From Candidatus Oxydemutatoraceae bacterium (GTDB taxonomy: Bacteria > Pseudomonadota > Gammaproteobacteria > Poriferisulfidales > Oxydemutatoraceae): a DNA stretch of 64,000 bases. Numbering within the stretch: the first letter of the stretch is position 1; every line of letters begins with the position of its first letter. Positions 1-64,000 of the stretch are shown one piece after another. The translations under genes and the position numbers were made by a program. The stretch spans positions 1,376,001 through 1,440,000 of the forward strand of contig OZ244717.1 in NCBI GenBank assembly GCA_965218975.1, given 5' to 3'. Below the pieces are notes generated by a model. It saw only the letters and a list, made by a program, of their open reading frames with translations. It was not told the origin of the DNA and did no database searches.

Positions 1-3000
1 CTATGATGGTAACCGTCACTACGCCGTCGGCTTCGTCAAGCGTATCGTCGTCGGTGACAAGGTTGAGCACCGCTGTCGCAGAATCGGCAGCAAAAGTCAC
101 CATACTAGGCGTTCCGGTATTCGCAGTCGCCGCACGCACTCCGTCGGGATCATCTATCGTAATGTTCACCGTCAATGCCGGCGCATCTGTCGCGTCGGTC
201 CGCTCAAATACGAATACCGCCGGCTCGCCTTCCGTGACCATCGGTTCTGCCGCCGTAATCGTGACCGTCGTAGGCACATCAAGCACCGTCACCGTAATCA
301 CTTGCATCGTTGTCAATGCCCGATCACCCGTGCCGCCGATTGCCGCCACCGTAAGCATGTAAACGTTATCCGTATCTGCCGGATTCTCATAGTTCGGTGC
401 GGTTGTGAAGCTCAGTTCGCCAGAAGACGAATCTATGGTGAACAGGGCATCATCCGCACCGCCGGTAATCGAATACATCACCTCGTCTTGCGGGTTCGCA
501 TCCTCAGCCGTCACCATGCCGACTACTATCAGGCCCTCTTCAACCTCAAAACTTGCTGCACTGATGAATACCGGCGCCTCGTTATCAATGATTGTGATCG
601 TTTCCTCGCCGATTGTGTCGTCACCATGCCGCGCGGTTAGTGTAATCGTCTCATCTCCCTCAGCCGTCATGTCGTCTATTAGCGCCATGATCATTGCGTT
701 TAGCGCAGATTCTCCTGCCGTCAAAGTCAACTCATACGGCGGTAACAGCGGCGAACCGTCAACCGATACCGTATAGTCGTCCTCCGTTGCCGTGCCGTCA
801 AACTCTAACGTAATCGTTTGATCCTCAGCAAATACCGATTCGTTCGTGATCTCTAGCGTAATATCAATCGATTCGCCTTCGTCAATCGTTACCGCGCTCA
901 CCGATAAATCCAACTCCGGCACCGCATCATCGTCGATGATCGCAATCGTTTCCGTGCCGATTATGTCGGCGCCATGCCGCGCGGTTATCTCAATGGTTTC
1001 ATCATCCGCCTCATGCACTCGGTCGTCTGTCGCCGTTACCGTCGCGGTTATCGAAGACAACTCCGCCGGCAAAGTCAACTCATACGGCGACGACAACGGC
1101 GAACCGTCGACCGATACCGTATAGTCGTCCTCAGGCATCGCATCGCCGGTAAACTCTAACGCAATCGTTTGATCCTCAGCAAATACCGATTCGTTCGTGA
1201 TCTCTAGCGTAATATCAATCGATTCGCCTTCGTCAATCGTTACCGCGCTCACCGATAAATCCAACTCCGGCACCGCATCATCGTCGATGATCGCAATCGT
1301 TTCCGTGCCGATTATGTCGGCGCCATGCCGCGCGGTTATCTCAATGGTTTCATCATCCGCCTCATGCACTCGGTCGTCTGTCGCCGTTACCGTCGCGGTT
1401 ATCGAAGACAACTCCGCCGACAAAGTCAACTCATACGGCGACGACAACGGCGAACCGTCGACCGATACCGTATAGTCGTCCTCAGGCATCGCATCGCCGG
1501 TAAACTCTAACGCAATTGTTTGATCTTCGGCATATACCGACCCGGTCGCGGTCGTCATCACTGTAATATCAACCGATGCCCCTTCGTCGATAACAGTCGC
1601 ACCGACCGACAGAGACAATACCGGCGTCGTATCGTTGTCGATAAGCGTGATTGTCTGCGTCGTATCGTCCCCGTCCCTCACCGTAGCGGCCGGGTGGCTC
1701 GTAGTTAAGCGTAACTCAATCGTCTCATCCGCTTCATACACCGTGTCATCCGTCACCACTAAGCGCAACCTTAACTCTCGTATATGTATACTACCCTCAT
1801 CATCACGCCCATCCATGAACTCAATCGGTCGCATCAAACGATCGCCTTCCGTGAACGGCAGCGTTCTCGATCCTGTATTCCTCTCGCTGACAAACTCTAT
1901 TATATAATCCTCCCCGAACGTCGCCGTTCCCCCCACCTCAAGCATAATTGTATAAATCCCATCGAAAAGCCCTTCTCCCTGACCCAACCGGATTGAAACC
2001 GTATTCATGCCCGTGCTTTCATTAACGGTACTAGGCAATTCCTGCAAATAATCCCACCTAGGACCTACACCGTCATCGAAGATAGTCACCGTCGCTTCGC
2101 TGCGACCCCGATCAATCACGACCGTATCGTCGGAATGCGCCGCCGTTCCATCCGTAATAACCACCGAAAAGCTCTGATCATCGAGGGTCAAAATGTTGTC
2201 ATTGACAATCTCAGCCGTCACCGTTTGCGACGATTCGGTCACGCCTACTTCGGGTGAAAAGACGACTTCCGCATTATCAAAGGGTCGATAATCCTCCACA
2301 ATCTCCGCGCTGCCTTCGCGTGTCGAGACAGTAACGGTCACTTTATCCTGCGGCGCACGCCCGACGCCAGTCAGTCTGAGCGTGAGTTCAACCCGCCCAT
2401 CGCTTTCATTGACCGTATATTCGGTCGGATCAAACATCAGGATGAATACCGCCGTCGCGGAGCTCGGTGTCGCCGTGATTTGTGCGGCTGCGCCGTTGCC
2501 CGCTGCGCTGACCGTACGCACTTCAAATGTGTATTCCGTGTCGTTGGTCAAATCGGTTACGATTTGAGTCCTGACCTCACTCGTCGCATCGCCGGCGGCA
2601 TTCCATTCCTGAGCCTCAATCGTTCCGGCGTCGCTACTCACACGATATTCGTAATGGTCAATCGGCGAAGTGCCGGGGTCGGCAGGCGCATCCCAACTTA
2701 GGATCGCGTGCGTATCGCCCGCCGCGGCTGCTAACTCCGCCGGCGCATCGGGCACGACATCGTTATCGATGAGCGTGATTGTCTGAGTCGTATCTTCGTT
2801 TACCGTAGCGGCCGGGTGGTCCGTCGCGAGACGTAACTCAATGGTCTCATCCGCTTCATACGTCGTGTCATCCGTCACCACTAAGAGGAAACTTAAATTT
2901 ATTAGATTTATAGTAGGCCCATCCCGAATCTCAATCGGTCGCATCAAAAGATTGTCTTCCGTGAACGGCAGCTCCGACCCCTGGTGGTGCACGCTGACAA

Positions 3001-6000
3001 GCTGTATTATATAATCTTCCCCGAACGTCGCCGTTCCTCCTACCTCAAGTATAATCGTATAAAACTCTACGAGAGCCCCCTGACTCTCGTTTTCCAACAC
3101 GATTGAAACCGTATTCATGCCCGTGCTTTCATTAACAGTGTTAGGTAACTCTTGCAAATTCCAAATAGGGCCTACATCGTCATCAACGATGATGGTCACC
3201 GTCGCTTCGCTCCGATTCCGATCAATCACCACCGTATCGTCGGAATGCGTTGCCGACACATCGTCAATAACCACCGAAAAGACCTCGTCATCGGGTTCAA
3301 AAATGACGTCATTGACAATCTGAATCGTCACCGTTTGCGACAACTCGGTCATGCCTGCTTCGGCTGAAAAGACGACTTCCATATTGTTAAAGGGTAGATA
3401 ATCCTTATCGCTTAACGCGCTGCCGTCACACGTCGAGACAAAAACGTTTATATCGCCCTGCGGCGCACGCCCGGCACTGATCAGTTTGAGCGTAAGAGTG
3501 ACCGCAGCATTAAGATCACTTCCGCCTCCGGCGTCTTCAGTGATCGTATACTCGCTCGGGTCAAACGTCAGGATGAATACCACCGTCGCGGAATTCGGCG
3601 TCGCCGTGATTTGCGCGGTGGTGCCGTTGCCCGCTGCACTGACCGCCCGCACTTCAAATGTGTATTTCGTGTCGTTGGTTAAATCGGTTACGATTTGAGT
3701 TCTGACCTCACTCGTCGCATCGTCGGCGCTTGTCCAGTCCGGGTCCCAAACCGTTCCGCCGTCGGTGCTCACGCGATATTCGTAATAGTCGATCGGCGCA
3801 GTGCCGGAATCGGCAGGCGTATCCCAACTTAGAACTGCGTGTGTGTCGCCCGCCTCGGCCGTTAAGTTCACCGGCGCACTCGGTGTAGGCAACGGGGTTG
3901 AGATCACGGCCATTGCGGTGGTTGTTCCTGCCTCGTTGAAGGCTGCGACCTCAACCGTGTATTTGGTGCCGTTGGTCAGACCCTCGATCGTATAGCGACC
4001 GCTCAGGGATTGCAGTCGGTAAAGCTTAGCAGTTTCGTTATCTACCATATAGAGTTGGCCGTCGTGCGAGGCGAGGCCGGTCGCGGTCGGAAGGGCCTCA
4101 TCGAGATTAAAGTTGCTTGGGCCTACTTGGACGGCTCTGCTCGTTTCGGGATTGAGGGTGAGGAGGGCATCCTTCCCAGCGCCTACCATATAGAGTTGAC
4201 CGTCGTGCGAGGCGAGGCCAAATGGCCCCCACTCGTTGACGTTAAACTGACGTACATTGCCTACTCGGACGGCACCGCCCGTTGCGGGATCGAGGATGTA
4301 GAGGACATCATTCCGATTGCCTATCATATAGAGTCGGCCGTCGTGCGAGGTGATGCCGCTCGGAAGGTCCTCACGGACATTCGCACTAAATCCCAATGAA
4401 CCCATTTGTTTGGCTATGCCTGTTTTGGGGTTGAGGGTGTGGAGGGCAGGCCTCCCATGGCCTACCAGATAGAGTCGGTCGTCGTGCGAGGCGAGGCCGT
4501 CCGGGTCCCTTTCGTCGACCGTAAATCTCCTTGGACCCACTTGTTTGGCTATGCCTGTTTCGGAGTCAAGGGTGTGGAGAGCATCCCTATCTCTGCCTAC
4601 CATATAAAGTTGACCGTCGTGCGAGGTGATGCCGCTCGGGCGGAACTCACCGACACCAAATCCTGCGGCAGTATTCCCGGCTTGCTGCGCGAAGCCGACG
4701 TGGACGTTGATCTCTGTGGACAGTGCAGGTGGACCGGTGCTTGTCCAACGCACGGTGTAGCCATCGGGTATACCGCCCGTCGCAAGGTCCGGGGCCTTCC
4801 AGACCGCGGTGATCGTTTCGTTGCCCGACACGGTTTCTACGTTTTGAGGCACATTCGGTGCGAGCAGCAAGGATGTCGGAGTCGCACGCACGGCGGCCGC
4901 TGTGGCCGCACCGGCCGCATTAACTGCTGTGACTTCGATTGTGTATTCGGTGTCGTTGGCCAGACCTTCGATCGTATATCGGGTCACGTCTGCTGCGACG
5001 GTCGCGTTGCCGATGCCGGCGGGCGGAGTCCAACTGATGCGGTAGTCTGCGACCGGGCCGCCTGTTTCCGGAGCCTGCCAGATGACGGTGATCCTTTCAT
5101 TGTTCGGCACGGTTTCTACGCTTCGAGGCGTACTCGGTGCGGGCAGCGGGGCTGCGGTTACGGTCGCTGTGGTTGCGCCTGCCTCGTTGAAGGCTACGAT
5201 CTCAATCGTGTATTTGGTGCCGTTGGTCAGACCCTCGATCGTATAGCGACCGCTCAGGGATTGCAGTCGGTAAAGCGTATCAGTAGCACGACCTGTCATA
5301 TAAAGTTGGCCGCCGTGCGAGGCGAGGCCGCTTGGGGCCATCTCACCGACATTAAATTCCGCCGGACCTATTTGGACGTCTATGCCCGTTTGGGGATCAA
5401 GGGTATGGAGGGCATCCCTAAAACTGTCTACCATATAGAGTTGACCGTCGTGCGAGGCGAGGCCGTTCGGCCTACCAAGGAGATCTGCTGAGCCTATTAG
5501 GACGGCTATGCCCGTTTGGGGGTCAATGGTGTAGAGGGCAAGCGCAACGGTGCCTACCATATAGAGTTGATCGTCGTGTGAGGCGAGGCCGGTCGGATTC
5601 TCATTTACGGTTAGGTCAAATCGGGTCGCTGCGCCTGTTTGGGGGTTGAGGGTGTAGAAGCTGCGGCTCCCGCTTCCCCCGCTTACCATATAGAGTCGGT
5701 CTTCATGCGAGGCGAGGCCCTGCGGGCTGATTCCCTCAACATTAAAATTCATCGTGCTTACTCGAGCCGCTGCACCCGTTTCGGGGTCGAGGGTGTAGAG
5801 GGCATTTCCTGCAGTGCCCACCATATAGAGTTGACCGTCGTGTGAGGTGAGGCCAGTCGGCTGGCTCTCACCGACACCAAATCCTGCGGCAGTATTCCCG
5901 GCTTGTTGCGCAAAGCCGACCCGGACAGTGACCTCTGTGGACAGTGCAGGTGGGTCGGCACTTGTCCAATGTACGGTGTAGCCGTCGGGTGTGCCGCCCG

Positions 6001-6154
6001 CTGTCGGAGCCTTCCAAGTGACGGTAATTTGTTTGTCAGCGGGTGTAACTTCTACGTTATTAGGAGCTGCGGGTTGAGTCTGCTGCGCCTGTATTGATAA
6101 AGCATACAGTATGCAGCATATGCCGATCGCAGTACGTATATAAGAAGAACGCAT
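1..6154 (-). CDS. Giant secreted surface adhesin (signal peptide, FN3 domains with inserted beta-propellers, Calx-beta-like and cadherin repeats); runs off the window edge, >2050 aa
   Basis: Manual minus-strand translation from ATG 6154: MRSSYIRTAIGICCILYALSIQA|QQTQPAAPNNVEVTPADKQITVTWKAP (signal peptide + FN3). The same frame was confirmed at 4046, 2693, 773 and 2. FN3 motifs (YTIEGLTNGTKYT, LSWDAP), Calx-like VTDDT/TIIDDD ends and a cadherin motif (APVFISAASFEVEEG...APNYENPAD) are present. Absent from the ORF track, probably because it has no stop in the window. Confidence 0.9.
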   Translation of the reverse strand, partial: MRSSYIRTAIGICCILYALSIQAQQTQPAAPNNVEVTPADKQITVTWKAPTAGGTPDGYTVHWTSADPPALSTEVTVRVGFAQQAGNTAAGFGVGESQPTGLTSHDGQLYMVGTAGNALYTLDPETGAAARVSTMNFNVEGISPQGLASHEDRLYMVSGGSGSRSFYTLNPQTGAATRFDLTVNENPTGLASHDDQLYMVGTVALALYTIDPQTGIAVLIGSADLLGRPNGLASHDGQLYMVDSFRDALHTLDPQTGIDVQIGPAEFNVGEMAPSGLASHGGQLYMTGRATDTLYRLQSLSGRYTIEGLTNGTKYTIEIVAFNEAGATTATVTAAPLPAPSTPRSVETVPNNERITVIWQAPETGGPVADYRISWTPPAGIGNATVAADVTRYTIEGLANDTEYTIEVTAVNAAGAATAAAVRATPTSLLLAPNVPQNVETVSGNETITAVWKAPDLATGGIPDGYTVRWTSTGPPALSTEINVHVGFAQQAGNTAAGFGVGEFRPSGITSHDGQLYMVGRDRDALHTLDSETGIAKQVGPRRFTVDERDPDGLASHDDRLYLVGHGRPALHTLNPKTGIAKQMGSLGFSANVREDLPSGITSHDGRLYMIGNRNDVLYILDPATGGAVRVGNVRQFNVNEWGPFGLASHDGQLYMVGAGKDALLTLNPETSRAVQVGPSNFNLDEALPTATGLASHDGQLYMVDNETAKLYRLQSLSGRYTIEGLTNGTKYTVEVAAFNEAGTTTAMAVISTPLPTPSAPVNLTAEAGDTHAVLSWDTPADSGTAPIDYYEYRVSTDGGTVWDPDWTSADDATSEVRTQIVTDLTNDTKYTFEVRAVSAAGNGTTAQITATPNSATVVFILTFDPSEYTITEDAGGGSDLNAAVTLTLKLISAGRAPQGDINVFVSTCDGSALSDKDYLPFNNMEVVFSAEAGMTELSQTVTIQIVNDVIFEPDDEVFSVVIDDVSATHSDDTVVIDRNRSEATVTIIVDDDVGPIWNLQELPNTVNESTGMNTVSIVLENESQGALVEFYTIILEVGGTATFGEDYIIQLVSVHHQGSELPFTEDNLLMRPIEIRDGPTINLINLSFLLVVTDDTTYEADETIELRLATDHPAATVNEDTTQTITLIDNDVVPDAPAELAAAAGDTHAILSWDAPADPGTSPIDHYEYRVSSDAGTIEAQEWNAAGDATSEVRTQIVTDLTNDTEYTFEVRTVSAAGNGAAAQITATPSSATAVFILMFDPTEYTVNESDGRVELTLRLTGVGRAPQDKVTVTVSTREGSAEIVEDYRPFDNAEVVFSPEVGVTESSQTVTAEIVNDNILTLDDQSFSVVITDGTAAHSDDTVVIDRGRSEATVTIFDDGVGPRWDYLQELPSTVNESTGMNTVSIRLGQGEGLFDGIYTIMLEVGGTATFGEDYIIEFVSERNTGSRTLPFTEGDRLMRPIEFMDGRDDEGSIHIRELRLRLVVTDDTVYEADETIELRLTTSHPAATVRDGDDTTQTITLIDNDTTPVLSLSVGATVIDEGASVDITVMTTATGSVYAEDQTIALEFTGDAMPEDDYTVSVDGSPLSSPYELTLSAELSSITATVTATDDRVHEADDETIEITARHGADIIGTETIAIIDDDAVPELDLSVSAVTIDEGESIDITLEITNESVFAEDQTIALEFTGDAMPEDDYTVSVDGSPLSSPYELTLPAELSSITATVTATDDRVHEADDETIEITARHGADIIGTETIAIIDDDAVPELDLSVSAVTIDEGESIDITLEITNESVFAEDQTITLEFDGTATEDDYTVSVDGSPLLPPYELTLTAGESALNAMIMALIDDMTAEGDETITLTARHGDDTIGEETITIIDNEAPVFISAASFEVEEGLIVVGMVTAEDANPQDEVMYSITGGADDALFTIDSSSGELSFTTAPNYENPADTDNVYMLTVAAIGGTGDRALTTMQVITVTVLDVPTTVTITAAEPMVTEGEPAVFVFERTDATDAPALTVNITIDDPDGVRAATANTGTPSMVTFAADSATAVLNLVTDDDTLDEADGVVTVTII
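812..1513. repeat. Near-perfect 351-bp (117-codon) tandem duplication within the adhesin Calx-like units
   Basis: aactctaacg recurs at 801, 1152 and 1503; 812-1162 and 1163-1513 show only one difference that I noticed (ccggcaaag vs ccgacaaag). Confidence 0.9.
1640..3885. repeat. Diverged ~1.13-kb tandem duplication (FN3 + two Calx-beta-like domains, twice)
   Basis: Shared anchors such as gattgaaaccgtattcatgcccgtgctttcattaac, tcaatcggtcgcatcaaa and aaatcggttacgatttgagt occur in both ~1640-2755 and ~2768-3885. Confidence 0.85.
4026..4645 (-). repeat. Five ~40-aa PxG(L/I)xSHDGxLYM repeats (propeller module 2 of adhesin)
   Basis: Minus-strand translation shows 5 repeats of the GLASHDGQLYMVG..ALxTL(D/N)PxTG motif. 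Confidence 0.85.
5277..5866 (-). repeat. Five ~40-aa PxGLxSHDGQLYM repeats (propeller module 1 of adhesin)
   Basis: PTGLTSHDGQLYMVG, PQGLASHEDRLYMVS, PTGLASHDDQLYMVG, PNGLASHDGQLYMVD, PSGLASHGGQLYMTG. Confidence 0.85.
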
Positions 6155-6169
6155 AATAGTTTTTTTTTA

Positions 6170-6198
6170 ATTATAGTGATAAAGTTGTACGATGTCAC
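6170..6198 (-). promoter_or_regulatory. Candidate sigma70 hybrid promoter for the adhesin: -35 GTGACA inside the IS481 end, 17-bp spacer, -10 TATAAT in flanking DNA
   Basis: Minus strand reads GTGACA-tcgtacaactttatcac-TATAAT; the IS terminus (…cgtaca) lies within the spacer; the -10 box ends 16 nt before the adhesin ATG. Confidence 0.65.
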
Positions 6199-6279
6199 CC
6201 CTAAAAGGGATTTTTGAAGCGTTCGGTAGTAACATTCGGACCGGTGTTTTCTGTCCGTTGCCGGTATGAGGGTGGTGCG

Positions 6280-6642
6280 GGGTGAGACGTGCCCTGAAAA
6301 CCGACTGATTTTCAGCGGCGAACGACCCGACAAGGACGTCGGGGCTGGGGCTTGTTGACAGAACCCAGTCGCGTCATGGGTGAGACGCGCCCGGAAAACC
6401 AATTGGTTTTCAGCGGTGAACGACCCGACAAGGACGTCGGGGCTGGGGCTTGTTGACAGAACCCAGTCGCGTCATGGGTGAGACGCGCCCGGAAAACCAA
6501 TTGGTTTTCAGCGGTGAACGACCCGACAAGGACGTCGGGGCTGGGGCTTGTTGACAGAACCCAGTCGCGTCATGGACGACAGGCACTTTGCCGACAATCC
6601 GGCACAATCCGCCGACAACCTGGCAGCAAACACAAAACGGTT
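6280..6642 (-). repeat. Array 1: three tandem 98-bp structured units (6280-6573) plus ~70-bp leader
   Basis: GGGTGAGACG starts at 6280, 6378 and 6476 (period 98); the leader ends in ...cacaaaacggtt at 6642. Confidence 0.95.
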
Positions 6643-6848
6643 CCATAACCGGTCATTGAATGCTTCCGTATCGGCGAATAGCAGATTTTCTGCATGATCA
6701 ATACAATCCTCCTAAACCGTACGGTTAAAGCGCTTGATGTGCGCGTTCATTTTCAGACACTTGGGATAGGTCAGTCACTGCTCAATCGCGGATGATTCCA
6801 GGATGAGCTGGGCAAACTGTCCTTGAAACTCACTACCGCCGTCCGTCA

Positions 6849-7213
6849 GGGTGAGACGCGCCCGGAAAACCGATCGGTTTTCAGCGGCGAACGACCCGAC
6901 AAAGACGTCGGGGGCTGGGGCTTGTTGACAGAACCCAGTCGCGTCATGGGTGAGACGCGCCCGGAAAACCAATTGGTTTTCAGCGGCGAACGACCCGACA
7001 AGGACGTCGGGGCTGGGGCTTGTTGACAGAACCAAGTCTCGTCATGGGTGAGACGCGCCCGGAAAACCAATTGGTTTTCAGCGGCGAACGACCCGACAAA
7101 GACGTCGAGGCTGGGGCTTGTTGACAGAACCCAGTCGCGTCATGGACGACAGGCACTTTGCCGACAATCCGGCACAATCTGCCGAAAATCCACCACCAAA
7201 CTACAAAACGGTT
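6849..7213 (-). repeat. Array 2: three tandem 98/99-bp units (6849-7143) plus leader
   Basis: GGGTGAGACG starts at 6849, 6948 and 7046; the leader is similar to that of array 1. Confidence 0.95.
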
Positions 7214-8038
7214 CCATAACCGGTCATTGAATGCTTCCGTATCGGCGAATAGCAGATTTTCTGCATGATCAATACAATCCTCCCAAACCGTACGGTTAAA
7301 ACGCTTGATGTGCGCGTCCACTATACACGCCAGGGTCAGGCGCAGGAATGCGGCTGTTACAGCGGTTGGTTGCCACTGCCGTTGCCATGCGGGTATAGAC
7401 ATTGATGGCCGTTAAGATGGTGCGGCGCATCCCGTGCTGATAACGCACAATTGTATCCAGGGCGATGCAATGCCCCCGGATACTGTGCTTTGAAGTCTTT
7501 CGGCTTGTGTGCCCTGCAACGGCGCTTGAACAGTTGTTTTGTTTGCCCTTTGGCATTTGTGCGCTGCGGAATAACGGCGCATCTTGTCTGGGGCTGCGGC
7601 GATGATGCGCTCGATAGTCGAGACGCTGGGAGGTGGCCAGGGCCGCGGCGCGTACACCACGGCTCAAGCAACTTCTGCAGCGGCTGTTTACCTAAGTTCG
7701 GATAATCCTCGCGCAGGCGGCGGATTGCTTGCACCAAACCAGGCGGGCGTTGTGCTTTGCGGCGGCAGCGCTGCTACGTTGTATCCGGCCTCCCTCAAGG
7801 TCTGCCGCCACCGATACAAAGTACTGCGACCGACCTTGAATGCGTTCGGGAGTTACACCCTCCCAAAATGAGGGCATAGCATATTTCTGTTGAAGATTAG
7901 AGCGCTCATGAGCCTCCATTTTGTTAGCTAAATTGGCTCATATAGAAACCTTTGATGCGGTGGCCGATGTGTTGATATTGCATATCGGTCACCTTTTTGA
8001 GTTAAGCCGTGAGTCTCATATGTATCTGGCACTATACA

Positions 8039-8253
8039 TTCGCACAGCCGCAAAGCAAGCGCGCCACGGTGTACGGGCTGGAACGAAACAGCGGTGTTTT
8101 GCTGAATCTTGACCGGGTCTACCAAACTATGGACCACCTTGAGGAGGCGGTGATCGCACGCATCTAGGAACAGTTTCATCAGACAGCACAAAAGTTGTAT
8201 GACCGGCCTTGTGAGGTGTTCTTCTTTGATTGCACGGCACTGTCGAACTCAAG
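8039..8253 (+). mobile_element. IS1634-family transposase fragment with probable right end
   Basis: Translation AQPQSKRATVYGLERNSGVLLNLDRVYQTMDHLEEAVIARI*...EVFFFDCTAL resembles the IS1634 N-terminal/first-Asp region (from recall); ends in ctgtcgaactcaag; contains an internal stop. Confidence 0.6.
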
Positions 8254-8373
8254 TGAATATTTTGCAATGATTTTTCCGCACAATTAAAGTCTAAAAACAA
8301 GTCAGTGCGGCATTTGTTGATGCTTGTTTTTTTACCCTCGCAAGAGAATCAAGTAAGGTTTCCGGTGAAATAA

Positions 8374-9759
8374 TTATCGTGCCGCGTTCAGATAAAAGTA
8401 TTCGGTTTTTTTGCCTTTTTTAAGGACAATGAAATTTGCTGTAATGCTATTGATTGTGTACCCATTATCAAGTTGGGCGCCTTCGCTATAATGTTGCCCA
8501 TTACGCATGATGATGTGCGGATTTTCCCCGAAACCGATTCCGCGGATGTCTAGCTTTATCTGCGAATTGCGACTATTGTCGCTTTCAAGTGCCCATACAG
8601 CCAATGGTTTAGAGTTAAATTTATTATTAAAAGCCTCTTTTATTCGGGTTAACTGTTCTTGTTGTTCCTGATTTAATTTTCCTGAAAGGACTACGCCTTG
8701 CTGTGTTTCTGAAATTTTGACTTGTTTACTTAGCTGTATATCAGCCAACATCTGCTTCAATATCTCAATCCGGTCCTTTTGTGTCTGAACCTCGTCTTTC
8801 AGGTTATGGTAATTTTTAACATCGTGTTTTAATGTTTCTATCACTTCCGACCATTCCGCTTTATCTTTGGCATAACCTTTCAGGATGAAGTCGCCGGGCG
8901 AATCTGCAACCGCTGTTACTTCAACATGATTGTTTTCATCGCGGCTAAGAAATTCATCGACAATTGCGGATATGGCGTACATGGTTTTTTCCGCAGAGAT
9001 AATTTTTATTTCAGCATGAATGTCTATTTCCTTCAGCTGATTCAATAACCGCTTGCGGTTGATTTCAGTATCGATATAGCCCGTAATTTCCAGTAAATTT
9101 TTATTCGGATTTATTTCATTTACATCAATTTTGGTATTATATTTGTCTGCGATCAGCATGATTCGGTTAATTTGCTCCGGTCCAAGTAACGTATGTTTCT
9201 CATCTTCCGGCATCATTAGCCAAGTGCTTAGCACAGTAAGGAGAATACCAATGGGCAGTACGATAGCGAGTAAATAAGCCCAAGAAAAAGACTTTTTACC
9301 GGCATCATCCGATTTTGTTTTAGCCTTTTTTATGCCGTCTTCATCGCTACGGCTTGAATCATTGACGTCATCTGTTTTTTGAGCATCGTCACTTTTTGCT
9401 TGTGCCGGATTTATTTTGTTATCCCAAAGCAAGTCTATTGTTGGCCACTCTGCGTCAGAAGGTCCCGTTGCCAGGAACAAAGTTCCGATGGTAATCACTT
9501 GGAAAGGGTTGAGTAGAGTGGTTTTTTCAGTGAATTTTTCGCCGTCGATATAAATGGGTTTTTCGGTATCCAATAATGTTAAATGCGCTCCCGACTTATC
9601 GCTACGTAAGCTGATATGTTTGCCGGAGAGGCTGACATCGTCTAAAACCAAATCGCAACTTTCATCCTTTCCCAAAACGGCTTCTTTATCCGACAAAACT
9701 ATTTCGGCGCCGATATGAGTGCCCGATAATATTTTTAAAATCCAGGAATTGTTCGACAT
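8374..9759 (-). CDS. sctD: Type III secretion inner-membrane ring protein SctD (YscD/EscD/HrpQ family)
   Basis: N-terminal FHA-like domain (LKILSGTHIGAEIVL...CDLVLDD...H), a single TM segment, periplasmic ring domains and a YscD-like C-terminus (GQHYSEGAQLDNGYTINSIT). Confidence 0.8.
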   Translation of the reverse strand: MSNNSWILKILSGTHIGAEIVLSDKEAVLGKDESCDLVLDDVSLSGKHISLRSDKSGAHLTLLDTEKPIYIDGEKFTEKTTLLNPFQVITIGTLFLATGPSDAEWPTIDLLWDNKINPAQAKSDDAQKTDDVNDSSRSDEDGIKKAKTKSDDAGKKSFSWAYLLAIVLPIGILLTVLSTWLMMPEDEKHTLLGPEQINRIMLIADKYNTKIDVNEINPNKNLLEITGYIDTEINRKRLLNQLKEIDIHAEIKIISAEKTMYAISAIVDEFLSRDENNHVEVTAVADSPGDFILKGYAKDKAEWSEVIETLKHDVKNYHNLKDEVQTQKDRIEILKQMLADIQLSKQVKISETQQGVVLSGKLNQEQQEQLTRIKEAFNNKFNSKPLAVWALESDNSRNSQIKLDIRGIGFGENPHIIMRNGQHYSEGAQLDNGYTINSITANFIVLKKGKKTEYFYLNAAR

Positions 9760-9925
9760 GACACCTTTGTCTGAGAGAAAGTATTTTATTCTATTATAGA
9801 AAAACCTTTTTCTTTCTGTTGTTTTTGTTCTTTTTAGCGCATCATTCCTAGTTTGTCGGAGTGATAACGGGGAATGACGGCGTCAAATGCAGCGCTCATG
9901 ATATTGAGGCAATCAGGCGCCTTTA

Positions 9926-10002
9926 AAGCACCGATCCGAATGTTACTGCCGAATGCTTCTCCCGAAGCTTTTCAAAAATCGCATTTAGGGTGGCATCGTA
10001 CA
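9926..10002 (+). mobile_element. Isolated IS481 right-end fragment
   Basis: caccgatccgaatgttactgccgaatgc...aaaaatcgcatttagggtggcatcgtaca matches the IS ends at 6186 (reverse complement) and 20487. Confidence 0.8.
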
Positions 10003-10123
10003 GGCTATTGTTTTATCTTATTTTTGATTATATGATTAGCCGCTTTATTGATTTAGCTAAAGTTAGGGAAGCCTTTCCGGAATGCATACCGGATATTTAT
10101 GGCGAATACAGTAGGAGGCAATA

Positions 10124-11038
10124 ATGACTCTGCATCAGCTGGAAATTGTTGCTATGTTGTTAAAAAGTAATTTTAATATCTCAATCACTGCCGGAAAACT
10201 AAACCGGGTGCAATCAAGCATTAGCCATCAATTGCACTTGCTTGAGCATGAAGTCGGCGGCCGTTTGTTTGAGCGGCATGGGAAGCGTTTAACCGGAGTT
10301 ACGCCATTGTGCCGCAGTTTACTTCCGGATATTGAAAATGCCTTACAGGCCAAAAAGAACATTGGTTTGATCGTCGACGAGCACACCGATACGGATAGCG
10401 GTTTTCTCAGAATTGCCACGACTCATACCCAAGCACGCTATTTTTTGCCTCAAGCAGTTAAAACCTTCAGACGTAAATACCCTAAGGTGCAATTGGTTTT
10501 CTATTTGGACAGCCCGATAAAATTTTCCGAGCTTTTAAAGAGGCATGAAATTGATCTTGCTGTTTCCGTTGAGAGCGCCGAACAAATCCCCGAACTTGCG
10601 GAGAAAAAATGCTATAGTTGGAATCGAAGCTTTGTGGTTTGCCGCGGGCATCCTTTGGCAATCGGACCGTTAAGTCTCCAAGCAATCGCTGAATACCCTA
10701 TTATCACATATATGCACGGTTTTGCCGACCGCGATATCATAGAACAAACGTTTCACAATGCCAAAATTGATATCGACGTTGCTTTTAGCGCCGGTGATAC
10801 CGATGTAATCAAGACCTATGTGGAACTTAATTTGGGAGTGGGGATTGTGGCACAAATGGCCCAATCGCCTGCGGCCGACAAAGACCTAGTCTTTCGTAGC
10901 TTAGAACATTTGTTTGAAGGTTCGACAACTCGGGTGGTGTATCTGAAAGAACAGCCTCAACGTCAATATATGCGCGACTTTATCAATATTTTGCACGCTC
11001 TGGGACAGGACTTTGAAGCAAAATTAAAGCAAGCTTAA
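10124..11038 (+). CDS. cysB: LysR-family regulator, CysB/Cbl type
   Basis: MTLHQL HTH start; IATTHTQARYFLP and DTDVIKTYVELNLGVGIVA motifs; AGGAGG RBS. Confidence 0.85.
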   Translation: MTLHQLEIVAMLLKSNFNISITAGKLNRVQSSISHQLHLLEHEVGGRLFERHGKRLTGVTPLCRSLLPDIENALQAKKNIGLIVDEHTDTDSGFLRIATTHTQARYFLPQAVKTFRRKYPKVQLVFYLDSPIKFSELLKRHEIDLAVSVESAEQIPELAEKKCYSWNRSFVVCRGHPLAIGPLSLQAIAEYPIITYMHGFADRDIIEQTFHNAKIDIDVAFSAGDTDVIKTYVELNLGVGIVAQMAQSPAADKDLVFRSLEHLFEGSTTRVVYLKEQPQRQYMRDFINILHALGQDFEAKLKQA

Positions 11039-11050
11039 TTGCGCTTTACG

Positions 11051-11524
11051 ATGCGAGAAGCGCTTTCAATTATTTTTATTTGTTCGCAAAATACTTGCCG
11101 TTCCATCGCAGCGGAAGCTGTTTTTACTTATTTGATAACCGAAACAAAAATGCGGTTTCAAGTCGCGTCATCGGGAACGGATGCGGTACGTGACCGCCGT
11201 CCTGATATCGGCATTCGTCAAGCCGCAGAGTTACGTGGATATTCGCTGGAGAATTATTATTCCAAGCCTCTGCAAGACTCGGATTTGCTTACGTTTGATT
11301 ATTTATTAGCAATGGATCGGTCTATTCTGCGCAAAGTGCGAATTCGCGCTAAAAAAGAGCGTGAAAGTAAAATAAGACTGCTAGGTGATTACTCAAGTTT
11401 TTTTCATGGGAAGGAAATTTTATATCCCGCTTCTCAAGAAATACGTGACTTTATCTGTGTGTTTGATTACATTGAGGATGCTTGTTTAGGTCTGTGGAAG
11501 CACTTAACGCAAGCAATGAGGTGA
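11051..11524 (+). CDS. Low-molecular-weight protein-tyrosine phosphatase-like protein
   Basis: P-loop CSQNTCRS (CX5R), SSGT and FDYLLAMD motifs; the DPY loop is degenerate. ATG 11051 is preferred over TTG 11039. Confidence 0.8.
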   Translation: MREALSIIFICSQNTCRSIAAEAVFTYLITETKMRFQVASSGTDAVRDRRPDIGIRQAAELRGYSLENYYSKPLQDSDLLTFDYLLAMDRSILRKVRIRAKKERESKIRLLGDYSSFFHGKEILYPASQEIRDFICVFDYIEDACLGLWKHLTQAMR

Positions 11525-11546
11525 ATCAATCCGCTGCCAATGGGGC

Positions 11547-12029
11547 TTATAAGCGCGTCGGATTTGCTTGCTCTTTATAGACTTCTTCCGGGTCAAACAT
11601 TTTTTCTTTGTCGATTCTTTCAAGTTTAATCCGATGCGGCTGTTCGGTTAAAACTGCGCGATAAAAACAAGAGCGATAGCCGACATGACAACTCGCTTTG
11701 CCGCCAACGTCCACTTTCAACCAAATTGCATCTTGATCATCATCCACTAAAATCTTCCGAACTTTTTGGATAAAACCACTGGTCGCTCCTTTGTGCCACA
11801 ATACTTTGCGGCTACGGCTCCAGTAGTATGCTTCGCCGGTTTCGATTGTTTTAAGCAATGCCTCGGCATTCATGTAGCCGAGCATCAAGACTTCACCGCT
11901 ATCATAGTCTGTGGTGACAACCGCAATTAAACCATCATTATTGAATTTCGGTGCGAGTTCAAGACCTTCCTCAATTTGTTTGACACTATTGCGTTGCGTA
12001 AAAGGGACCGAGGCGTTGGCATCAATCAT
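11547..12029 (-). CDS. hisI: Phosphoribosyl-AMP cyclohydrolase
   Basis: VLMLGYMN, YYWSRSR..LWHKGATSG and SCHVGYRSCFY motifs. Confidence 0.9.
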   Translation of the reverse strand: MIDANASVPFTQRNSVKQIEEGLELAPKFNNDGLIAVVTTDYDSGEVLMLGYMNAEALLKTIETGEAYYWSRSRKVLWHKGATSGFIQKVRKILVDDDQDAIWLKVDVGGKASCHVGYRSCFYRAVLTEQPHRIKLERIDKEKMFDPEEVYKEQANPTRL

Positions 12030-12105
12030 AATTTTTCTATACGGTTATTTTGAAAGCAGTTTTTGCAAAATTGTAGCAGGAAATTTGTCGAATTGCCGGT
12101 ATTCA

Positions 12106-12342
12106 TTACTTCCCTTTGGGGGGAATCGGATCTCTGCCGCCGACGGAAAAGGGATGGCAATGGCACACGCGCCGGAGTATTAAATACATCCCGTAGCATA
12201 CGCCGTGCATTTTTAGTGCTTGCACCGCATATTCCGAACAGCTAGGGGTGAAGCGGCAGCTTTGCCGGGTAAACGGTGTGATCAGGTAGCGGTAGGCGTA
12301 AATCAACCCAAGCAAGAATTGAACGACTATTTTCTGCGCCAT
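12106..12342 (-). CDS. yidD: Membrane protein insertion efficiency factor
   Basis: YRYLITP..SCRFTPSCSEYA...RVCHCHPF..GGRDPIP; start at MAQK. Confidence 0.9.
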   Translation of the reverse strand: MAQKIVVQFLLGLIYAYRYLITPFTRQSCRFTPSCSEYAVQALKMHGVCYGMYLILRRVCHCHPFSVGGRDPIPPKGK

Positions 12343-13688
12343 TGAGTTTGCCCCGCCTTGTCTTCCAAACAAATGCCCGCCGTGCTGAGTTGTTCGCGTA
12401 TTTGATCGGCTTGTGCATAATTACGTTTGTTGCGTGCTTCCTCGCGCTGTACTATCAGCGCTTCGATGGAAGCATCGCCCAAAGTGTTTTGGGTTGCCGG
12501 TGCTCTCCGGAACCATGCTTGCGGGTCTGCATGCATCAGCCCCAATTGGTGTGCTGAAGAAATCAAGGTTCTAATTTGATTATCGCGGCGCAGCTCATGC
12601 AATCGCACAATTGCTTGCGGAGTGTTTAAATCATCGCATAGCGCTTTCATTACTGCGGGGTCCGGTTTGCCATCCATAATGTTCCCGCTCGCATCAAAAT
12701 TTACTTTGGCATCCAATATGCTGCGGTACATTTTATCCAAATTTGTTTTTGCTTCCGTCAACTTACTCTCGGTCCAGTTTAACGGCTTACGATAGTGAGT
12801 ATTGAGCAGAGTATAGCGGATTACTTCGCCGTCGTGCCGTTCTAATACTTCGCGTAGAGTAAAAAAGTTGTTCAACGATTTAGACATTTTTTCACTGTTG
12901 ACCGTGATATAGCCATTATGTACCCAATAGCGGGCAAATATCTCTTGGTTATAAGCGCAGCAACTTTGCGCAATCTCATTTTCATGGTGGGGAAATATCA
13001 AATCTTGTCCGCCGCCATGGATGTCAATGACTCGATCAAGATGCACTTTTGCCATAGCTGAGCATTCCAAATGCCAGCCGGGACGGCCTCTTCCCCACGG
13101 ACTATCCCAACCAGGTTGGTCGATAGAGGAGGGTTTCCATAAAATAAAATCGGCGGGGTTTTTTTTGTAATCGGCAACTTCAACTCGTGCGCCGGCAATC
13201 ATATCCTCAACATTGCGTTTAGACAGCTGTCCGTATGTGGGCATGGCGGTTACATCGAATAAAATATTTCCGCTTGCTTCATAGGCAAATTTTTTGGCAA
13301 TAAGTTGTTCGACCATATCAATCATCTGCGGCAAATGTTCGGTTGCACGAGGTTCTACGGTTGGCGGCAAGGTGTTGAGTCGTGCAATGTCATTGTGGAA
13401 TGCTTTGCTGTAAGTTTCGGTAACCTCGTTGCATGTTTGGCTATTATCTTTTGCCGTTTGGATAATTTTGTCGTCAATATCGGTAATATTACGTACATAA
13501 ACCACCTCCGGGTAAATTAATTTCAGCAGACGGAATAAGGTATCGAAAATGACTATCGGTCGCGCGTTACCGATATGTATGTAATTATACACCGTCGGTC
13601 CGCAAACATACATCAATACTCGTTGTCGGTTGATCGGTTCAAATCCTTCGTGTTTTGCGCTGAGTGTATTGAAAAGTCTAATCACCAT
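12327..13688 (-). CDS. cysS: Cysteine--tRNA ligase
   Basis: CGPTVY..HIGN, GRPGWHLECSAM and KMSKS motifs. Confidence 0.97.
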   Translation of the reverse strand: MVIRLFNTLSAKHEGFEPINRQRVLMYVCGPTVYNYIHIGNARPIVIFDTLFRLLKLIYPEVVYVRNITDIDDKIIQTAKDNSQTCNEVTETYSKAFHNDIARLNTLPPTVEPRATEHLPQMIDMVEQLIAKKFAYEASGNILFDVTAMPTYGQLSKRNVEDMIAGARVEVADYKKNPADFILWKPSSIDQPGWDSPWGRGRPGWHLECSAMAKVHLDRVIDIHGGGQDLIFPHHENEIAQSCCAYNQEIFARYWVHNGYITVNSEKMSKSLNNFFTLREVLERHDGEVIRYTLLNTHYRKPLNWTESKLTEAKTNLDKMYRSILDAKVNFDASGNIMDGKPDPAVMKALCDDLNTPQAIVRLHELRRDNQIRTLISSAHQLGLMHADPQAWFRRAPATQNTLGDASIEALIVQREEARNKRNYAQADQIREQLSTAGICLEDKAGQTQWRRK

Positions 13689-13707
13689 TGATCATCCGTA
13701 GTATCGG

Positions 13708-15837
13708 CTATTGTTGTTGTTTCGTTTCTACCTGCGTCAGTCCCGTTGGTTTGGAAAACTTTGGCATATCATCACTTTGGGTTTGTTTGGATGCGGGAGC
13801 GGACGAGGTCGCCGGATCATATACGCCTTGTTGCGATAATGAGGAATGATCACCGGTTGGTTTTTCCGATGTTGACAGTTTGTTTATCGACGTATTTTCT
13901 GTCGTCGCTTGATCGGCGGAAGATGAGCGTCGTGCCGCTTTCTCTTTCGATGCCTGTCGATAAGGTTTTCGACTCGATTGGCGGCTACGGGAAATCTCCG
14001 CTGGTTTGCTTTCGCTTTGCCGTTGACGATTTGAATATTCGTTGTTTTTGCGCCGCGTCAACTGTTTGTTATTTTGGCGACGACCATTGCCGCGTCTTCT
14101 ACGGTAACGATTATTATTCGACGGCAGTTTTTGCGGTCCCATTTGCTGCGATGACTTTTCCGTCGCAGGCTTACGGGTAAACAATGAATCGAAAAACTTT
14201 CTAAGAAATGAGCTTACCGGGGCTGGTCTGTCCGGTATAATCGGACTGACTGCCGGCAGCTCTTGAGGTCGAGTTACTTTTTTTTCAATCTGCCGGATTA
14301 CATTGTTGGCATAAAAATCATCGCGTGGATTGTCAAACTCGTAGCTAAGTTTTTTTTTCATTTCTTTGTCATCAACTCGATAGCGGCTGATTTGAAAATG
14401 TGGTATTTCCATACGAATATCCGGGACCACAGTTAACTGCACGCCATACCGCTTAGAGATATCGTTGATGCTCTTTCTTTTTTCATTGAGGAGATAACTT
14501 GTGACTTCAAGCGGTAAATGGGCGACTACTTGACCGGTTTTTTCTTTGCTTGCCTCGTCTTCCATCATTCGCAATACCGCGATGGCGCTGGACTTCAAAG
14601 TACGGATATTACCGCTACCGTTACACCTGGGGCAGGTAATGTAGCTAACATCACCTAATGAAGGATGTAGGCGTTGCCGCGACATTTCTAACAAACCGAA
14701 GCGTGAAATTCGTCCGAGTTGAACTTTTGCTCGGTCTTGCATCATAGCATTGGTCAAAGCATTTTCAACTTTTCTTTGGTTGGAAGTTGAAAGCATGTCA
14801 ATGAAGTCAACTACTATCAATCCGCCGACATCGCGTAAGCGCAGTTGTAATGCTATTTCTTCACATGCTTCAAGGTTAATTGCCAGAGCGGTTTCTTCAA
14901 TATCTTTTCCCTTGGTTGCTCTTCCGGAATTAATATCAATCGATAATAATGCTTCGGTATGGTCGAATACCAGCGATCCTCCGGAAGCCAGACTAATTTC
15001 GTGTTTATAAGCTGTTTCAATTTTTCCTTCAATCTGGTAATGGCTGAATATCGGGACAGTGCCTTCATATAGATGCACGCGGTCGGTATGTGTCGGCATA
15101 ATTATTTTCACAAACTTTTCGGCGCGTGCATAAACTTCTCGGGTGTCAACCACCACCTCGTTGGTATCGTCTTTGAAATGATCGCGCAAGGAGCGGATAA
15201 CAATATCGTTTTCTTGATAGACTAAAAAAGGCGCTGGCCTCCCTTTTGCCGCTTTAACAATGGCCACCCACAGCTTGCGCAGATAGTTTAGGTCCCATTG
15301 TAAATTCTTCTCGTTACGTCCGATTCCGGCAGTGCGTACAATCAGACCTTCCTCTTTCTCTAATGTAATTTGTTCAAGCACCAGATGCGCTTCTTCACGT
15401 TTCTGACCGCGGATTCGACGTGACACGCCATTGGCACATGCGTTATTGGGCATTAGAACAAGATAGCGTCCGGCAAGGCTGATGTAAGTTGTAAGGGCAG
15501 CGCCTTTCGTTCCTCGCTCTTCACGCTGGATTTGAACTAAAACTTGCTGTCCTTCTTTCAGCAAATTTGCATTTAAAGTATCAGGTATCCGATCGTTTTG
15601 GTGATAATAAGATTCGGTAATATCCTTAAACGGCAGAAAACCATGCCGGGCACCGCCGTAATTTACAAATACGGCGTTAAGGCTCGGTTCAATACGGGTG
15701 ATACTTCCTTTATAGATATTACTTTTTTTCTGACGAAGAGAGGGTATCTCTATGTCTAGGTCGAGTAGTTTTTGGCCATCTACGATGGCGACTCGAAGTT
15801 CTTCTTGTTGGGCTGCATTGATAAGGATTCTTTTCAT
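13708..15837 (-). CDS. rne: Ribonuclease E
   Basis: MKRILINA..EELRVA start, S1 domain, IDINSG, CPRC Zn-link and an Arg-rich disordered C-terminus. Confidence 0.95.
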   Translation of the reverse strand: MKRILINAAQQEELRVAIVDGQKLLDLDIEIPSLRQKKSNIYKGSITRIEPSLNAVFVNYGGARHGFLPFKDITESYYHQNDRIPDTLNANLLKEGQQVLVQIQREERGTKGAALTTYISLAGRYLVLMPNNACANGVSRRIRGQKREEAHLVLEQITLEKEEGLIVRTAGIGRNEKNLQWDLNYLRKLWVAIVKAAKGRPAPFLVYQENDIVIRSLRDHFKDDTNEVVVDTREVYARAEKFVKIIMPTHTDRVHLYEGTVPIFSHYQIEGKIETAYKHEISLASGGSLVFDHTEALLSIDINSGRATKGKDIEETALAINLEACEEIALQLRLRDVGGLIVVDFIDMLSTSNQRKVENALTNAMMQDRAKVQLGRISRFGLLEMSRQRLHPSLGDVSYITCPRCNGSGNIRTLKSSAIAVLRMMEDEASKEKTGQVVAHLPLEVTSYLLNEKRKSINDISKRYGVQLTVVPDIRMEIPHFQISRYRVDDKEMKKKLSYEFDNPRDDFYANNVIRQIEKKVTRPQELPAVSPIIPDRPAPVSSFLRKFFDSLFTRKPATEKSSQQMGPQKLPSNNNRYRRRRGNGRRQNNKQLTRRKNNEYSNRQRQSESKPAEISRSRQSSRKPYRQASKEKAARRSSSADQATTENTSINKLSTSEKPTGDHSSLSQQGVYDPATSSAPASKQTQSDDMPKFSKPTGLTQVETKQQQ

Positions 15838-16151
15838 TGTTCGTCCATTTATATTGATACGCTACTGTGTGGCACTCGTGCGTTTTTTCGAATAAATTGA
15901 GCAGGGACCGCTGTATGATGGGTAAAGTCATCGGATTAAAATTTTGAGTTTTTTCTTGTAGCAATGTTAGAATGTAATCGCAATTCATTGAATTTTTTTC
16001 CACTATCCCCGCGGGATGTCCATATATTTATTGCCATGTCGGACATATTTTCATTTCCCCCCAAACATCATTTGCTTAATAATTGACCGTTTTTCGGTTG
16101 CTTAAACTGTTGATTCAAAAAGCTTTAAGCATTTGTAATGTTACTATACGT

Positions 16152-16180
16152 ATTTTACCGCAAGAGTCGGTTGCTTGCAA
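16152..16180 (-). promoter_or_regulatory. Candidate sigma70 promoter for rne (TTGCAA-17-TAAAAT), implying a ~300-nt 5' UTR
   Basis: Minus strand reads TTGCAA-gcaaccgactcttgcgg-TAAAAT; a long rne leader is known from E. coli autoregulation. Confidence 0.5.
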
Positions 16181-16185
16181 TATTT

Positions 16186-16578
16186 TGTATAGGTCCATAA
16201 CATTTGGCACTCCGGGTGGTGAGTCAGGAGCGAATGATGGGGGCGTTGGGTGTTGTAAAACACCAGCCATTGCGCCAATTCCCGGTTAAAGCAGGCTACA
16301 TCAATGAACAGAAGGTCCTCGTGGTAGTCCACGAATGATTCCTGCAAGCTGCGGTTGAAGCGCTTGATGTGCGCATTCATTTTCGGACACTTGGGATAGG
16401 GCAGCTGTTGTTCAATCACAGGTGATTCCCGGATGACCCGGGCGAACTGTCCTTGAAACTCGCTGCCGCTGTCCGCCGGGGCGTATTTCACTGGCGACGC
16501 GGACTTTATTACGGCCGTGCAAAGCCACTGAGCCCGGCGCGACGATAGCGTTGACGCCAACGATATAAAGTGCTGCAA
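16186..16578 (-). mobile_element. IS481-family transposase C-terminal remnant with right end
   Basis: DSGSEFQG..YPKCPKMNAHIKRFNRSLQESF..FYNTQRPHHSL..CQMLWTYT; terminus TGTATAGGTCC at 16186. Confidence 0.85.
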
Positions 16579-16764
16579 CTGATTTTGAGTGCATCCAAAG
16601 GTGCGTTTATCTCGTGTTTATTTTGGAATGCCGGGTTATCAAGTTTTTAGTTGAACGATTGTACTCGTTATTATCTTTGCTTTCGAAATCAGGCCGACAC
16701 GTACAGTACAATCAGTACAATATCAAATTAATTATAGGAGAGTGCTTTTTGGGGGGAGCAATCT

Positions 16765-17715
16765 ATGCATCCGAAAACTACAGATGATAGTATGCTAAAA
16801 AAAGGAGTTTGTCGACAAAACATTGACGCAGCCAGTGTCGGACGTCGAATCGACAACTATCTTTTTTCAATATTAAAAAAAGTTCCCCAAAGTCGTATTT
16901 ACCGGATGATTCGAAGCGGCGAAGTACGCGTTGATGGCAGCCGCGTGAAACCATATTATCGTCTGCAAGTAGGTGAGGAGATTCGCATACCGCCGGTACA
17001 GTTGAAGCGGCCCTCATCAACGCCGCTAATGATTGATTCTTGTGAAGAGCAACGCATACGCAAAAGTATTTTGTATGAAGATGATATTTTGCTCGTGCTG
17101 AATAAACCTGCCGGTTATGCGATGCATGCCGGTAGCCGTTGTAACATTGGTTTAACCGAGATGCTCCGGCAGTTATTTTATGCTTCGTTGGTACCGGTGC
17201 ATCGTTTGGACCAAGGCACGAGTGGCTGTCTGCTGTTTTCTAAAACCCGAAGTTCATTACGCGAGTTGCATCGTAATTTTCAACATCGATTGGTTAAAAA
17301 ACGGTATCTAGCTTTGGCGGTGGGGCGGTGGGATATGCGGCGAACTCGAGTAACGGCTCCGCTGACCGTACGTCATCGGCGACAAGGGCCAAATGTTCAA
17401 GTTGATGGGATGCAAGGATATGCGGCAGAGACTCAGTTCGAAATAGCGCGTAGGTTTGGTCAGGCGACATTGCTCCGAGTGTCTCCATTGAGCGGGCGTA
17501 TGCATCAAATCCGTGTACACGCCGCTTATTGCGGGTATCCCATCGCTGGTGATCAACGTTACGGCGACTTTGTAATGAATCGCTGGCTGAGAAGATTGGG
17601 GCTGAAACGTTTATTTTTACATGCGGAATATTTGGCATTTGATTTTAGTGGTCGGCACTATGCCTTTGATGCGCCATTACCCGATGAACTGTCACGGTTC
17701 TTGGATATACTATAG
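16765..17715 (+). CDS. rluC: 23S rRNA pseudouridine synthase RluC
   Basis: S4 domain, HRLDQGTSG and GRMHQIRVH motifs; divergent from rne as usual. Confidence 0.9.
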   Translation: MHPKTTDDSMLKKGVCRQNIDAASVGRRIDNYLFSILKKVPQSRIYRMIRSGEVRVDGSRVKPYYRLQVGEEIRIPPVQLKRPSSTPLMIDSCEEQRIRKSILYEDDILLVLNKPAGYAMHAGSRCNIGLTEMLRQLFYASLVPVHRLDQGTSGCLLFSKTRSSLRELHRNFQHRLVKKRYLALAVGRWDMRRTRVTAPLTVRHRRQGPNVQVDGMQGYAAETQFEIARRFGQATLLRVSPLSGRMHQIRVHAAYCGYPIAGDQRYGDFVMNRWLRRLGLKRLFLHAEYLAFDFSGRHYAFDAPLPDELSRFLDIL

Positions 17716-17832
17716 GATGGTTATCTACGCAACAGCGGAAATGAGAGTCTGTGCGGTACTGTCGGGATTTTCTCAATCCTGATTTTACCGCTGCCGATAA
17801 AACAATAAGTTGTTTTAATAAAGGAGGGTTTA

Positions 17833-18762
17833 ATGTTTGATGAGCAAGAAAAACAAGCACTGGTTCAATTTGCGAAAGAATCATTGAAGGAGAAACGGCG
17901 TGCGCGACGGTGGGGAATTTTCTTTAAATTGGCATTATTGTTCATCGTAGCCGCTGTTTTGCAGACAGTAAGACTCGAAAATATTGAGTTGCCTGGTAAA
18001 ACGGCTGAGCATACCGCGCTGGTAAAACTTGAAGGAATTATTTTACCAAACACTCCGGCGAGTTCGGATCAAATTAATTTGGCATTGATGAACGCATTTG
18101 AGAATGAGCAAGCAAGAGCCGTGATTTTGGAGTTGAATACTCCGGGCGGCAGCGCCGTTCAGTCAGCACGTATTTATAATGAAATAAAACGCCTGCGCGA
18201 CAAATACCCTGACAAGCCGATTTATGCTGTCGTCAATGATATTTGCACATCAGGTGGTATGTTTGTGGCGGTCGCTACGGATAGAATTTATGCTGACCCT
18301 GCAAGTTTGCTTGGTTCTATCGGTGTCATTATGAATGGCTTTGGTTTGGAAGAGATGATTGATAAGCTCGGCATCAAGCGCAGATTATTAACGGCAGGTG
18401 AACATAAAGCGATGTTGGACCCATTTCTTTCACAGAACTCTAAAGAAGTTGCCCATGTTCAAAAAATCTTGGATGAAGTGCACGCTTATTTTATCGGCAA
18501 AGTGAAAGAAGGGCGTGGCGATAAATTGGCGGAGGATGCTGATTTGTTCAGCGGGTTAATTTGGAATGGCGCTCAGGCGAAAGAGTTAGGATTAGTTGAT
18601 GAGTTCGGCGATGTAAAATACGTTGCGCGTGAAGTCGCAAAAATAGAGCGGATTGAAGAGTACCGCGGAAAAGAGGATTTATTTGAACGTTTGGCATTTT
18701 TTGTAAGCAAAGCCTTATCTTTGGCGCTAACGCAATCGCTTTTTCATCCCTTGATGTATTGA
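17833..18762 (+). CDS. sppA: S49 family signal peptide peptidase
   Basis: NTPGGS, CTSGG and GSIGVI motifs. Confidence 0.85.
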   Translation: MFDEQEKQALVQFAKESLKEKRRARRWGIFFKLALLFIVAAVLQTVRLENIELPGKTAEHTALVKLEGIILPNTPASSDQINLALMNAFENEQARAVILELNTPGGSAVQSARIYNEIKRLRDKYPDKPIYAVVNDICTSGGMFVAVATDRIYADPASLLGSIGVIMNGFGLEEMIDKLGIKRRLLTAGEHKAMLDPFLSQNSKEVAHVQKILDEVHAYFIGKVKEGRGDKLAEDADLFSGLIWNGAQAKELGLVDEFGDVKYVAREVAKIERIEEYRGKEDLFERLAFFVSKALSLALTQSLFHPLMY

Positions 18763-18775
18763 AAGTTGGCTTAAT

Positions 18776-19354
18776 TTATGGGATTTTCCAACCCATAGCG
18801 CGTAGCATACGACAGATGGTAATTAAAGGCAGTCCTTGCAATGCGCTGGGGTCTTTGCTACTGATTGATTTAAATAAACTAATGCCGTATTCCTCGCTAC
18901 GGAAACTGCCGGCGCAATCGTATGCCGGTTCTTGCTTAATATAGCGTTCAATTTCGTCAAATTTCAGCTGGCGGAAATGCACTTGAGTCGGCACGTCAGC
19001 AAGTTGATACTTGCCGGTGGAGGCATCCAGCAGGCAAACCCCGGTGTGAAACTTAACATGTCTGCCGGAACATTGCATGAGCTGCTGTTTGGCAATTTCA
19101 AAATTTCCTGGTTTGCTCAAAAACTTTTTCTGAATACAAGTGGTTTGATCGGCGCCGATAATCAGCGCATTCGGATAATATGTCACGGCGGCTCGTGCCT
19201 TTTCCAACGATAGACGCTGCACTAGTTCGCTAGCGCTTTCTTCGGGATGCGGCATCTCGTCAACTGGCGCACAACAGACTATAAAGGGAAGGTTTAGGCG
19301 CGAAAGCAGTATTTCGCGTGATTTTGACGTTGAAGCGAGAATCAGTTGCGGCAT
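18776..19354 (-). CDS. Maf-family nucleoside triphosphate pyrophosphatase (YceF type)
   Basis: LILASTS, IIGADQ, KPG, CAGSF and LQGLP motifs. Confidence 0.9.
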   Translation of the reverse strand: MPQLILASTSKSREILLSRLNLPFIVCCAPVDEMPHPEESASELVQRLSLEKARAAVTYYPNALIIGADQTTCIQKKFLSKPGNFEIAKQQLMQCSGRHVKFHTGVCLLDASTGKYQLADVPTQVHFRQLKFDEIERYIKQEPAYDCAGSFRSEEYGISLFKSISSKDPSALQGLPLITICRMLRAMGWKIP

Positions 19355-19794
19355 GGTGTTTTGTTTGTTATTTGTTTTCCAATTATAGCTTCAGTTGCCG
19401 CTGTCTTATTCATTGATTGCGATGAGGAATTATATATCTGATGACAATTTTAAGATTGATGTTGTGTCATCGTGCCGAATACTGTACGTGCACGGATACA
19501 TACTGGATTCTTGGATGCCAATAAAAAGGTGGCCGGTATACAATACCGGCACATCACCGGCACATCGGTCGTCACATCAAAGATTTCTATACGAGCCTTT
19601 TTAGCTAACAAAGTGGGGCTCATGAGCACAACGGCTCAACAGAAATATGATGTCGCTAGTATTTTGTGAGGGTATAACTCCCGAACCCATTCAAGATCGG
19701 TCGCAGTACTTTGTACCGCTGGCGTCGGCGTTATCGCCGTACTGGCCTCAGCGCCTTACATGATCGCGGCAAAGCGCCGCGTAAGAGGCGCCAG

Positions 19795-19920
19795 CGGATT
19801 GTCAGCAAAGTGCCTGTCGTCCATGACGAGACTTGGTTCTGTCAATGAGCGCCAGCCCCGACGTCCTTGTCGAGTCGTTCGCCGCTGAAAACCGATCGGT
19901 TTTCCGGGCGCGTCTCACCC
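19795..19920 (+). repeat. Array 3: one 98-bp unit (19823-19920) with 5'-truncated leader
   Basis: Reverse complement of the 6280-type unit, ending ...gcgcgtctcaccc. Confidence 0.9.
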
Positions 19921-19965
19921 TGCGCCGGGTGAATCTCGGCAGCAGTAAAATCTTTGAGCTGATGA

Positions 19966-20208
19966 AACCGTTTTGTGTTTGTTGGGGATTTTTAGCGTAA
20001 TGTCTGTCGTCCGTGACGCGACTGGGTTCTGTCAACAAGCCCTAGCCCCGATGTCCTTGTCGGGTCGTTCACCGCTGAAAACCAATTGGTTTTCCGGGCG
20101 CGTCTCACCCATGACGCGACTTGGTCTTGTTGAATGAGCGCCGGCTCCGATATCTTTGTCGGGCCGTTCACCGCTGAAAACCGGTCGGTTTTCCTGGCCA
20201 TCTCACCC
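19966..20208 (+). repeat. Array 4: two 98-bp units (20013-20110, 20111-20208) with leader
   Basis: Leader aaccgttttgtgtttg; both units end in tctcaccc; the second unit is more diverged. Confidence 0.9.
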
Positions 20209-20572
20209 TCGTGCCGTCGCGCGCATCATTGCCGATGCACCGGATAGAATGTGCACTATTTCCGTCCGTATCAACGCCGGATATATGCCCATGTTGAGCG
20301 TTTCAACCGTACTCTACAAGAAGACTTTACAGGACTACAATGAGGAACTATTGTTTACGGATTCGGATGAATTTAACGAGCGTCTATGTCATATTTGGAG
20401 TGGTACAATATGCGCCGACTGCATGCCGGTTTAGGTCAGTTGATCCCCAACAACCCTAAAAAATCCCATTTAGGGTGGCATCGTACATCAGTTTGCCACA
20501 TTAGACTTTAAAGTATATGCTGTACGCATTAAATAATATATTATACATAAGCGTTTACCCAAATTAGTACAG

Positions 20573-21325
20573 ATGGTATTTAGGCAATTATTTGAAAGTT
20601 CTTCAAGTACTTACACTTATTTGCTCGGATGTTCCGATACGGGCGAGACGATATTGATAGATCCGGTGCTTGAAACGGCTGATCGCGATTTGGAAGTCTT
20701 GCGCGATATGGGGTTGAAATTGACTGCTACTTTGGAAACACATATCCATGCCGACCATATCACCGGAGCAACCAAGCTCAATGCCTTGACCGGTTGTGCA
20801 ATAGCTGGTCCGGCAATGGATGAATTACCTTGTCGCGATATCGAGGTCCGCGAAGGCGAGCCTTTTCGCGTAGGCCACTTGGAATTACATCCGCTTTATA
20901 CACCGGGACATACCGATACTCACCATGTTTATTTAATTGAAACATCGGTCTGCAAAATCGTATTTTCAGGCGATTGCTTGCTGATTGAAGGATGCGGCCG
21001 GACTGATTTTCAAGCGGGAGATGCGGCGACTTTGTATCGCAGCATCCATGGCAAACTTTTCACTCTGCCTGAAGATTCGTTAGTTTATCCGGGGCATGAT
21101 TATGTCGGATGTTCGGTTACAACCGTCGGACAAGAAAAACGTCGCAACCCTCGTTTAGGACAAAGTAAGACTCAAGAGGAATTTGTCGTAATCATGGAAG
21201 GATTGAAATTGCCTTATCCGCATAAAATGGAATTTGCAGTGCCGGGTAATCAACAATGCGGAAAATGTCCCGACAATCTGCCGCCGGATGTAAAGAGGTT
21301 GTGCGAGGTACACGATCAAGGTTAA
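20573..21325 (+). CDS. Persulfide dioxygenase (ETHE1-like MBL-fold protein)
   Basis: FRQLFE..SSTYTYLL, ETHIHADHITG, TPGHT, GCGRTDFQ, YPGHDY and EKRRNPRL motifs. Confidence 0.88.
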   Translation: MVFRQLFESSSSTYTYLLGCSDTGETILIDPVLETADRDLEVLRDMGLKLTATLETHIHADHITGATKLNALTGCAIAGPAMDELPCRDIEVREGEPFRVGHLELHPLYTPGHTDTHHVYLIETSVCKIVFSGDCLLIEGCGRTDFQAGDAATLYRSIHGKLFTLPEDSLVYPGHDYVGCSVTTVGQEKRRNPRLGQSKTQEEFVVIMEGLKLPYPHKMEFAVPGNQQCGKCPDNLPPDVKRLCEVHDQG

Positions 21326-21404
21326 CGCTATCTCGTAACGGATTGGCTATGATTGTCTTGCAATATCTAATGCGTCAAAAACGACTGTTTAATCGGACAG
21401 ACGT

Positions 21405-22511
21405 TTATTCGTAATCGTAAGTTGGGTAGACCTGTACGATGTATTTACGCATGATTTTGGCACGCCAATCAGTGAAAGGATTTTCTATGCCTTGGCTGCG
21501 TACAATCGTCATCAACTGATCTTTATTTGCAATTAAAGCCGGTGCAATCCCGTATTTATGTGCGGCTTGCCGGGTCATGCTTTGCAAGGCAGCTAAATTT
21601 TCTTTCATTACTTCGTCGAGCTGTGGGCGAGGTACCGGTTTATCGATAATATTGCAATCAATGCTTTGTAATACTCTTGCTAAAGTTTCAGTATATCCTG
21701 CGGATCTCTTGCAATCTTGGATCTGTTGTACCAGTGTCACCAAGTGCCGGCGTTTCATCTTATGGGGCGCTTGGCATAGTCGGGCGATTTTCCGGATGCA
21801 TTGGTCGGTTATTATCCACTGCCGCGGCAGGTTTTTTGCTTGCGCTTGTTTTTCGCGCCATTTGACTAAACATTTTAATACGGCGTACTGAATGGCGGGT
21901 TTATGTTTTGCTTTGTTGAGAAATTGCTCGCAAAAATCATAGCTGATTTTTTCCGCATTGCGGCTTTCCTCCTCAAACCATTTGCTTTTGTTTTGTGCCT
22001 GCAATTCGTCCGCAAGAATCGTACGTAAACGCTCAAGATATATGACATCTTCCGCAGCATAGCGGATTTGTTTTTCTGTCAAAGGGCGGCGCATCCAGTC
22101 GGAATAGGTTTGCGCCTTATCAAGTTTTACTCCAATCTTTTCCCAAACGAGTCGCTTGTAGCTCACTTGAATTTCAGAGCCGAGAAAAGTGGTGGCAAGC
22201 TGTGTGTCAAATATTGGTGTCGGTGAATTGCCGCAGACTATCTGTAGGATTTCGCTATCCTGTCGCGGGCTATGAACAATTTTTTCGATATTGGGATTTA
22301 CGAGTAACTCCGTTAAAGGGGAAAAATCGGAGATAGTAGGGATGTCAATCAGAAAAACAGCAGCTCCGGCTGCCAGTTGCACTAATGATAACTGAGGGTA
22401 ATAGGTATCCTTACGGACAAACTCCGTATCCAGAGCAATATATGCTTGTTGGAGCTGTTTCTTTATACGTCGTAGATCACGGTTAGATCGTACATAAGTC
22501 AGTGTGTTCAA
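21405..22511 (-). CDS. rnd: Ribonuclease D
   Basis: IALDTEFVR..TYYPQL.LVQ, SDWMRRPL..Q..YAAEDV and an HRDC region. Confidence 0.9.
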   Translation of the reverse strand: MNTLTYVRSNRDLRRIKKQLQQAYIALDTEFVRKDTYYPQLSLVQLAAGAAVFLIDIPTISDFSPLTELLVNPNIEKIVHSPRQDSEILQIVCGNSPTPIFDTQLATTFLGSEIQVSYKRLVWEKIGVKLDKAQTYSDWMRRPLTEKQIRYAAEDVIYLERLRTILADELQAQNKSKWFEEESRNAEKISYDFCEQFLNKAKHKPAIQYAVLKCLVKWREKQAQAKNLPRQWIITDQCIRKIARLCQAPHKMKRRHLVTLVQQIQDCKRSAGYTETLARVLQSIDCNIIDKPVPRPQLDEVMKENLAALQSMTRQAAHKYGIAPALIANKDQLMTIVRSQGIENPFTDWRAKIMRKYIVQVYPTYDYE

Positions 22512-22993
22512 TTTTTTATATGAACTTTATGTCGAATTGAACGTAGTACGGAAAATATCCATGGCCAAAGTATGATACTGCTTAGCAACGGCATGAATTT
22601 TTGCCAGTGCAGTTCAATAGAATATAACATCCCTTCGATCCATAAGAAAATAATCAGGTAGGGCAGTAATAAAATACCGATACCCAAAGACTGCTGAAAT
22701 ATGGGATAAATTCGCAGTCGTGAGTGCAGTAGTATGGTGATATAAGCTACCCAAGTATAAATCAGCGCGTGCTGCCCGATGATTGTGCCGTTTACCAAGT
22801 CAACTATGATACCGACTAACCAAGCGAATTTGATGTTCAGTTGATTAGGTAGTGCCAGACACCAATAGATGACTGCCAACACTGTCCAATCCGGCCATAT
22901 TGCCGTAGCGATTCGCGGTAGCGGTAATGCGGAGAGCATCAGTGTCACTAAAATTGTGAGCGTGACTATAAGGTATAAGCGGAAGTTAATCAT
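22508..22993 (-). CDS. mreD: Rod shape-determining protein MreD
   Basis: Hydrophobic; PDW..L.VIYW..ALP; ATG overlaps the mreC stop (ATGA). Confidence 0.9.
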   Translation of the reverse strand: MINFRLYLIVTLTILVTLMLSALPLPRIATAIWPDWTVLAVIYWCLALPNQLNIKFAWLVGIIVDLVNGTIIGQHALIYTWVAYITILLHSRLRIYPIFQQSLGIGILLLPYLIIFLWIEGMLYSIELHWQKFMPLLSSIILWPWIFSVLRSIRHKVHIKN

Positions 22994-23823
22994 TTTGGTT
23001 CCGGAGCAGGTGAAACTGATCGTTCCCAAATAAGAAGTACTTCACGACCATAATTAAGTTTGGCAAACGGTCGGATAAAAACCGATGCAAAGGTGTCGCC
23101 CGGAGAACGGCTAACTTTGGTCACATAACCGATAGGATAGTCCGGCGGATAAAGATTATCCAATCCGGTAGTTACAAGAGTATCGCCTTGACGAATATCG
23201 GCATCCGGCGGCAAGTACTGCAACTCTAATTGATCAGGATTGCCGACGCCGACAACCAAAGTGGTGATTCCCGAACGGTTTACTTGTGCCAGCACTGCAT
23301 GGTCAGGGTCGGAAATCAGCATTCCGGTTGCGCTAAAAGGTGTTACGGAAATGATTTGCCCGAGAATGCCGTCGGTGCCGAGAATCGGCTGTCCGATGTA
23401 GGCGTTATCCCGAGCCCCTTTATTAATTACAATACGTTGTTTAAATGGTGTTGAATTCTTGCTGATGAGTTCAGCTATAATCGCTTTGTTATCTACTTGA
23501 TTGCGAGTAGATTGTAATAAGTTCCTCAATCGTTGATTTTCACTAAGCACTGCGGAATACTTTTGCAATTGGAAATGGAGTTGCATGTTTTCTTCACGTA
23601 GGGTTTGGTTTTGGGTCTTTAACAGCCCACGTTCGTGTAAGTGAATATAAACTTGATCCCAAAAGCGGACAGGCAGGTTGGCAAGATAATATATGGGATA
23701 AGAGATGGTGCCGAAATAGTGATGAACATTGCGCAAGTAATCGTGACGATGATCGGTGATCATCAGTGCAATGGAAAGTGCGCTGAAAAAGAGCAGGTTA
23801 AAAAAACTTCGCGAAGACTGCAT
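22990..23823 (-). CDS. mreC: Rod shape-determining protein MreC
   Basis: ENQRLRNLL, INKG and GDTLVTTGL..YP motifs. Confidence 0.93.
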   Translation of the reverse strand: MQSSRSFFNLLFFSALSIALMITDHRHDYLRNVHHYFGTISYPIYYLANLPVRFWDQVYIHLHERGLLKTQNQTLREENMQLHFQLQKYSAVLSENQRLRNLLQSTRNQVDNKAIIAELISKNSTPFKQRIVINKGARDNAYIGQPILGTDGILGQIISVTPFSATGMLISDPDHAVLAQVNRSGITTLVVGVGNPDQLELQYLPPDADIRQGDTLVTTGLDNLYPPDYPIGYVTKVSRSPGDTFASVFIRPFAKLNYGREVLLIWERSVSPAPEPK

Positions 23824-23862
23824 AATGCTTAGATTGTTACCCCTCCTTCATTAAGGTGAAGT

Positions 23863-24915
<1,053 letters not shown>

Positions 24916-25016
24916 TTAGTTAGGTAAGTGATTATGCTATACTTTAACAATTTAAAATAAAGTCGGCAAGATTGTTCGGTGTACCTCCCTAAGAATTATC
25001 ACTAGTTTTTATATCC

Positions 25017-25307
25017 ATGGACAGTAAAGAAGTTAGGAAAATAGCCAGCCTTGCGTGTTTGACACTAACAGAAGACGAGATTGAGTCGATGCAAAATGCA
25101 TTGACGGACATCCTGAATCTGGTTGGTCAATTGCAGGAGCACGATATGGGTTCGACGCCTCCTGTTACCCATCCGTTAGAGATGGTTCAGCGTATGCGCG
25201 AAGATGAAATAACCGAAACCGAGCAACGTCGCCCGCTTCAAGCGAGCGCGTCGGCAGTAGCAGATGGGTTTTATCTGGTACCCCAAGTAATTGAGCACGG
25301 TAATTAG
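25017..25307 (+). CDS. gatC: Asp/Glu-tRNA amidotransferase subunit C
   Basis: KIASLACL..MREDEI..YLVPQVIE; lies before gatA. Confidence 0.9.
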   Translation: MDSKEVRKIASLACLTLTEDEIESMQNALTDILNLVGQLQEHDMGSTPPVTHPLEMVQRMREDEITETEQRRPLQASASAVADGFYLVPQVIEHGN

Positions 25308-25340
25308 CCTGAATATATTGCGAACTTAAAATATAGACTG

Positions 25341-26807
25341 ATGCCGCAGTTAACGAATCGTCTGGCCGAACTATCTACGGGTCTTGCCCGCGGTGAATTC
25401 TCTAGCGTCGAATTGACACAATTTTTCCTGGATAGAGTTGAACGGTTCAATCCTAAGTTAAATTGCTTCATTAATATCACTCACGAACAAGCATTGCGCC
25501 AAGCTCGAGCCGCTGATCAAAGAATTAAAGCACGCAAGCATACACCGTTAATGGGGATTCCTTATGCGCACAAAGATATTTTCTGCACTCGGGAGATTCC
25601 GACAACTTGCGGTTCAAAAATGTTAGAAAGCTTTGTGCCACCTTATGATGCAACCGTGACTCAAAAGCTGAATGAAGCCGGGATGGTGATGTTGGGCAAA
25701 ACTAATTTGGATGAATTTGCAATGGGTTCTTCCAATGAGAATAGCCACTTTGGCGCAGTGTGCAATCCGTGGGCGACGGACCATGTGCCGGGAGGTTCTT
25801 CGGGAGGGTCGGCGGCCTCAGTTGCGGCACGGGTCGCACCTTGCGCGACCGGTACCGATACGGGCGGGTCTATCCGCCAGCCGGCATCATTTTGTGGTAT
25901 TACCGGGATTAAGCCGACCTATGGGTTAGTTTCACGTTACGGTATGGTTGCTTATGCATCAAGTCTCGATCAAGGTGGTGTCTTGAGTCAATCGGTTGAA
26001 GACTGCGCGTTAATACTTGCGGCAATGGCGGGGTTTGATTGTAAAGATTCAACGAGTGCCGATCGCTCGGTTCCAATATATGTTGATGGTTTGGAGAAAA
26101 AGATCGATGGCTTGAAAATCGGATTGCCGACGCAATATTTTGATTTGAAAACAGAACCGCAAGTACGAACGGCGATTGAAACGGCAGTTGCCGAACTGAC
26201 CCAACTCGGTTGCGAAGCGGTTGAAATAAGTTTACCGTCATTGGAATTGGCGATTCCCGCATATTATGTCATTGCATCTGCCGAGTGCTCATCTAATCTT
26301 GCACGTTACGACGGCGTGCGCTATGGCTATCGTTGCAAAAACCCGCGAAACTTAAAAGACTTGTATACTCGTACCCGCAGTGAAGGATTCGGCGCCGAGG
26401 TAAAACGGCGCATTATGATCGGTTCATACGTCTTATCGGCGGGATACTACGATGCTTATTATTTGAGAGCACAAAAAATGCGGTGTAAGATCCGGCAGGA
26501 TTTTGCCGCAGCTTTTGATAAAGTTGATGTCATTGTGGGACCGGTATCACCGACGCCGGCATTTAAAGTCGGTGAAAAATTGGCGGATCCGGTGAAAATG
26601 TACTTGTCGGACATTTATACGATTGCCGTCAACCTTGCGGGTTTACCCGCGTTAGCATTACCGGCAGGTTTTAGCGGCAATTTGCCGGTCGGTCTGCAAC
26701 TAATCGGTAATTATTTTTCGGAAGAACAATTATTCGCAATCGGTCATCATTATCAGCAAACGACTGATTGGCATTGTCGTTTACCGCCATTTGCTGAGGA
26801 AGAATAG
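25341..26807 (+). CDS. gatA: Asp/Glu-tRNA amidotransferase subunit A
   Basis: Amidase signature GGSSGGS and [11 protein letters not shown]. Confidence 0.97.
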
Positions 26808-26809
26808 CG

Positions 26810-28246
26810 ATGCAATGGCAGGCAGTCATTGGATTGGAGATCCATACCCGCTTAAAAACGCGGAGTAAATTATTTTCGGGCGCAGCGGCACAATATGGTG
26901 CAGCGCCGAATGAACAAGTTTGTCCGATTGATGCAGCATTTCCCGGGGTGCTACCGGTTTTAAATAAAGAAGTCATTAAAATGGCGATTTCTTTTGGGTT
27001 GTCTATTAATGCTCAAATTGCGCGCCGAACGATTTTTGCACGAAAAAGCTATTTTTATCCCGATTTACCAAAAGGATATCAAATTAGTCAATACGAACAC
27101 CCGATCATTACTAACGGTGAACTTCAGATCATGTCGGAGGATGGCACTTGCAAAACAATCGGTATCACGCGTGCGCACCTTGAAGAAGATGCAGGTAAGT
27201 CGGTGCATTCCGAGTTTGACGGGATGAGTGGGATTGATCTTAATCGCGCCGGAATTCCTCTAATTGAGATTGTTTCGGAACCTGATATGAACAGTGCTGC
27301 CGAGGCGGGCGCATATATGCGCAAGATTCACAGCATTGTGCGATATCTTGATATTTGCGATGGAAATATGCAGGAGGGGTCATTTCGTTGTGATGCCAAT
27401 GTGTCGGTGCGACCTGCCGGCAGTGAAAAATTGGGTCAACGAGCCGAAGTGAAAAATGTCAACTCATTTCGGTTTGTTGAGAGAGCGATTGCATATGAAA
27501 TTGAACGTCAGATTGAAATTTTGGAAGAAGGAGGTACGGTTCGTCAAGAGACACGTTTGTTTAATGTGGATACCGGACGAACGCATGCGATGCGTAGCAA
27601 AGAAGAATCGCATGATTACCAGTATTTTCCTGACCCTGATTTATTGCCGGTGGTTATTGACGAACATCAAATCCGTGAGGTGCGAGCTACCTTGCCTGAA
27701 TTACCGGCGGAAAAATCAGCACGTTTTGCTAGAGAATATGGTCTTGCCGCGCAAGATATCGAGCGCTTGGTTGCCGATCGTGCACTAGCAGATTATTTTG
27801 AATCATGTGTAAAGCAAACAAAAGCATCCTCGCAGATTGTAGCCAATTGGATGAATGGTGCGCTGACAGCTATGCTCAAGAAGCATAACTTGCTCATTGA
27901 AAGTGCGCCTATATCGAACAAAATGCTTGCGCAATTGCTCGATTACTTGCACGATGAGGTTGTATCTAACAATAATGCCCGAGAAGCCTTTGTCGGAATG
28001 TGGGAGAAAGAAGGCACTGCCGAGCAGATTATTGATCAAAAAGGGTTACGGCAAATGGATGACAGCGTTGAATTGGAGCGAATCATAGATGCGCTTATTG
28101 AGAATAGCCCTAAGCAAGTGGCTCAGTATCGATCGGGTAAAGAAAAAGTATTCGGCTATTTTGTCGGACAAGTGATGCAAGTAACAAAGCAAAAAGCGAA
28201 CCCGAAAGAAACCAACAGATTATTAAAAAATAAGCTGTCCGAATAG
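26810..28246 (+). CDS. gatB: Asp/Glu-tRNA amidotransferase subunit B
   Basis: IGLEIH, YFYPDLPKGYQISQ and EGSFRCDANVS motifs. Confidence 0.97.
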   Translation: MQWQAVIGLEIHTRLKTRSKLFSGAAAQYGAAPNEQVCPIDAAFPGVLPVLNKEVIKMAISFGLSINAQIARRTIFARKSYFYPDLPKGYQISQYEHPIITNGELQIMSEDGTCKTIGITRAHLEEDAGKSVHSEFDGMSGIDLNRAGIPLIEIVSEPDMNSAAEAGAYMRKIHSIVRYLDICDGNMQEGSFRCDANVSVRPAGSEKLGQRAEVKNVNSFRFVERAIAYEIERQIEILEEGGTVRQETRLFNVDTGRTHAMRSKEESHDYQYFPDPDLLPVVIDEHQIREVRATLPELPAEKSARFAREYGLAAQDIERLVADRALADYFESCVKQTKASSQIVANWMNGALTAMLKKHNLLIESAPISNKMLAQLLDYLHDEVVSNNNAREAFVGMWEKEGTAEQIIDQKGLRQMDDSVELERIIDALIENSPKQVAQYRSGKEKVFGYFVGQVMQVTKQKANPKETNRLLKNKLSE

Positions 28247-28350
28247 CAGTTCTGTCAATCATTTGTTTGCGCAACTTGCGGGCGGCTAATCATTCTTCAA
28301 TGAATTCAATGACCGACAACCAATTATATTATCCGCTTATTATCTGTTCG

Positions 28351-29181
28351 CTAAGTTAACCGTCCTTTCGTCGCACGAGGTAATTGCGCCATATCTTTGT
28401 AACAGTGAATTTGTGATAGACCGGACCGCATCATTAAATTCGCGACCGCGGTTTGTTGTAAAGCAGAATGTTCGACGAGTAACGTTCCCGATTCCTTTAA
28501 GTAATCAGGAGCCCGGGCAATAATTGTTTGTAGATGTTCTAAGCCTTCTTTACCGGCGAATAAGGCCGTTGCCGGTTCGTAAGTAGCGACATCGCGATCC
28601 AAATAAGCATCTTCAGTCGCAACATAGGGCGGGTTGCTGACAATCATATCGAAAGATTGCCGCGGTTCAATTGCGCCAAACCAATCGCCGTGTAAAAATT
28701 CGATTGAGCGGATATTGTGGCGGGCAGCGTTTTTTTGCGCCAGATGTAATGCATCATGTTGAATATCCGTTGCGACGATTTTATCAATTTGCGGATAATT
28801 TTTTGCCAATGCGATTGAAATCGCACCACAACCGACACCTAACTCAAGTATCGTTGCTTTAGGTTTTAAGTATCGTAAGATAGCGTTTACTAGCAATTCC
28901 GTTTCGGGTCGCGGAATCAGAACTTGTGGTGAGATTTCAAATTGCAGTGAAAAGAACTCACAATGTTTGATAATTTGCGCTAACGGCTTTCCGGCGCAAT
29001 ATTGATTAATATATAAGGTGAATTGCGCCATCTGTGTCGGGTTTAGAACTTGTTCGGGATAGGCGTAAAGCTTAGTAGGGGAGCAGCTCAACAGATGACA
29101 CAGAAACTGGTTTATCGCATGAACGTTCAGTTGTTTCGATTGTGCCGTTCTACGCAGTTGTTGAACGGTTCTTGTCGGCAT
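28351..29181 (-). CDS. prmC: Release factor glutamine methyltransferase
   Basis: VLIPRPETE and SNPPY motifs; follows prfA. Confidence 0.93.
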   Translation of the reverse strand: MPTRTVQQLRRTAQSKQLNVHAINQFLCHLLSCSPTKLYAYPEQVLNPTQMAQFTLYINQYCAGKPLAQIIKHCEFFSLQFEISPQVLIPRPETELLVNAILRYLKPKATILELGVGCGAISIALAKNYPQIDKIVATDIQHDALHLAQKNAARHNIRSIEFLHGDWFGAIEPRQSFDMIVSNPPYVATEDAYLDRDVATYEPATALFAGKEGLEHLQTIIARAPDYLKESGTLLVEHSALQQTAVANLMMRSGLSQIHCYKDMAQLPRATKGRLT

Positions 29182-30266
29182 TAATCTTTCTCCAATCCGG
29201 CTAATTGTTCGGCTTGTTGCTCACTGGTCAAGGAGCCGATAATGATGTCCATATCTCCTTCCATTAGTTTCGGTAAACTATACAGAGTGAGTTCGATACG
29301 ATGATCAGTTACACGTCCTTGTGGAAAATTATACGTACGAATACGTTCCGAACGATCTCCCGACCCAACCAAGCTTTTACGAGCTGCCGCCTGCTCTTTA
29401 TTTTGTCGTTGCTGTTCCATATCCATTAAACGTGCTTGTAACAAGGCAAGGGCGCGTACCTTATTGCGATGTTGTGAACGACCCTCCTGACATTCGACTG
29501 CAATACCGGTAGGCAAATGCGTAATGCGGATTGCCGAATCGGTTTTGTTGACATGTTGACCGCCGGCGCCGGATGCGCGAAATGTATCGATACGAAGTTC
29601 GGCCGGGTCCATTTTAATTTCATCAATTTCATCGGCTTCAGGTAATATAGCGACTGTTGCTGCCGAAGTATGAATTCGCCCCTGTGATTCGGTTTCAGGA
29701 ACTCTTTGCACGCGATGCGTGCCCGATTCAAACTTCAGACGCGAATAAGCACCTTTGCCTACAATACGCGAGATAATTTCTTTGTACCCACCATGTTCGC
29801 CTTCATGGGCGCTAATCATTTCAACTTTCCAGTTTTTATTCTGTGCATAACGTAGGTACATGCGAAATAGCTCGCCGGCAAAAATTGCCGCTTCATCACC
29901 GCCTGTTCCTGCCCGGATTTCAAGAAAAATGTTACTATCATCATGCGGGTCAACCGGAATCAGCAATCGTTTGATATCCTCTTCAATTTCATTTGCGATC
30001 TTTTTCAACTGAATTATTTCTTCCTGCGCCAGACTTTTAATTTCAACGTCAGGGTCGTTTTGCATTTTTTTAATGTTCTTTAAATCCTCTTGATTACTGC
30101 AATATCGCCCAAAGGATTCAACAATCTTTTGCAGCTGCGCGCGTTCACGTCCTAATCCGCGCATTTTCGCTTGATCTTTGGTAGTTTTCGGTAGCGCAAG
30201 CAATTGATTAATTTCATCGAAACGTGTGCACGTTGCTTCCAATTTTTTGGTTAAAGAGGGTTTCAT
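29181..30266 (-). CDS. prfA: Peptide chain release factor 1
   Basis: GGQ and PET motifs; in the hemA-prfA-prmC operon. Confidence 0.97.
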
Positions 30267-31510
30267 TGTTCCAGAAACCGCTCGATTATTTGCAGGATAG
30301 AATAATCTTTCGCCGCAGCATCTTTGAGTAACTGCGTTGGTTTATGGGTCAAACGATTCGTTAACGTTGTGGCAAGAAATCTCAATACTTCTTCCGCATC
30401 TTTGCCGTTACGTAATTGTTTTAGAGCTTGTTCCAAGCTTTCTTTCTTTGTAAGATCAGCCTCGTTTCTGAGTCGGTTAATCATATCAATCGCGCGATTT
30501 GAATCGATCCATTCAAAATATTTGTCCGTCTTTGATCGGATAATCACTTCGGCTTGTGCAACAGCGTCAAAACGTAAATCACGATTGCGGTCAGCTATAT
30601 GCGCCAATGTCTCTAAAGTATACAAGTATGCATCTTCCAAGTCGCCGATATTACTTTCAATATCGTGCGGCAGGGCTAAATCAATCAAATACATGGGCCT
30701 GTGTTTGCGTTCCTTGAGCGCTTGTTCAATCGCCGTTCTGCGGATGATCAGCGATTCACTGGCGGTTGCGCTGACGATAATATCAAAGCTACTCAAATGT
30801 TTATTGATTTGACTAAGCGGCAAAGTTGCGCCTTGAAATTTAATTCCCAGCTCACGCATTCGTTCGGGCGAGCGGCCGCTGATAGTGATATGCTTTAGGT
30901 GGTTGTCCTTAAAGTGTTTGGCAGTCAACCGAATTATTTCTCCGGTGCCAACTAATAGCGCGTACTTATTTTCCAGGCTCTCAAATATTTTCTTTGACAT
31001 TTTGACTGCCACTGATGCAAACGAAATCGGATGATTGGCAATTTCAGTAGTGCTGCGTACTTGTTTCGCGACGGATAAAGCGTTTTCGAATAAACGTGTT
31101 AAATGTTTGTTGACTGTGCCTGCTATTTGCGCTGTTTGATAAGCTCCTTTGACTTGTCCGAGAATTTGAGATTCGCCCACGATCATTGATTCGATGCCGG
31201 AAGCAACACGCATCAAATGTTGCACGGTATCTTCGTCAACGAATACAACAGCATGTTTTTTAAAAGTTTCCGAAGAGATTCCGGAGAAATGAACGAACCA
31301 TTCAATGAGTGACGAAATATGTTCTTTCGTTTGAATATCAGCATAAATTTCACAGCGGTTGCAAGTAGTTAAAATTACTGCGGCATTTACCGCCGACAGA
31401 TGCAGCAGTGCATTTAAAGTCGCGTCAATTTTATGCGTGGGAATGATCACTTTTCCTAATACTTCGAGGGGAGTATTTTTGTGGTTGAAACCGACTGCGA
31501 TCAGTGCCAT
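30263..31510 (-). CDS. hemA: Glutamyl-tRNA reductase
   Basis: [17 protein letters not shown] and DLALPHD motifs. Confidence 0.95.
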
Positions 31511-31871
31511 TTTAAGTTTTCTGATTTAGTAGCGACATGTTTGCGGCGATTTTGCTCTTAAAACAAATATCGAGGTCTACAAGAGTCTGTGGCTGTTGAA
31601 GGAGTGTTACTTTTCCCTTTCTGTCGCTATTCCCATAAAAACGAGAGTCCGTACGCGTTGATGGTTGCACTTTGGCGGCAAAAATACGAAATGGGGCAGT
31701 ATTGTACGGACAAGCCCTTTTAGGACAAGCTTTTTTATGTGGTTGTGGTGCTATAATCATTAGCCACCATAATTTTGATATGCGTTTGACTGTCGTTAAT
31801 AATTTATTCAATTGGTTTTTTGCTCTAATTTTAATGAGCTCTTTAATCATGACGCGTACCGACAATTGGCT

Positions 31872-33563
31872 GTGAAAATTTTTACTATACCTCCTATTTT
31901 ATCTTCAATCGGTCTCATCTTTGGAATTAACCTTAGTATTGTTTTGAGCATAGTTCTTGCGGCATGCACGACGACTGCACAGTGGCAAACACAAGAATAT
32001 TCGGACGTTATTTTTAATACTTTGGCCGCCGAGTTCGCCTTGCGAGAGAATGATCCGGAAGAATCATCTAAGTATTATATTAAAGCTTTAGAAAAATCTT
32101 CAGATGCTGCTTTTATTGCTTCGGCTATTGAATTTTTCTTCAGCTATGGAAATTATATCGATGCGATTCGCGGCAGTGAAATTTTGTTAAAACTCAAACC
32201 GCAAGATGAAACACTGAAGAAACTCTTGCCATATTTATATTTGAGTACGGCGCAAGCCGACAAAGCGATCGCGATGTTAGATTCGTTTGACGATCGTCAA
32301 TTGACTACGGATGTTTTTGTAAAGATATCAAAGGTAGGTTTTTTAAACATTGATGAGAAAAAGTTAGCAGGCTTACAAAAAGCTGCTAAGCATTTCTCAG
32401 ATAATGCGATGGCGCAGTATGCTTATGCAGTTTCCGCCGATTACTTTAAGGATTACGATCAAGCGATTATTTTCGCAGACCGAGGGCTTGCATTGGCGCC
32501 TTATGTTGACATCGGGTACAAAGTTAAAGCTGATGCGTTGCAAAAGTCCGGCCGGCCGGATAAAAGTGTTGCAGTATTGCATGCCGGCGTGGGGAAGCTC
32601 CCGGAAAATATTTCATTACGTATGAGTTATGCACAAGCACTGCATGGGACGGGTAAAAATGAAGAAGCTTACCGGCAGCTGATGAATTTGTACCGAACTA
32701 TGCCGGAAGCATCTTCCAATGTTGTGCAATTACTTGGCACTATCGCATTGGAGCTTGGAAAAAATGAAGAAGCCTTAGAACATTTTAAGGAGTTGGAAAA
32801 CTTTCCGGGCATGAACTTGCGCGCCAGATATTTTCAGGCGTACGCTTTGTTTCAATGGAAAAATTTTATTTCGGCAATGCATCTTCTACAAAATATTCCT
32901 CCGGCAAGCGGTGCTGTATTTGAACAGGCTAATCTATTAATTGCGCGTATTTATCAAGATCAAATGATGATTGATCAAGCAGTGAGTCACTTGTCTGAAG
33001 CAATGGCGCAGGTGGAAGATAGTGAGCGGAAAATTAACTTTTATATCGCGCAAGCTAGGATTCTTAGTGCCGCCGGGTATTATACGCAAGCACGGGAAAT
33101 TTATTCTTTGGCAATTACGGAATTTCCTGAGCATCTAACATTTTATCTTCTGCGTGCGTTTAACGGAATAAAAATGAACGATCTTGAAACAATTGAAAAG
33201 GATGTGCATCACATTTTGTCTAAGGATGTCAATCATGTGGACGCGTTAAATTTGTTGGGCTACCACCTTGCGGATATGAATATTCGTTTGGATGAGGCAA
33301 AAGAATATCTGGTTCGCGCCTACAAAATCAACTCGGAAGATCCGCGAATCATTGATAGTTTAGGGTGGATAGAGTTCCGCTTGAAAAATTTTGAATCTGC
33401 CGAGAGGTTGATTCGGCGAGCAATTGAAAAGTATCCGGACCCGGAAATATACGGTCATTTGGTTGAAATTTTACGCGCACGAAATCAGTTCTTAGAAGCG
33501 GAAAATCAATTAAATGAAGCGTTGCAAATTTATCCCGACGATAAGTACCTTAAAAATCTGTAG
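31872..33563 (+). CDS. TPR-repeat lipoprotein (start uncertain)
   Basis: Lipobox LAAC, TPR repeats, ALNLLGY and IIDSLGW motifs; conserved position between hemA and lolB. Confidence 0.85.
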   Translation: MKIFTIPPILSSIGLIFGINLSIVLSIVLAACTTTAQWQTQEYSDVIFNTLAAEFALRENDPEESSKYYIKALEKSSDAAFIASAIEFFFSYGNYIDAIRGSEILLKLKPQDETLKKLLPYLYLSTAQADKAIAMLDSFDDRQLTTDVFVKISKVGFLNIDEKKLAGLQKAAKHFSDNAMAQYAYAVSADYFKDYDQAIIFADRGLALAPYVDIGYKVKADALQKSGRPDKSVAVLHAGVGKLPENISLRMSYAQALHGTGKNEEAYRQLMNLYRTMPEASSNVVQLLGTIALELGKNEEALEHFKELENFPGMNLRARYFQAYALFQWKNFISAMHLLQNIPPASGAVFEQANLLIARIYQDQMMIDQAVSHLSEAMAQVEDSERKINFYIAQARILSAAGYYTQAREIYSLAITEFPEHLTFYLLRAFNGIKMNDLETIEKDVHHILSKDVNHVDALNLLGYHLADMNIRLDEAKEYLVRAYKINSEDPRIIDSLGWIEFRLKNFESAERLIRRAIEKYPDPEIYGHLVEILRARNQFLEAENQLNEALQIYPDDKYLKNL

Positions 33564-33579
33564 CATTTTCCCGCACTGT

Positions 33580-34188
33580 TTGCGGGGCCTATCCCCGAGT
33601 TTGTATGCGGTGATTTACCTTTGCTTGTCTGCCTGCTCAATGACGATGAGTAATGACAAGATTGCGTCGTTATCTCCGGCATGGATTCAACATCATAACC
33701 AAGTGGCAGCGATCGGACGATGGAATATGCAAGGGGTGGTCAATTTACGTTATCGCGAACGGCGGTGGAATTTTAATATACGTTGGGAATGCACACATCA
33801 AAGTTCCGTATTAGATTTATATACTGTGCGCGGTGATAAATTGATGGAGTTTGAAGTTACCCCGCAGCAAGCTCGAGCAAAGGACCGCAGAGGGCAATCT
33901 TACTCCGAACCGAACGGCGAAGCATTGGCGCTGAAATTACTGGGAGTGCGAATGCCGATTGATAGTCTGTGTCAATGGTTAATCGGGATTCCGGATGCCG
34001 GCGGAGTAAAACCACAGTTTGAATTAGATGACCAAGGGCGTCTAGCTTCACTGATTCAATTTGGTTGGCATATTGGCTACCAAGATTACCGGGATGCAAG
34101 CAACTCTCTGAGTCTGCCCGGCAAGTTAATTTTAAGGAAAGGAAATATTCAAATTATCGTATTCGCCACACAACATCAGTTGATATAG
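33580..34188 (+). CDS. lolB: Outer-membrane lipoprotein insertase LolB (start uncertain)
   Basis: Lipobox LSAC; LGVRMPID.L..WLIGIP; Q.GW.I.Y; precedes ispE. Confidence 0.8.
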   Translation: MRGLSPSLYAVIYLCLSACSMTMSNDKIASLSPAWIQHHNQVAAIGRWNMQGVVNLRYRERRWNFNIRWECTHQSSVLDLYTVRGDKLMEFEVTPQQARAKDRRGQSYSEPNGEALALKLLGVRMPIDSLCQWLIGIPDAGGVKPQFELDDQGRLASLIQFGWHIGYQDYRDASNSLSLPGKLILRKGNIQIIVFATQHQLI

Positions 34189-34195
34189 CGATAGA

Positions 34196-35104
34196 ATGAA
34201 ACGCAAAATCGAGAAGAAACAACGGTTTTTTAATTTTCCGGCTCCGGCGAAGCTGAATTTGTTTTTACACATCATCGCATCGCGAGGCGACGGTTATCAT
34301 GAGATTCAGACGTTGTTTCAGCTATTGGATTATGGCGATACGTTAACGTTCGTGCAACGTTCTGATTCGGAGATTCGTGTGCACCTGCAGCGTGCATCGG
34401 AACTTCCGATGATGGATATTCCAGTAGCGGATAATTTGATCATTCGTGCGGCAAATATGCTACGCGATGCCTTTCGCAGGCGGAATCCCGATAAGCTATT
34501 TACCGGTGTTGATATTTTTTTACACAAGCGAATTCCGGTCGGCAGTGGTTTAGGTGGAGGTAGTTCCGATGCGGCAACGACATTGCACGCGCTTAATTTG
34601 CTTTGGGATTGCCGTTTAGATCAAGGAGCTTTAGCGGAGTTAGGTGCGGCTTTGGGTGCGGATGTGCCGGTCTTTGTACGCGGCACAAGTGCTTGGGCGG
34701 AAGGGCGTGGCGATCAATTAACGGCAATGTCACTACCGTCGCGGTGGTACGTTATATTAGTGCCGGCGGTGTTGATCATTACTGACGAGATTTTTCAATC
34801 GCCGGATTTGGTGCGAAATTGTCCGCCGATTCGCATGCAAGATTATGCGTCGAGCAAGCATATTAATGCTTTTCAGGCAGTTGTAGAACGTCGGTATCCG
34901 ATGGTATCGGACGCATTAGCTTGGTTAAACCATTATGGGTCTGCGCGTCTGAGTGGGAGTGGTAGCAGTGTTTTTGTCGGGTTTGATACTTATACGACCG
35001 CATCTCAAGTTATTGCCGACAAGCCGTCGGAGTTTTTTGGATTTACGGCGCGGGGTGTAGATTATTCGCCGTTATTAGATAGACTCGCAGCGTTATCTAA
35101 GTAA
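34196..35104 (+). CDS. ispE: 4-diphosphocytidyl-2-C-methyl-D-erythritol kinase
   Basis: PAPAKLNLFL and GLGGGSSDAA motifs. Confidence 0.95.
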   Translation: MKRKIEKKQRFFNFPAPAKLNLFLHIIASRGDGYHEIQTLFQLLDYGDTLTFVQRSDSEIRVHLQRASELPMMDIPVADNLIIRAANMLRDAFRRRNPDKLFTGVDIFLHKRIPVGSGLGGGSSDAATTLHALNLLWDCRLDQGALAELGAALGADVPVFVRGTSAWAEGRGDQLTAMSLPSRWYVILVPAVLIITDEIFQSPDLVRNCPPIRMQDYASSKHINAFQAVVERRYPMVSDALAWLNHYGSARLSGSGSSVFVGFDTYTTASQVIADKPSEFFGFTARGVDYSPLLDRLAALSK

Positions 35105-35123
35105 TAATATTAATAAATCATGA

Positions 35124-35195
35124 TGGGGCGTGGCCAAGTGGTAAGGCACCGGGTTTTGATCCCGGCATTCGCAGGTTCGAATCCTGCCGCCCCAG
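35124..35195 (+). tRNA. tRNA-Gln(TTG), CCA not encoded
   Basis: TGGGGCG/CGCCCCA acceptor stem, anticodon arm ccggg-ttTTGat-cccgg, GGTTCGAATCC T-arm. Confidence 0.95.
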
Positions 35196-35235
35196 CAGCC
35201 AATGGATTTAGTCATACATTAAGTGGTGCATTTTA

Positions 35236-36195
35236 ATGAATCATTCAGCAGCGCGTATGATGCTTTTTTCCGGCAATGCTAATCGTCCGCTTGCCGAAAG
35301 ACTAGCCAAAAATTTAAAGCTCAGACTCGGCAAAGCGATCGTGAGCCGTTTTAGCGATGGCGAGGTGCAAGTTGAAATTCAAGAAAACATCAGAGGTCGA
35401 GATATTTTTATTGTTCAGCCGCTATGTAGCCCGACTAACGATAGCTTGATGGAATTACTAATCATGGTGGATGCTTTTTATCGCGCATCTGCCGGTAGAA
35501 TTACTGCGGTGATCCCGTATTTCGGTTATTGTCGGCAAGACCGCAAAGTTCGCTCAATGCGCGTGCCGATTTCAGCAAAAGTTGTTGCCGATATGATTGG
35601 AGCAGTTGCGACTAACCGTGTATTAACCATGGATTTGCATGCCGATCAAATACAAGGTTTTTTTCGTATGCAGATTGACAACATCTACGCTTCACCTGTG
35701 TTGTTAAGTGACATTTGGCAAAAGAATTATCCGGACTTAATTATTGTATCGCCGGATGTTGGCGGTGTCGTGCGTGCACGGGCGCTGGCAAAGCGTTTGG
35801 ACGATGCCGATCTTGCGATTATCGATAAACGCCGCCCACAAGTTAACGAAAGCCAAGTAATGAATATTATCGGCGACATCAAAGGGAAAACTTGCGTGAT
35901 TGTGGACGATCTGGTAGATACTGCCGGAACTTTAGGTCAAGCGGCGAGGGTACTGAAAGAAAATGGCGCCAAGTCGGTTCTTGCTTATGCAACCCATCCG
36001 GTACTATCGGGTGATGCGGTAAAGAACATCGCCGCTTCGGAGCTGGATGAATTGGTCATTACCGACACGATTCCACTAAGGGAAGAAGTGCGTCAGTGTA
36101 GAAAAATTCGACAGATCAGTATCGCCGATTTGCTTGCTGAGACAATTCACCGCATTTACCTTGAGGAATCAATCAGTAGTTTGTTTGTTGATTGA
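35236..36195 (+). CDS. prs: Ribose-phosphate pyrophosphokinase
   Basis: [17 protein letters not shown] and [10 protein letters not shown] motifs. Confidence 0.97.
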
Positions 36196-36244
36196 GAGCT
36201 GAATCTCAATAAGTTGTAGTCGCGGTTCGTCAAGTTCGAATCAA

Positions 36245-36395
36245 TGTATAGTGCTGGATACATACGGGACTCACGGCGTGATTTGGGGGTGGCACAATAT
36301 GCGCCGAACGCATGCCGGTTTAAGTCAACAGTCGCCGTGCCGAATGTTGGTCCCCAACAACCCTAAAAAAATCCGGAATGTATCGGCATCGTACA
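36245..36395 (+). mobile_element. 151-bp IS481-derived miniature element with both ends
   Basis: Starts TGTATAGTGCTGGATACATACGGGACTCACGGC (matches the left end at 8038) and ends ccccaacaaccctaaaaaaatcc...gcatcgtaca (matches the right end at 20487). Confidence 0.85.
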
Positions 36396-36472
36396 CAAGT
36401 TTTATTACGGCTATGGTAAACTATTCAATTGATTCACATTGCATTCGTCATCGCAGACTAAAATAATAATAT

Positions 36473-36548
36473 AGGCGCGTAGCTCAGTCGGCAGAGCACC
36501 ACTGTGACATGGTGGGGGTCGTTGGTTCAAGTCCAATCGCGCCTACCA
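36473..36548 (+). tRNA. tRNA-Val(GAC)
   Basis: AGGCGCG/CGCGCCT acceptor stem, anticodon loop GT-GAC-AT, TTCAAGT T-loop, encoded CCA. Confidence 0.93.
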
Positions 36549-36657
36549 AAGTTCGTTTAAATAAAAAGAGTGATAGCTTTTCAATAAAATGATACGTTGA
36601 AATTATGATTGTGGAATATGTGACTTTTAGCATGAGTCGCTACTGCCATAGATTTAT

Positions 36658-38583
36658 ATGATACAGATTACACTTCCCGACAAATCCGTAAAAAATTTTA
36701 ATCGCCCGGTAACAATCTTGCAGGTTGCAGAGTCCATTGGTCTTGGACTTGCAAAGGCTGCGATTGCCGGTGAAGTAAACGGTGTCTTGCACGATCTCTG
36801 TATCACCATCGAAAATGATGCTGACCTGCGCATCATTACCGACAAAGATTTACGAGGCATCGAAATCATCCGCCATTCATGCGCCCACTTAATGGGGCAT
36901 GCGGTAAAACAACTGTACCCCGAAGCAAAAATGGCAATCGGACCGGTGATTGAAAACGGATTTTATTATGACATTGCTTATGATCGTCCGTTTACGCAAG
37001 AAGATGTTGAAGCGATAGAAAAACGGATGCGCGATTTAATTGGCAAAAATTATGATGTCATTCGCAAGCCGGTAAGTAAAAAGCAAGCGTTAAAAATCTT
37101 CAAAGAACGGAACGAGGATTATAAAATTCAAATCATTGAAGGGATTGCTACGGGCAAAGATATTGCTTTGTACCATCATGAAGAATATGTTGATATGTGT
37201 CGTGGTCCGCATGTGCCTAATACGCAGCACTTGCGTGCGTTTAAGTTAACCAAGCTAGCAGGCGCGTATTGGCGTGGTGATCATAATAATGAAATGCTGC
37301 AGCGGATTTACGGTACGGCATGGCATGATGAGAAACAGCTTAAGGTATATCTTGATAATCTCGCTAACGCTGAAAAGCGTGACCACCGTCGCCTCGGCAA
37401 GCGGATGGATTTATTTCATTTTCAACAAGAGGCGCCGGGAATGGTGTTTTGGCACGAGCGCGGTTGGATCTTATATCGTATTGTTGAAGAATATATTCGT
37501 AGAGTGGTTACCGCTGCCGGTTATAAGGAAGTACACACACCGCAGATGGTTGATCGACAATTATGGGAACGTTCGGGACATTGGGACAAGTTTGGCGATA
37601 TGATTTTTGCGACGGAATCTGAAAAACGTGACTATGCTATCAAGCCGATGAATTGTCCCGGACATATTCAGATTTTCAATCAAAGTTTACGTAGTTATCG
37701 CGATTTACCGTATCGTATCGCCGAGTTTGGTGTTGTTCACCGCAATGAACCCTCGGGTACTTTGCATGGCTTGATGCGCGCTCGTCGCTTCACTCAAGAC
37801 GATGCGCATATTTTTTGCGAGGAGGATACGCTACAAGAAGAAATTATCCGCTTAATCGACACCACGTTTGACGTGTACCGGCATTTTGGTTTCGATAAAA
37901 TTTTGGTTGCATTATCAACACGCCCGGAACAACGGGTCGGAGACGATGCGTTATGGGATAAATCGGAGCAAGCGCTGGAACAGTCTTTGCAGGGACATGG
38001 GTTGAAGTATCAGGTTAAATCCGGTGAAGGTGCGTTTTATGGGCCGAAAATTGATTTTACGCTAAAGGATTGTATTGACCGCGAGTGGCAATGTGGCACG
38101 ATTCAACTGGATTTCTCGATGCCAAGACGTTTGGGCGCCGAATATGTTGCCGAGGACGGGGCGCGGCAAGTACCGGTGATGATCCACCGTGCAATATTAG
38201 GTTCGCTTGAACGATTCATCGGTATTTTGATTGAGCATTATGCGGGGAAACTTCCGCTATGGCTTACTCCGGTGCAGGTTGCGGTACTTAATATTACTGA
38301 TGAACAAGCGGGTTATGTATCTGAAATTGCCGCTCAATTACGGCAAAGGACAGACCTGCGCGTTATTTTAGACTTGAGAAATGAAAAGATAGGTTATAAA
38401 ATCCGCGAGCATACACTACAATATATTCCTTATTTGCTTGTAATCGGGCGTAAAGAAGTGAGCTCATCTACAGTTGCTGTGCGGCTACAAAATGGGGAGG
38501 ATATTGGAGCGATGCGATTAGGAGAGTTTATTCAGCGGTTGGATGCAGAGCTAACCGCCGATCTTAAACCGAAGAGATGCTAA
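36658..38583 (+). CDS. thrS: Threonine--tRNA ligase
   Basis: TGS domain, [14 protein letters not shown] and [11 protein letters not shown] motifs. Confidence 0.98.
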
Positions 38584-38610
38584 TTTAACCGACATAGGGA
38601 GGTAGTGCTT

Positions 38611-39159
38611 ATCAGCGTAATAAGAAAAGTTCGCCTAAACGAAGAAATTACCGGTGCGCGAGTTCGGTTAATTAACGAAGTAGGAGAGAACCAAGGGATT
38701 ATGAGTTTAGGTGACGCACAACAATCTGCAGAAGATAAAGAGCTGGATCTTGTTGAACTGGCTCCCGATAGCGATCCACCGGTATGTCGGATTATGGATT
38801 ATGGCAAATTCAGATTTGCTCAAGTAAAGAAAGCGCATCAAGCGAAAAAGAATCAAAGGCGTATTCAGGTTAAAGAAATTAAATTCAGACCGGGTACCGA
38901 AAAAGCAGATTATCAAACTAAACTGCGTAACTTGATTCGATTTTTAACCGATGGGGACAAAACAAAAGTAACAATTCGGTTTCGCGGGCGTGAAATTTTA
39001 CATCAACACCGGGGATTAGAGTTACTAGATCGAATCAAGGAAGATTTAAAGGATTTCAGCGATCTTGAACAGGGACCGAAATCAGAAGGAAGGCAGATGA
39101 TGATGGTGCTTGCGCCGAAAAAAAAACTGGTTCAGAAAAATGCCCAAAATCAAAACTAA
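38611..39159 (+). CDS. infC: Translation initiation factor IF-3 (probable ATC start)
   Basis: [11 protein letters not shown] and KEIKFRP motifs; GGAGG at 38598-38602 lies 8 nt before the in-frame ATC. Confidence 0.93.
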
Positions 39160-39337
39160 TAGAGGTGCCGCAAAGCGGTTTAAGAAAACAGCGACCGGTC
39201 AGTTTCGCAAGAAGCAATCGCATGCTCGGCATATTTTGACTAAGAAGAGTTCCAAACGTAAGCGGATGTTGCGTTCACCTGAAATGATCGATAAAAATGA
39301 TAAGCAAGCGGTGAATAGAATGCTTCCTTACGCATAG
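39140..39337 (+). CDS. rpmI: 50S ribosomal protein L35
   Basis: [17 protein letters not shown]. Confidence 0.97.
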
Positions 39338-39359
39338 TTGAAAGCAATCGAGTTGAACA

Positions 39360-39722
39360 ATGGCAAGAGTATCCAGAGGCACTACCGCTCACAAACGACA
39401 TAAGAAAATCCTGCGCAAAGCAAAAGGCTATTACGGCGCGCGCAGCCGTTTGTTCAAAGCAGCCAAGCAAGCGGTTATCAAAGCGGGTCAATATGCGTAT
39501 CGTGACCGCCGTCAATGCAAGCGGCAATTCCGTGCGCTATGGATTGTCCGCATTAATGCTGCCGCCCGCCAATTTGACTTATCATATAGCCGGTTAATGA
39601 GCGGTTTGCATAAGGCAGGTATCGACATTGATAGGAAAATCCTATCGGACCTTGCAGTGCATGATATTGAAGCATTTTCTCATATTGTCGAAAAAGCTAA
39701 AGCTGCGTTGGCCGCTAATTAA
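39360..39722 (+). CDS. rplT: 50S ribosomal protein L20
   Basis: [29 protein letters not shown]. Confidence 0.98.
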
Positions 39723-40001
39723 TTTATTTAGCGTCTTTTGACGAGTCTCATTTTGCTTTGTTGACATGATAATAACTAAATTATTGCTTATTGCTTTTAG
39801 CATAAGATAAATAATGGATGGGCCAGGAGTTATAAACCTGAACCGGCTCATGTGCATGCCGTTTCCGTGGTTGAGGAGCTTGTCGAACCTTAGTCGTCGA
39901 AAAATATTGGCACGATGCGGAAGTTTGGCTAATATCCCTAAATTTAGTGCTAAACTCAATGCTTAGGATCGATCTGCAACATATTGAAAATATAGAGAAA
40001 A

Positions 40002-41021
40002 ATGGCCAATAGTCCTTCTTATAATGGGCAATTGGATACTATTGAAACCATACTTCCCGAAGCGTTGGACAAAATTCGCGAGGCGCAAACTCTATCGGAC
40101 TGGGATGCATTGCGGGTACATTATCTCGGCAAGAAAGGTTTGCTTACCGCTTTGCTAAAGCAGCTTGGCGAGTTGCCTGTCGCCGAACGTCCCATTGTCG
40201 GGAATACGTTAAATGCGGTGAAGGAACGGATTCAATCGGCATTACAACAACGTCAGCAACAATTGTGCGCGGATAAAGTGGCGCAACGTCTTGCTCAAGC
40301 GTCGCCGGATATCGGTTTGCCCGGACGCGGTCAATGTGTCGGTGCGCTTAACCCAATCAGCTTATGTAGGCGGCGCATTGAAGACTTTTTCACTAAATTC
40401 GGATTTGATATTATTGAGGGGCCGGAAATCGAGAATGATTTTTATAACTTCTCCGCACTGAATATTCCTGAGCGGCATCCGGCGCGCGCCATGCATGATA
40501 CGTTTTACCTTAATAATCAATTGCTACTGCGTACACATACTTCGCCGGTACAGATTCACACGTTGGAAACGCGTCAGCCGCCCTTACGTATGATCGCGCC
40601 CGGGCGGGTGTTTCGATGCGACTCCGATGCGACTCACAGCCCAATGTTTCATCAGGTTGAAGCTTTGGTTGTTGACCGGCAAACATCGTTTGCAGACCTA
40701 AAGGGAATAGTACAAAGCTTTCTGGATTATTTCTTTGATGATGATCATTTAAAAATTCGGTTTCGTCCGTCTTACTTTCCGTTTACCGAGCCTTCTGCCG
40801 AAGTCGATGTCTGCAATAAAAATGGTGAATGGTTGGAAGTGATGGGTTGTGGAATGCTACACCCTAATGTGTTTAAGCTGATTGACTATCCTATAGGGAA
40901 ATGGCGCGGTTATGCATTCGGTATGGGGATTGAGCGTCTTGCGATGTTACGTTATGGCGTGGACGATCTGCGTTTGTTTTTCAACAACGATATTCATTTC
41001 TTGGAGCAGTTTGGCGGATGA
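40002..41021 (+). CDS. pheS: Phenylalanine--tRNA ligase alpha subunit
   Basis: HPARAMHDTF, RTHTSP and FPFTEPSAE motifs. Confidence 0.97.
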   Translation: MANSPSYNGQLDTIETILPEALDKIREAQTLSDWDALRVHYLGKKGLLTALLKQLGELPVAERPIVGNTLNAVKERIQSALQQRQQQLCADKVAQRLAQASPDIGLPGRGQCVGALNPISLCRRRIEDFFTKFGFDIIEGPEIENDFYNFSALNIPERHPARAMHDTFYLNNQLLLRTHTSPVQIHTLETRQPPLRMIAPGRVFRCDSDATHSPMFHQVEALVVDRQTSFADLKGIVQSFLDYFFDDDHLKIRFRPSYFPFTEPSAEVDVCNKNGEWLEVMGCGMLHPNVFKLIDYPIGKWRGYAFGMGIERLAMLRYGVDDLRLFFNNDIHFLEQFGG

Positions 41022-41025
41022 TGTG

Positions 41026-43413
41026 ATGAAGATTAGCTGCCAATGGCTGGAAGAGATGATAGAGACACCGCTTGACAGCAAGGAACTTGCCACACAATTA
41101 ACTCAAATCGGTTTGGAGGTAAAAGCAGTGCATCGTTCGGCGCGAGCATTGTCAAAGATTGTTGCAGCTTGTGTTCGCCACATTGCGCCCCACCCGGATG
41201 CCGATCACTTACAAGTGTGCCAGGTTGATGTAGGTCAAAGGCAGTTACTGCAAGCTGTTTGTGAAGCAAACCATGTTACGGTAAATTCATATGTGCCGGT
41301 CGCATTGGTCGGCGGCAGCATCGGTGAATCAACTATCCGTTCCACCAAGATAAATGGCGTGCAATCGGATGGAGTATTGTGTTCCGCTAGAGAATTAGGC
41401 ATAAAAAACGATACTGAAAGTTTGCTGGTATTGGGCGATGATATCGCTATCGGCACCGATATCGTCAGTTACTTGCAATTAAACGATACTATCATTGAAC
41501 TTGACCTGACTCCTAACCGTGCCGATTGCTTGAGCATGGTCGGGGTTGCGCGGGAAGTAGCGGCATTAAAAAATATCCCGCTGAAGATTTTGCAATCGGA
41601 TGCGATGGAAATTACTCATGACAAAAAGTTGCCGGTCAAGGTATTGGCGGTGCAAGCTTGTCCGCGTTATCTCGGATGCGTGGTAACCGGGTTGGATACA
41701 TCCGCACGCCCCCCGTTATGGCTGAATAGCCGTTTGGAACGTTGCAGCATTGCGTTAGTGTCACCGATTGTAGATGTAATGAATTATGTAATGCTTGAAT
41801 TGGGACAACCATTACATGCGTTCGACCTGCGCAAACTGGACGGTGGGATAAGTGTACGTTTTGCGCATGAACAAGAGGCGATTCATTTACTTGACGGCAA
41901 AGATGTAAATCTGAATAAAGATACATTGGTTATTGCCGATAACATTGGCGCGGTCGCAATCGCAGGAATTATGGGTGATAAGCGTAGTGCGATCGGCGAT
42001 GATACGACAGAGGTATTTATAGAATGTGCCTATTTTTCGGACTCGGCAATTAGCGGGCGCGCGCAATCTTATGGCTTACATACGCAAGCATCGCATCGCT
42101 TCGAACGCGGTGTTGATTTTATGTTACAACGCCAAGCGTTATACCGGGCTTGTACTTTACTTTCACAGATTTGTGGCGGGGAGTATGGTGAAATATCCGA
42201 GGTAGCTACAGAGTCTAAACTTCCACAACGTGCCCCAATCAATCTGGATTATGCTGCTATTGAAGCATGTTTGGGTGTGACAATTGATCGCCGTCAGGTG
42301 ACGACTATACTCAATAATTTGAATATCTGTTTAAAACCTAACCGAAGGGGTTGGATATGTACACCGCCATCGTACCGTTTCGACTTGGAAATCGAAGAGG
42401 ATTTGATTGAAGAGATTGGCAGATTTTACGGTTATGACAATATCCCTAGTCATCGTTCAATGCCGGTTCCGATTGAGTTTAATGTGGCGAAAGATAATGC
42501 TTCGGCGCGATTAAAAAAATGGTGCGATCGTTTGGTTGCGTATGGTTATCACGAAGTTGTCACCTATAGTTTCACTAACCCGGAATTACTTTCCGCCGCA
42601 GGACTACCATCGGATTTACGCTTAAATAATCCGATCTCCCCTGAATTATCAGCGCTGCGCCCGTCGTTATTACCGAATTTATTACAAACACTGACATATA
42701 ACCTTAATCGGCAGAAGAGCCGGCTGAAAATTTTTGAATTCGGCTGCCGGTTTTGGCAAAAAAACAACGAAGCACCTCAACAAACTTCTGTAATTGCCGG
42801 GCTGGTTTACGGTGCGGCGGTCCCTGAACAATGGGCGCAGGCACCGTCGCCGCATGATTTCTATGATGTTAAAAACGATGTCGAAAACTTGCTTGCCGGT
42901 TTGATTTCACAAGGCAGGACTATTCGCTATGCAGCATGTGAGGATCATCCGCTTTTACACCCTAAATTATCCGCATGGGTTTTATTGGACGATATGAAGA
43001 TAGCTTGTTTAGGTGCGCTTAATCCTAAACTTGAGGCAGTATTTGATGTGCCGAGGCATGTCTCGCTATTTGAATTACAAGTTGAAAAAATTCCTGTGGA
43101 TATTCCGGTTGTCTATCAGCCTTTTTCACGCTACCCTTTAGTACGGCGCGATCTTTCAGTGATTCTCGCGCGTGAGATCACGATTTCCGAGGTGCTTGAC
43201 GCCATAGAGGCATTGAAATTGAACGCCTTGAGAGAATTGATTGTATTTGATGTCTATACCGGCGGTAATATGGAAGCTAATTTAAAAAGTATTAGTTTAG
43301 GTTTGATTTTTCAAAAATTTTTCAGCACTCTAAGCGATAAAGAAAGTAAAAATTACACGAATCGCGTGCTTGAACGGCTAAAACAAAAATTTGACGCACA
43401 GTTAAGGAGTTAA
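41026..43413 (+). CDS. pheT: Phenylalanine--tRNA ligase beta subunit
   Basis: Start MKISCQWL; TPNRADCLS and RFERGVD motifs; FDX-ACB C-terminus. Confidence 0.96.
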   Translation: MKISCQWLEEMIETPLDSKELATQLTQIGLEVKAVHRSARALSKIVAACVRHIAPHPDADHLQVCQVDVGQRQLLQAVCEANHVTVNSYVPVALVGGSIGESTIRSTKINGVQSDGVLCSARELGIKNDTESLLVLGDDIAIGTDIVSYLQLNDTIIELDLTPNRADCLSMVGVAREVAALKNIPLKILQSDAMEITHDKKLPVKVLAVQACPRYLGCVVTGLDTSARPPLWLNSRLERCSIALVSPIVDVMNYVMLELGQPLHAFDLRKLDGGISVRFAHEQEAIHLLDGKDVNLNKDTLVIADNIGAVAIAGIMGDKRSAIGDDTTEVFIECAYFSDSAISGRAQSYGLHTQASHRFERGVDFMLQRQALYRACTLLSQICGGEYGEISEVATESKLPQRAPINLDYAAIEACLGVTIDRRQVTTILNNLNICLKPNRRGWICTPPSYRFDLEIEEDLIEEIGRFYGYDNIPSHRSMPVPIEFNVAKDNASARLKKWCDRLVAYGYHEVVTYSFTNPELLSAAGLPSDLRLNNPISPELSALRPSLLPNLLQTLTYNLNRQKSRLKIFEFGCRFWQKNNEAPQQTSVIAGLVYGAAVPEQWAQAPSPHDFYDVKNDVENLLAGLISQGRTIRYAACEDHPLLHPKLSAWVLLDDMKIACLGALNPKLEAVFDVPRHVSLFELQVEKIPVDIPVVYQPFSRYPLVRRDLSVILAREITISEVLDAIEALKLNALRELIVFDVYTGGNMEANLKSISLGLIFQKFFSTLSDKESKNYTNRVLERLKQKFDAQLRS

Positions 43414-43416
43414 TTT

Positions 43417-43728
43417 ATGACCATTACTAAAGCGTACTTGATCGAAAGCTTGTTCAGAGATATCGGATTAAGCAAGCAAGAATCAAAGGAGTTTGTTGAA
43501 GTATTTTTTAACGAAATTAGTCAAGTTTTGCAAGACGGATGCAGCTTGAAATTTCCTGGTTTTGGCAACTTTAAAGTATACGACAAGACCGAACGGGTCG
43601 GACGCAATCCAAAAACCGGAGTAGAAACGCCGATTACCGCGCGTCGTGTGGTGGTATTTCATGCCGGGCAAAAATTAAAAAGGAGAGTGAAAGATTATGT
43701 CTACAAATCAACCCTCCTCAAAATCTGA
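43417..43728 (+). CDS. ihfA: Integration host factor alpha
   Basis: GFGNF..GRNPKTG..ARRVVVF; follows pheT. Confidence 0.93.
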   Translation: MTITKAYLIESLFRDIGLSKQESKEFVEVFFNEISQVLQDGCSLKFPGFGNFKVYDKTERVGRNPKTGVETPITARRVVVFHAGQKLKRRVKDYVYKSTLLKI

Positions 43729-44056
43729 CTTTATCCCCGTTCCCGATAAGCGTTACTTCACCATCGGGGAGATTAGCAAACTATGCCGTGTTGAACAGCA
43801 TGTTTTGCGCTACTGGGAACAAGAATTTAACGAATTAAAACCTCTTCGCCGCGGCAATCGCCGCTATTATCAACGGCAGGATGTTTATTTAGTGCGCCAG
43901 ATTAGCGACTTATTACGCCGTCAGCGTTATACAATTGACGGCGCTCGCAAACAGTTGTCGCAAGGTAGCGCTAAAATAGAACGCTTGTATAGCAAGCAGT
44001 TACTTCGCGAGCTACGCCGAGAGTTAGAAGCGGTTCAAGCAATTCTTAAATCATAA
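43697..44056 (+). CDS. MerR-family regulator (ihfA-associated)
   Basis: [24 protein letters not shown]. Confidence 0.9.
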
Positions 44057-44075
44057 AGTACAATACGCTATACGT

Positions 44076-44149
<74 letters not shown>

Positions 44150-44774
44150 TCATATGAATGAATTTATAAAATTCGGAAACATATTGCAATATTCCCCGGG
44201 TCAAATGTAATGCAAATTGGGCACTTCGGGTATCGGATAAAAAAGGTTTTAATGAACGATTGCCTACGCAGGTAAGATATGTCACGTAAAACGGTACTAT
44301 ATGCGCTCTCTTTGAATGCTTGAATTTTAAGGAAAACATGAGGTTTAGTCCTTTGGTTTTATATCATGTCCCATCCGCCTATTTATCTGTGCGTAGCACG
44401 AGCTTAGAAAGCGTTGAAGAAATAATTTGGTCTTTATGAGAAAATATATTTGTTACGGGCATGTTTATTTTTATTACGGTTGAACTAGAGAATTTATTAC
44501 AAAATTTCTCTAACATCTTCTATTTTATGAATTTCTTGAAGGGATTCTTTTTTGATCCGATGAGAATCACTGATTAAATACTTGAACATGTTTATTGAGC
44601 ATGCTTTTGCGTTTTATCGGCAATTTTACAGGTATGACGGATAAAAAGAATCGATAAAATTTTTAGGAACGATTAGTGTATTTTCTGAGAGCGCATTACA
44701 ATAGCACACATTTCCCCCCGGGCAGACTTATATATTATCTTACAAACCGCTATGGCCACGAAAAGCAGGCTGGT

Positions 44775-45527
44775 ATGACATATAACCTTGAATTCTTTCT
44801 GACTGCGGCAACCCTAGTTAGCGGTATAACTCTGATATTGAGTTGCTGGTTAAAAAGAAAAAAATATACACAAAATAGATTCTTCTCGATTACTGAAACG
44901 ATAGGATCTTTCTTTATCGTTTTGTTGATCGTTTTAGTCATTCGCTCTTTCATTATCGAACCATTCCGCATTCCTTCGGGTTCCATGCTGCCCACCTTGG
45001 AAGTGGGTGATTTTATTTTGGTGAATAAATTTTCGTACGGCTTACGCTTGCCGATCATACGGTCTAAGTTTTTTGATATTGATTCACCGAAGCGGGGTGA
45101 TGTTGTAGTGTTTAAGTATCCTCAAAATCCCCGACAGGATTTTATTAAACGCGTCATCGGCTTACCCGGTGACACCGTACAGTATCGCGATAAGATAGTT
45201 TATGTAAACCAAATCAAGACGGCATATAAAGTGATTGATGATCAGGATGACGGAGTCCGCCGCCGGCAAGTGACTGAAGAGCAGTTGTTCGGTCGCAAGC
45301 ACCGACTGCTAATTTATCGTGAGGCGTATGCTAATGATGGAATGTGGGTGGTGCCGGAAGGGCATTATTTTGTAATGGGTGACAACCGGGATAACAGTAA
45401 CGATAGCAGGCGATGGGGATTTGTTCCGGAAACAAATTTACTCGGTCGCGCCTTTTTCATCTGGTTTCACTGGAATTGGGGAAACGGTGTGATAAATACT
45501 GAGCGCATAGGAAACTATATTGAGTAA
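44775..45527 (+). CDS. lepB: Signal peptidase I
   Basis: EPFRIPSGSM, IKRVIGLPGD and GDNRDNSNDSR motifs; ATG 44775 preferred. Confidence 0.95.
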   Translation: MTYNLEFFLTAATLVSGITLILSCWLKRKKYTQNRFFSITETIGSFFIVLLIVLVIRSFIIEPFRIPSGSMLPTLEVGDFILVNKFSYGLRLPIIRSKFFDIDSPKRGDVVVFKYPQNPRQDFIKRVIGLPGDTVQYRDKIVYVNQIKTAYKVIDDQDDGVRRRQVTEEQLFGRKHRLLIYREAYANDGMWVVPEGHYFVMGDNRDNSNDSRRWGFVPETNLLGRAFFIWFHWNWGNGVINTERIGNYIE

Positions 45528-46185
45528 GCTGCGTCTGAAAAACTTGTTGGGTAGTCAATTAATTGCACATCCGATAATTCGGCAAGCGCTAACACATCGC
45601 AGCGCCGGGATGCCGCATAATGAGCGCCTAGAGTTTCTTGGAGATGCGGTATTAAGCATGTTGATTGCCGAAGTGTTATATCATGAATTATCAGATTTAT
45701 CGGAGGGAGGATTGAGCCGAATGCGAGCGCACTTGGTGCAGAAAATAACACTCGCGGCGATTGCTAAAGAGACAGGCCTTGCTGAATTAATACACGTTGG
45801 CAAAGGTGAGATAAAGAGCAGCGGTTATGAAAGATCTTCTATACTTGCCGATGCTTTTGAAGCAGTAATCGGAGCGGTCTACTTGATTAAGGGAAAGAAG
45901 GCAGTGAAAAGATTAGTTCAGCAAGTCTTTGCTTCAAGGCTTGTTGATTTGCCGGCAGTTGAAGAAATTAAAGATGCTAAAAGTAAATTGCAAGAAGCAC
46001 TGCAAGCGCGAGGATTGAATTTGCCGGTTTATCAACGAGCGAAGAGTGAGAAGTCAATGATTAAAGTGATATGTAAGGTGGCAGAGGGTAATATTCAAAC
46101 TATTGGGGAATCTTCGTCTAAACGCAAAGCGGAGCAAGAAGCGGCATCTGCGGCGCTTAAACAATTTTTTGCAAATAATCAATGA
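45520..46185 (+). CDS. rnc: Ribonuclease III
   Basis: NERLEFLGDAVL motif and dsRBD. Confidence 0.95.
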   Translation: MSKLRLKNLLGSQLIAHPIIRQALTHRSAGMPHNERLEFLGDAVLSMLIAEVLYHELSDLSEGGLSRMRAHLVQKITLAAIAKETGLAELIHVGKGEIKSSGYERSSILADAFEAVIGAVYLIKGKKAVKRLVQQVFASRLVDLPAVEEIKDAKSKLQEALQARGLNLPVYQRAKSEKSMIKVICKVAEGNIQTIGESSSKRKAEQEAASAALKQFFANNQ

Positions 46186-47081
46186 TGAATGGTAGATGCC
46201 GTTGTGGTTATGTCGCAATCGTCGGCAGACCTAATGTCGGTAAATCTACTTTATTTAATCGTATCGTCGGCACGCATTTGTCGCCGGTGACGCATAAACT
46301 GCAAACTACTCGCTACAATATTAAAGGTATTTTGACTGAAGCCGACTATCAAATTATTTTTATTGATACACCCGGCTTGCATCGAGCGACTAAACGTGCG
46401 TTTAATCGAATTCTCAACGAAAACGCCAAATATGCTTTGAGTAGCGTTGATTTAGTAATTCTAATGGTAAATTACTATACTTGGACAACCGAAGACCAGA
46501 CAGTGTTAGAGCACATTTCTGCCGACGCCAAGCCATGCATTCTAATCTTGAATAAGTGTGATCGCGAAAAAAATAAAAGCGTGCTACTGGAAATTTTGAA
46601 AAAGGCAGCGGCGCGTTACGACTTCATAGATATTTTTCCAATGTCGGCATTGAGAGATGCATCGTTTGCCAAACTTAAACGCGAGATTGTGCGGCAATTA
46701 CCACAGTCTCCATATCATTTTCCCGATGATTTCCTCACGGATAAAACCGAACAGTTTGTTGTGTCCGAATTAATTCGCGAACAGGCGATGATCGCACTGC
46801 ACCATGAATTGCCGTATACTATCCATATCGAGATTGAGCAGTTTGCGCTACAAAAGAAACACACACATATTCACGCGGTGATATTTGTTGAAAAAGAGAG
46901 TCAACGTTCAATTGTGATCGGTGAAAATGGTGAGCGAGTTAAGCGTATCGGCACAAAGGCAAGACAGCGAATAGAGAGTTTTCTCGGGCAGAAAATTTTC
47001 TTGCGATTATGGGTGAAAGTTGTCGGTAAGTGGCAAAATGACCCTACGATTCTCAGCTGCTATACGGATACTGTAAGCTAA
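46182..47081 (+). CDS. era: GTPase Era
   Basis: GRPNVGKST, DTPG, NKCD and a KH domain. Confidence 0.95.
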   Translation: MMNGRCRCGYVAIVGRPNVGKSTLFNRIVGTHLSPVTHKLQTTRYNIKGILTEADYQIIFIDTPGLHRATKRAFNRILNENAKYALSSVDLVILMVNYYTWTTEDQTVLEHISADAKPCILILNKCDREKNKSVLLEILKKAAARYDFIDIFPMSALRDASFAKLKREIVRQLPQSPYHFPDDFLTDKTEQFVVSELIREQAMIALHHELPYTIHIEIEQFALQKKHTHIHAVIFVEKESQRSIVIGENGERVKRIGTKARQRIESFLGQKIFLRLWVKVVGKWQNDPTILSCYTDTVS

Positions 47082-47824
47082 TGCTTCCGATAGTTTTTGA
47101 CAAAGAACCCGCTTACATTCTGCATCGCAGACCTTATCAGGAAGCATCTCACTTGATACAGTTTCTCACCCTTAATTATGGATGTATTACTGTGTTGGCG
47201 CGGCAATCAGCCAAGACATTGGGGCAATCTTTCCAGCCGTTCACACCGGCGCTACTAACTTGCGCTCGCGGGAATACAATGTTTAGTTTGCGGCAGTTGG
47301 ATGTCCAAGATAAATTATTATTGACGCATCCGCAAACTATGATGTTAGGTTTGTACTTGAATGAGCTTTTGCTTAAATTAGTTCCGGTGCGAGTTAAATC
47401 CATTCGCTTATTTCATCTGTATGCCGACACATTGGTGCAGCTGTCGAAGAAAATATCGGGGCAAGAAGCGCATGACAATATTTTGCGCCGGTTTGAAATT
47501 CTCCTGCTTGAGATAATTGGCTATGGCTTGCAGTTGGAACACAATGCTCAGACCGGTCAGCCGTTACAGGCAAATGCCTTATATTGTTATAAACCAGGCA
47601 CCGGCCCGGTGCATTACATTGCTGATGCGCATCGTGAACTGCCAATTTGTCGTGGTAGTACTTTACTGGCTTTAAGTAAGCATTCCGATCACAGCTTTTC
47701 CGAGTGCGATACGCAGACGCTTCAGGAAGCGCGCGCTTTGATGCGGACGATGGTCGCTTATCATCTGCGCGGAAAAGATGTAAACACTCGATCAATTTTT
47801 CAATTCCTTCAAAGGTGCGAATAA
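47081..47824 (+). CDS. recO: DNA repair protein RecO
   Basis: AYILHRRPYQE..GLYLNELL..LRRFE; follows era. Confidence 0.9.
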   Translation: MLPIVFDKEPAYILHRRPYQEASHLIQFLTLNYGCITVLARQSAKTLGQSFQPFTPALLTCARGNTMFSLRQLDVQDKLLLTHPQTMMLGLYLNELLLKLVPVRVKSIRLFHLYADTLVQLSKKISGQEAHDNILRRFEILLLEIIGYGLQLEHNAQTGQPLQANALYCYKPGTGPVHYIADAHRELPICRGSTLLALSKHSDHSFSECDTQTLQEARALMRTMVAYHLRGKDVNTRSIFQFLQRCE

Positions 47825-48555
47825 TGCGTAGCCATCCGGTACGCTTAGGTGTAAATCTTGATCACGTCGCAACTATTCGCCAAGTGCGCGGAACGACATA
47901 TCCGGATTTTGCCGCAGCGATTCACGCAACCGAATCGGCCGGTGCCGACGGTATTACATTGCATTTGCGCGAAGACCGCCGGCATATTCAAGATAGCGAT
48001 GTTTATTTAGCAAGGAAATGCGTACGCAATACTCTGAACTTGGAAATGGCAGCGACCGATGAAATGGTTCGAATTGCCTGTCAAGTGCAACCGGATTTTT
48101 CCTGCATTGTACCTGAACGACGAGAGGAGTTGACTACTGAAGGTGGTTTGGACGTCATCTCGCATTTGCCGCGTTTCAAAAAGATTTGTACTATGCTGCG
48201 TTGTGAGGGAATTCGCATCTCATTATTCATTGAACCGGATAAAGCGGTGATTGATGCGGCAGCGGAAACCGGCGCCGAGTTGATCGAGCTGCATACCGGT
48301 AATTACGCGAATGCTGAATCTGCGGTACAGATTGCAGCTGAGATCGAACGTTTGACGATTGCCGCTGAGCATGCCGCAAGTTTAGGTTTAATGGTTAATG
48401 CGGGACACGGACTCTGTCGAAGTAATGTGCAAGCAGTGGCACAGATTCCGCAAATACATGAATTAAATATTGGCCACGCGCTTATTGCCGACGCAATTTT
48501 TATGGGGTTGCCGACGGCAGTTTATGCTATGAAATCTGCTATATTAGGTGAATGA
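47824..48555 (+). CDS. pdxJ: Pyridoxine 5'-phosphate synthase
   Basis: LGVNLDHVAT, HLREDRRHIQD and NAGHGL motifs. Confidence 0.96.
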   Translation: MRSHPVRLGVNLDHVATIRQVRGTTYPDFAAAIHATESAGADGITLHLREDRRHIQDSDVYLARKCVRNTLNLEMAATDEMVRIACQVQPDFSCIVPERREELTTEGGLDVISHLPRFKKICTMLRCEGIRISLFIEPDKAVIDAAAETGAELIELHTGNYANAESAVQIAAEIERLTIAAEHAASLGLMVNAGHGLCRSNVQAVAQIPQIHELNIGHALIADAIFMGLPTAVYAMKSAILGE

Positions 48556-48974
48556 TGACTCTGAACATGGCAATGGCTAATGTTTTTGGGGTCGGCGCCG
48601 ACATTGTTTCATTGCATAGAATTGAATCAGTGTTGGCGCGTCATCCCAAACGTTTTCCTCGCCGGATACTACATGATGAAGAGTTGGAAGATTATGTTGG
48701 AATGCATGATCCGATCGGATTTTTGGCACGTCGCTTTGCTGCCAAAGAAGCAGTTGCCAAAGCGTTGGGTTTGGGTTTTAGAAATTCGGCATACGCGCCA
48801 AACATCTGTATTCGTTCCGATGCGTACGGTGCGCCGAAGGTTTGCTTAAAAAATGCATGTGATAGATTGTTTCCGACGGCTCAGGTGCTGCTTAGCATTG
48901 CGGATGAAACCGAATATGCGATTGCTTATGCGCTGGCGTTGTTTGGGAAAGCGACTGAGAGGGCAGAACTATGA
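48552..48974 (+). CDS. acpS: Holo-ACP synthase
   Basis: GVGADIV and ARRFAAKEA motifs. Confidence 0.92.
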   Translation: MMTLNMAMANVFGVGADIVSLHRIESVLARHPKRFPRRILHDEELEDYVGMHDPIGFLARRFAAKEAVAKALGLGFRNSAYAPNICIRSDAYGAPKVCLKNACDRLFPTAQVLLSIADETEYAIAYALALFGKATERAEL

Positions 48975-49870
48975 AACAGGATTATCCTACAATTGCAGCA
49001 ATAATCGGTAACACACCGTTAGTTCGTTTGCAAAGAATGCAAACGGATAATTCGCCGGTACAAATACTGGTGAAACTAGAAGGAAACAATCCGGCAGGCT
49101 CTGTAAAGGATCGTCCGGCGATTAGCATGATCAATTGTGCCGAAGAACGTGGTGATATTAACTCGGACGATACGTTAATTGAAGCGACTAGCGGTAATAC
49201 CGGGATCGCATTGGCAATGGCAGCAGCAATAAAAGATTATCGTTTGATTTTAATCATGCCGGAAAACATGAGTCAGGAACGCCGTGCGACAATGAAAGCG
49301 TACGGTGCCGAAATTATTTTAGTGTCGGCATCTGCCGGGATGGAAGGAGCGCGCGACTTGGCGCTGCAAATGCAAGATGAAGGAGAAGGCAAGGTGTTGG
49401 ATCAATTTGCCAACCCTGATAACCCATTAGCGCATTATAAGGGAACGGGACCTGAAATCTGGCGCGATACTCAGGGAAAAATCACACATTTTGTCGCATC
49501 AATGGGAACAACGGGCACAATCATGGGGGCGGGGCGTTTTTTGAAAGAACAAAATAAGGCGATTGAAATTATCGGTGTTGAACCGACGGAAGGATCAAAA
49601 ATCCCTGGAATTCGTCGTTGGCCGGAAGCTTATTTGCCGAAGATTTATGATCCTAAGCGCGTAGACTCTTTGGTTGAAGTGTCTCAACAACAAGCGGAAG
49701 ATACAATGCGCAAATTAGCAAGGGAAGAAGGAATTTTTTGTGGCATTTCTTCGGGTGGTTGTGTACATTCGGCGTTGGAAGTTGCTAAGATAATAAATGG
49801 CGGCTTGATTGTTGCAATTATTTGCGACCGTGGCGATCGATATATTTCGACCGGGCTTTTTCCTGCATGA
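48971..49870 (+). CDS. cysM: Cysteine synthase B
   Basis: KLEGNNPAGSVKDR, IPGIRRWP and CDRGDRY motifs. Confidence 0.95.
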   Translation: MKQDYPTIAAIIGNTPLVRLQRMQTDNSPVQILVKLEGNNPAGSVKDRPAISMINCAEERGDINSDDTLIEATSGNTGIALAMAAAIKDYRLILIMPENMSQERRATMKAYGAEIILVSASAGMEGARDLALQMQDEGEGKVLDQFANPDNPLAHYKGTGPEIWRDTQGKITHFVASMGTTGTIMGAGRFLKEQNKAIEIIGVEPTEGSKIPGIRRWPEAYLPKIYDPKRVDSLVEVSQQQAEDTMRKLAREEGIFCGISSGGCVHSALEVAKIINGGLIVAIICDRGDRYISTGLFPA

Positions 49871-50661
49871 AAATTTTAGTATTTGACATTGAAACAGTTC
49901 CGGATGTTGAATCGGGCAGACGGATCTATGATTTATCTGGTATTGCGGACGAGGATGTTGCCCGTGCTATGGTACACTTGCATGTACAAAAAACCGGCAG
50001 TGAGTTTTTGCCGCCGCATCTGCACCAAATTGTTGCTATCGCCGTTGTCTTTCGAGATAGTAATCAGTTGGGGGTCTGTTCACTGGGTAAACCGGACACA
50101 TCGGAAACGGAATTAGTGCGGCTTTTTTTTGGTTTAGTAGACAAGCATACGCCGCAATTAGTGAGCTGGAATGGAAGCGGGTTCGATTTGCCGACATTAC
50201 AATATCGCGCTTTATTGCACAATGTTTCATCATCTAAATATTGGGACCGAGGCGAGTATGAGAGCAGTTTCCGCTACAATAATTATCTGTCGCGTTACCA
50301 CACGCGACATTTGGATTTGATGGATGTATTGGCAAGGTATCAAACGCGAGCATTTACACCGCTCAACCAAGTTGCCAAGCTGTTGGGTTTTCCGGGTAAG
50401 TCGGAGATGGATGGTGAACGAGTAGAAGAAGCGTGGCGCGGTAAGAAAGTTCATGAAATCCGTAACTATTGCGAAACGGATGTATTGAACACCTATTTAA
50501 TTTTTTTAAAGTTTGAACTAGCTCAAGACCAGGTTACTAAATCAATTTACCAACGAAACTGTGAACAGCTGCATAGCCTTCTAAGAACGCAGAACAAGCC
50601 TCACTATACCGAATTTCTCAATGCTTGGGAGAAGCAAGGGCAGGAAGGTTGTGAAGCATAA
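49867..50661 (+). CDS. PolB-like 3'-5' exonuclease (cysM-associated)
   Basis: VFDIETVPD, SWNGSGFDLP and IRNYCETDV (DEDD-type). Confidence 0.88.
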   Translation: MKILVFDIETVPDVESGRRIYDLSGIADEDVARAMVHLHVQKTGSEFLPPHLHQIVAIAVVFRDSNQLGVCSLGKPDTSETELVRLFFGLVDKHTPQLVSWNGSGFDLPTLQYRALLHNVSSSKYWDRGEYESSFRYNNYLSRYHTRHLDLMDVLARYQTRAFTPLNQVAKLLGFPGKSEMDGERVEEAWRGKKVHEIRNYCETDVLNTYLIFLKFELAQDQVTKSIYQRNCEQLHSLLRTQNKPHYTEFLNAWEKQGQEGCEA

Positions 50662-50936
50662 CCCCACTATCTCCACTATCTGATGAGTTATTTTTGCCGG
50701 ATAGGAGCCGGGAAAATATGCCGGCTTCTTCCCCCGTAGAACTAGTATGAAGCATTGGTTGAATTCGGCACCTTTTTCAGTTAGTGGAAATTTACACAGC
50801 GCGGGCACCTTGTGTAAAAAAATTCCTCAATTAAGTATTGTTCATCTGTTGTTCAATGTATAATCTTGTGAAAACCGCGCCGTCAATCAAATGTATTGAA
50901 TCTGGTTATATCGTTCTGTTACTGGGGCCGCTAACG

Positions 50937-52079
50937 CTAAGTTAATAGCTTCTTTAATAGGGCTTGATAAATTTCACTTAATTGCAGCAAGTCGGCAATA
51001 CGAATATGCTCATTGGTTTGGTGAATAGTAGCGCTTACTAATCCGATTTCTATAACTTTTTTGCAGTAAGGTACGATAAAGCGACCATCCGAAGTGCCGC
51101 CGTCTGTCGCCAAATGAGCCGACTTGCCGGTAATTTTTTTGATCACTTGCTGAGTAGCATCAATAAGTTTAGCGGGTCGAGTGTAGAACGGCTGCGCTGA
51201 TAAGTGCCATTCTATCGTGTATTTTAGACCGCTTTGTTGGCAGATATCTTCAACATATTGCTTGATTTGTTTATCAGTAATTCGGCGGGAAAATCGTAAA
51301 TTAAATTCGGCGCACAGTCTACCCGGGACGATATTTGATGCGTATGCGTCGGCAGCGATACGGTACCATTGAAAAGTGGTCGGCGCGAATTGATCGTCAC
51401 CAGTATCCCAAACTACTTCGCTTAATTGTGACAATAGCGGCAATACTGCATGGATTAGATTATCAAATTTGCCAGGGTACGCAATATGCCTTTGTTTGCC
51501 GCTGACGGTGAGTTTGCCGGTTAAAGAACCGCGCCGTCCGCAGCGGACAGTATCGCCGACAACTTGCTGCGCCGAAGGTTCGGCAATAATACATGTATCA
51601 AATACTATATTACGTTCATTTAGTACTTGCATCGCATAACGAGTCCCATCCATTGCATCGCCTTCTTCATCGCTAGTTAATAACAAGGCAATAGAACCGT
51701 GATGGTTGGGGGTCTTTTGCACAAATTGTTCACATGCAGCAACCATTGCGGCGATGCCGCCTTTCATGTCGGCGGTACCGCGTCCGTAGAGCATTCCTTC
51801 TTTCTCATACGGTTCAAACGGAGGAGTGTTCCATGCTGTTTCATCCCCTGCAGGAACAACATCGGTGTGACCGGCGAAAACAAATAAAGGCTGTTTATCA
51901 CCGCGCCGTAGCCATAGATTGGATACTGCATTACAATTTAACGTTTCTCCGACAAAGCCCAACGGCGCTAGACACTCGGCAATCAATGCCTGACATCCGG
52001 CATCATTTGGTGTGACCGAGGGGCGGCGTACCAACTCTTTAAGCAATTCTAAAGGCATTAATTTCCAAGGTTTGTTCAA
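50937..52079 (-). CDS. dapE: Succinyl-diaminopimelate desuccinylase (alternative start ATG 52058)
   Basis: FAGHTDVVP, GRGTADMKG, TSDEEG and GGTSDGRF motifs. Confidence 0.95.
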   Translation of the reverse strand: MNKPWKLMPLELLKELVRRPSVTPNDAGCQALIAECLAPLGFVGETLNCNAVSNLWLRRGDKQPLFVFAGHTDVVPAGDETAWNTPPFEPYEKEGMLYGRGTADMKGGIAAMVAACEQFVQKTPNHHGSIALLLTSDEEGDAMDGTRYAMQVLNERNIVFDTCIIAEPSAQQVVGDTVRCGRRGSLTGKLTVSGKQRHIAYPGKFDNLIHAVLPLLSQLSEVVWDTGDDQFAPTTFQWYRIAADAYASNIVPGRLCAEFNLRFSRRITDKQIKQYVEDICQQSGLKYTIEWHLSAQPFYTRPAKLIDATQQVIKKITGKSAHLATDGGTSDGRFIVPYCKKVIEIGLVSATIHQTNEHIRIADLLQLSEIYQALLKKLLT

Positions 52080-52162
52080 GCATTACATACATTGATCTTA
52101 TATGCTTTATAGTCTTTTATTTTCGAGTATATATCCGATGCTATGCAAACATTCGCGATTGA

Positions 52163-52987
52163 TTAATAATTAGTACGGAGCAATTCATTGATGCCAACTT
52201 TATCAAGTGTTTTTTGGTCAACTCGTTTGACGATAACCGCGCAGTATAGGCTATATGATCCGTTTCGAGAAGGTAGATTCCCCGGGACAACGACCGATCT
52301 TGCCGGTACGCGACCATAAATTATTTCACCGGTCTCACGGTCGTAGATCCGCGTGCTTTGTCCGATATATACACCCATTGAAATTACTGAGCCTTTTTCA
52401 ACGATCACACCTTCAACGATTTCCGAACGCGCACCGATAAAGCAATTATCTTCGATGATAGTGGGTGTCGCTTGTAAGGGTTCCAGCACGCCGCCGATGC
52501 CAACGCCGCCTGACAGATGAACATTTTTTCCTATTTGTGCGCAAGAACCGACTGTCGCCCAAGTGTCAATCATCGTTCCATTGTCAACATATGCGCCGAT
52601 GTTGATGTATGACGGCATCATAATGACATTCGCAGCTTGGTACGATCCGTAGCGCGCCAATGCTGCAGGGACAATCCGTACTTGTGATCTTTGCAACTCG
52701 TCTTCATCGGATCGAGCATACTTCAACGGCACTTTATCGTAGAAATGTGTATAAGCCGCGTCTATTTTTTTATTGGAATTTAGGCGAAAGTAAAGTAGTA
52801 CAGCTTTTTTGAGCCATGTATTTACATGCCAACTATTATTTATTTTCTCGGCAACACGTAGTTCACCGCAATTTAAACCCGCAATGCAATCGTTAACCGC
52901 TTGGTTGATTTCAGGCGAAATCAAGCGCGGGGATAAATCATTCAATTGCTCAAATGCTTGAGTGATAACAGGTTCTAATTTATGCAT
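52163..52987 (-). CDS. dapD: Tetrahydrodipicolinate N-succinyltransferase
   Basis: [16 protein letters not shown] and [14 protein letters not shown] motifs. Confidence 0.97.
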
Positions 52988-52990
52988 GTT

Positions 52991-53842
52991 TTATCTCATT
53001 GCGATGGGAATTTCATCACCGATCGACCAGTCTGCACTTTCATTCGGTCGCAATGTCAAAATTTCATGTCCTTCCTCAGTTACTGCAACCGTGTGTTCCC
53101 ATTGTGCCGATAGCAAGTGATCGTTAGTGACGACTGTCCAATTGTCAGGCAATAGTTTAACTTCGTAAGTACCGGCGTTAATCATCGGTTCGACCGTTAG
53201 GGTCATACCTGGCATCAGTTCAAGCCCGGTATTTGGCTTACCGTAATGCAATACCGATGGTGATTCGTGAAATTCGATGCCAATACCATGACCGCAGTAA
53301 TCGCGCACGACACTATAACGACGGTTTTCGGCATGCACTTGGATGGCATGTCCGATATCGCCAAGACGTATACCAGGACGAATTGCCATAATACCGAGAC
53401 GCATCGCTTCATAAGTAGTTTCTACCAAACGACGTGCTTGCACCGATGGTTTGCCGATATAAAACATGCAACTACTGTCACCGTGATAACCGTCTTTAAT
53501 AACCGTTACATCAATATTAAGGATATCACCGGCTTTGAGTTGACGATCGCCGGGAATCCCATGGCAGACTTGGTGATTAATGGACGTGCAAATTGATTTC
53601 GGAAAGCCGCGATAGTTTAGTGGCGCTGGAATGCAATCAATCTCATCAGTGATATAATGATGACAAATCCGATCAAGTTCGGCAGTGGTCACCCCGATAC
53701 GAACGTGCTTGCTAATCATCATTAGCGTCTGTGCTGTCAATCGCCCGGCAACTCGCATTTTCTCAAGTGCCTCGGAACTTTTGATAGTAATTCCGGAGTA
53801 ATGGCCATTATACGAATCTTTGTATTTTTCTTGTGTGGTCAT
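52991..53842 (-). CDS. map: Methionine aminopeptidase type I
   Basis: VCHGIP, GHGIG..FHE and SAQWEHT motifs. Confidence 0.97.
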   Translation of the reverse strand: MTTQEKYKDSYNGHYSGITIKSSEALEKMRVAGRLTAQTLMMISKHVRIGVTTAELDRICHHYITDEIDCIPAPLNYRGFPKSICTSINHQVCHGIPGDRQLKAGDILNIDVTVIKDGYHGDSSCMFYIGKPSVQARRLVETTYEAMRLGIMAIRPGIRLGDIGHAIQVHAENRRYSVVRDYCGHGIGIEFHESPSVLHYGKPNTGLELMPGMTLTVEPMINAGTYEVKLLPDNWTVVTNDHLLSAQWEHTVAVTEEGHEILTLRPNESADWSIGDEIPIAMR

Positions 53843-54075
53843 TAGTTTGAAAAGCGAGTGAATATAGATCGTATTAATAATTTCAGACTTAAATCGGACC
53901 TAAAATGTACTAGCGGCTTTGTAAAATTATGGTTTTCGTTGATTTTATGTTAGACTCCTTAATAAATCTACCGCAAATAAATCCAAGCGCCATTCAATGA
54001 ACGATGGTCACTGCTTATTCTGTTAGGTTAATAGTAGGGTTAGTGAGCATGAATCCGTTAGGGTGAGGAGGCTTT

Positions 54076-54954
54076 ATGCCTGAAGTTACAATCCGCCAGA
54101 TGTTTGAAGCTGGCATACATTTCGGACATCAAGCAAGGTTTTGGAATCCGAAGATGGCGCCGTATATTTATGCGGAGCGCAATAAAATTCACATCATTGA
54201 TTTAGATCAAACTTTACCGCTTCTGAAAGAAGCGTTGGCTTTTTTAAAGAATTCCGCTAAAGAAGGGAAGGTTATTACATTTGTTGGGACGAAGCGTGCC
54301 GCTCAAGAAGCGATTCATGAGCACGCCGAGCGATGTGGCATGCCGTATGTTGAACAACGTTGGCTCGGCGGAATGCTGACTAATTTCAAAACTATTAATC
54401 AATCCATTCGGCATTATAAAAGACTGGAAGAAGAGTATGAAAAAACAAACTTCGGCGATATGAGCAAGAAAGAACGCCTGATGAAAACCCGTGAACTAGA
54501 TAAATTGCGCAAAGTTATTTACGGCATTAAAGATATTCGACGGATTCCGGACGTGCTCTTCGTGATTGATGTGCGGTATGAGAGCATTGCGGTCAAAGAA
54601 GCGGCAAAGTTGGGGATTAAAGTGGTTGCAATCGTAGATACCAACAATTCCTTAGATTATGTTGCCTATCCGATTCCCGGCAATGATGACGCCATCAGCG
54701 CCATTCAGTTGTACGCTTCGGTGGTGGCGGATGCGATCCTTGAAGGAATTAAAGAGGGCAAAGAAGACGGCGAGTATGTTGAGATTGATGAAGAAGCTAA
54801 AGAAGATCCCAACGCTCCGAAAATAGAGATGAAAAAATCGCTTAAAGCATCAATCATTCAAGATGGAATTACCAGTGGTAATAACGCAGAGGCTGCGGAC
54901 CAGTTGACATCCGAGTCGGAGACAGTAACGGACAGAACGGCATCTACCGAATGA
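54076..54954 (+). CDS. rpsB: 30S ribosomal protein S2
   Basis: AGIHFGHQ, WLGGMLTN and PGNDDA motifs. Confidence 0.98.
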   Translation: MPEVTIRQMFEAGIHFGHQARFWNPKMAPYIYAERNKIHIIDLDQTLPLLKEALAFLKNSAKEGKVITFVGTKRAAQEAIHEHAERCGMPYVEQRWLGGMLTNFKTINQSIRHYKRLEEEYEKTNFGDMSKKERLMKTRELDKLRKVIYGIKDIRRIPDVLFVIDVRYESIAVKEAAKLGIKVVAIVDTNNSLDYVAYPIPGNDDAISAIQLYASVVADAILEGIKEGKEDGEYVEIDEEAKEDPNAPKIEMKKSLKASIIQDGITSGNNAEAADQLTSESETVTDRTASTE

Positions 54955-55003
54955 AAAAAGCGCGAACTCATAGAAATATAACTAATCAAAAAGGGAAGAA
55001 ACA

Positions 55004-55879
55004 ATGCAAATAACTGCTACCATGGTCAAAGAACTGCGCGAACGCACGGGGGCCGGCATGATGGAATGTAAGAAATTTCTCAAAGAAGCGGAAGGAGATG
55101 CTGAGTGTGCGATTGAATTGTTGCGTAAATCAGGACAATTGAAAGCTGACAGGCGTTCGGGAAAAACGGCAGCAGAAGGGGTGGTTAAAATCGTCGGACA
55201 CGGTCAACGATATGCGTTGGTAGAAATCAATTGCGAAACCGATTTTGTCGCTCGCGACCCTGCTTTTTCTAAATTTGCGGATCAAGTCGCCGATTTGATT
55301 CTTCGGCAACAACCGGATAGTCTTGATACACTGGCAAACATAATGATAAATGGTCACACTATTGAAAAAAAGCGTTTGGATTTAATCAGTAAGGTTGGTG
55401 AAAACATTCAAGTGCGCCGCTTTGAATGTGTACATCTGCGAGGCGATACTTCAGCAGTTTATATGCATGGTAATCGAATTTCAGTATTGCTAGATATGCA
55501 AGATGGTAATGCCGTTTTAGCAAGAGATATTGCAATGCATATTGCCGCGAGTCGTCCGGTCTGTATTGCTGAAGCTGATGTGCCTCGGGAGATGATAGAT
55601 AGAGAACGAAGAATTTTATCCGAGCAGGCTGCTGAAAGCGGCAAGCCTGCTGACATTATTGAGCGAATCATTACCGGGAGAGTTAAGAAATTTATTAGTG
55701 AAATTACACTGTTAGGGCAAAAATTTGTTAAAGAGCCTGATAAGACGATACAGACTCTACTAAAAGAAAATAATGCTGAAATAGTGATGTTCTACCGTTA
55801 TGAACTAGGTGAAGGAATTGAAAAGAAGCAGGAAAATTTTGCTGACGAAGTGATGGCTCAAGTGCAGGGTACGGGGTAA
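55004..55879 (+). CDS. tsf: Elongation factor Ts
   Basis: [16 protein letters not shown] and NCETDFVA motifs. Confidence 0.98.
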
Positions 55880-55908
55880 TAGCCAATTCCGGCGGTTTAA
55901 AGAGCATA

Positions 55909-56619
55909 TTGTTTCATCTTGAGTATCAACGCGTTCTTTTAAAGTTAAGCGGTGAAGCTTTAGGGTCCGCAGATTACAGCATTGATCCTCGCATCATACG
56001 GAGAATTTCCGAAGAAATTAAAAAAGCTCACGACGGCGGAGTAGAAATTGCTATCGTGATTGGCGGCGGTAATATTTTTCGTGGGAAAAGTTTGACCATA
56101 GATAGAATAGATCGCACTACCGGCGACCACATGGGAATGTTGGCGACTGTAATCAATTCACTAGCGATGCAGGACCAGCTCGAGAAAATAAAAGTTCCGA
56201 CACGAGTAATGTCGGCAATTAGCATCAATGCGGTAAGTGAGACTTATATTCGTCGCCGTGCGATACGTCATTTGGAAAAACGCCGCGTTGTTATTTTTGC
56301 TGCAGGCACCGGCAACCCTTTCTTTACCACCGATACGGCAGCAAGCTTGCGGGCAGCGGAAATCGGCGCACAGATTATGATCAAAGGAACGAAAGTCGAC
56401 GGTGTGTACGCGGCGGACCCAATAGTTAAACCGGATGCTCAATTTTATCCCGAACTAAGTTATCAGCGGGCGCTTGATGATAATTTAACGGTGATGGATG
56501 CAACAGCCATTGTGATGTGTCAAGAAAATCAGATACCATTTAGAGTGTTTAACATCATGCAACGAGATGCATTGAAAAAAATTGTTGTCGGCGAAGCAAT
56601 AGGAACGTTGGTATCTTAA
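55909..56619 (+). CDS. pyrH: UMP kinase
   Basis: LLKLSGEAL and [10 protein letters not shown] motifs. Confidence 0.97.
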
Positions 56620-56633
56620 AACTGAGGAAGAAT

Positions 56634-57191
56634 ATGGCGACAGACATATTTCGACAAGCCAAGCAGAAAATGGAAAAAACTATCACGGTGCTTCATAGCG
56701 AACTATCCAAAATTCGGACCGGGCGCGCGCATCCGAGCTTGCTGGATCATATTACTGTTCCGTATTACTCAAGCGATGTTCCGCTAAGTCAAGTGTGTAA
56801 TATTTCAACCGAGCAAGCGACGGTATTGGTGCTGAATGTTTGGGAAAAATCAATGGCTGGCGAAGTTGAAAGAGCGGTCCGTAATTCTGATCTTGGTTTG
56901 AATCCGGCAGGCAGCGGAAATATCGTGCGTATTGCAATACCGCCATTGACTGAAGAGCGGCGCAAAGAAATGGTGAAAATGGTGCATAAACTGAGCGAGA
57001 ATGCCAAAGTTGCAGTACGTAATATCCGGCGCGATGCCAATCAGCATTTGAAAAAAGCATTAAAAACGAAAGAGATTTCTGAGGATAAGGAGAAAGAAGA
57101 GATGGATGTGATTCAGAAGCTTACCGATCAGCATATTCAGCAAGTTGATGAAATTCTTTGTGAAAAAGAGAAAGAGTTGATGTCGATTTGA
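56634..57191 (+). CDS. frr: Ribosome recycling factor
   Basis: IRTGRAHP, PPLTEERR and RNIRRDAN motifs. Confidence 0.97.
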   Translation: MATDIFRQAKQKMEKTITVLHSELSKIRTGRAHPSLLDHITVPYYSSDVPLSQVCNISTEQATVLVLNVWEKSMAGEVERAVRNSDLGLNPAGSGNIVRIAIPPLTEERRKEMVKMVHKLSENAKVAVRNIRRDANQHLKKALKTKEISEDKEKEEMDVIQKLTDQHIQQVDEILCEKEKELMSI

Positions 57192-57212
57192 TTCTCATTT
57201 TAATGATTTGCA

Positions 57213-57908
57213 ATGGCGAATATACCTAAACATATTGCGATCATTATGGATGGTAATGGCCGCTGGGCACAAGCCAAAGAGCAGCCGCGCATTTATGGCC
57301 ACGAGCATGGCGTAGAAGCGGCACGGGACATTGTATTAGCGAGCGCTGATCGTGGTGTTCGGACTCTAACTCTGTTTGCGTTTAGCACTGAAAATCAACG
57401 CCGCCCTCAGAATGAAATCATAGAATTGATGGAATTATTTGCTCGATCTTTGCAAGATGAAGTCGGAGAATGGCTAAAGTATCAAATTCGCCTGCGTTTT
57501 ATTGGTTCATTGTCTTTTTTTGGCGCCAATTTATGTAAAAAATTCGACGACATTGAAAACAAAACCGCAGATATGCAAAGAATGCTGTTAAATGTTGCAG
57601 TTAATTACAGCGGCCGTTGGGATATCCTTAATGCGACACGAGAAATAATCAGTCAAAAGCTGCTAGGGAGTCAAACGATAACCGAGGAGTTGATGAACAA
57701 ACAATTGCTAATTGACGATGTTGATTTATTGATTCGCACCGGCGGGGAGCGGCGTATCAGTAATTTCATGCTATGGCAGAGTGCTTACGCTGAGCTATAT
57801 TTTAGTGATAGTTTATGGCCTGATTTTTCAGTGGCTGAACTTGACGAAGCAATTTGCTGGTATTCACAACGCGAACGCCGTTTTGGTCATCTGTCAGAAC
57901 AAGCTTAG
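57213..57908 (+). CDS. uppS: Undecaprenyl diphosphate synthase
   Basis: HIAIIMDGNGRWA and IRTGGERRISNF motifs. Confidence 0.96.
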   Translation: MANIPKHIAIIMDGNGRWAQAKEQPRIYGHEHGVEAARDIVLASADRGVRTLTLFAFSTENQRRPQNEIIELMELFARSLQDEVGEWLKYQIRLRFIGSLSFFGANLCKKFDDIENKTADMQRMLLNVAVNYSGRWDILNATREIISQKLLGSQTITEELMNKQLLIDDVDLLIRTGGERRISNFMLWQSAYAELYFSDSLWPDFSVAELDEAICWYSQRERRFGHLSEQA

Positions 57909-57909
57909 G

Positions 57910-58731
57910 ATGAGCAATCAACCAATTAATCGCTCATCCGTAAAGATCCGTTTATCAGTAGGTGCGGTGGCTGGCGCTGTGGTTGCCGCTGCGATGGTAT
58001 TTCTTCGGACCGAAGCTATTGCCGTATCCTTTGCCATAATTGCGCTGGCGATTAGCTGGGAGTGGGGATGCTTGAATGAACGCGGCGTAACCCGTGCGTT
58101 ATTGCATCCGGGTTTATTATTTCTGTTATTGTTATATATGATAGTGCAGCCTGTGCTAGTGTGGATAGAGATAATTTTATACCTTGCAACCATTTGGTGG
58201 ACGGTGATGTTCGTGATTGTTACTGCTTATCAGCCGAATTGGCGTGATACGCTTTGGTTAGGTTGGTTGTTTCGTATCGGGTCTATCATTGCTATCACGG
58301 CAGCATGGCTTGCGATCGTATTACTGCATCAAGCAAATGTTTACGATTTACTTTATTTAATAGGATTGGTCGTCACCGTTGACACGGTTGCTTATATTTC
58401 TGGGATATTATGGGGTCGGCGTAAGTTAATGCCCGACATCAGTCCACACAAGACTTATGCGGGTTTATGGGGCGCATTAGCGGGAGTGCTTATTTTATCA
58501 GCAACGGTTTCCGCATGGAATTATCCGACTTGGGCTAGTGGAATAAACTTCGTGTGGATGAGTTTGTTAATTGCGATGGTTGCCATCATCGGGGATTTTT
58601 CCGAGAGCCTGCTAAAGCGTCGGGCGAGAGTAAAGGATAGCGGTTTTTTACTACCGGGACACGGCGGTTTACTGGACCGTGCCGATAGTTTTCTTGCGGC
58701 AGCGCCAATCTTCGTGTTAATTCAGTATTAG
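57910..58731 (+). CDS. cdsA: Phosphatidate cytidylyltransferase
   Basis: ISPHKT and GD..ES.LKR..VKDSG..LPGHGGLLDR motifs. Confidence 0.93.
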   Translation: MSNQPINRSSVKIRLSVGAVAGAVVAAAMVFLRTEAIAVSFAIIALAISWEWGCLNERGVTRALLHPGLLFLLLLYMIVQPVLVWIEIILYLATIWWTVMFVIVTAYQPNWRDTLWLGWLFRIGSIIAITAAWLAIVLLHQANVYDLLYLIGLVVTVDTVAYISGILWGRRKLMPDISPHKTYAGLWGALAGVLILSATVSAWNYPTWASGINFVWMSLLIAMVAIIGDFSESLLKRRARVKDSGFLLPGHGGLLDRADSFLAAAPIFVLIQY

Positions 58732-58778
58732 ACAAAAACACGAGTCGGCGCATTAGGCGAAGTTTTAATTTTTTGATA

Positions 58779-59993
58779 ATGTCGAAACAATCCATCACGA
58801 TACTAGGTGCTACCGGCAGTATCGGTTGTCGCGCATTGGATGTGATTGCTCGACATCGTGACCGCTATCGGGTTTTTGCTTTAACCGCAAAAAGTAACAT
58901 TCAATATCTTGTTCAGCAATGCCGTGAATTTGCGCCCCGTTACGCGGTGCTTTCTAAGTCGCATGATGTGAAGGATTTCAAGCGCGCGCTGGGAGGAAGC
59001 GATACGCAAGTGCTCGTGGGTCAGGATGCGCTAATAGAAGTTGCATCTCACGCACAATGTGATACCGTTTTGGCGGGTATCGTCGGCACTGCCGGACTAC
59101 TGCCGACTTTAGCCGCTGCCGAAGCGGGGAAACGCATCCTATTGGCAAATAAAGAAGTGTTGGTCAGTGCCGGAGCGATTTTTATGCATGCGGTTGCGCA
59201 AAATAATGCACTGTTACTACCGATCGATAGCGAACACAATGGGTTATTTCAATGCCTAAATTCGAGGTGGACTGAAAAATTGAATCTGGAGAATGTTAAA
59301 AAATTTATTTTGACAGCATCTGGCGGTCCTTGTTTGCAAACTCCCTTAGCTGATTTACCTTACGTAACACCTGAGCAAGCTTGTGCGCATCCGAACTGGG
59401 AAATGGGAGCTAAAATCTCTGTTGATTCGGCAACAATGATGAATAAGGGTTTGGAAGTAATAGAAGCCTGTAGATTATTCCATCTGACGGCTAAGCAAAT
59501 TGAGATTGTAATCCATCCGCAGAGTTTGGTACATGCAATGGTATGCATGAAAGATGGTAGCGTGTTGGCGCAAATGTCACGACCGGATATGCGGGTGCCG
59601 ATCGCCCACGCGCTCGCTTGGCCACAAAGAATTGAGAGTGGTGTTACTCCTCTTGACCTTACTCAATGTCAAAATTTAACTTTCCAAGCAGTGGATTTTA
59701 ATAGGTTTCCATGTCTTTGTTTGGCATATCAAGCATTGAAAGAAGGAGAAGTTGCGTTGATCGCACTCAATGCCGCGAATGAGATAGCGGTATCGGAATT
59801 CCTTGCCGGCAAGATTAGTTTTGATATGATAGACCATGTTATTCGTGAAACTTTACAGTGTGTGATGACACAGGCGGTAGAGCATGCGGAAGCGGCAACG
59901 GTTGATATCCGCGTAGTTTTAGACATTGATCGATTAGCGCGCGAGCAAGCACACTCGGTTTTAAGCAACGTTAGTAAATCAGATATAATGTAA
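58779..59993 (+). CDS. dxr: 1-deoxy-D-xylulose-5-phosphate reductoisomerase
   Basis: LGATGSIG, LANKE, PIDSEH and HPNWEMG motifs. Confidence 0.97.
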   Translation: MSKQSITILGATGSIGCRALDVIARHRDRYRVFALTAKSNIQYLVQQCREFAPRYAVLSKSHDVKDFKRALGGSDTQVLVGQDALIEVASHAQCDTVLAGIVGTAGLLPTLAAAEAGKRILLANKEVLVSAGAIFMHAVAQNNALLLPIDSEHNGLFQCLNSRWTEKLNLENVKKFILTASGGPCLQTPLADLPYVTPEQACAHPNWEMGAKISVDSATMMNKGLEVIEACRLFHLTAKQIEIVIHPQSLVHAMVCMKDGSVLAQMSRPDMRVPIAHALAWPQRIESGVTPLDLTQCQNLTFQAVDFNRFPCLCLAYQALKEGEVALIALNAANEIAVSEFLAGKISFDMIDHVIRETLQCVMTQAVEHAEAATVDIRVVLDIDRLAREQAHSVLSNVSKSDIM

Positions 59994-60037
59994 AGCTGCT
60001 GAATTGAATGTAGCTAAAGGCAGCAGCCATTGAATTA

Positions 60038-61393
60038 ATGAGTTTTTTATCCTTAGTTTTTAGCTTTATTTTGACCATCGTTATTTTGGTTTCATTCCAT
60101 GAGTATGGTCATTTTTGGGTCGCACGCAAGTGCGGCGTAAAAGTGCTGCGTTTTTCAATTGGCTTCGGTAAACCGCTATGGTGCTGGCAGAGTAAAGACA
60201 ATGTTGAGTACGTTATTGCTGCGATTCCACTTGGCGGGTATGTCAAAATGCTCGATAAACGTGAAGTTGCGGTTGCCGAATCTGAAATGAGCCAAGAATT
60301 TAACTCGCAGCCGCTTGCAGTGCGAACCGCAATCGTTGCGGCCGGGCCGGTATTTAATTTTATTCTTGCATTAATTCTTTATTTCATCATGTTTATTATC
60401 GGGGTTTCTTCAATATTACCGATTGTCGGGTCAGTGACTCTCGGAAGCCCTGCCGCTGATGCCGGAATACGTGAAGGCGATCGAATTGTTATGGTGGATG
60501 ATCAAATAGTTGAAACTTGGCGCGAAGCAATTTTAGAGTTGATTAGCGCTGATCCGAATAATTCAGCTCTTATGGTGACAGTACGTGATAAAGATCAACT
60601 TGATCGGAAAGTGTTTTTAGATATGCGCAGGACAGATTTATTGAGTGAAGATTCGGGCATAGAAAGCCTCGGGCTCAAATCAGCGCCACCGGATTTACCG
60701 CCGATAATCGGCAAAGTTTCTACCGGTAGTGCAGCGCAAAGAGGCAGCTTGATGGTTGGCGATAAGATTGTCGCATTTAATGAGCGTAATATTGTTTCTT
60801 GGCAAGCGTTAGTCCGACAAATCCGGGATTACCCTGATCAGGAAGTGATGATTACTATTGAGCGCGAAGGTCAACGGATGAATGTTACTTTGCGATTAGA
60901 TTCAACTATTAGCGACGGCAGACGTATAGGACAAATGGGTGTACAAGTGCGAGTTGATGAAGCGACCATAGCAAGTTATCAAATACATCGTCGTTATGGA
61001 ATAATTGACTCTTTTATGCTGGCGGCGGAAAAAACTTGGGACATGAGCTTATTGACGCTAAAAATCTTATGGCGTTTACTAACCGGTAACGCTGCGGCAA
61101 GCAACATTGGCGGTCCTTTGGCAATTGCGCAATTTGCCAGTCTTTCATTTGCCGCCGGAATCACCGCTTACCTTGGCTTGCTTGCTTTGCTTAGCATTAG
61201 CTTGGGAATTTTGAATCTACTACCGGTACCAATGCTTGACGGAGGACATTTACTTTACTATCTGATTGAGTTTGTCAAAGGATCTCCCGTGTCGGAAGCG
61301 ACACAGCTGAAGAGTACTAAAATTGGACTTTTTTTAATTGTCGGATTAATTATTTTTGCCCTGTATAACGACTTGCATCGTTTTTTTAGCTAA
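60038..61393 (+). CDS. rseP: RIP metalloprotease RseP
   Basis: HEYGH, two PDZ domains and NLLPVPMLDGG. Confidence 0.96.
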   Translation: MSFLSLVFSFILTIVILVSFHEYGHFWVARKCGVKVLRFSIGFGKPLWCWQSKDNVEYVIAAIPLGGYVKMLDKREVAVAESEMSQEFNSQPLAVRTAIVAAGPVFNFILALILYFIMFIIGVSSILPIVGSVTLGSPAADAGIREGDRIVMVDDQIVETWREAILELISADPNNSALMVTVRDKDQLDRKVFLDMRRTDLLSEDSGIESLGLKSAPPDLPPIIGKVSTGSAAQRGSLMVGDKIVAFNERNIVSWQALVRQIRDYPDQEVMITIEREGQRMNVTLRLDSTISDGRRIGQMGVQVRVDEATIASYQIHRRYGIIDSFMLAAEKTWDMSLLTLKILWRLLTGNAAASNIGGPLAIAQFASLSFAAGITAYLGLLALLSISLGILNLLPVPMLDGGHLLYYLIEFVKGSPVSEATQLKSTKIGLFLIVGLIIFALYNDLHRFFS

Positions 61394-61396
61394 CGT

Positions 61397-63706
61397 ATGA
61401 AAAAATTTAGCTGCCTTGCCGCAGTAGTTTTACTAATTTTTGCCTCATTACAAGTCTCTGCCTTCATCATTGAAGACATTGAAGTCAAAGGGCTTAAGCG
61501 TGTTTCTCCCGGCCGGGTTTTTTCAATTTTGCCATTACGAGTTTATCAAGATTTCAATGTAGATCATTCCGAAGACATTATCCAAACGCTGTACGCTACC
61601 GGCTTGTTTGACGATGTGACTTTACGACGGCATAACAATGAATTAGTCATTGAAGTAATTGAGCGTCCCGGGATCAAAGGTATCAATATTGTCGGAAATG
61701 AAACAATTGACGACGAACAACTGCTTGCCGGATTAGGAAAAGCAAATATTGCAGTCGGTTTGGTGTTTGATCGTTTGGCGCTTGAGCGATTGCGTAACGA
61801 ACTGAAAGAACAGTATTACGCAATCGGCAAATATGCCGCTCGTGTAAATACCAATATTGATGAGTTAGGCGATAATCAAGTTAATATCAGTGTCGATATC
61901 AATGAAGGTGAAATTGCGACAATTAAAAAGATCCGCATCATGGGCAATACTAAAATATCGGATAAGGAATTGTTGAAACAGTTTCAATCCGGGACGACAC
62001 GATGGTACGAATTTTGGAGCAGCAAGAACCATTACGCGCGCTCCAAGCTAATGGCTGATCTTGAAACCATGAATAATTTTTATCGAGACATCGGCTATCT
62101 TAATTTTGAAGTGGCCGAAATCAATGTTTCATTGAGTCCTGATAAGAAGGATATTTCTATTGATATTACAGTGCGTGAAGGAGGGCGTTATAGAGTTGGG
62201 GACATCGCTATTGCTGGGGAATTCAAGCTTGATCGCGAGAAAATTCAGGACCTAATTAGCCTAAAAAAGGGAGAAATTTTCTCACGCAGTAAAGCAGTGC
62301 GATCAAGCGAAGCAATTCGGCATCTATTACGTAATAACGGTTACGCATTTTCCGAAGTGAATCTTATGCCGCAGATACGGGAAGAAGAGGGCGCCGTTGA
62401 TGTTGCTTTTATCATAATACCTAAACAAGAGACGTATGTGCGCAGGATTAATATTACCGGGAATGAAGATACCAACGATGAAGTTTTTCGCCGTGAAATG
62501 AGGCAGTTAGAAGGCGCAAAATTTTCTGCAAGCAAAATTGAAAAGTCGCGTCGTCGGCTACAACGTCTGCCGTATGTGCAATCAGCGGAAATTTCCGATC
62601 ATCCGATTGAAGGTGTGAATAATCAAGTTGATTTGGATGTGAAAGTAGCCGAGAGGTTTTCCGGAAACTTTAATATCGGTGCGGGCTACTCTGATAGCTC
62701 CGGCGCGGTTTTATCGTTTTCGCTGAACCAAGAAAACTTTCTCGGTAGCGGTAATCGGATAAGTTTTACTTTTCGCAATAATGATTCCGATACCAGCTAT
62801 GCCATTGGGTTCTTGGATCCGTATTATAAATTGAGCGGAATCAGTAGATCGTGGCATGCCTCTTATCGTTCGGTAGACTATGAGCAACGCGAGATTACTA
62901 ATCTACTCTCATCGAAATCCGATGAATTACGCTTAAGGCTAAATTACGGCATCCCCATTTCGGAAAATGATGTGTTCGGAATCGGCGGACAAATTGAAGA
63001 CATCTCAATCACATTAAGCGAGGGCAGCAATCAAACAAACGATGTTAATCGGCGGGAAATCATTAATTGTATCGAAAAAAATGATGGCGAGTTCACCAAT
63101 TTCAGGTTGAATGGCAACATTAATTACGACACCAGAGATCGCGCCACTTTTACCACCGAAGGGACGAGGATTTCAGTATCGACGGAGCTGTACACGCCGC
63201 TAGGCGATTCCAATTACTTTAAAACGGACTACTCTCATCGGCATTATTTTCCGCTTGACGAAGAGAAAGATTTTGTATTATCGGCGCATGGCAATATATC
63301 GTATGCGCGCGCCTATAATAGTAGCTGTATTCCGTTTTTTGACAAGTACTATGCCGGCGGCGCCCGCACGATCCGCGGCTATGCCAACAACTCATTGGGA
63401 CCTCTTGATGATGACGGTGATAGCGTCGGCGGCAATTTTAGAGTGATCGGCAACTTTGATTTGTACTTTCCGACGGATTTCCTGTATGATAAGAGACGGT
63501 TTAGAACTAGTATTTTCGCCGATTTGGGGAATGCTTTCAGAAATGCGGAAGAATTTGAAACAAGCGAATTACGTGGCGCATTCGGACTGCAAGTACAATG
63601 GCTAACAGGGATTGGTGGAATTACTTTTAACTTTGCTTCGCATCTGAATGATCAGTCAGAAGACGATACGGAATCATTTCAATTCGAGCTGGGCACAAAC
63701 TTTTAA
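61397..63706 (+). CDS. bamA: Outer membrane protein assembly factor BamA
   Basis: Signal peptide, POTRA repeats, IRGY loop and C-terminal FQFELGTNF. Confidence 0.96.
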   Translation: MKKFSCLAAVVLLIFASLQVSAFIIEDIEVKGLKRVSPGRVFSILPLRVYQDFNVDHSEDIIQTLYATGLFDDVTLRRHNNELVIEVIERPGIKGINIVGNETIDDEQLLAGLGKANIAVGLVFDRLALERLRNELKEQYYAIGKYAARVNTNIDELGDNQVNISVDINEGEIATIKKIRIMGNTKISDKELLKQFQSGTTRWYEFWSSKNHYARSKLMADLETMNNFYRDIGYLNFEVAEINVSLSPDKKDISIDITVREGGRYRVGDIAIAGEFKLDREKIQDLISLKKGEIFSRSKAVRSSEAIRHLLRNNGYAFSEVNLMPQIREEEGAVDVAFIIIPKQETYVRRINITGNEDTNDEVFRREMRQLEGAKFSASKIEKSRRRLQRLPYVQSAEISDHPIEGVNNQVDLDVKVAERFSGNFNIGAGYSDSSGAVLSFSLNQENFLGSGNRISFTFRNNDSDTSYAIGFLDPYYKLSGISRSWHASYRSVDYEQREITNLLSSKSDELRLRLNYGIPISENDVFGIGGQIEDISITLSEGSNQTNDVNRREIINCIEKNDGEFTNFRLNGNINYDTRDRATFTTEGTRISVSTELYTPLGDSNYFKTDYSHRHYFPLDEEKDFVLSAHGNISYARAYNSSCIPFFDKYYAGGARTIRGYANNSLGPLDDDGDSVGGNFRVIGNFDLYFPTDFLYDKRRFRTSIFADLGNAFRNAEEFETSELRGAFGLQVQWLTGIGGITFNFASHLNDQSEDDTESFQFELGTNF

Positions 63707-63719
63707 GGAAATAATAAAG

Positions 63720-64000
63720 ATGAATCATAAACAATTTATTCTTGCTTATGTTCGGCTGACAATTGTTGCGTCTGCTATTGCGGTTTCATTCATCATGTCC
63801 GGTGCAGTTTTTTCTCAGACTCCCCCGGTTGGTTTCGTTAATATTCCAAAGATTATGGAAGATTCTCCGCAAGCAAAAGCGGCGCAAAAACGTTTACAGA
63901 ATGAATTTTCAGATACACGCGATGAGTTGAACGCTTGTCGCGAGGGAGTAGGGCGATTAGACAATAAATTGCGCAGTGAAGGCAAGGATATGGACACAGA
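63720..64000 (+). CDS. skp: Periplasmic chaperone Skp/OmpH (partial, runs off window)
   Basis: Manual translation: signal peptide then VGFVNIPKIMEDSPQAKAAQKRLQNEF; follows bamA. Confidence 0.85.
   Translation, partial: MNHKQFILAYVRLTIVASAIAVSFIMSGAVFSQTPPVGFVNIPKIMEDSPQAKAAQKRLQNEFSDTRDELNACREGVGRLDNKLRSEGKDMDT

Follow-up and report, generated by a model that had tools for sequence, protein, structure and literature searches.

The repeats that fill the decayed IS481 copies of this sponge-associated bacterium are, in the reading that we favour by a modest degree, copies of a gene-less DNA element of about 110 nt with three hairpins, made of a 98-nt unit plus a leader core, which hitch-hiked in IS481, multiplied there and was shuffled by recombination. 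The unit is a foreign, non-autonomous element that probably works as folded DNA. As a family it is not private to this genome, and elsewhere its members usually lie at tRNA gene ends or exactly at stop codons. A preliminary description of the window, by which we mean the whole 64-kb stretch analysed, had found the repeat only inside IS481 transposases and had considered an element that targets or disables the insertion sequence and spreads via an RNA or single-stranded DNA intermediate. The near-confinement to IS481 would result mostly from hitch-hiking, recombination and selection; anti-IS targeting and an RNA intermediate are unsupported.

Arrays in two decayed IS481 copies

With one 98-nt unit as query, blastn over the 64 kb returned nine matches forming four arrays, at 6280-6573 (three units), 6849-7143 (three), 19823-19920 (one) and 20013/14-20208 (two), and no unit outside them. 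Tandem Repeats Finder reported two arrays of period 98, one with 3.0 copies at 6280-6575 (96% matches) and one with 3.1 copies at 6844-7145 (94% matches), and a 24-nt hairpin motif matched eight times in the window at up to three mismatches, compared with no match in 100 shuffles. All four arrays lie in transposase sense within two IS481-family remnants (6186-8038, minus strand, and 19483-20487, plus strand), so that the count, location and co-orientation first described for the window are reproduced. The arrays share the 3' end ...TCTCACCC, after which the transposase resumes at different positions (the HRPHAGNG tail, LTDGGSEF, LRR.NLG and AVARII), and their leaders measure 69, 72, 28 and 47 nt, in line with the fixed 3' end and variable 5' leader noted before. 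The features are as follows.

6186..6279 (minus strand): 3' tail and right end of IS481 copy 1, native HRPHAGNG codons first, terminal TGTACGATG... repeat last
6280..6573 (minus strand): array 1, three 98-nt units, ending ...TCTCACCC joined to the IS tail (Tandem Repeats Finder and blastn)
6574..6642 (minus strand): array 1 leader, 69 nt, beginning AACCGTTTTGTG and bearing 11-nt GGATTGTSSSC repeats
6643..6848 (minus strand): IS481 transposase piece, LTDGGSEF to FNDRLW, a second copy of the segment (higher-order duplication)
6849..7143 (minus strand): array 2, three units; its 5' flank is of the kind seen at position 1, its 3' flank (LTDGGSEF) of the kind seen at position 4
7144..7215 (minus strand): array 2 leader, 72 nt
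7216..8038 (minus strand): remainder of IS481 copy 1: a decayed catalytic core as far as FNDRLW, the helix-turn-helix part of the N-terminus, and the left end (TGTATAGTGCC... at 8038)
19483..19794 (plus strand): left end and N-terminal part of IS481 copy 2, running to ...DRGKAPRKRRQR
19795..19822 (plus strand): short leader at position 3, 28 nt, flank class U3
19823..19920 (plus strand): array 3, one unit of the type II haplotype (blastn)
19921..19965 (plus strand): transposase piece LRRVNLGSSKIFELMK
19966..20012 (plus strand): leader at position 2, 47 nt, whose first bases AAACCGTTTTG are native KPFC codons
20013..20208 (plus strand): array 4, two units (blastn)
20209..20487 (plus strand): remainder of IS481 copy 2, in which ...AVARIIADAPDRM is followed, across an internal deletion, by the native C-terminus LEWYNMRRLHAGLG and then the right end

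The core of the array 1 leader, ...GTGCCTGTCGTCC at the leader's end, pairs with the start of the unit to form hairpin 0. By eye, we suspect that the leader core may derive from native codons of position 3 or 4. The unit's end carries the type IIS restriction site CGTCTC, which might conceivably account for the hot 3' edge.

Short-read contigs from X1 and X4, runs which may stem from the sample used for this genome's assembly, extend from unique DNA at 5876 across the IS tail and reach the first unit (to 6336 and 6325, respectively) with no difference, and since they cross the joint it is not peculiar to one assembly. Such contigs break at the IS end at 8038 and are too fragmented in repeats to reveal array polymorphism. 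A 200-nt contig in X6 holds a leader with another upstream flank.

The IS481 family is marked by a transposase of about 320-380 aa that has a DDE (rve) integrase core and a helix-turn-helix at the N-terminus, and the carrier shows this trait: a catalytic piece of 183 aa finds, at E 2.5e-55, proteins of 349 aa with PF00665, PF13683 and helix-turn-helix families. The ends of copy 1, read by eye, are TGTATAGTGCC on the left (8038) and TGTACGATGTCACC on the right (6186), TGT... terminal inverted repeats being the family trait. The tail with the right end has 85 blastn copies in the genome, where we estimate about 70-85 IS remnants, and every IS481 copy is broken, the longest open frame reaching 246 aa. 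The unit itself shows no similarity to native IS481 DNA beyond that of shuffles, which rules out a birth from IS481 sequence and agrees with the earlier view of the element as foreign to its carrier.

Census, joints and flank shuffling

Genome-wide, about 325 units (326 blastn matches) in 196 arrays make up 1.5% of the DNA. The array 3' end falls exactly at unit base 98 in 173 of the 196, and 185 start at base 1 or 2. Two unit haplotypes occur, type I and the commoner type II, and the usual layout is a leader, then type I units and a last unit that is mostly type II. The restriction to IS481, strict in the window, is nearly but not strictly true of the genome: one locus (393302-393465) lies between ordinary genes, and one or two more have non-IS flanks. 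Co-orientation with the transposase likewise holds in the window but not throughout, 3-4 arrays being antisense to an IS481 copy, and orientation relative to replication is only weakly biased (57 vs 34 loci, p = 0.02), which counts against our main reading.

Array-free alleles were found in this genome for all four insertion positions (positions 1-4), against which the breakpoints are readable. Compared with these sister copies, the insertions replace 8, 6, 12 and 4 codons, the third figure falling to about 7 in a second variant; the replacement proposed in the preliminary description is thus real, and its figure of 9-11 lost codons only roughly right. At the joints the microhomology amounts to 1-7 nt, and the target has lost 0-36 nt. 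A fifth insertion, antisense and clean, lies in a third IS481 subfamily (native allele 559392-559880). In all, a small number of copies inserted into members of the IS481 family, at four or five internal positions. The downstream flanks form 35 clusters, the largest four holding 57, 28, 28 and 19 arrays. Because the identical few joints recur in dozens of IS copies, we take them for a handful of events inherited as the IS multiplied, and this recurrence speaks against a targeting or disabling of IS481, whether as a host or a hyperparasite function.

Each 5' flank class is paired with several 3' flank classes, and arrays therefore act as recombination hubs. IS segments are deleted or duplicated between arrays, and among 32 near-full core copies (query 6650-6848) all four native/array combinations at positions 4 and 1 occur (25, 4, 2 and 1 copies). 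The position-1 leader bears position-2 codons, and one position-3 leader bears position-4 codons. Most joints with other flank combinations would be the expected outcome of unequal recombination between arrays. A point against our main reading is a diverged IS481 copy (74% identity) with the same position-1 joint and no obvious conversion tract.

The same joints could have arisen without any enzyme, as microhomology-mediated template-switch patches in which the hairpins merely stall forks and no dedicated machinery exists anywhere. Donor-flank bases are indeed carried along (AAACC of position 2 occurs at position 1), GCCGCAACC is common to positions 3 and 4, a series of tail deletions is anchored at the array end with CC or CCC microhomology, and Pfam searches of this genome yielded no candidate enzyme. 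We nevertheless regard an enzyme-free origin as rather unlikely, since passive junk would not keep two hairpins by compensatory change, together with identical loop and linker motifs, across at least 15 distant genomes, and since it leaves unexplained why the element is found time and again at the exact sites described below (D-loops and T-arms of tRNA genes, GGGTGA stops).

Relatives in other genomes

Sequence searches gave little outside this genome: by blastn with one unit, 0 of 40 relatives matched, exact searches of metagenome_contigs and genome_contigs for two unit motifs were blank, and the plasmid and phage collections returned nothing by blastn. These blanks are what one would predict for a purely local minisatellite that arose through slippage within IS481 and occurs in this genome alone. 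We consider such an origin very improbable, because the unit is unlike IS481 DNA, the native alleles reveal insertions, and a structure-aware search does find full-length relatives. The lead came from blastn of the leader plus two units against 400 genomes of the class, where one weak match led to the family. A covariance model, R1, for which 18 units of this genome were the sole input, then gave matches elsewhere at E values of 1e-8 to 1e-3. Of 150 other gammaproteobacterial genomes it matched 15, or about one in ten of the sampled gammaproteobacterial families, and in two of 150 genomes of a phylum-wide sample, both Gammaproteobacteria. The relatives share the start, the linkers and the exact 3' end and vary on the 5' side; in all copies the ends read ATGRCG... 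and ...GGCTCACCC. What had been proposed from the window, a non-autonomous element whose 3' end is exact and whose 5' side varies, thus recurs with the same ends in other genomes.

Among 36 loci in other genomes, 17 have a tRNA gene within 200 nt, and the element may take either orientation relative to it. Relatives adjoining tRNA genes have direct repeats of 16-30 nt that begin 2 nt inside the element end; elsewhere there are none. Placement recurs exactly at tRNA D-loops, T-arms and GGGTGA stop codons. At the stop codons, the last 6 nt of the element supply the Gly codon and stop of genes for L36, a Xer-type recombinase and a TSCPD-domain protein, and its antisense strand begins exactly at those stop codons. 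Two observations weigh against our main reading: the nine loci inspected in other genomes have no integrase or transposase within 3 kb, and one mechanism must cover both tRNA insertions with 16-30 nt duplications and IS481 insertions that lose 0-36 nt. Full-text literature searches, judged from titles and abstract openings, disclosed no account of tandem repeats inside IS481 or of tRNA-linked hairpin elements of this kind.

The start of the antisense strand at the L36, Xer-type recombinase and TSCPD-domain stop codons would also suit an element useful to the host, either a 3'-end mRNA stabiliser or terminator or an RNA bound by CsrA/RsmA, the IS481 copies being accidental. ANGGA is a CsrA-type binding motif, and on the antisense strand all three loops contain GGA and read ANGGA. 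We judge this decidedly unlikely, as the stems contain hardly any G-U pairs, the element may run with or against tRNA transcription, and nearly all copies here sit in dead transposase genes.

Three hairpins, probably formed at the DNA level

The 98-nt unit holds three different hairpins in one orientation. Across 47 matches in 33 loci, 96.9% of the cells are paired; 158 cells changed on both sides compared with 45.5 in shuffles, and the covariation score is 0.594 compared with 0.04-0.08 with the partners slid, counts that come from a model-fitted alignment and so lean towards the structure, which tells against our reading. Compensatory change is strong in both hairpins. G-U pairs occupy only 2 of 477 paired cells across the family, which indicates hairpins of DNA. 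All three loops read xTCCxT on one strand and GGA on the other. Given compensation by Watson-Crick pairs only and this shared loop motif, the element is most likely acted upon as folded single-stranded DNA: an enzyme would read the fold, the 3' end being exact and the 5' side only loosely defined.

The type I unit can take a cloverleaf-like fold (z = -3.5), which we discarded because the commoner type II breaks both the closing stem and the first stem. Terminal inverted repeats are absent, as described earlier: complementarity between the 5' 30 nt of the leader and the 3' 30 nt of the unit is reached by 828 of 1000 shuffles, and that between the leader core and the unit's 3' 30 nt by 647 of 1000. 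Rfam, the check suggested at the outset, holds no family matching the unit. At gathering score the window gave nothing except three tRNAs, the region 6150-7350 at E up to 10 only noise, and nine loci of other genomes no match on the element.

Candidate enzymes and known systems

The genome is 99.4% complete. Pfam searches of it gave no match to RVT_1 (PF00078; control positive in 3 of 14 genomes), Y1_Tnp (PF01797; 6 of 14), the IS110 DEDD transposase (PF01548; 6 of 14) or TnpB (PF07282); Y2_Tnp (PF04986), the HUH transposase of IS91-type, one-ended rolling-circle transposition, was also blank, which is uninformative because its control search was likewise silent. Y1_Tnp is present in 12 of 15 element-bearing genomes and in 93 of 151 overall, which reveals no clear link and counts against our reading. 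The HUH/RAYT route proposed earlier therefore finds no backing in this genome as far as Y1_Tnp is concerned. As to the RNA route, one may picture a SINE-like retro-element whose RNA ends ...CUCACCC and is copied at nicked targets by target-primed reverse transcription. Such copying would account for a 3' end exact in 173 of 196 arrays with ragged leaders, for targets that have lost as much as 36 nt or gained as much as 30 nt, and for C, CC or CCC microhomology at the 3' joint. It is an unlikely explanation all the same: RVT_1 has no match in a 99.4% complete genome, G-U pairs in 2 of 477 paired cells are unlike structured RNAs, and the element can point either way with respect to the tRNA genes beside it. 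Since the mobilising enzyme seems to be gone from this genome, we regard the element here as a fossil moved by recombination.

Several known systems share part of these traits. REP sequences are palindromes of 20-40 nt with a conserved GTAG head, usually in inverted pairs. Like REP and REPIN, our element is short, gene-less, hairpin-forming, strand-specific, intergenic, often placed just after genes and multi-copy, has no terminal inverted repeats and keeps its hairpins by Watson-Crick compensation. Unlike them, it spans about 100-110 nt with three different hairpins in one orientation, shows no GTAG head by eye and has direct repeats at tRNA ends; the RAYT connection is missing, this genome having no Y1_Tnp and the other genomes no clear co-occurrence. 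The miniature elements of IS200/IS605 (PATEs) resemble it in their lack of inverted ends, subterminal hairpins, one exact, cleavage-like end, presumably strand-specific behaviour and likely single-stranded DNA form, our element having hairpins near both ends and strand-asymmetric loops. It differs from PATEs in the absence of TnpA and TnpB from this genome, the ragged 5' side, the 16-30 nt duplications at tRNA genes and the apparent lack of a fixed 4-5 nt target on one flank. BOX elements are dispersed between genes; the pneumococcal form (boxA, repeated boxB, boxC) has the same modular head, repeated middle and distinct last module, and is likewise non-coding, hairpin-rich and variable in copy number, but has no sequence relation, and our element is carried inside an insertion sequence.

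The element also resembles integron attC and the CTX phage attP used by XerC/XerD, in that its function would depend on a single strand folded into Watson-Crick stems, with unpaired bases placed asymmetrically. As at tyrosine-recombinase sites, the identity segments at tRNA 3' ends are integrase-sized, and two copies adjoin a Xer-type recombinase gene. Integron attC core sites read RYYYAAC ... GTTRRRY, and unlike attC the element has, by eye, no GTTRRRY-type core at its ends and no integrase gene nearby. Its insertions on the 5' side of tRNA genes would also be unusual for integrases. Carriers of IS110 bridge RNAs and hosts of SINE-like or group II-like retro-elements differ in having the DEDD transposase (PF01548) and PF00078, respectively, neither of which matched in this genome. 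A MITE mobilised by a DDE transposase would differ in its terminal inverted repeats, which the shuffle test does not find here, and in a target-site duplication of fixed length, where we see losses of 0-36 nt in IS481 and repeats of 16-30 nt at tRNA genes. The IS982 MITE of Cardinium is reported to invade other mobile elements of an endosymbiont, to derive from its parent IS and to keep the IS ends (PMC9769881); it parallels our case as a lineage-specific non-autonomous burst in a host-restricted bacterium with decay of other mobile elements, and departs from it in that our unit is unrelated to IS481 and has no inverted ends.

Proposed history and implications

A few copies entered IS481 at four or five sites, the joints were inherited or passed on as the IS multiplied, and the 98-nt body multiplied in tandem to some 325 units. 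In the model that we propose, the array-bearing IS may have been moved in trans by the transposase of copies now lost; such help would be needed, and that no intact IS481 transposase survives is a weakness of the model. Unequal homologous recombination between arrays would have produced the flank combinations, and microhomology jumps anchored at the array 3' edge the tail deletions. Confinement to IS481 would then reflect hitch-hiking together with selection against deletions that leave the IS, with no anti-IS function.

More tentatively, as a possibility we hold to be distinctly less probable than this history, the family may represent an undescribed class of mobile DNA of about 110 nt with three hairpins, read as a single strand, with an exact GGCTCACCC end, homing to like sites (tRNA D-loop, T-arm and GGGTGA stops, with 16-30 nt duplications at tRNA genes), perhaps moved by a Xer-type enzyme and a parasite of IS481 that hastens its decay. 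If this is true, the element in the sponge symbiont would be a parasite of a parasite.

REP, BOX and MITEs are small gene-less repeats that shape bacterial genomes, and to our knowledge the mode of movement is unknown for most repeats of this kind. The family described here is well defined, with exact ends, strong covariation that looks DNA-level and a sharp preference for tRNA gene ends and stop codons, and in one genome, carried along by an insertion sequence, it has grown explosively and now makes up 1.5% of the DNA. With a defined family, a target preference and one exploded genome, its enzyme should therefore be findable by phylogenetic profiling, and cultivable carriers make the family testable at the bench. 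Internal repeat arrays, finally, make IS copies act as recombination hubs in which parts of the IS itself are lost or doubled, and host-restricted bacteria thereby have one route along which their insertion sequences decay.

Results

In the window, the 98-nt unit is found in two decayed IS481-family copies.

Decayed IS481-family copies in the window
Copy 1: left end at 8038 (TGTATAGTGCC...) to right end at 6186, minus strand
Copy 2: ~19483–20487, plus strand

Tandem Repeats Finder detected period-98 arrays at 6280–6575 and 6844–7145, and blastn with one unit as query located nine units, grouped as four arrays of 3, 3, 1 and 2 units; the rest of the 64 kb has none. A 24-nt hairpin motif occurs eight times in the window, with none expected. 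All four arrays read in transposase sense, end at ...TCTCACCC and carry a G/T-rich leader on their 5′ side (69, 72, 28 and 47 nt); the preliminary description of these arrays, obtained by reading the sequence only, is correct. Copy 1 is a duplication in which core, leader and array are each present twice. Short-read contigs from two runs, possibly of the same sample as the assembly, bridge unique DNA, IS tail and first unit without difference, and the IS end at 8038 is a breakpoint of many such contigs. Run X6, which bears a different organism label, additionally yielded a 200-nt contig with leader and unit start (compare window 7121–7174) behind another upstream flank, which indicates a related repeat-bearing IS481 in another sample. 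The window further contains a sister IS481 subfamily remnant at 16147–16617 on the minus strand (G000:C1:1392147–1392617, G000 being the source genome; ~53% identity in the RFNRT region) with native C-terminus (WLVFYNTQRPHHSL) and without array. Two other tandem repeats upstream of copy 1, at 712–1540 (period 351, 2.4 copies, 95% matches) and 4318–4663 (period 135, 2.5 copies, 69% matches), apparently lie in long repetitive coding regions.

In the whole source genome, a single contig of 2.081 Mb with 47.7% G+C, we obtained 326 blastn matches to the unit, which after removal of overlaps correspond to 196 arrays of one to seven units (one unit in 109, two in 61, three in 19 and more in 7). Units account for 31,026 nt (1.49% of the genome), and a further 2.67% is recognisable as IS481 DNA once the units are left out. 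No intact IS481 transposase is left in this genome, the longest open frame comprising 246 aa, and the left-end region is present in 67 copies, tail and right end in 85. IS481 DNA lies within 200 nt on both sides of 114 arrays, and most of the others adjoin another array or a long leader. The statement that the repeat occurs only inside IS481 and in transposase sense could thus be upheld for the large majority, since in 160 of the 196 arrays an IS481 feature of the same orientation lies within 300 nt, but not without exception: three have an antisense feature only, one has both senses, and a few arrays truly lie outside IS481. By the strict 300-nt test 32 arrays lack an IS481 feature, and these mostly sit between short IS pieces. 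With respect to replication, loci are mildly skewed in orientation (57 versus 34).

Among the unusual settings, a lone element lies amid ordinary genes at 393302–393465, and a toxin–antitoxin pair at 149–154 kb is fused to an IS481 left end and flanked by two inverted arrays. At this locus (L009 2289–3100, minus strand; G000:C1:149.8–150.6 kb) the left end, together with the initial 16 transposase codons, is joined to the gene pair, by eye nucleotidyltransferase/HEPN-like, and unit arrays follow; the second inverted array is 3.4 kb off, and a 96-nt inverted repeat lies outside both arrays. Near 1035 kb (L010 1480–2240; G000:C1:1034980–1035740), a 302-bp higher-order repeat is present three times; every copy contains the final 69 nt of the unit fused to non-IS DNA, and the last one terminates in an IS481 right end. 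A palindrome of 22–24 nt (cctgyctgtg...cacagacagg) was observed inside the loops of both unit hairpins in L012 1930–2010 (G000:C1:405385–405486) and again at 416543, 712564 and 785835 of the same genome; it looks like a second, still smaller hairpin element nested in the unit.

The unit is foreign to IS481, sequence comparison revealing no similarity between the two, and the arrays are insertions that go back to few events, with microhomology and small loss of target. We placed the joints against P0002 (349 aa, 55% identity), which of the intact transposases in the protein collection is the closest, and located four internal positions, for each of which an array-free allele persists in the source genome.

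Insertion positions in the IS481 transposase (native sequence, middle segment replaced by the array)
Position 1: FNDRLW - EYLAWYKL - HRPH, 8 codons
Position 2: ELMKPFC - HRHQLL - CPSVRTIARL, 6 codons
Position 3: KRRQR - TWPQLIQREIKR - LRQ, 12 codons, or ~7 in a variant keeping RRTWPQ
Position 4: VLPPP - VKYI - LTDGG, 4 codons

At the 3′ joints the native side always opens with (C)TG and overlaps the final C's of the unit by 1–4 nt, while the 5′ joints read ATGR, GTTTTG, GGCGG or GCCGCAA. The long leader starts with native position-2 codons (AAACCGTTTTG, KPFC) and also occurs at position 1, and a leader with GCCGCAACC, native to position 4, is found at position 3 too. At least two positions were therefore seeded from another position, with a few bases of its flank copied along. 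In a fifth event, leader and units entered a third IS481 subfamily in antisense orientation. They lie exactly between ...ctcaaccctccc and tgccgatagg..., flanked by CCC on either side, and the target has lost no base (native allele 559392–559880).

The joints are inherited with the IS. Identical joints are borne by ~70–85 IS remnants, which indicates a handful of insertions multiplied by the IS or passed on by recombination, and an IS copy of 74% identity has the position-1 joint in common without a clear conversion tract. A fixed 3′ end and a variable 5′ side, as reported for the window, hold genome-wide, with 173 of the 196 arrays ending at unit base 98 (14 at base 96 or 97, 9 elsewhere) and leaders varying, their length in steps of 10–11 nt that reflect the number of GGATTGTSSSC repeats. 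Array starts fall at unit base 1 or 2 in 185 cases. Downstream flanks form 35 clusters, the largest being IS tail (57), LTDGG (28), LRQAYPNLG (28), CPSVRT (19) and tail minus its first 17 nt (11), and several single tail deletions are each anchored at the unit end with a CC or CCC overlap. Upstream flanks fall into classes of 65, 44, 21, 18, 12 and 6 arrays plus 30 others. Several 3′ classes are seen with every 5′ class; the position-2 5′ flank is paired with tail 17 times, with LTDGG 14, with LRQ 13 and with its own partner CPSVRT 10 times. Arrays at different positions have thus been joined in many flank combinations, with the IS segments between them deleted or duplicated, which is the pattern expected if they recombine unequally. 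Across 32 near-full core segments, native and array states at positions 4 and 1 occur in all four combinations (25, 4, 2 and 1). Of two unit haplotypes, I makes up most first and middle units and II most last or only units (33 last, 30 only).

Neither an Rfam match to the unit nor inverted ends of the element were found. When leader plus two units were compared with 400 genomes of the class by blastn, one weak match was obtained, which proved to be a relative over the full length. It shares the start RTGRCGnGAC, AAGCCCCAGCC, the GGTCGTTCGCC linker and the GCTCACCC end; its hairpin 1 has changed yet complementary stem bases and retains the xTCCxT loop, and the stem of its hairpin 2 is wholly different. 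A covariance model trained on 18 units, all from the source genome, recovers elements elsewhere with E-values of 1e-8 to 1e-3. The repeat is not confined to its source genome, as the model detects relatives in 15 of 150 others, all representing separate families of the class. One genome may hold as many as 13 copies, and in some the copies form tandem arrays. In a phylum-wide sample two of 150 genomes matched, both of the same class. The two helices were scored on 47 hits representing 33 loci. Pairing holds in 96.9% of cells, and 158 cells carry changes on both sides, compared with 45.5 in shuffles; covariation scores 0.594, compared with 0.04–0.08 with partners slid. Only 2 of 477 cells are G–U. 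The alignment was fitted to the model and hence favours pairing. Despite this, the effect size and the scarcity of wobble pairs speak for selection of the hairpins as DNA, and these are conserved across the family by Watson–Crick-only compensation. Compensated variants of hairpin 2 (AAAAGC..GCTTTT and AAAACT..AGTTTT) are present within the source genome, too. The end of the leader core, GTCRTCC, pairs with the unit start ATGAC, corresponding to a third hairpin in the relatives (GCCATCC|ATGGC), so that leader core plus one unit represent one ancestral element.

In other genomes the family shows a preference for tRNA ends and GGGTGA sites. A tRNA gene lies within 200 nt of a copy at 17 of 36 loci and within ~310 nt at 19, where we estimate ~1% by chance, the 36 loci being not all independent. 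Two layouts recur at these genes: the element stands behind the tRNA in the same sense and is followed by a repeat of the last 14–17 nt of the tRNA, or its CTCACCC end adjoins an antisense D-loop-to-5′ part of the tRNA, with a 16–30 nt direct repeat starting 2 nt inside the element. At sites other than tRNA genes no direct repeats were found, and in the source genome no array abuts a tRNA gene, the nearest being 154 nt away. GGGTGA, the last six bases of the element on the other strand, forms the final glycine codon and stop at three loci according to ORF calls and Pfam.

Genes ending in the element's GGGTGA
Ribosomal protein L36
Xer-type tyrosine recombinase, 298 aa
TSCPD-domain gene

By eye, a second L36 gene and a second recombinase gene end in like manner. 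The overlap with the stop codon of an Xer-type tyrosine recombinase gene is seen in two gammaproteobacterial genomes of one family, at loci L072 and L073 (G508:C10 at ~35.1 kb and G512:C1 at ~3.321 Mb); it may be fortuitous or may point to the mobilising enzyme. Beside tRNA-Met or tRNA-Phe, tandem arrays of ~145-nt period were additionally observed (L064 777–1747, G065:C1 at ~1.016 Mb in another gammaproteobacterium; L065 1206–1605), each repeat of which includes a copy of the 5′ piece of that tRNA. The 5′ side ahead of the first hairpin differs in length and sequence between genomes. A fixed 3′ end, a ragged 5′ side and end-like target overlap thus characterise the family as a whole and are not specific to IS481.

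Discussion

The proposal of a real, foreign and non-autonomous element is borne out by the lack of likeness to IS481 DNA and by the relatives elsewhere. We class it with the small hairpin repeats. The nearest known kinds are REP/REPIN, IS200/IS605-type miniature elements and modular BOX elements, with the folded-DNA sites used by tyrosine recombinases as a mechanistic parallel, but where this could be tested the element does not qualify as a member of any of them. The family carries no name in Rfam or the literature searched, supplements and ISfinder having been outside the scope, so that a prior description is possible. That the family constitutes a new class of DNA element homing to tRNA ends and stop codons is a reading to which we give a fair, though less than even, chance.

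Spread by an RNA intermediate, as suggested in the preliminary description, is unlikely, given that RVT_1 has no match in the source genome and that G–U pairs are so scarce. Y1_Tnp, IS110 and TnpB likewise gave no match there; the blank for Y2_Tnp carries no weight, since its control search was silent. Six tyrosine-recombinase matches are present, none adjoining an array, and the 3 kb around nine loci examined in other genomes contain no integrase or transposase. Y1_Tnp occurs in 12 of the 15 carriers versus 93 of 151 genomes overall, without a clear link, a tally that takes in two genomes flagged unpublished and used for no other result.

We propose a model in which the element works as folded single-stranded DNA read by an enzyme. 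This enzyme would be missing from the source genome, and we therefore read the present arrays as fossil, with homologous recombination and microhomology jumps at the array 3′ edge keeping them mobile. Unequal homologous recombination between arrays probably gave rise to the flank combinations. The idea that the element targets IS481 is not supported by these data; its apparent restriction to IS481 would instead result from multiplication of the carrier, recombination between copies and selection against deletions reaching genes.
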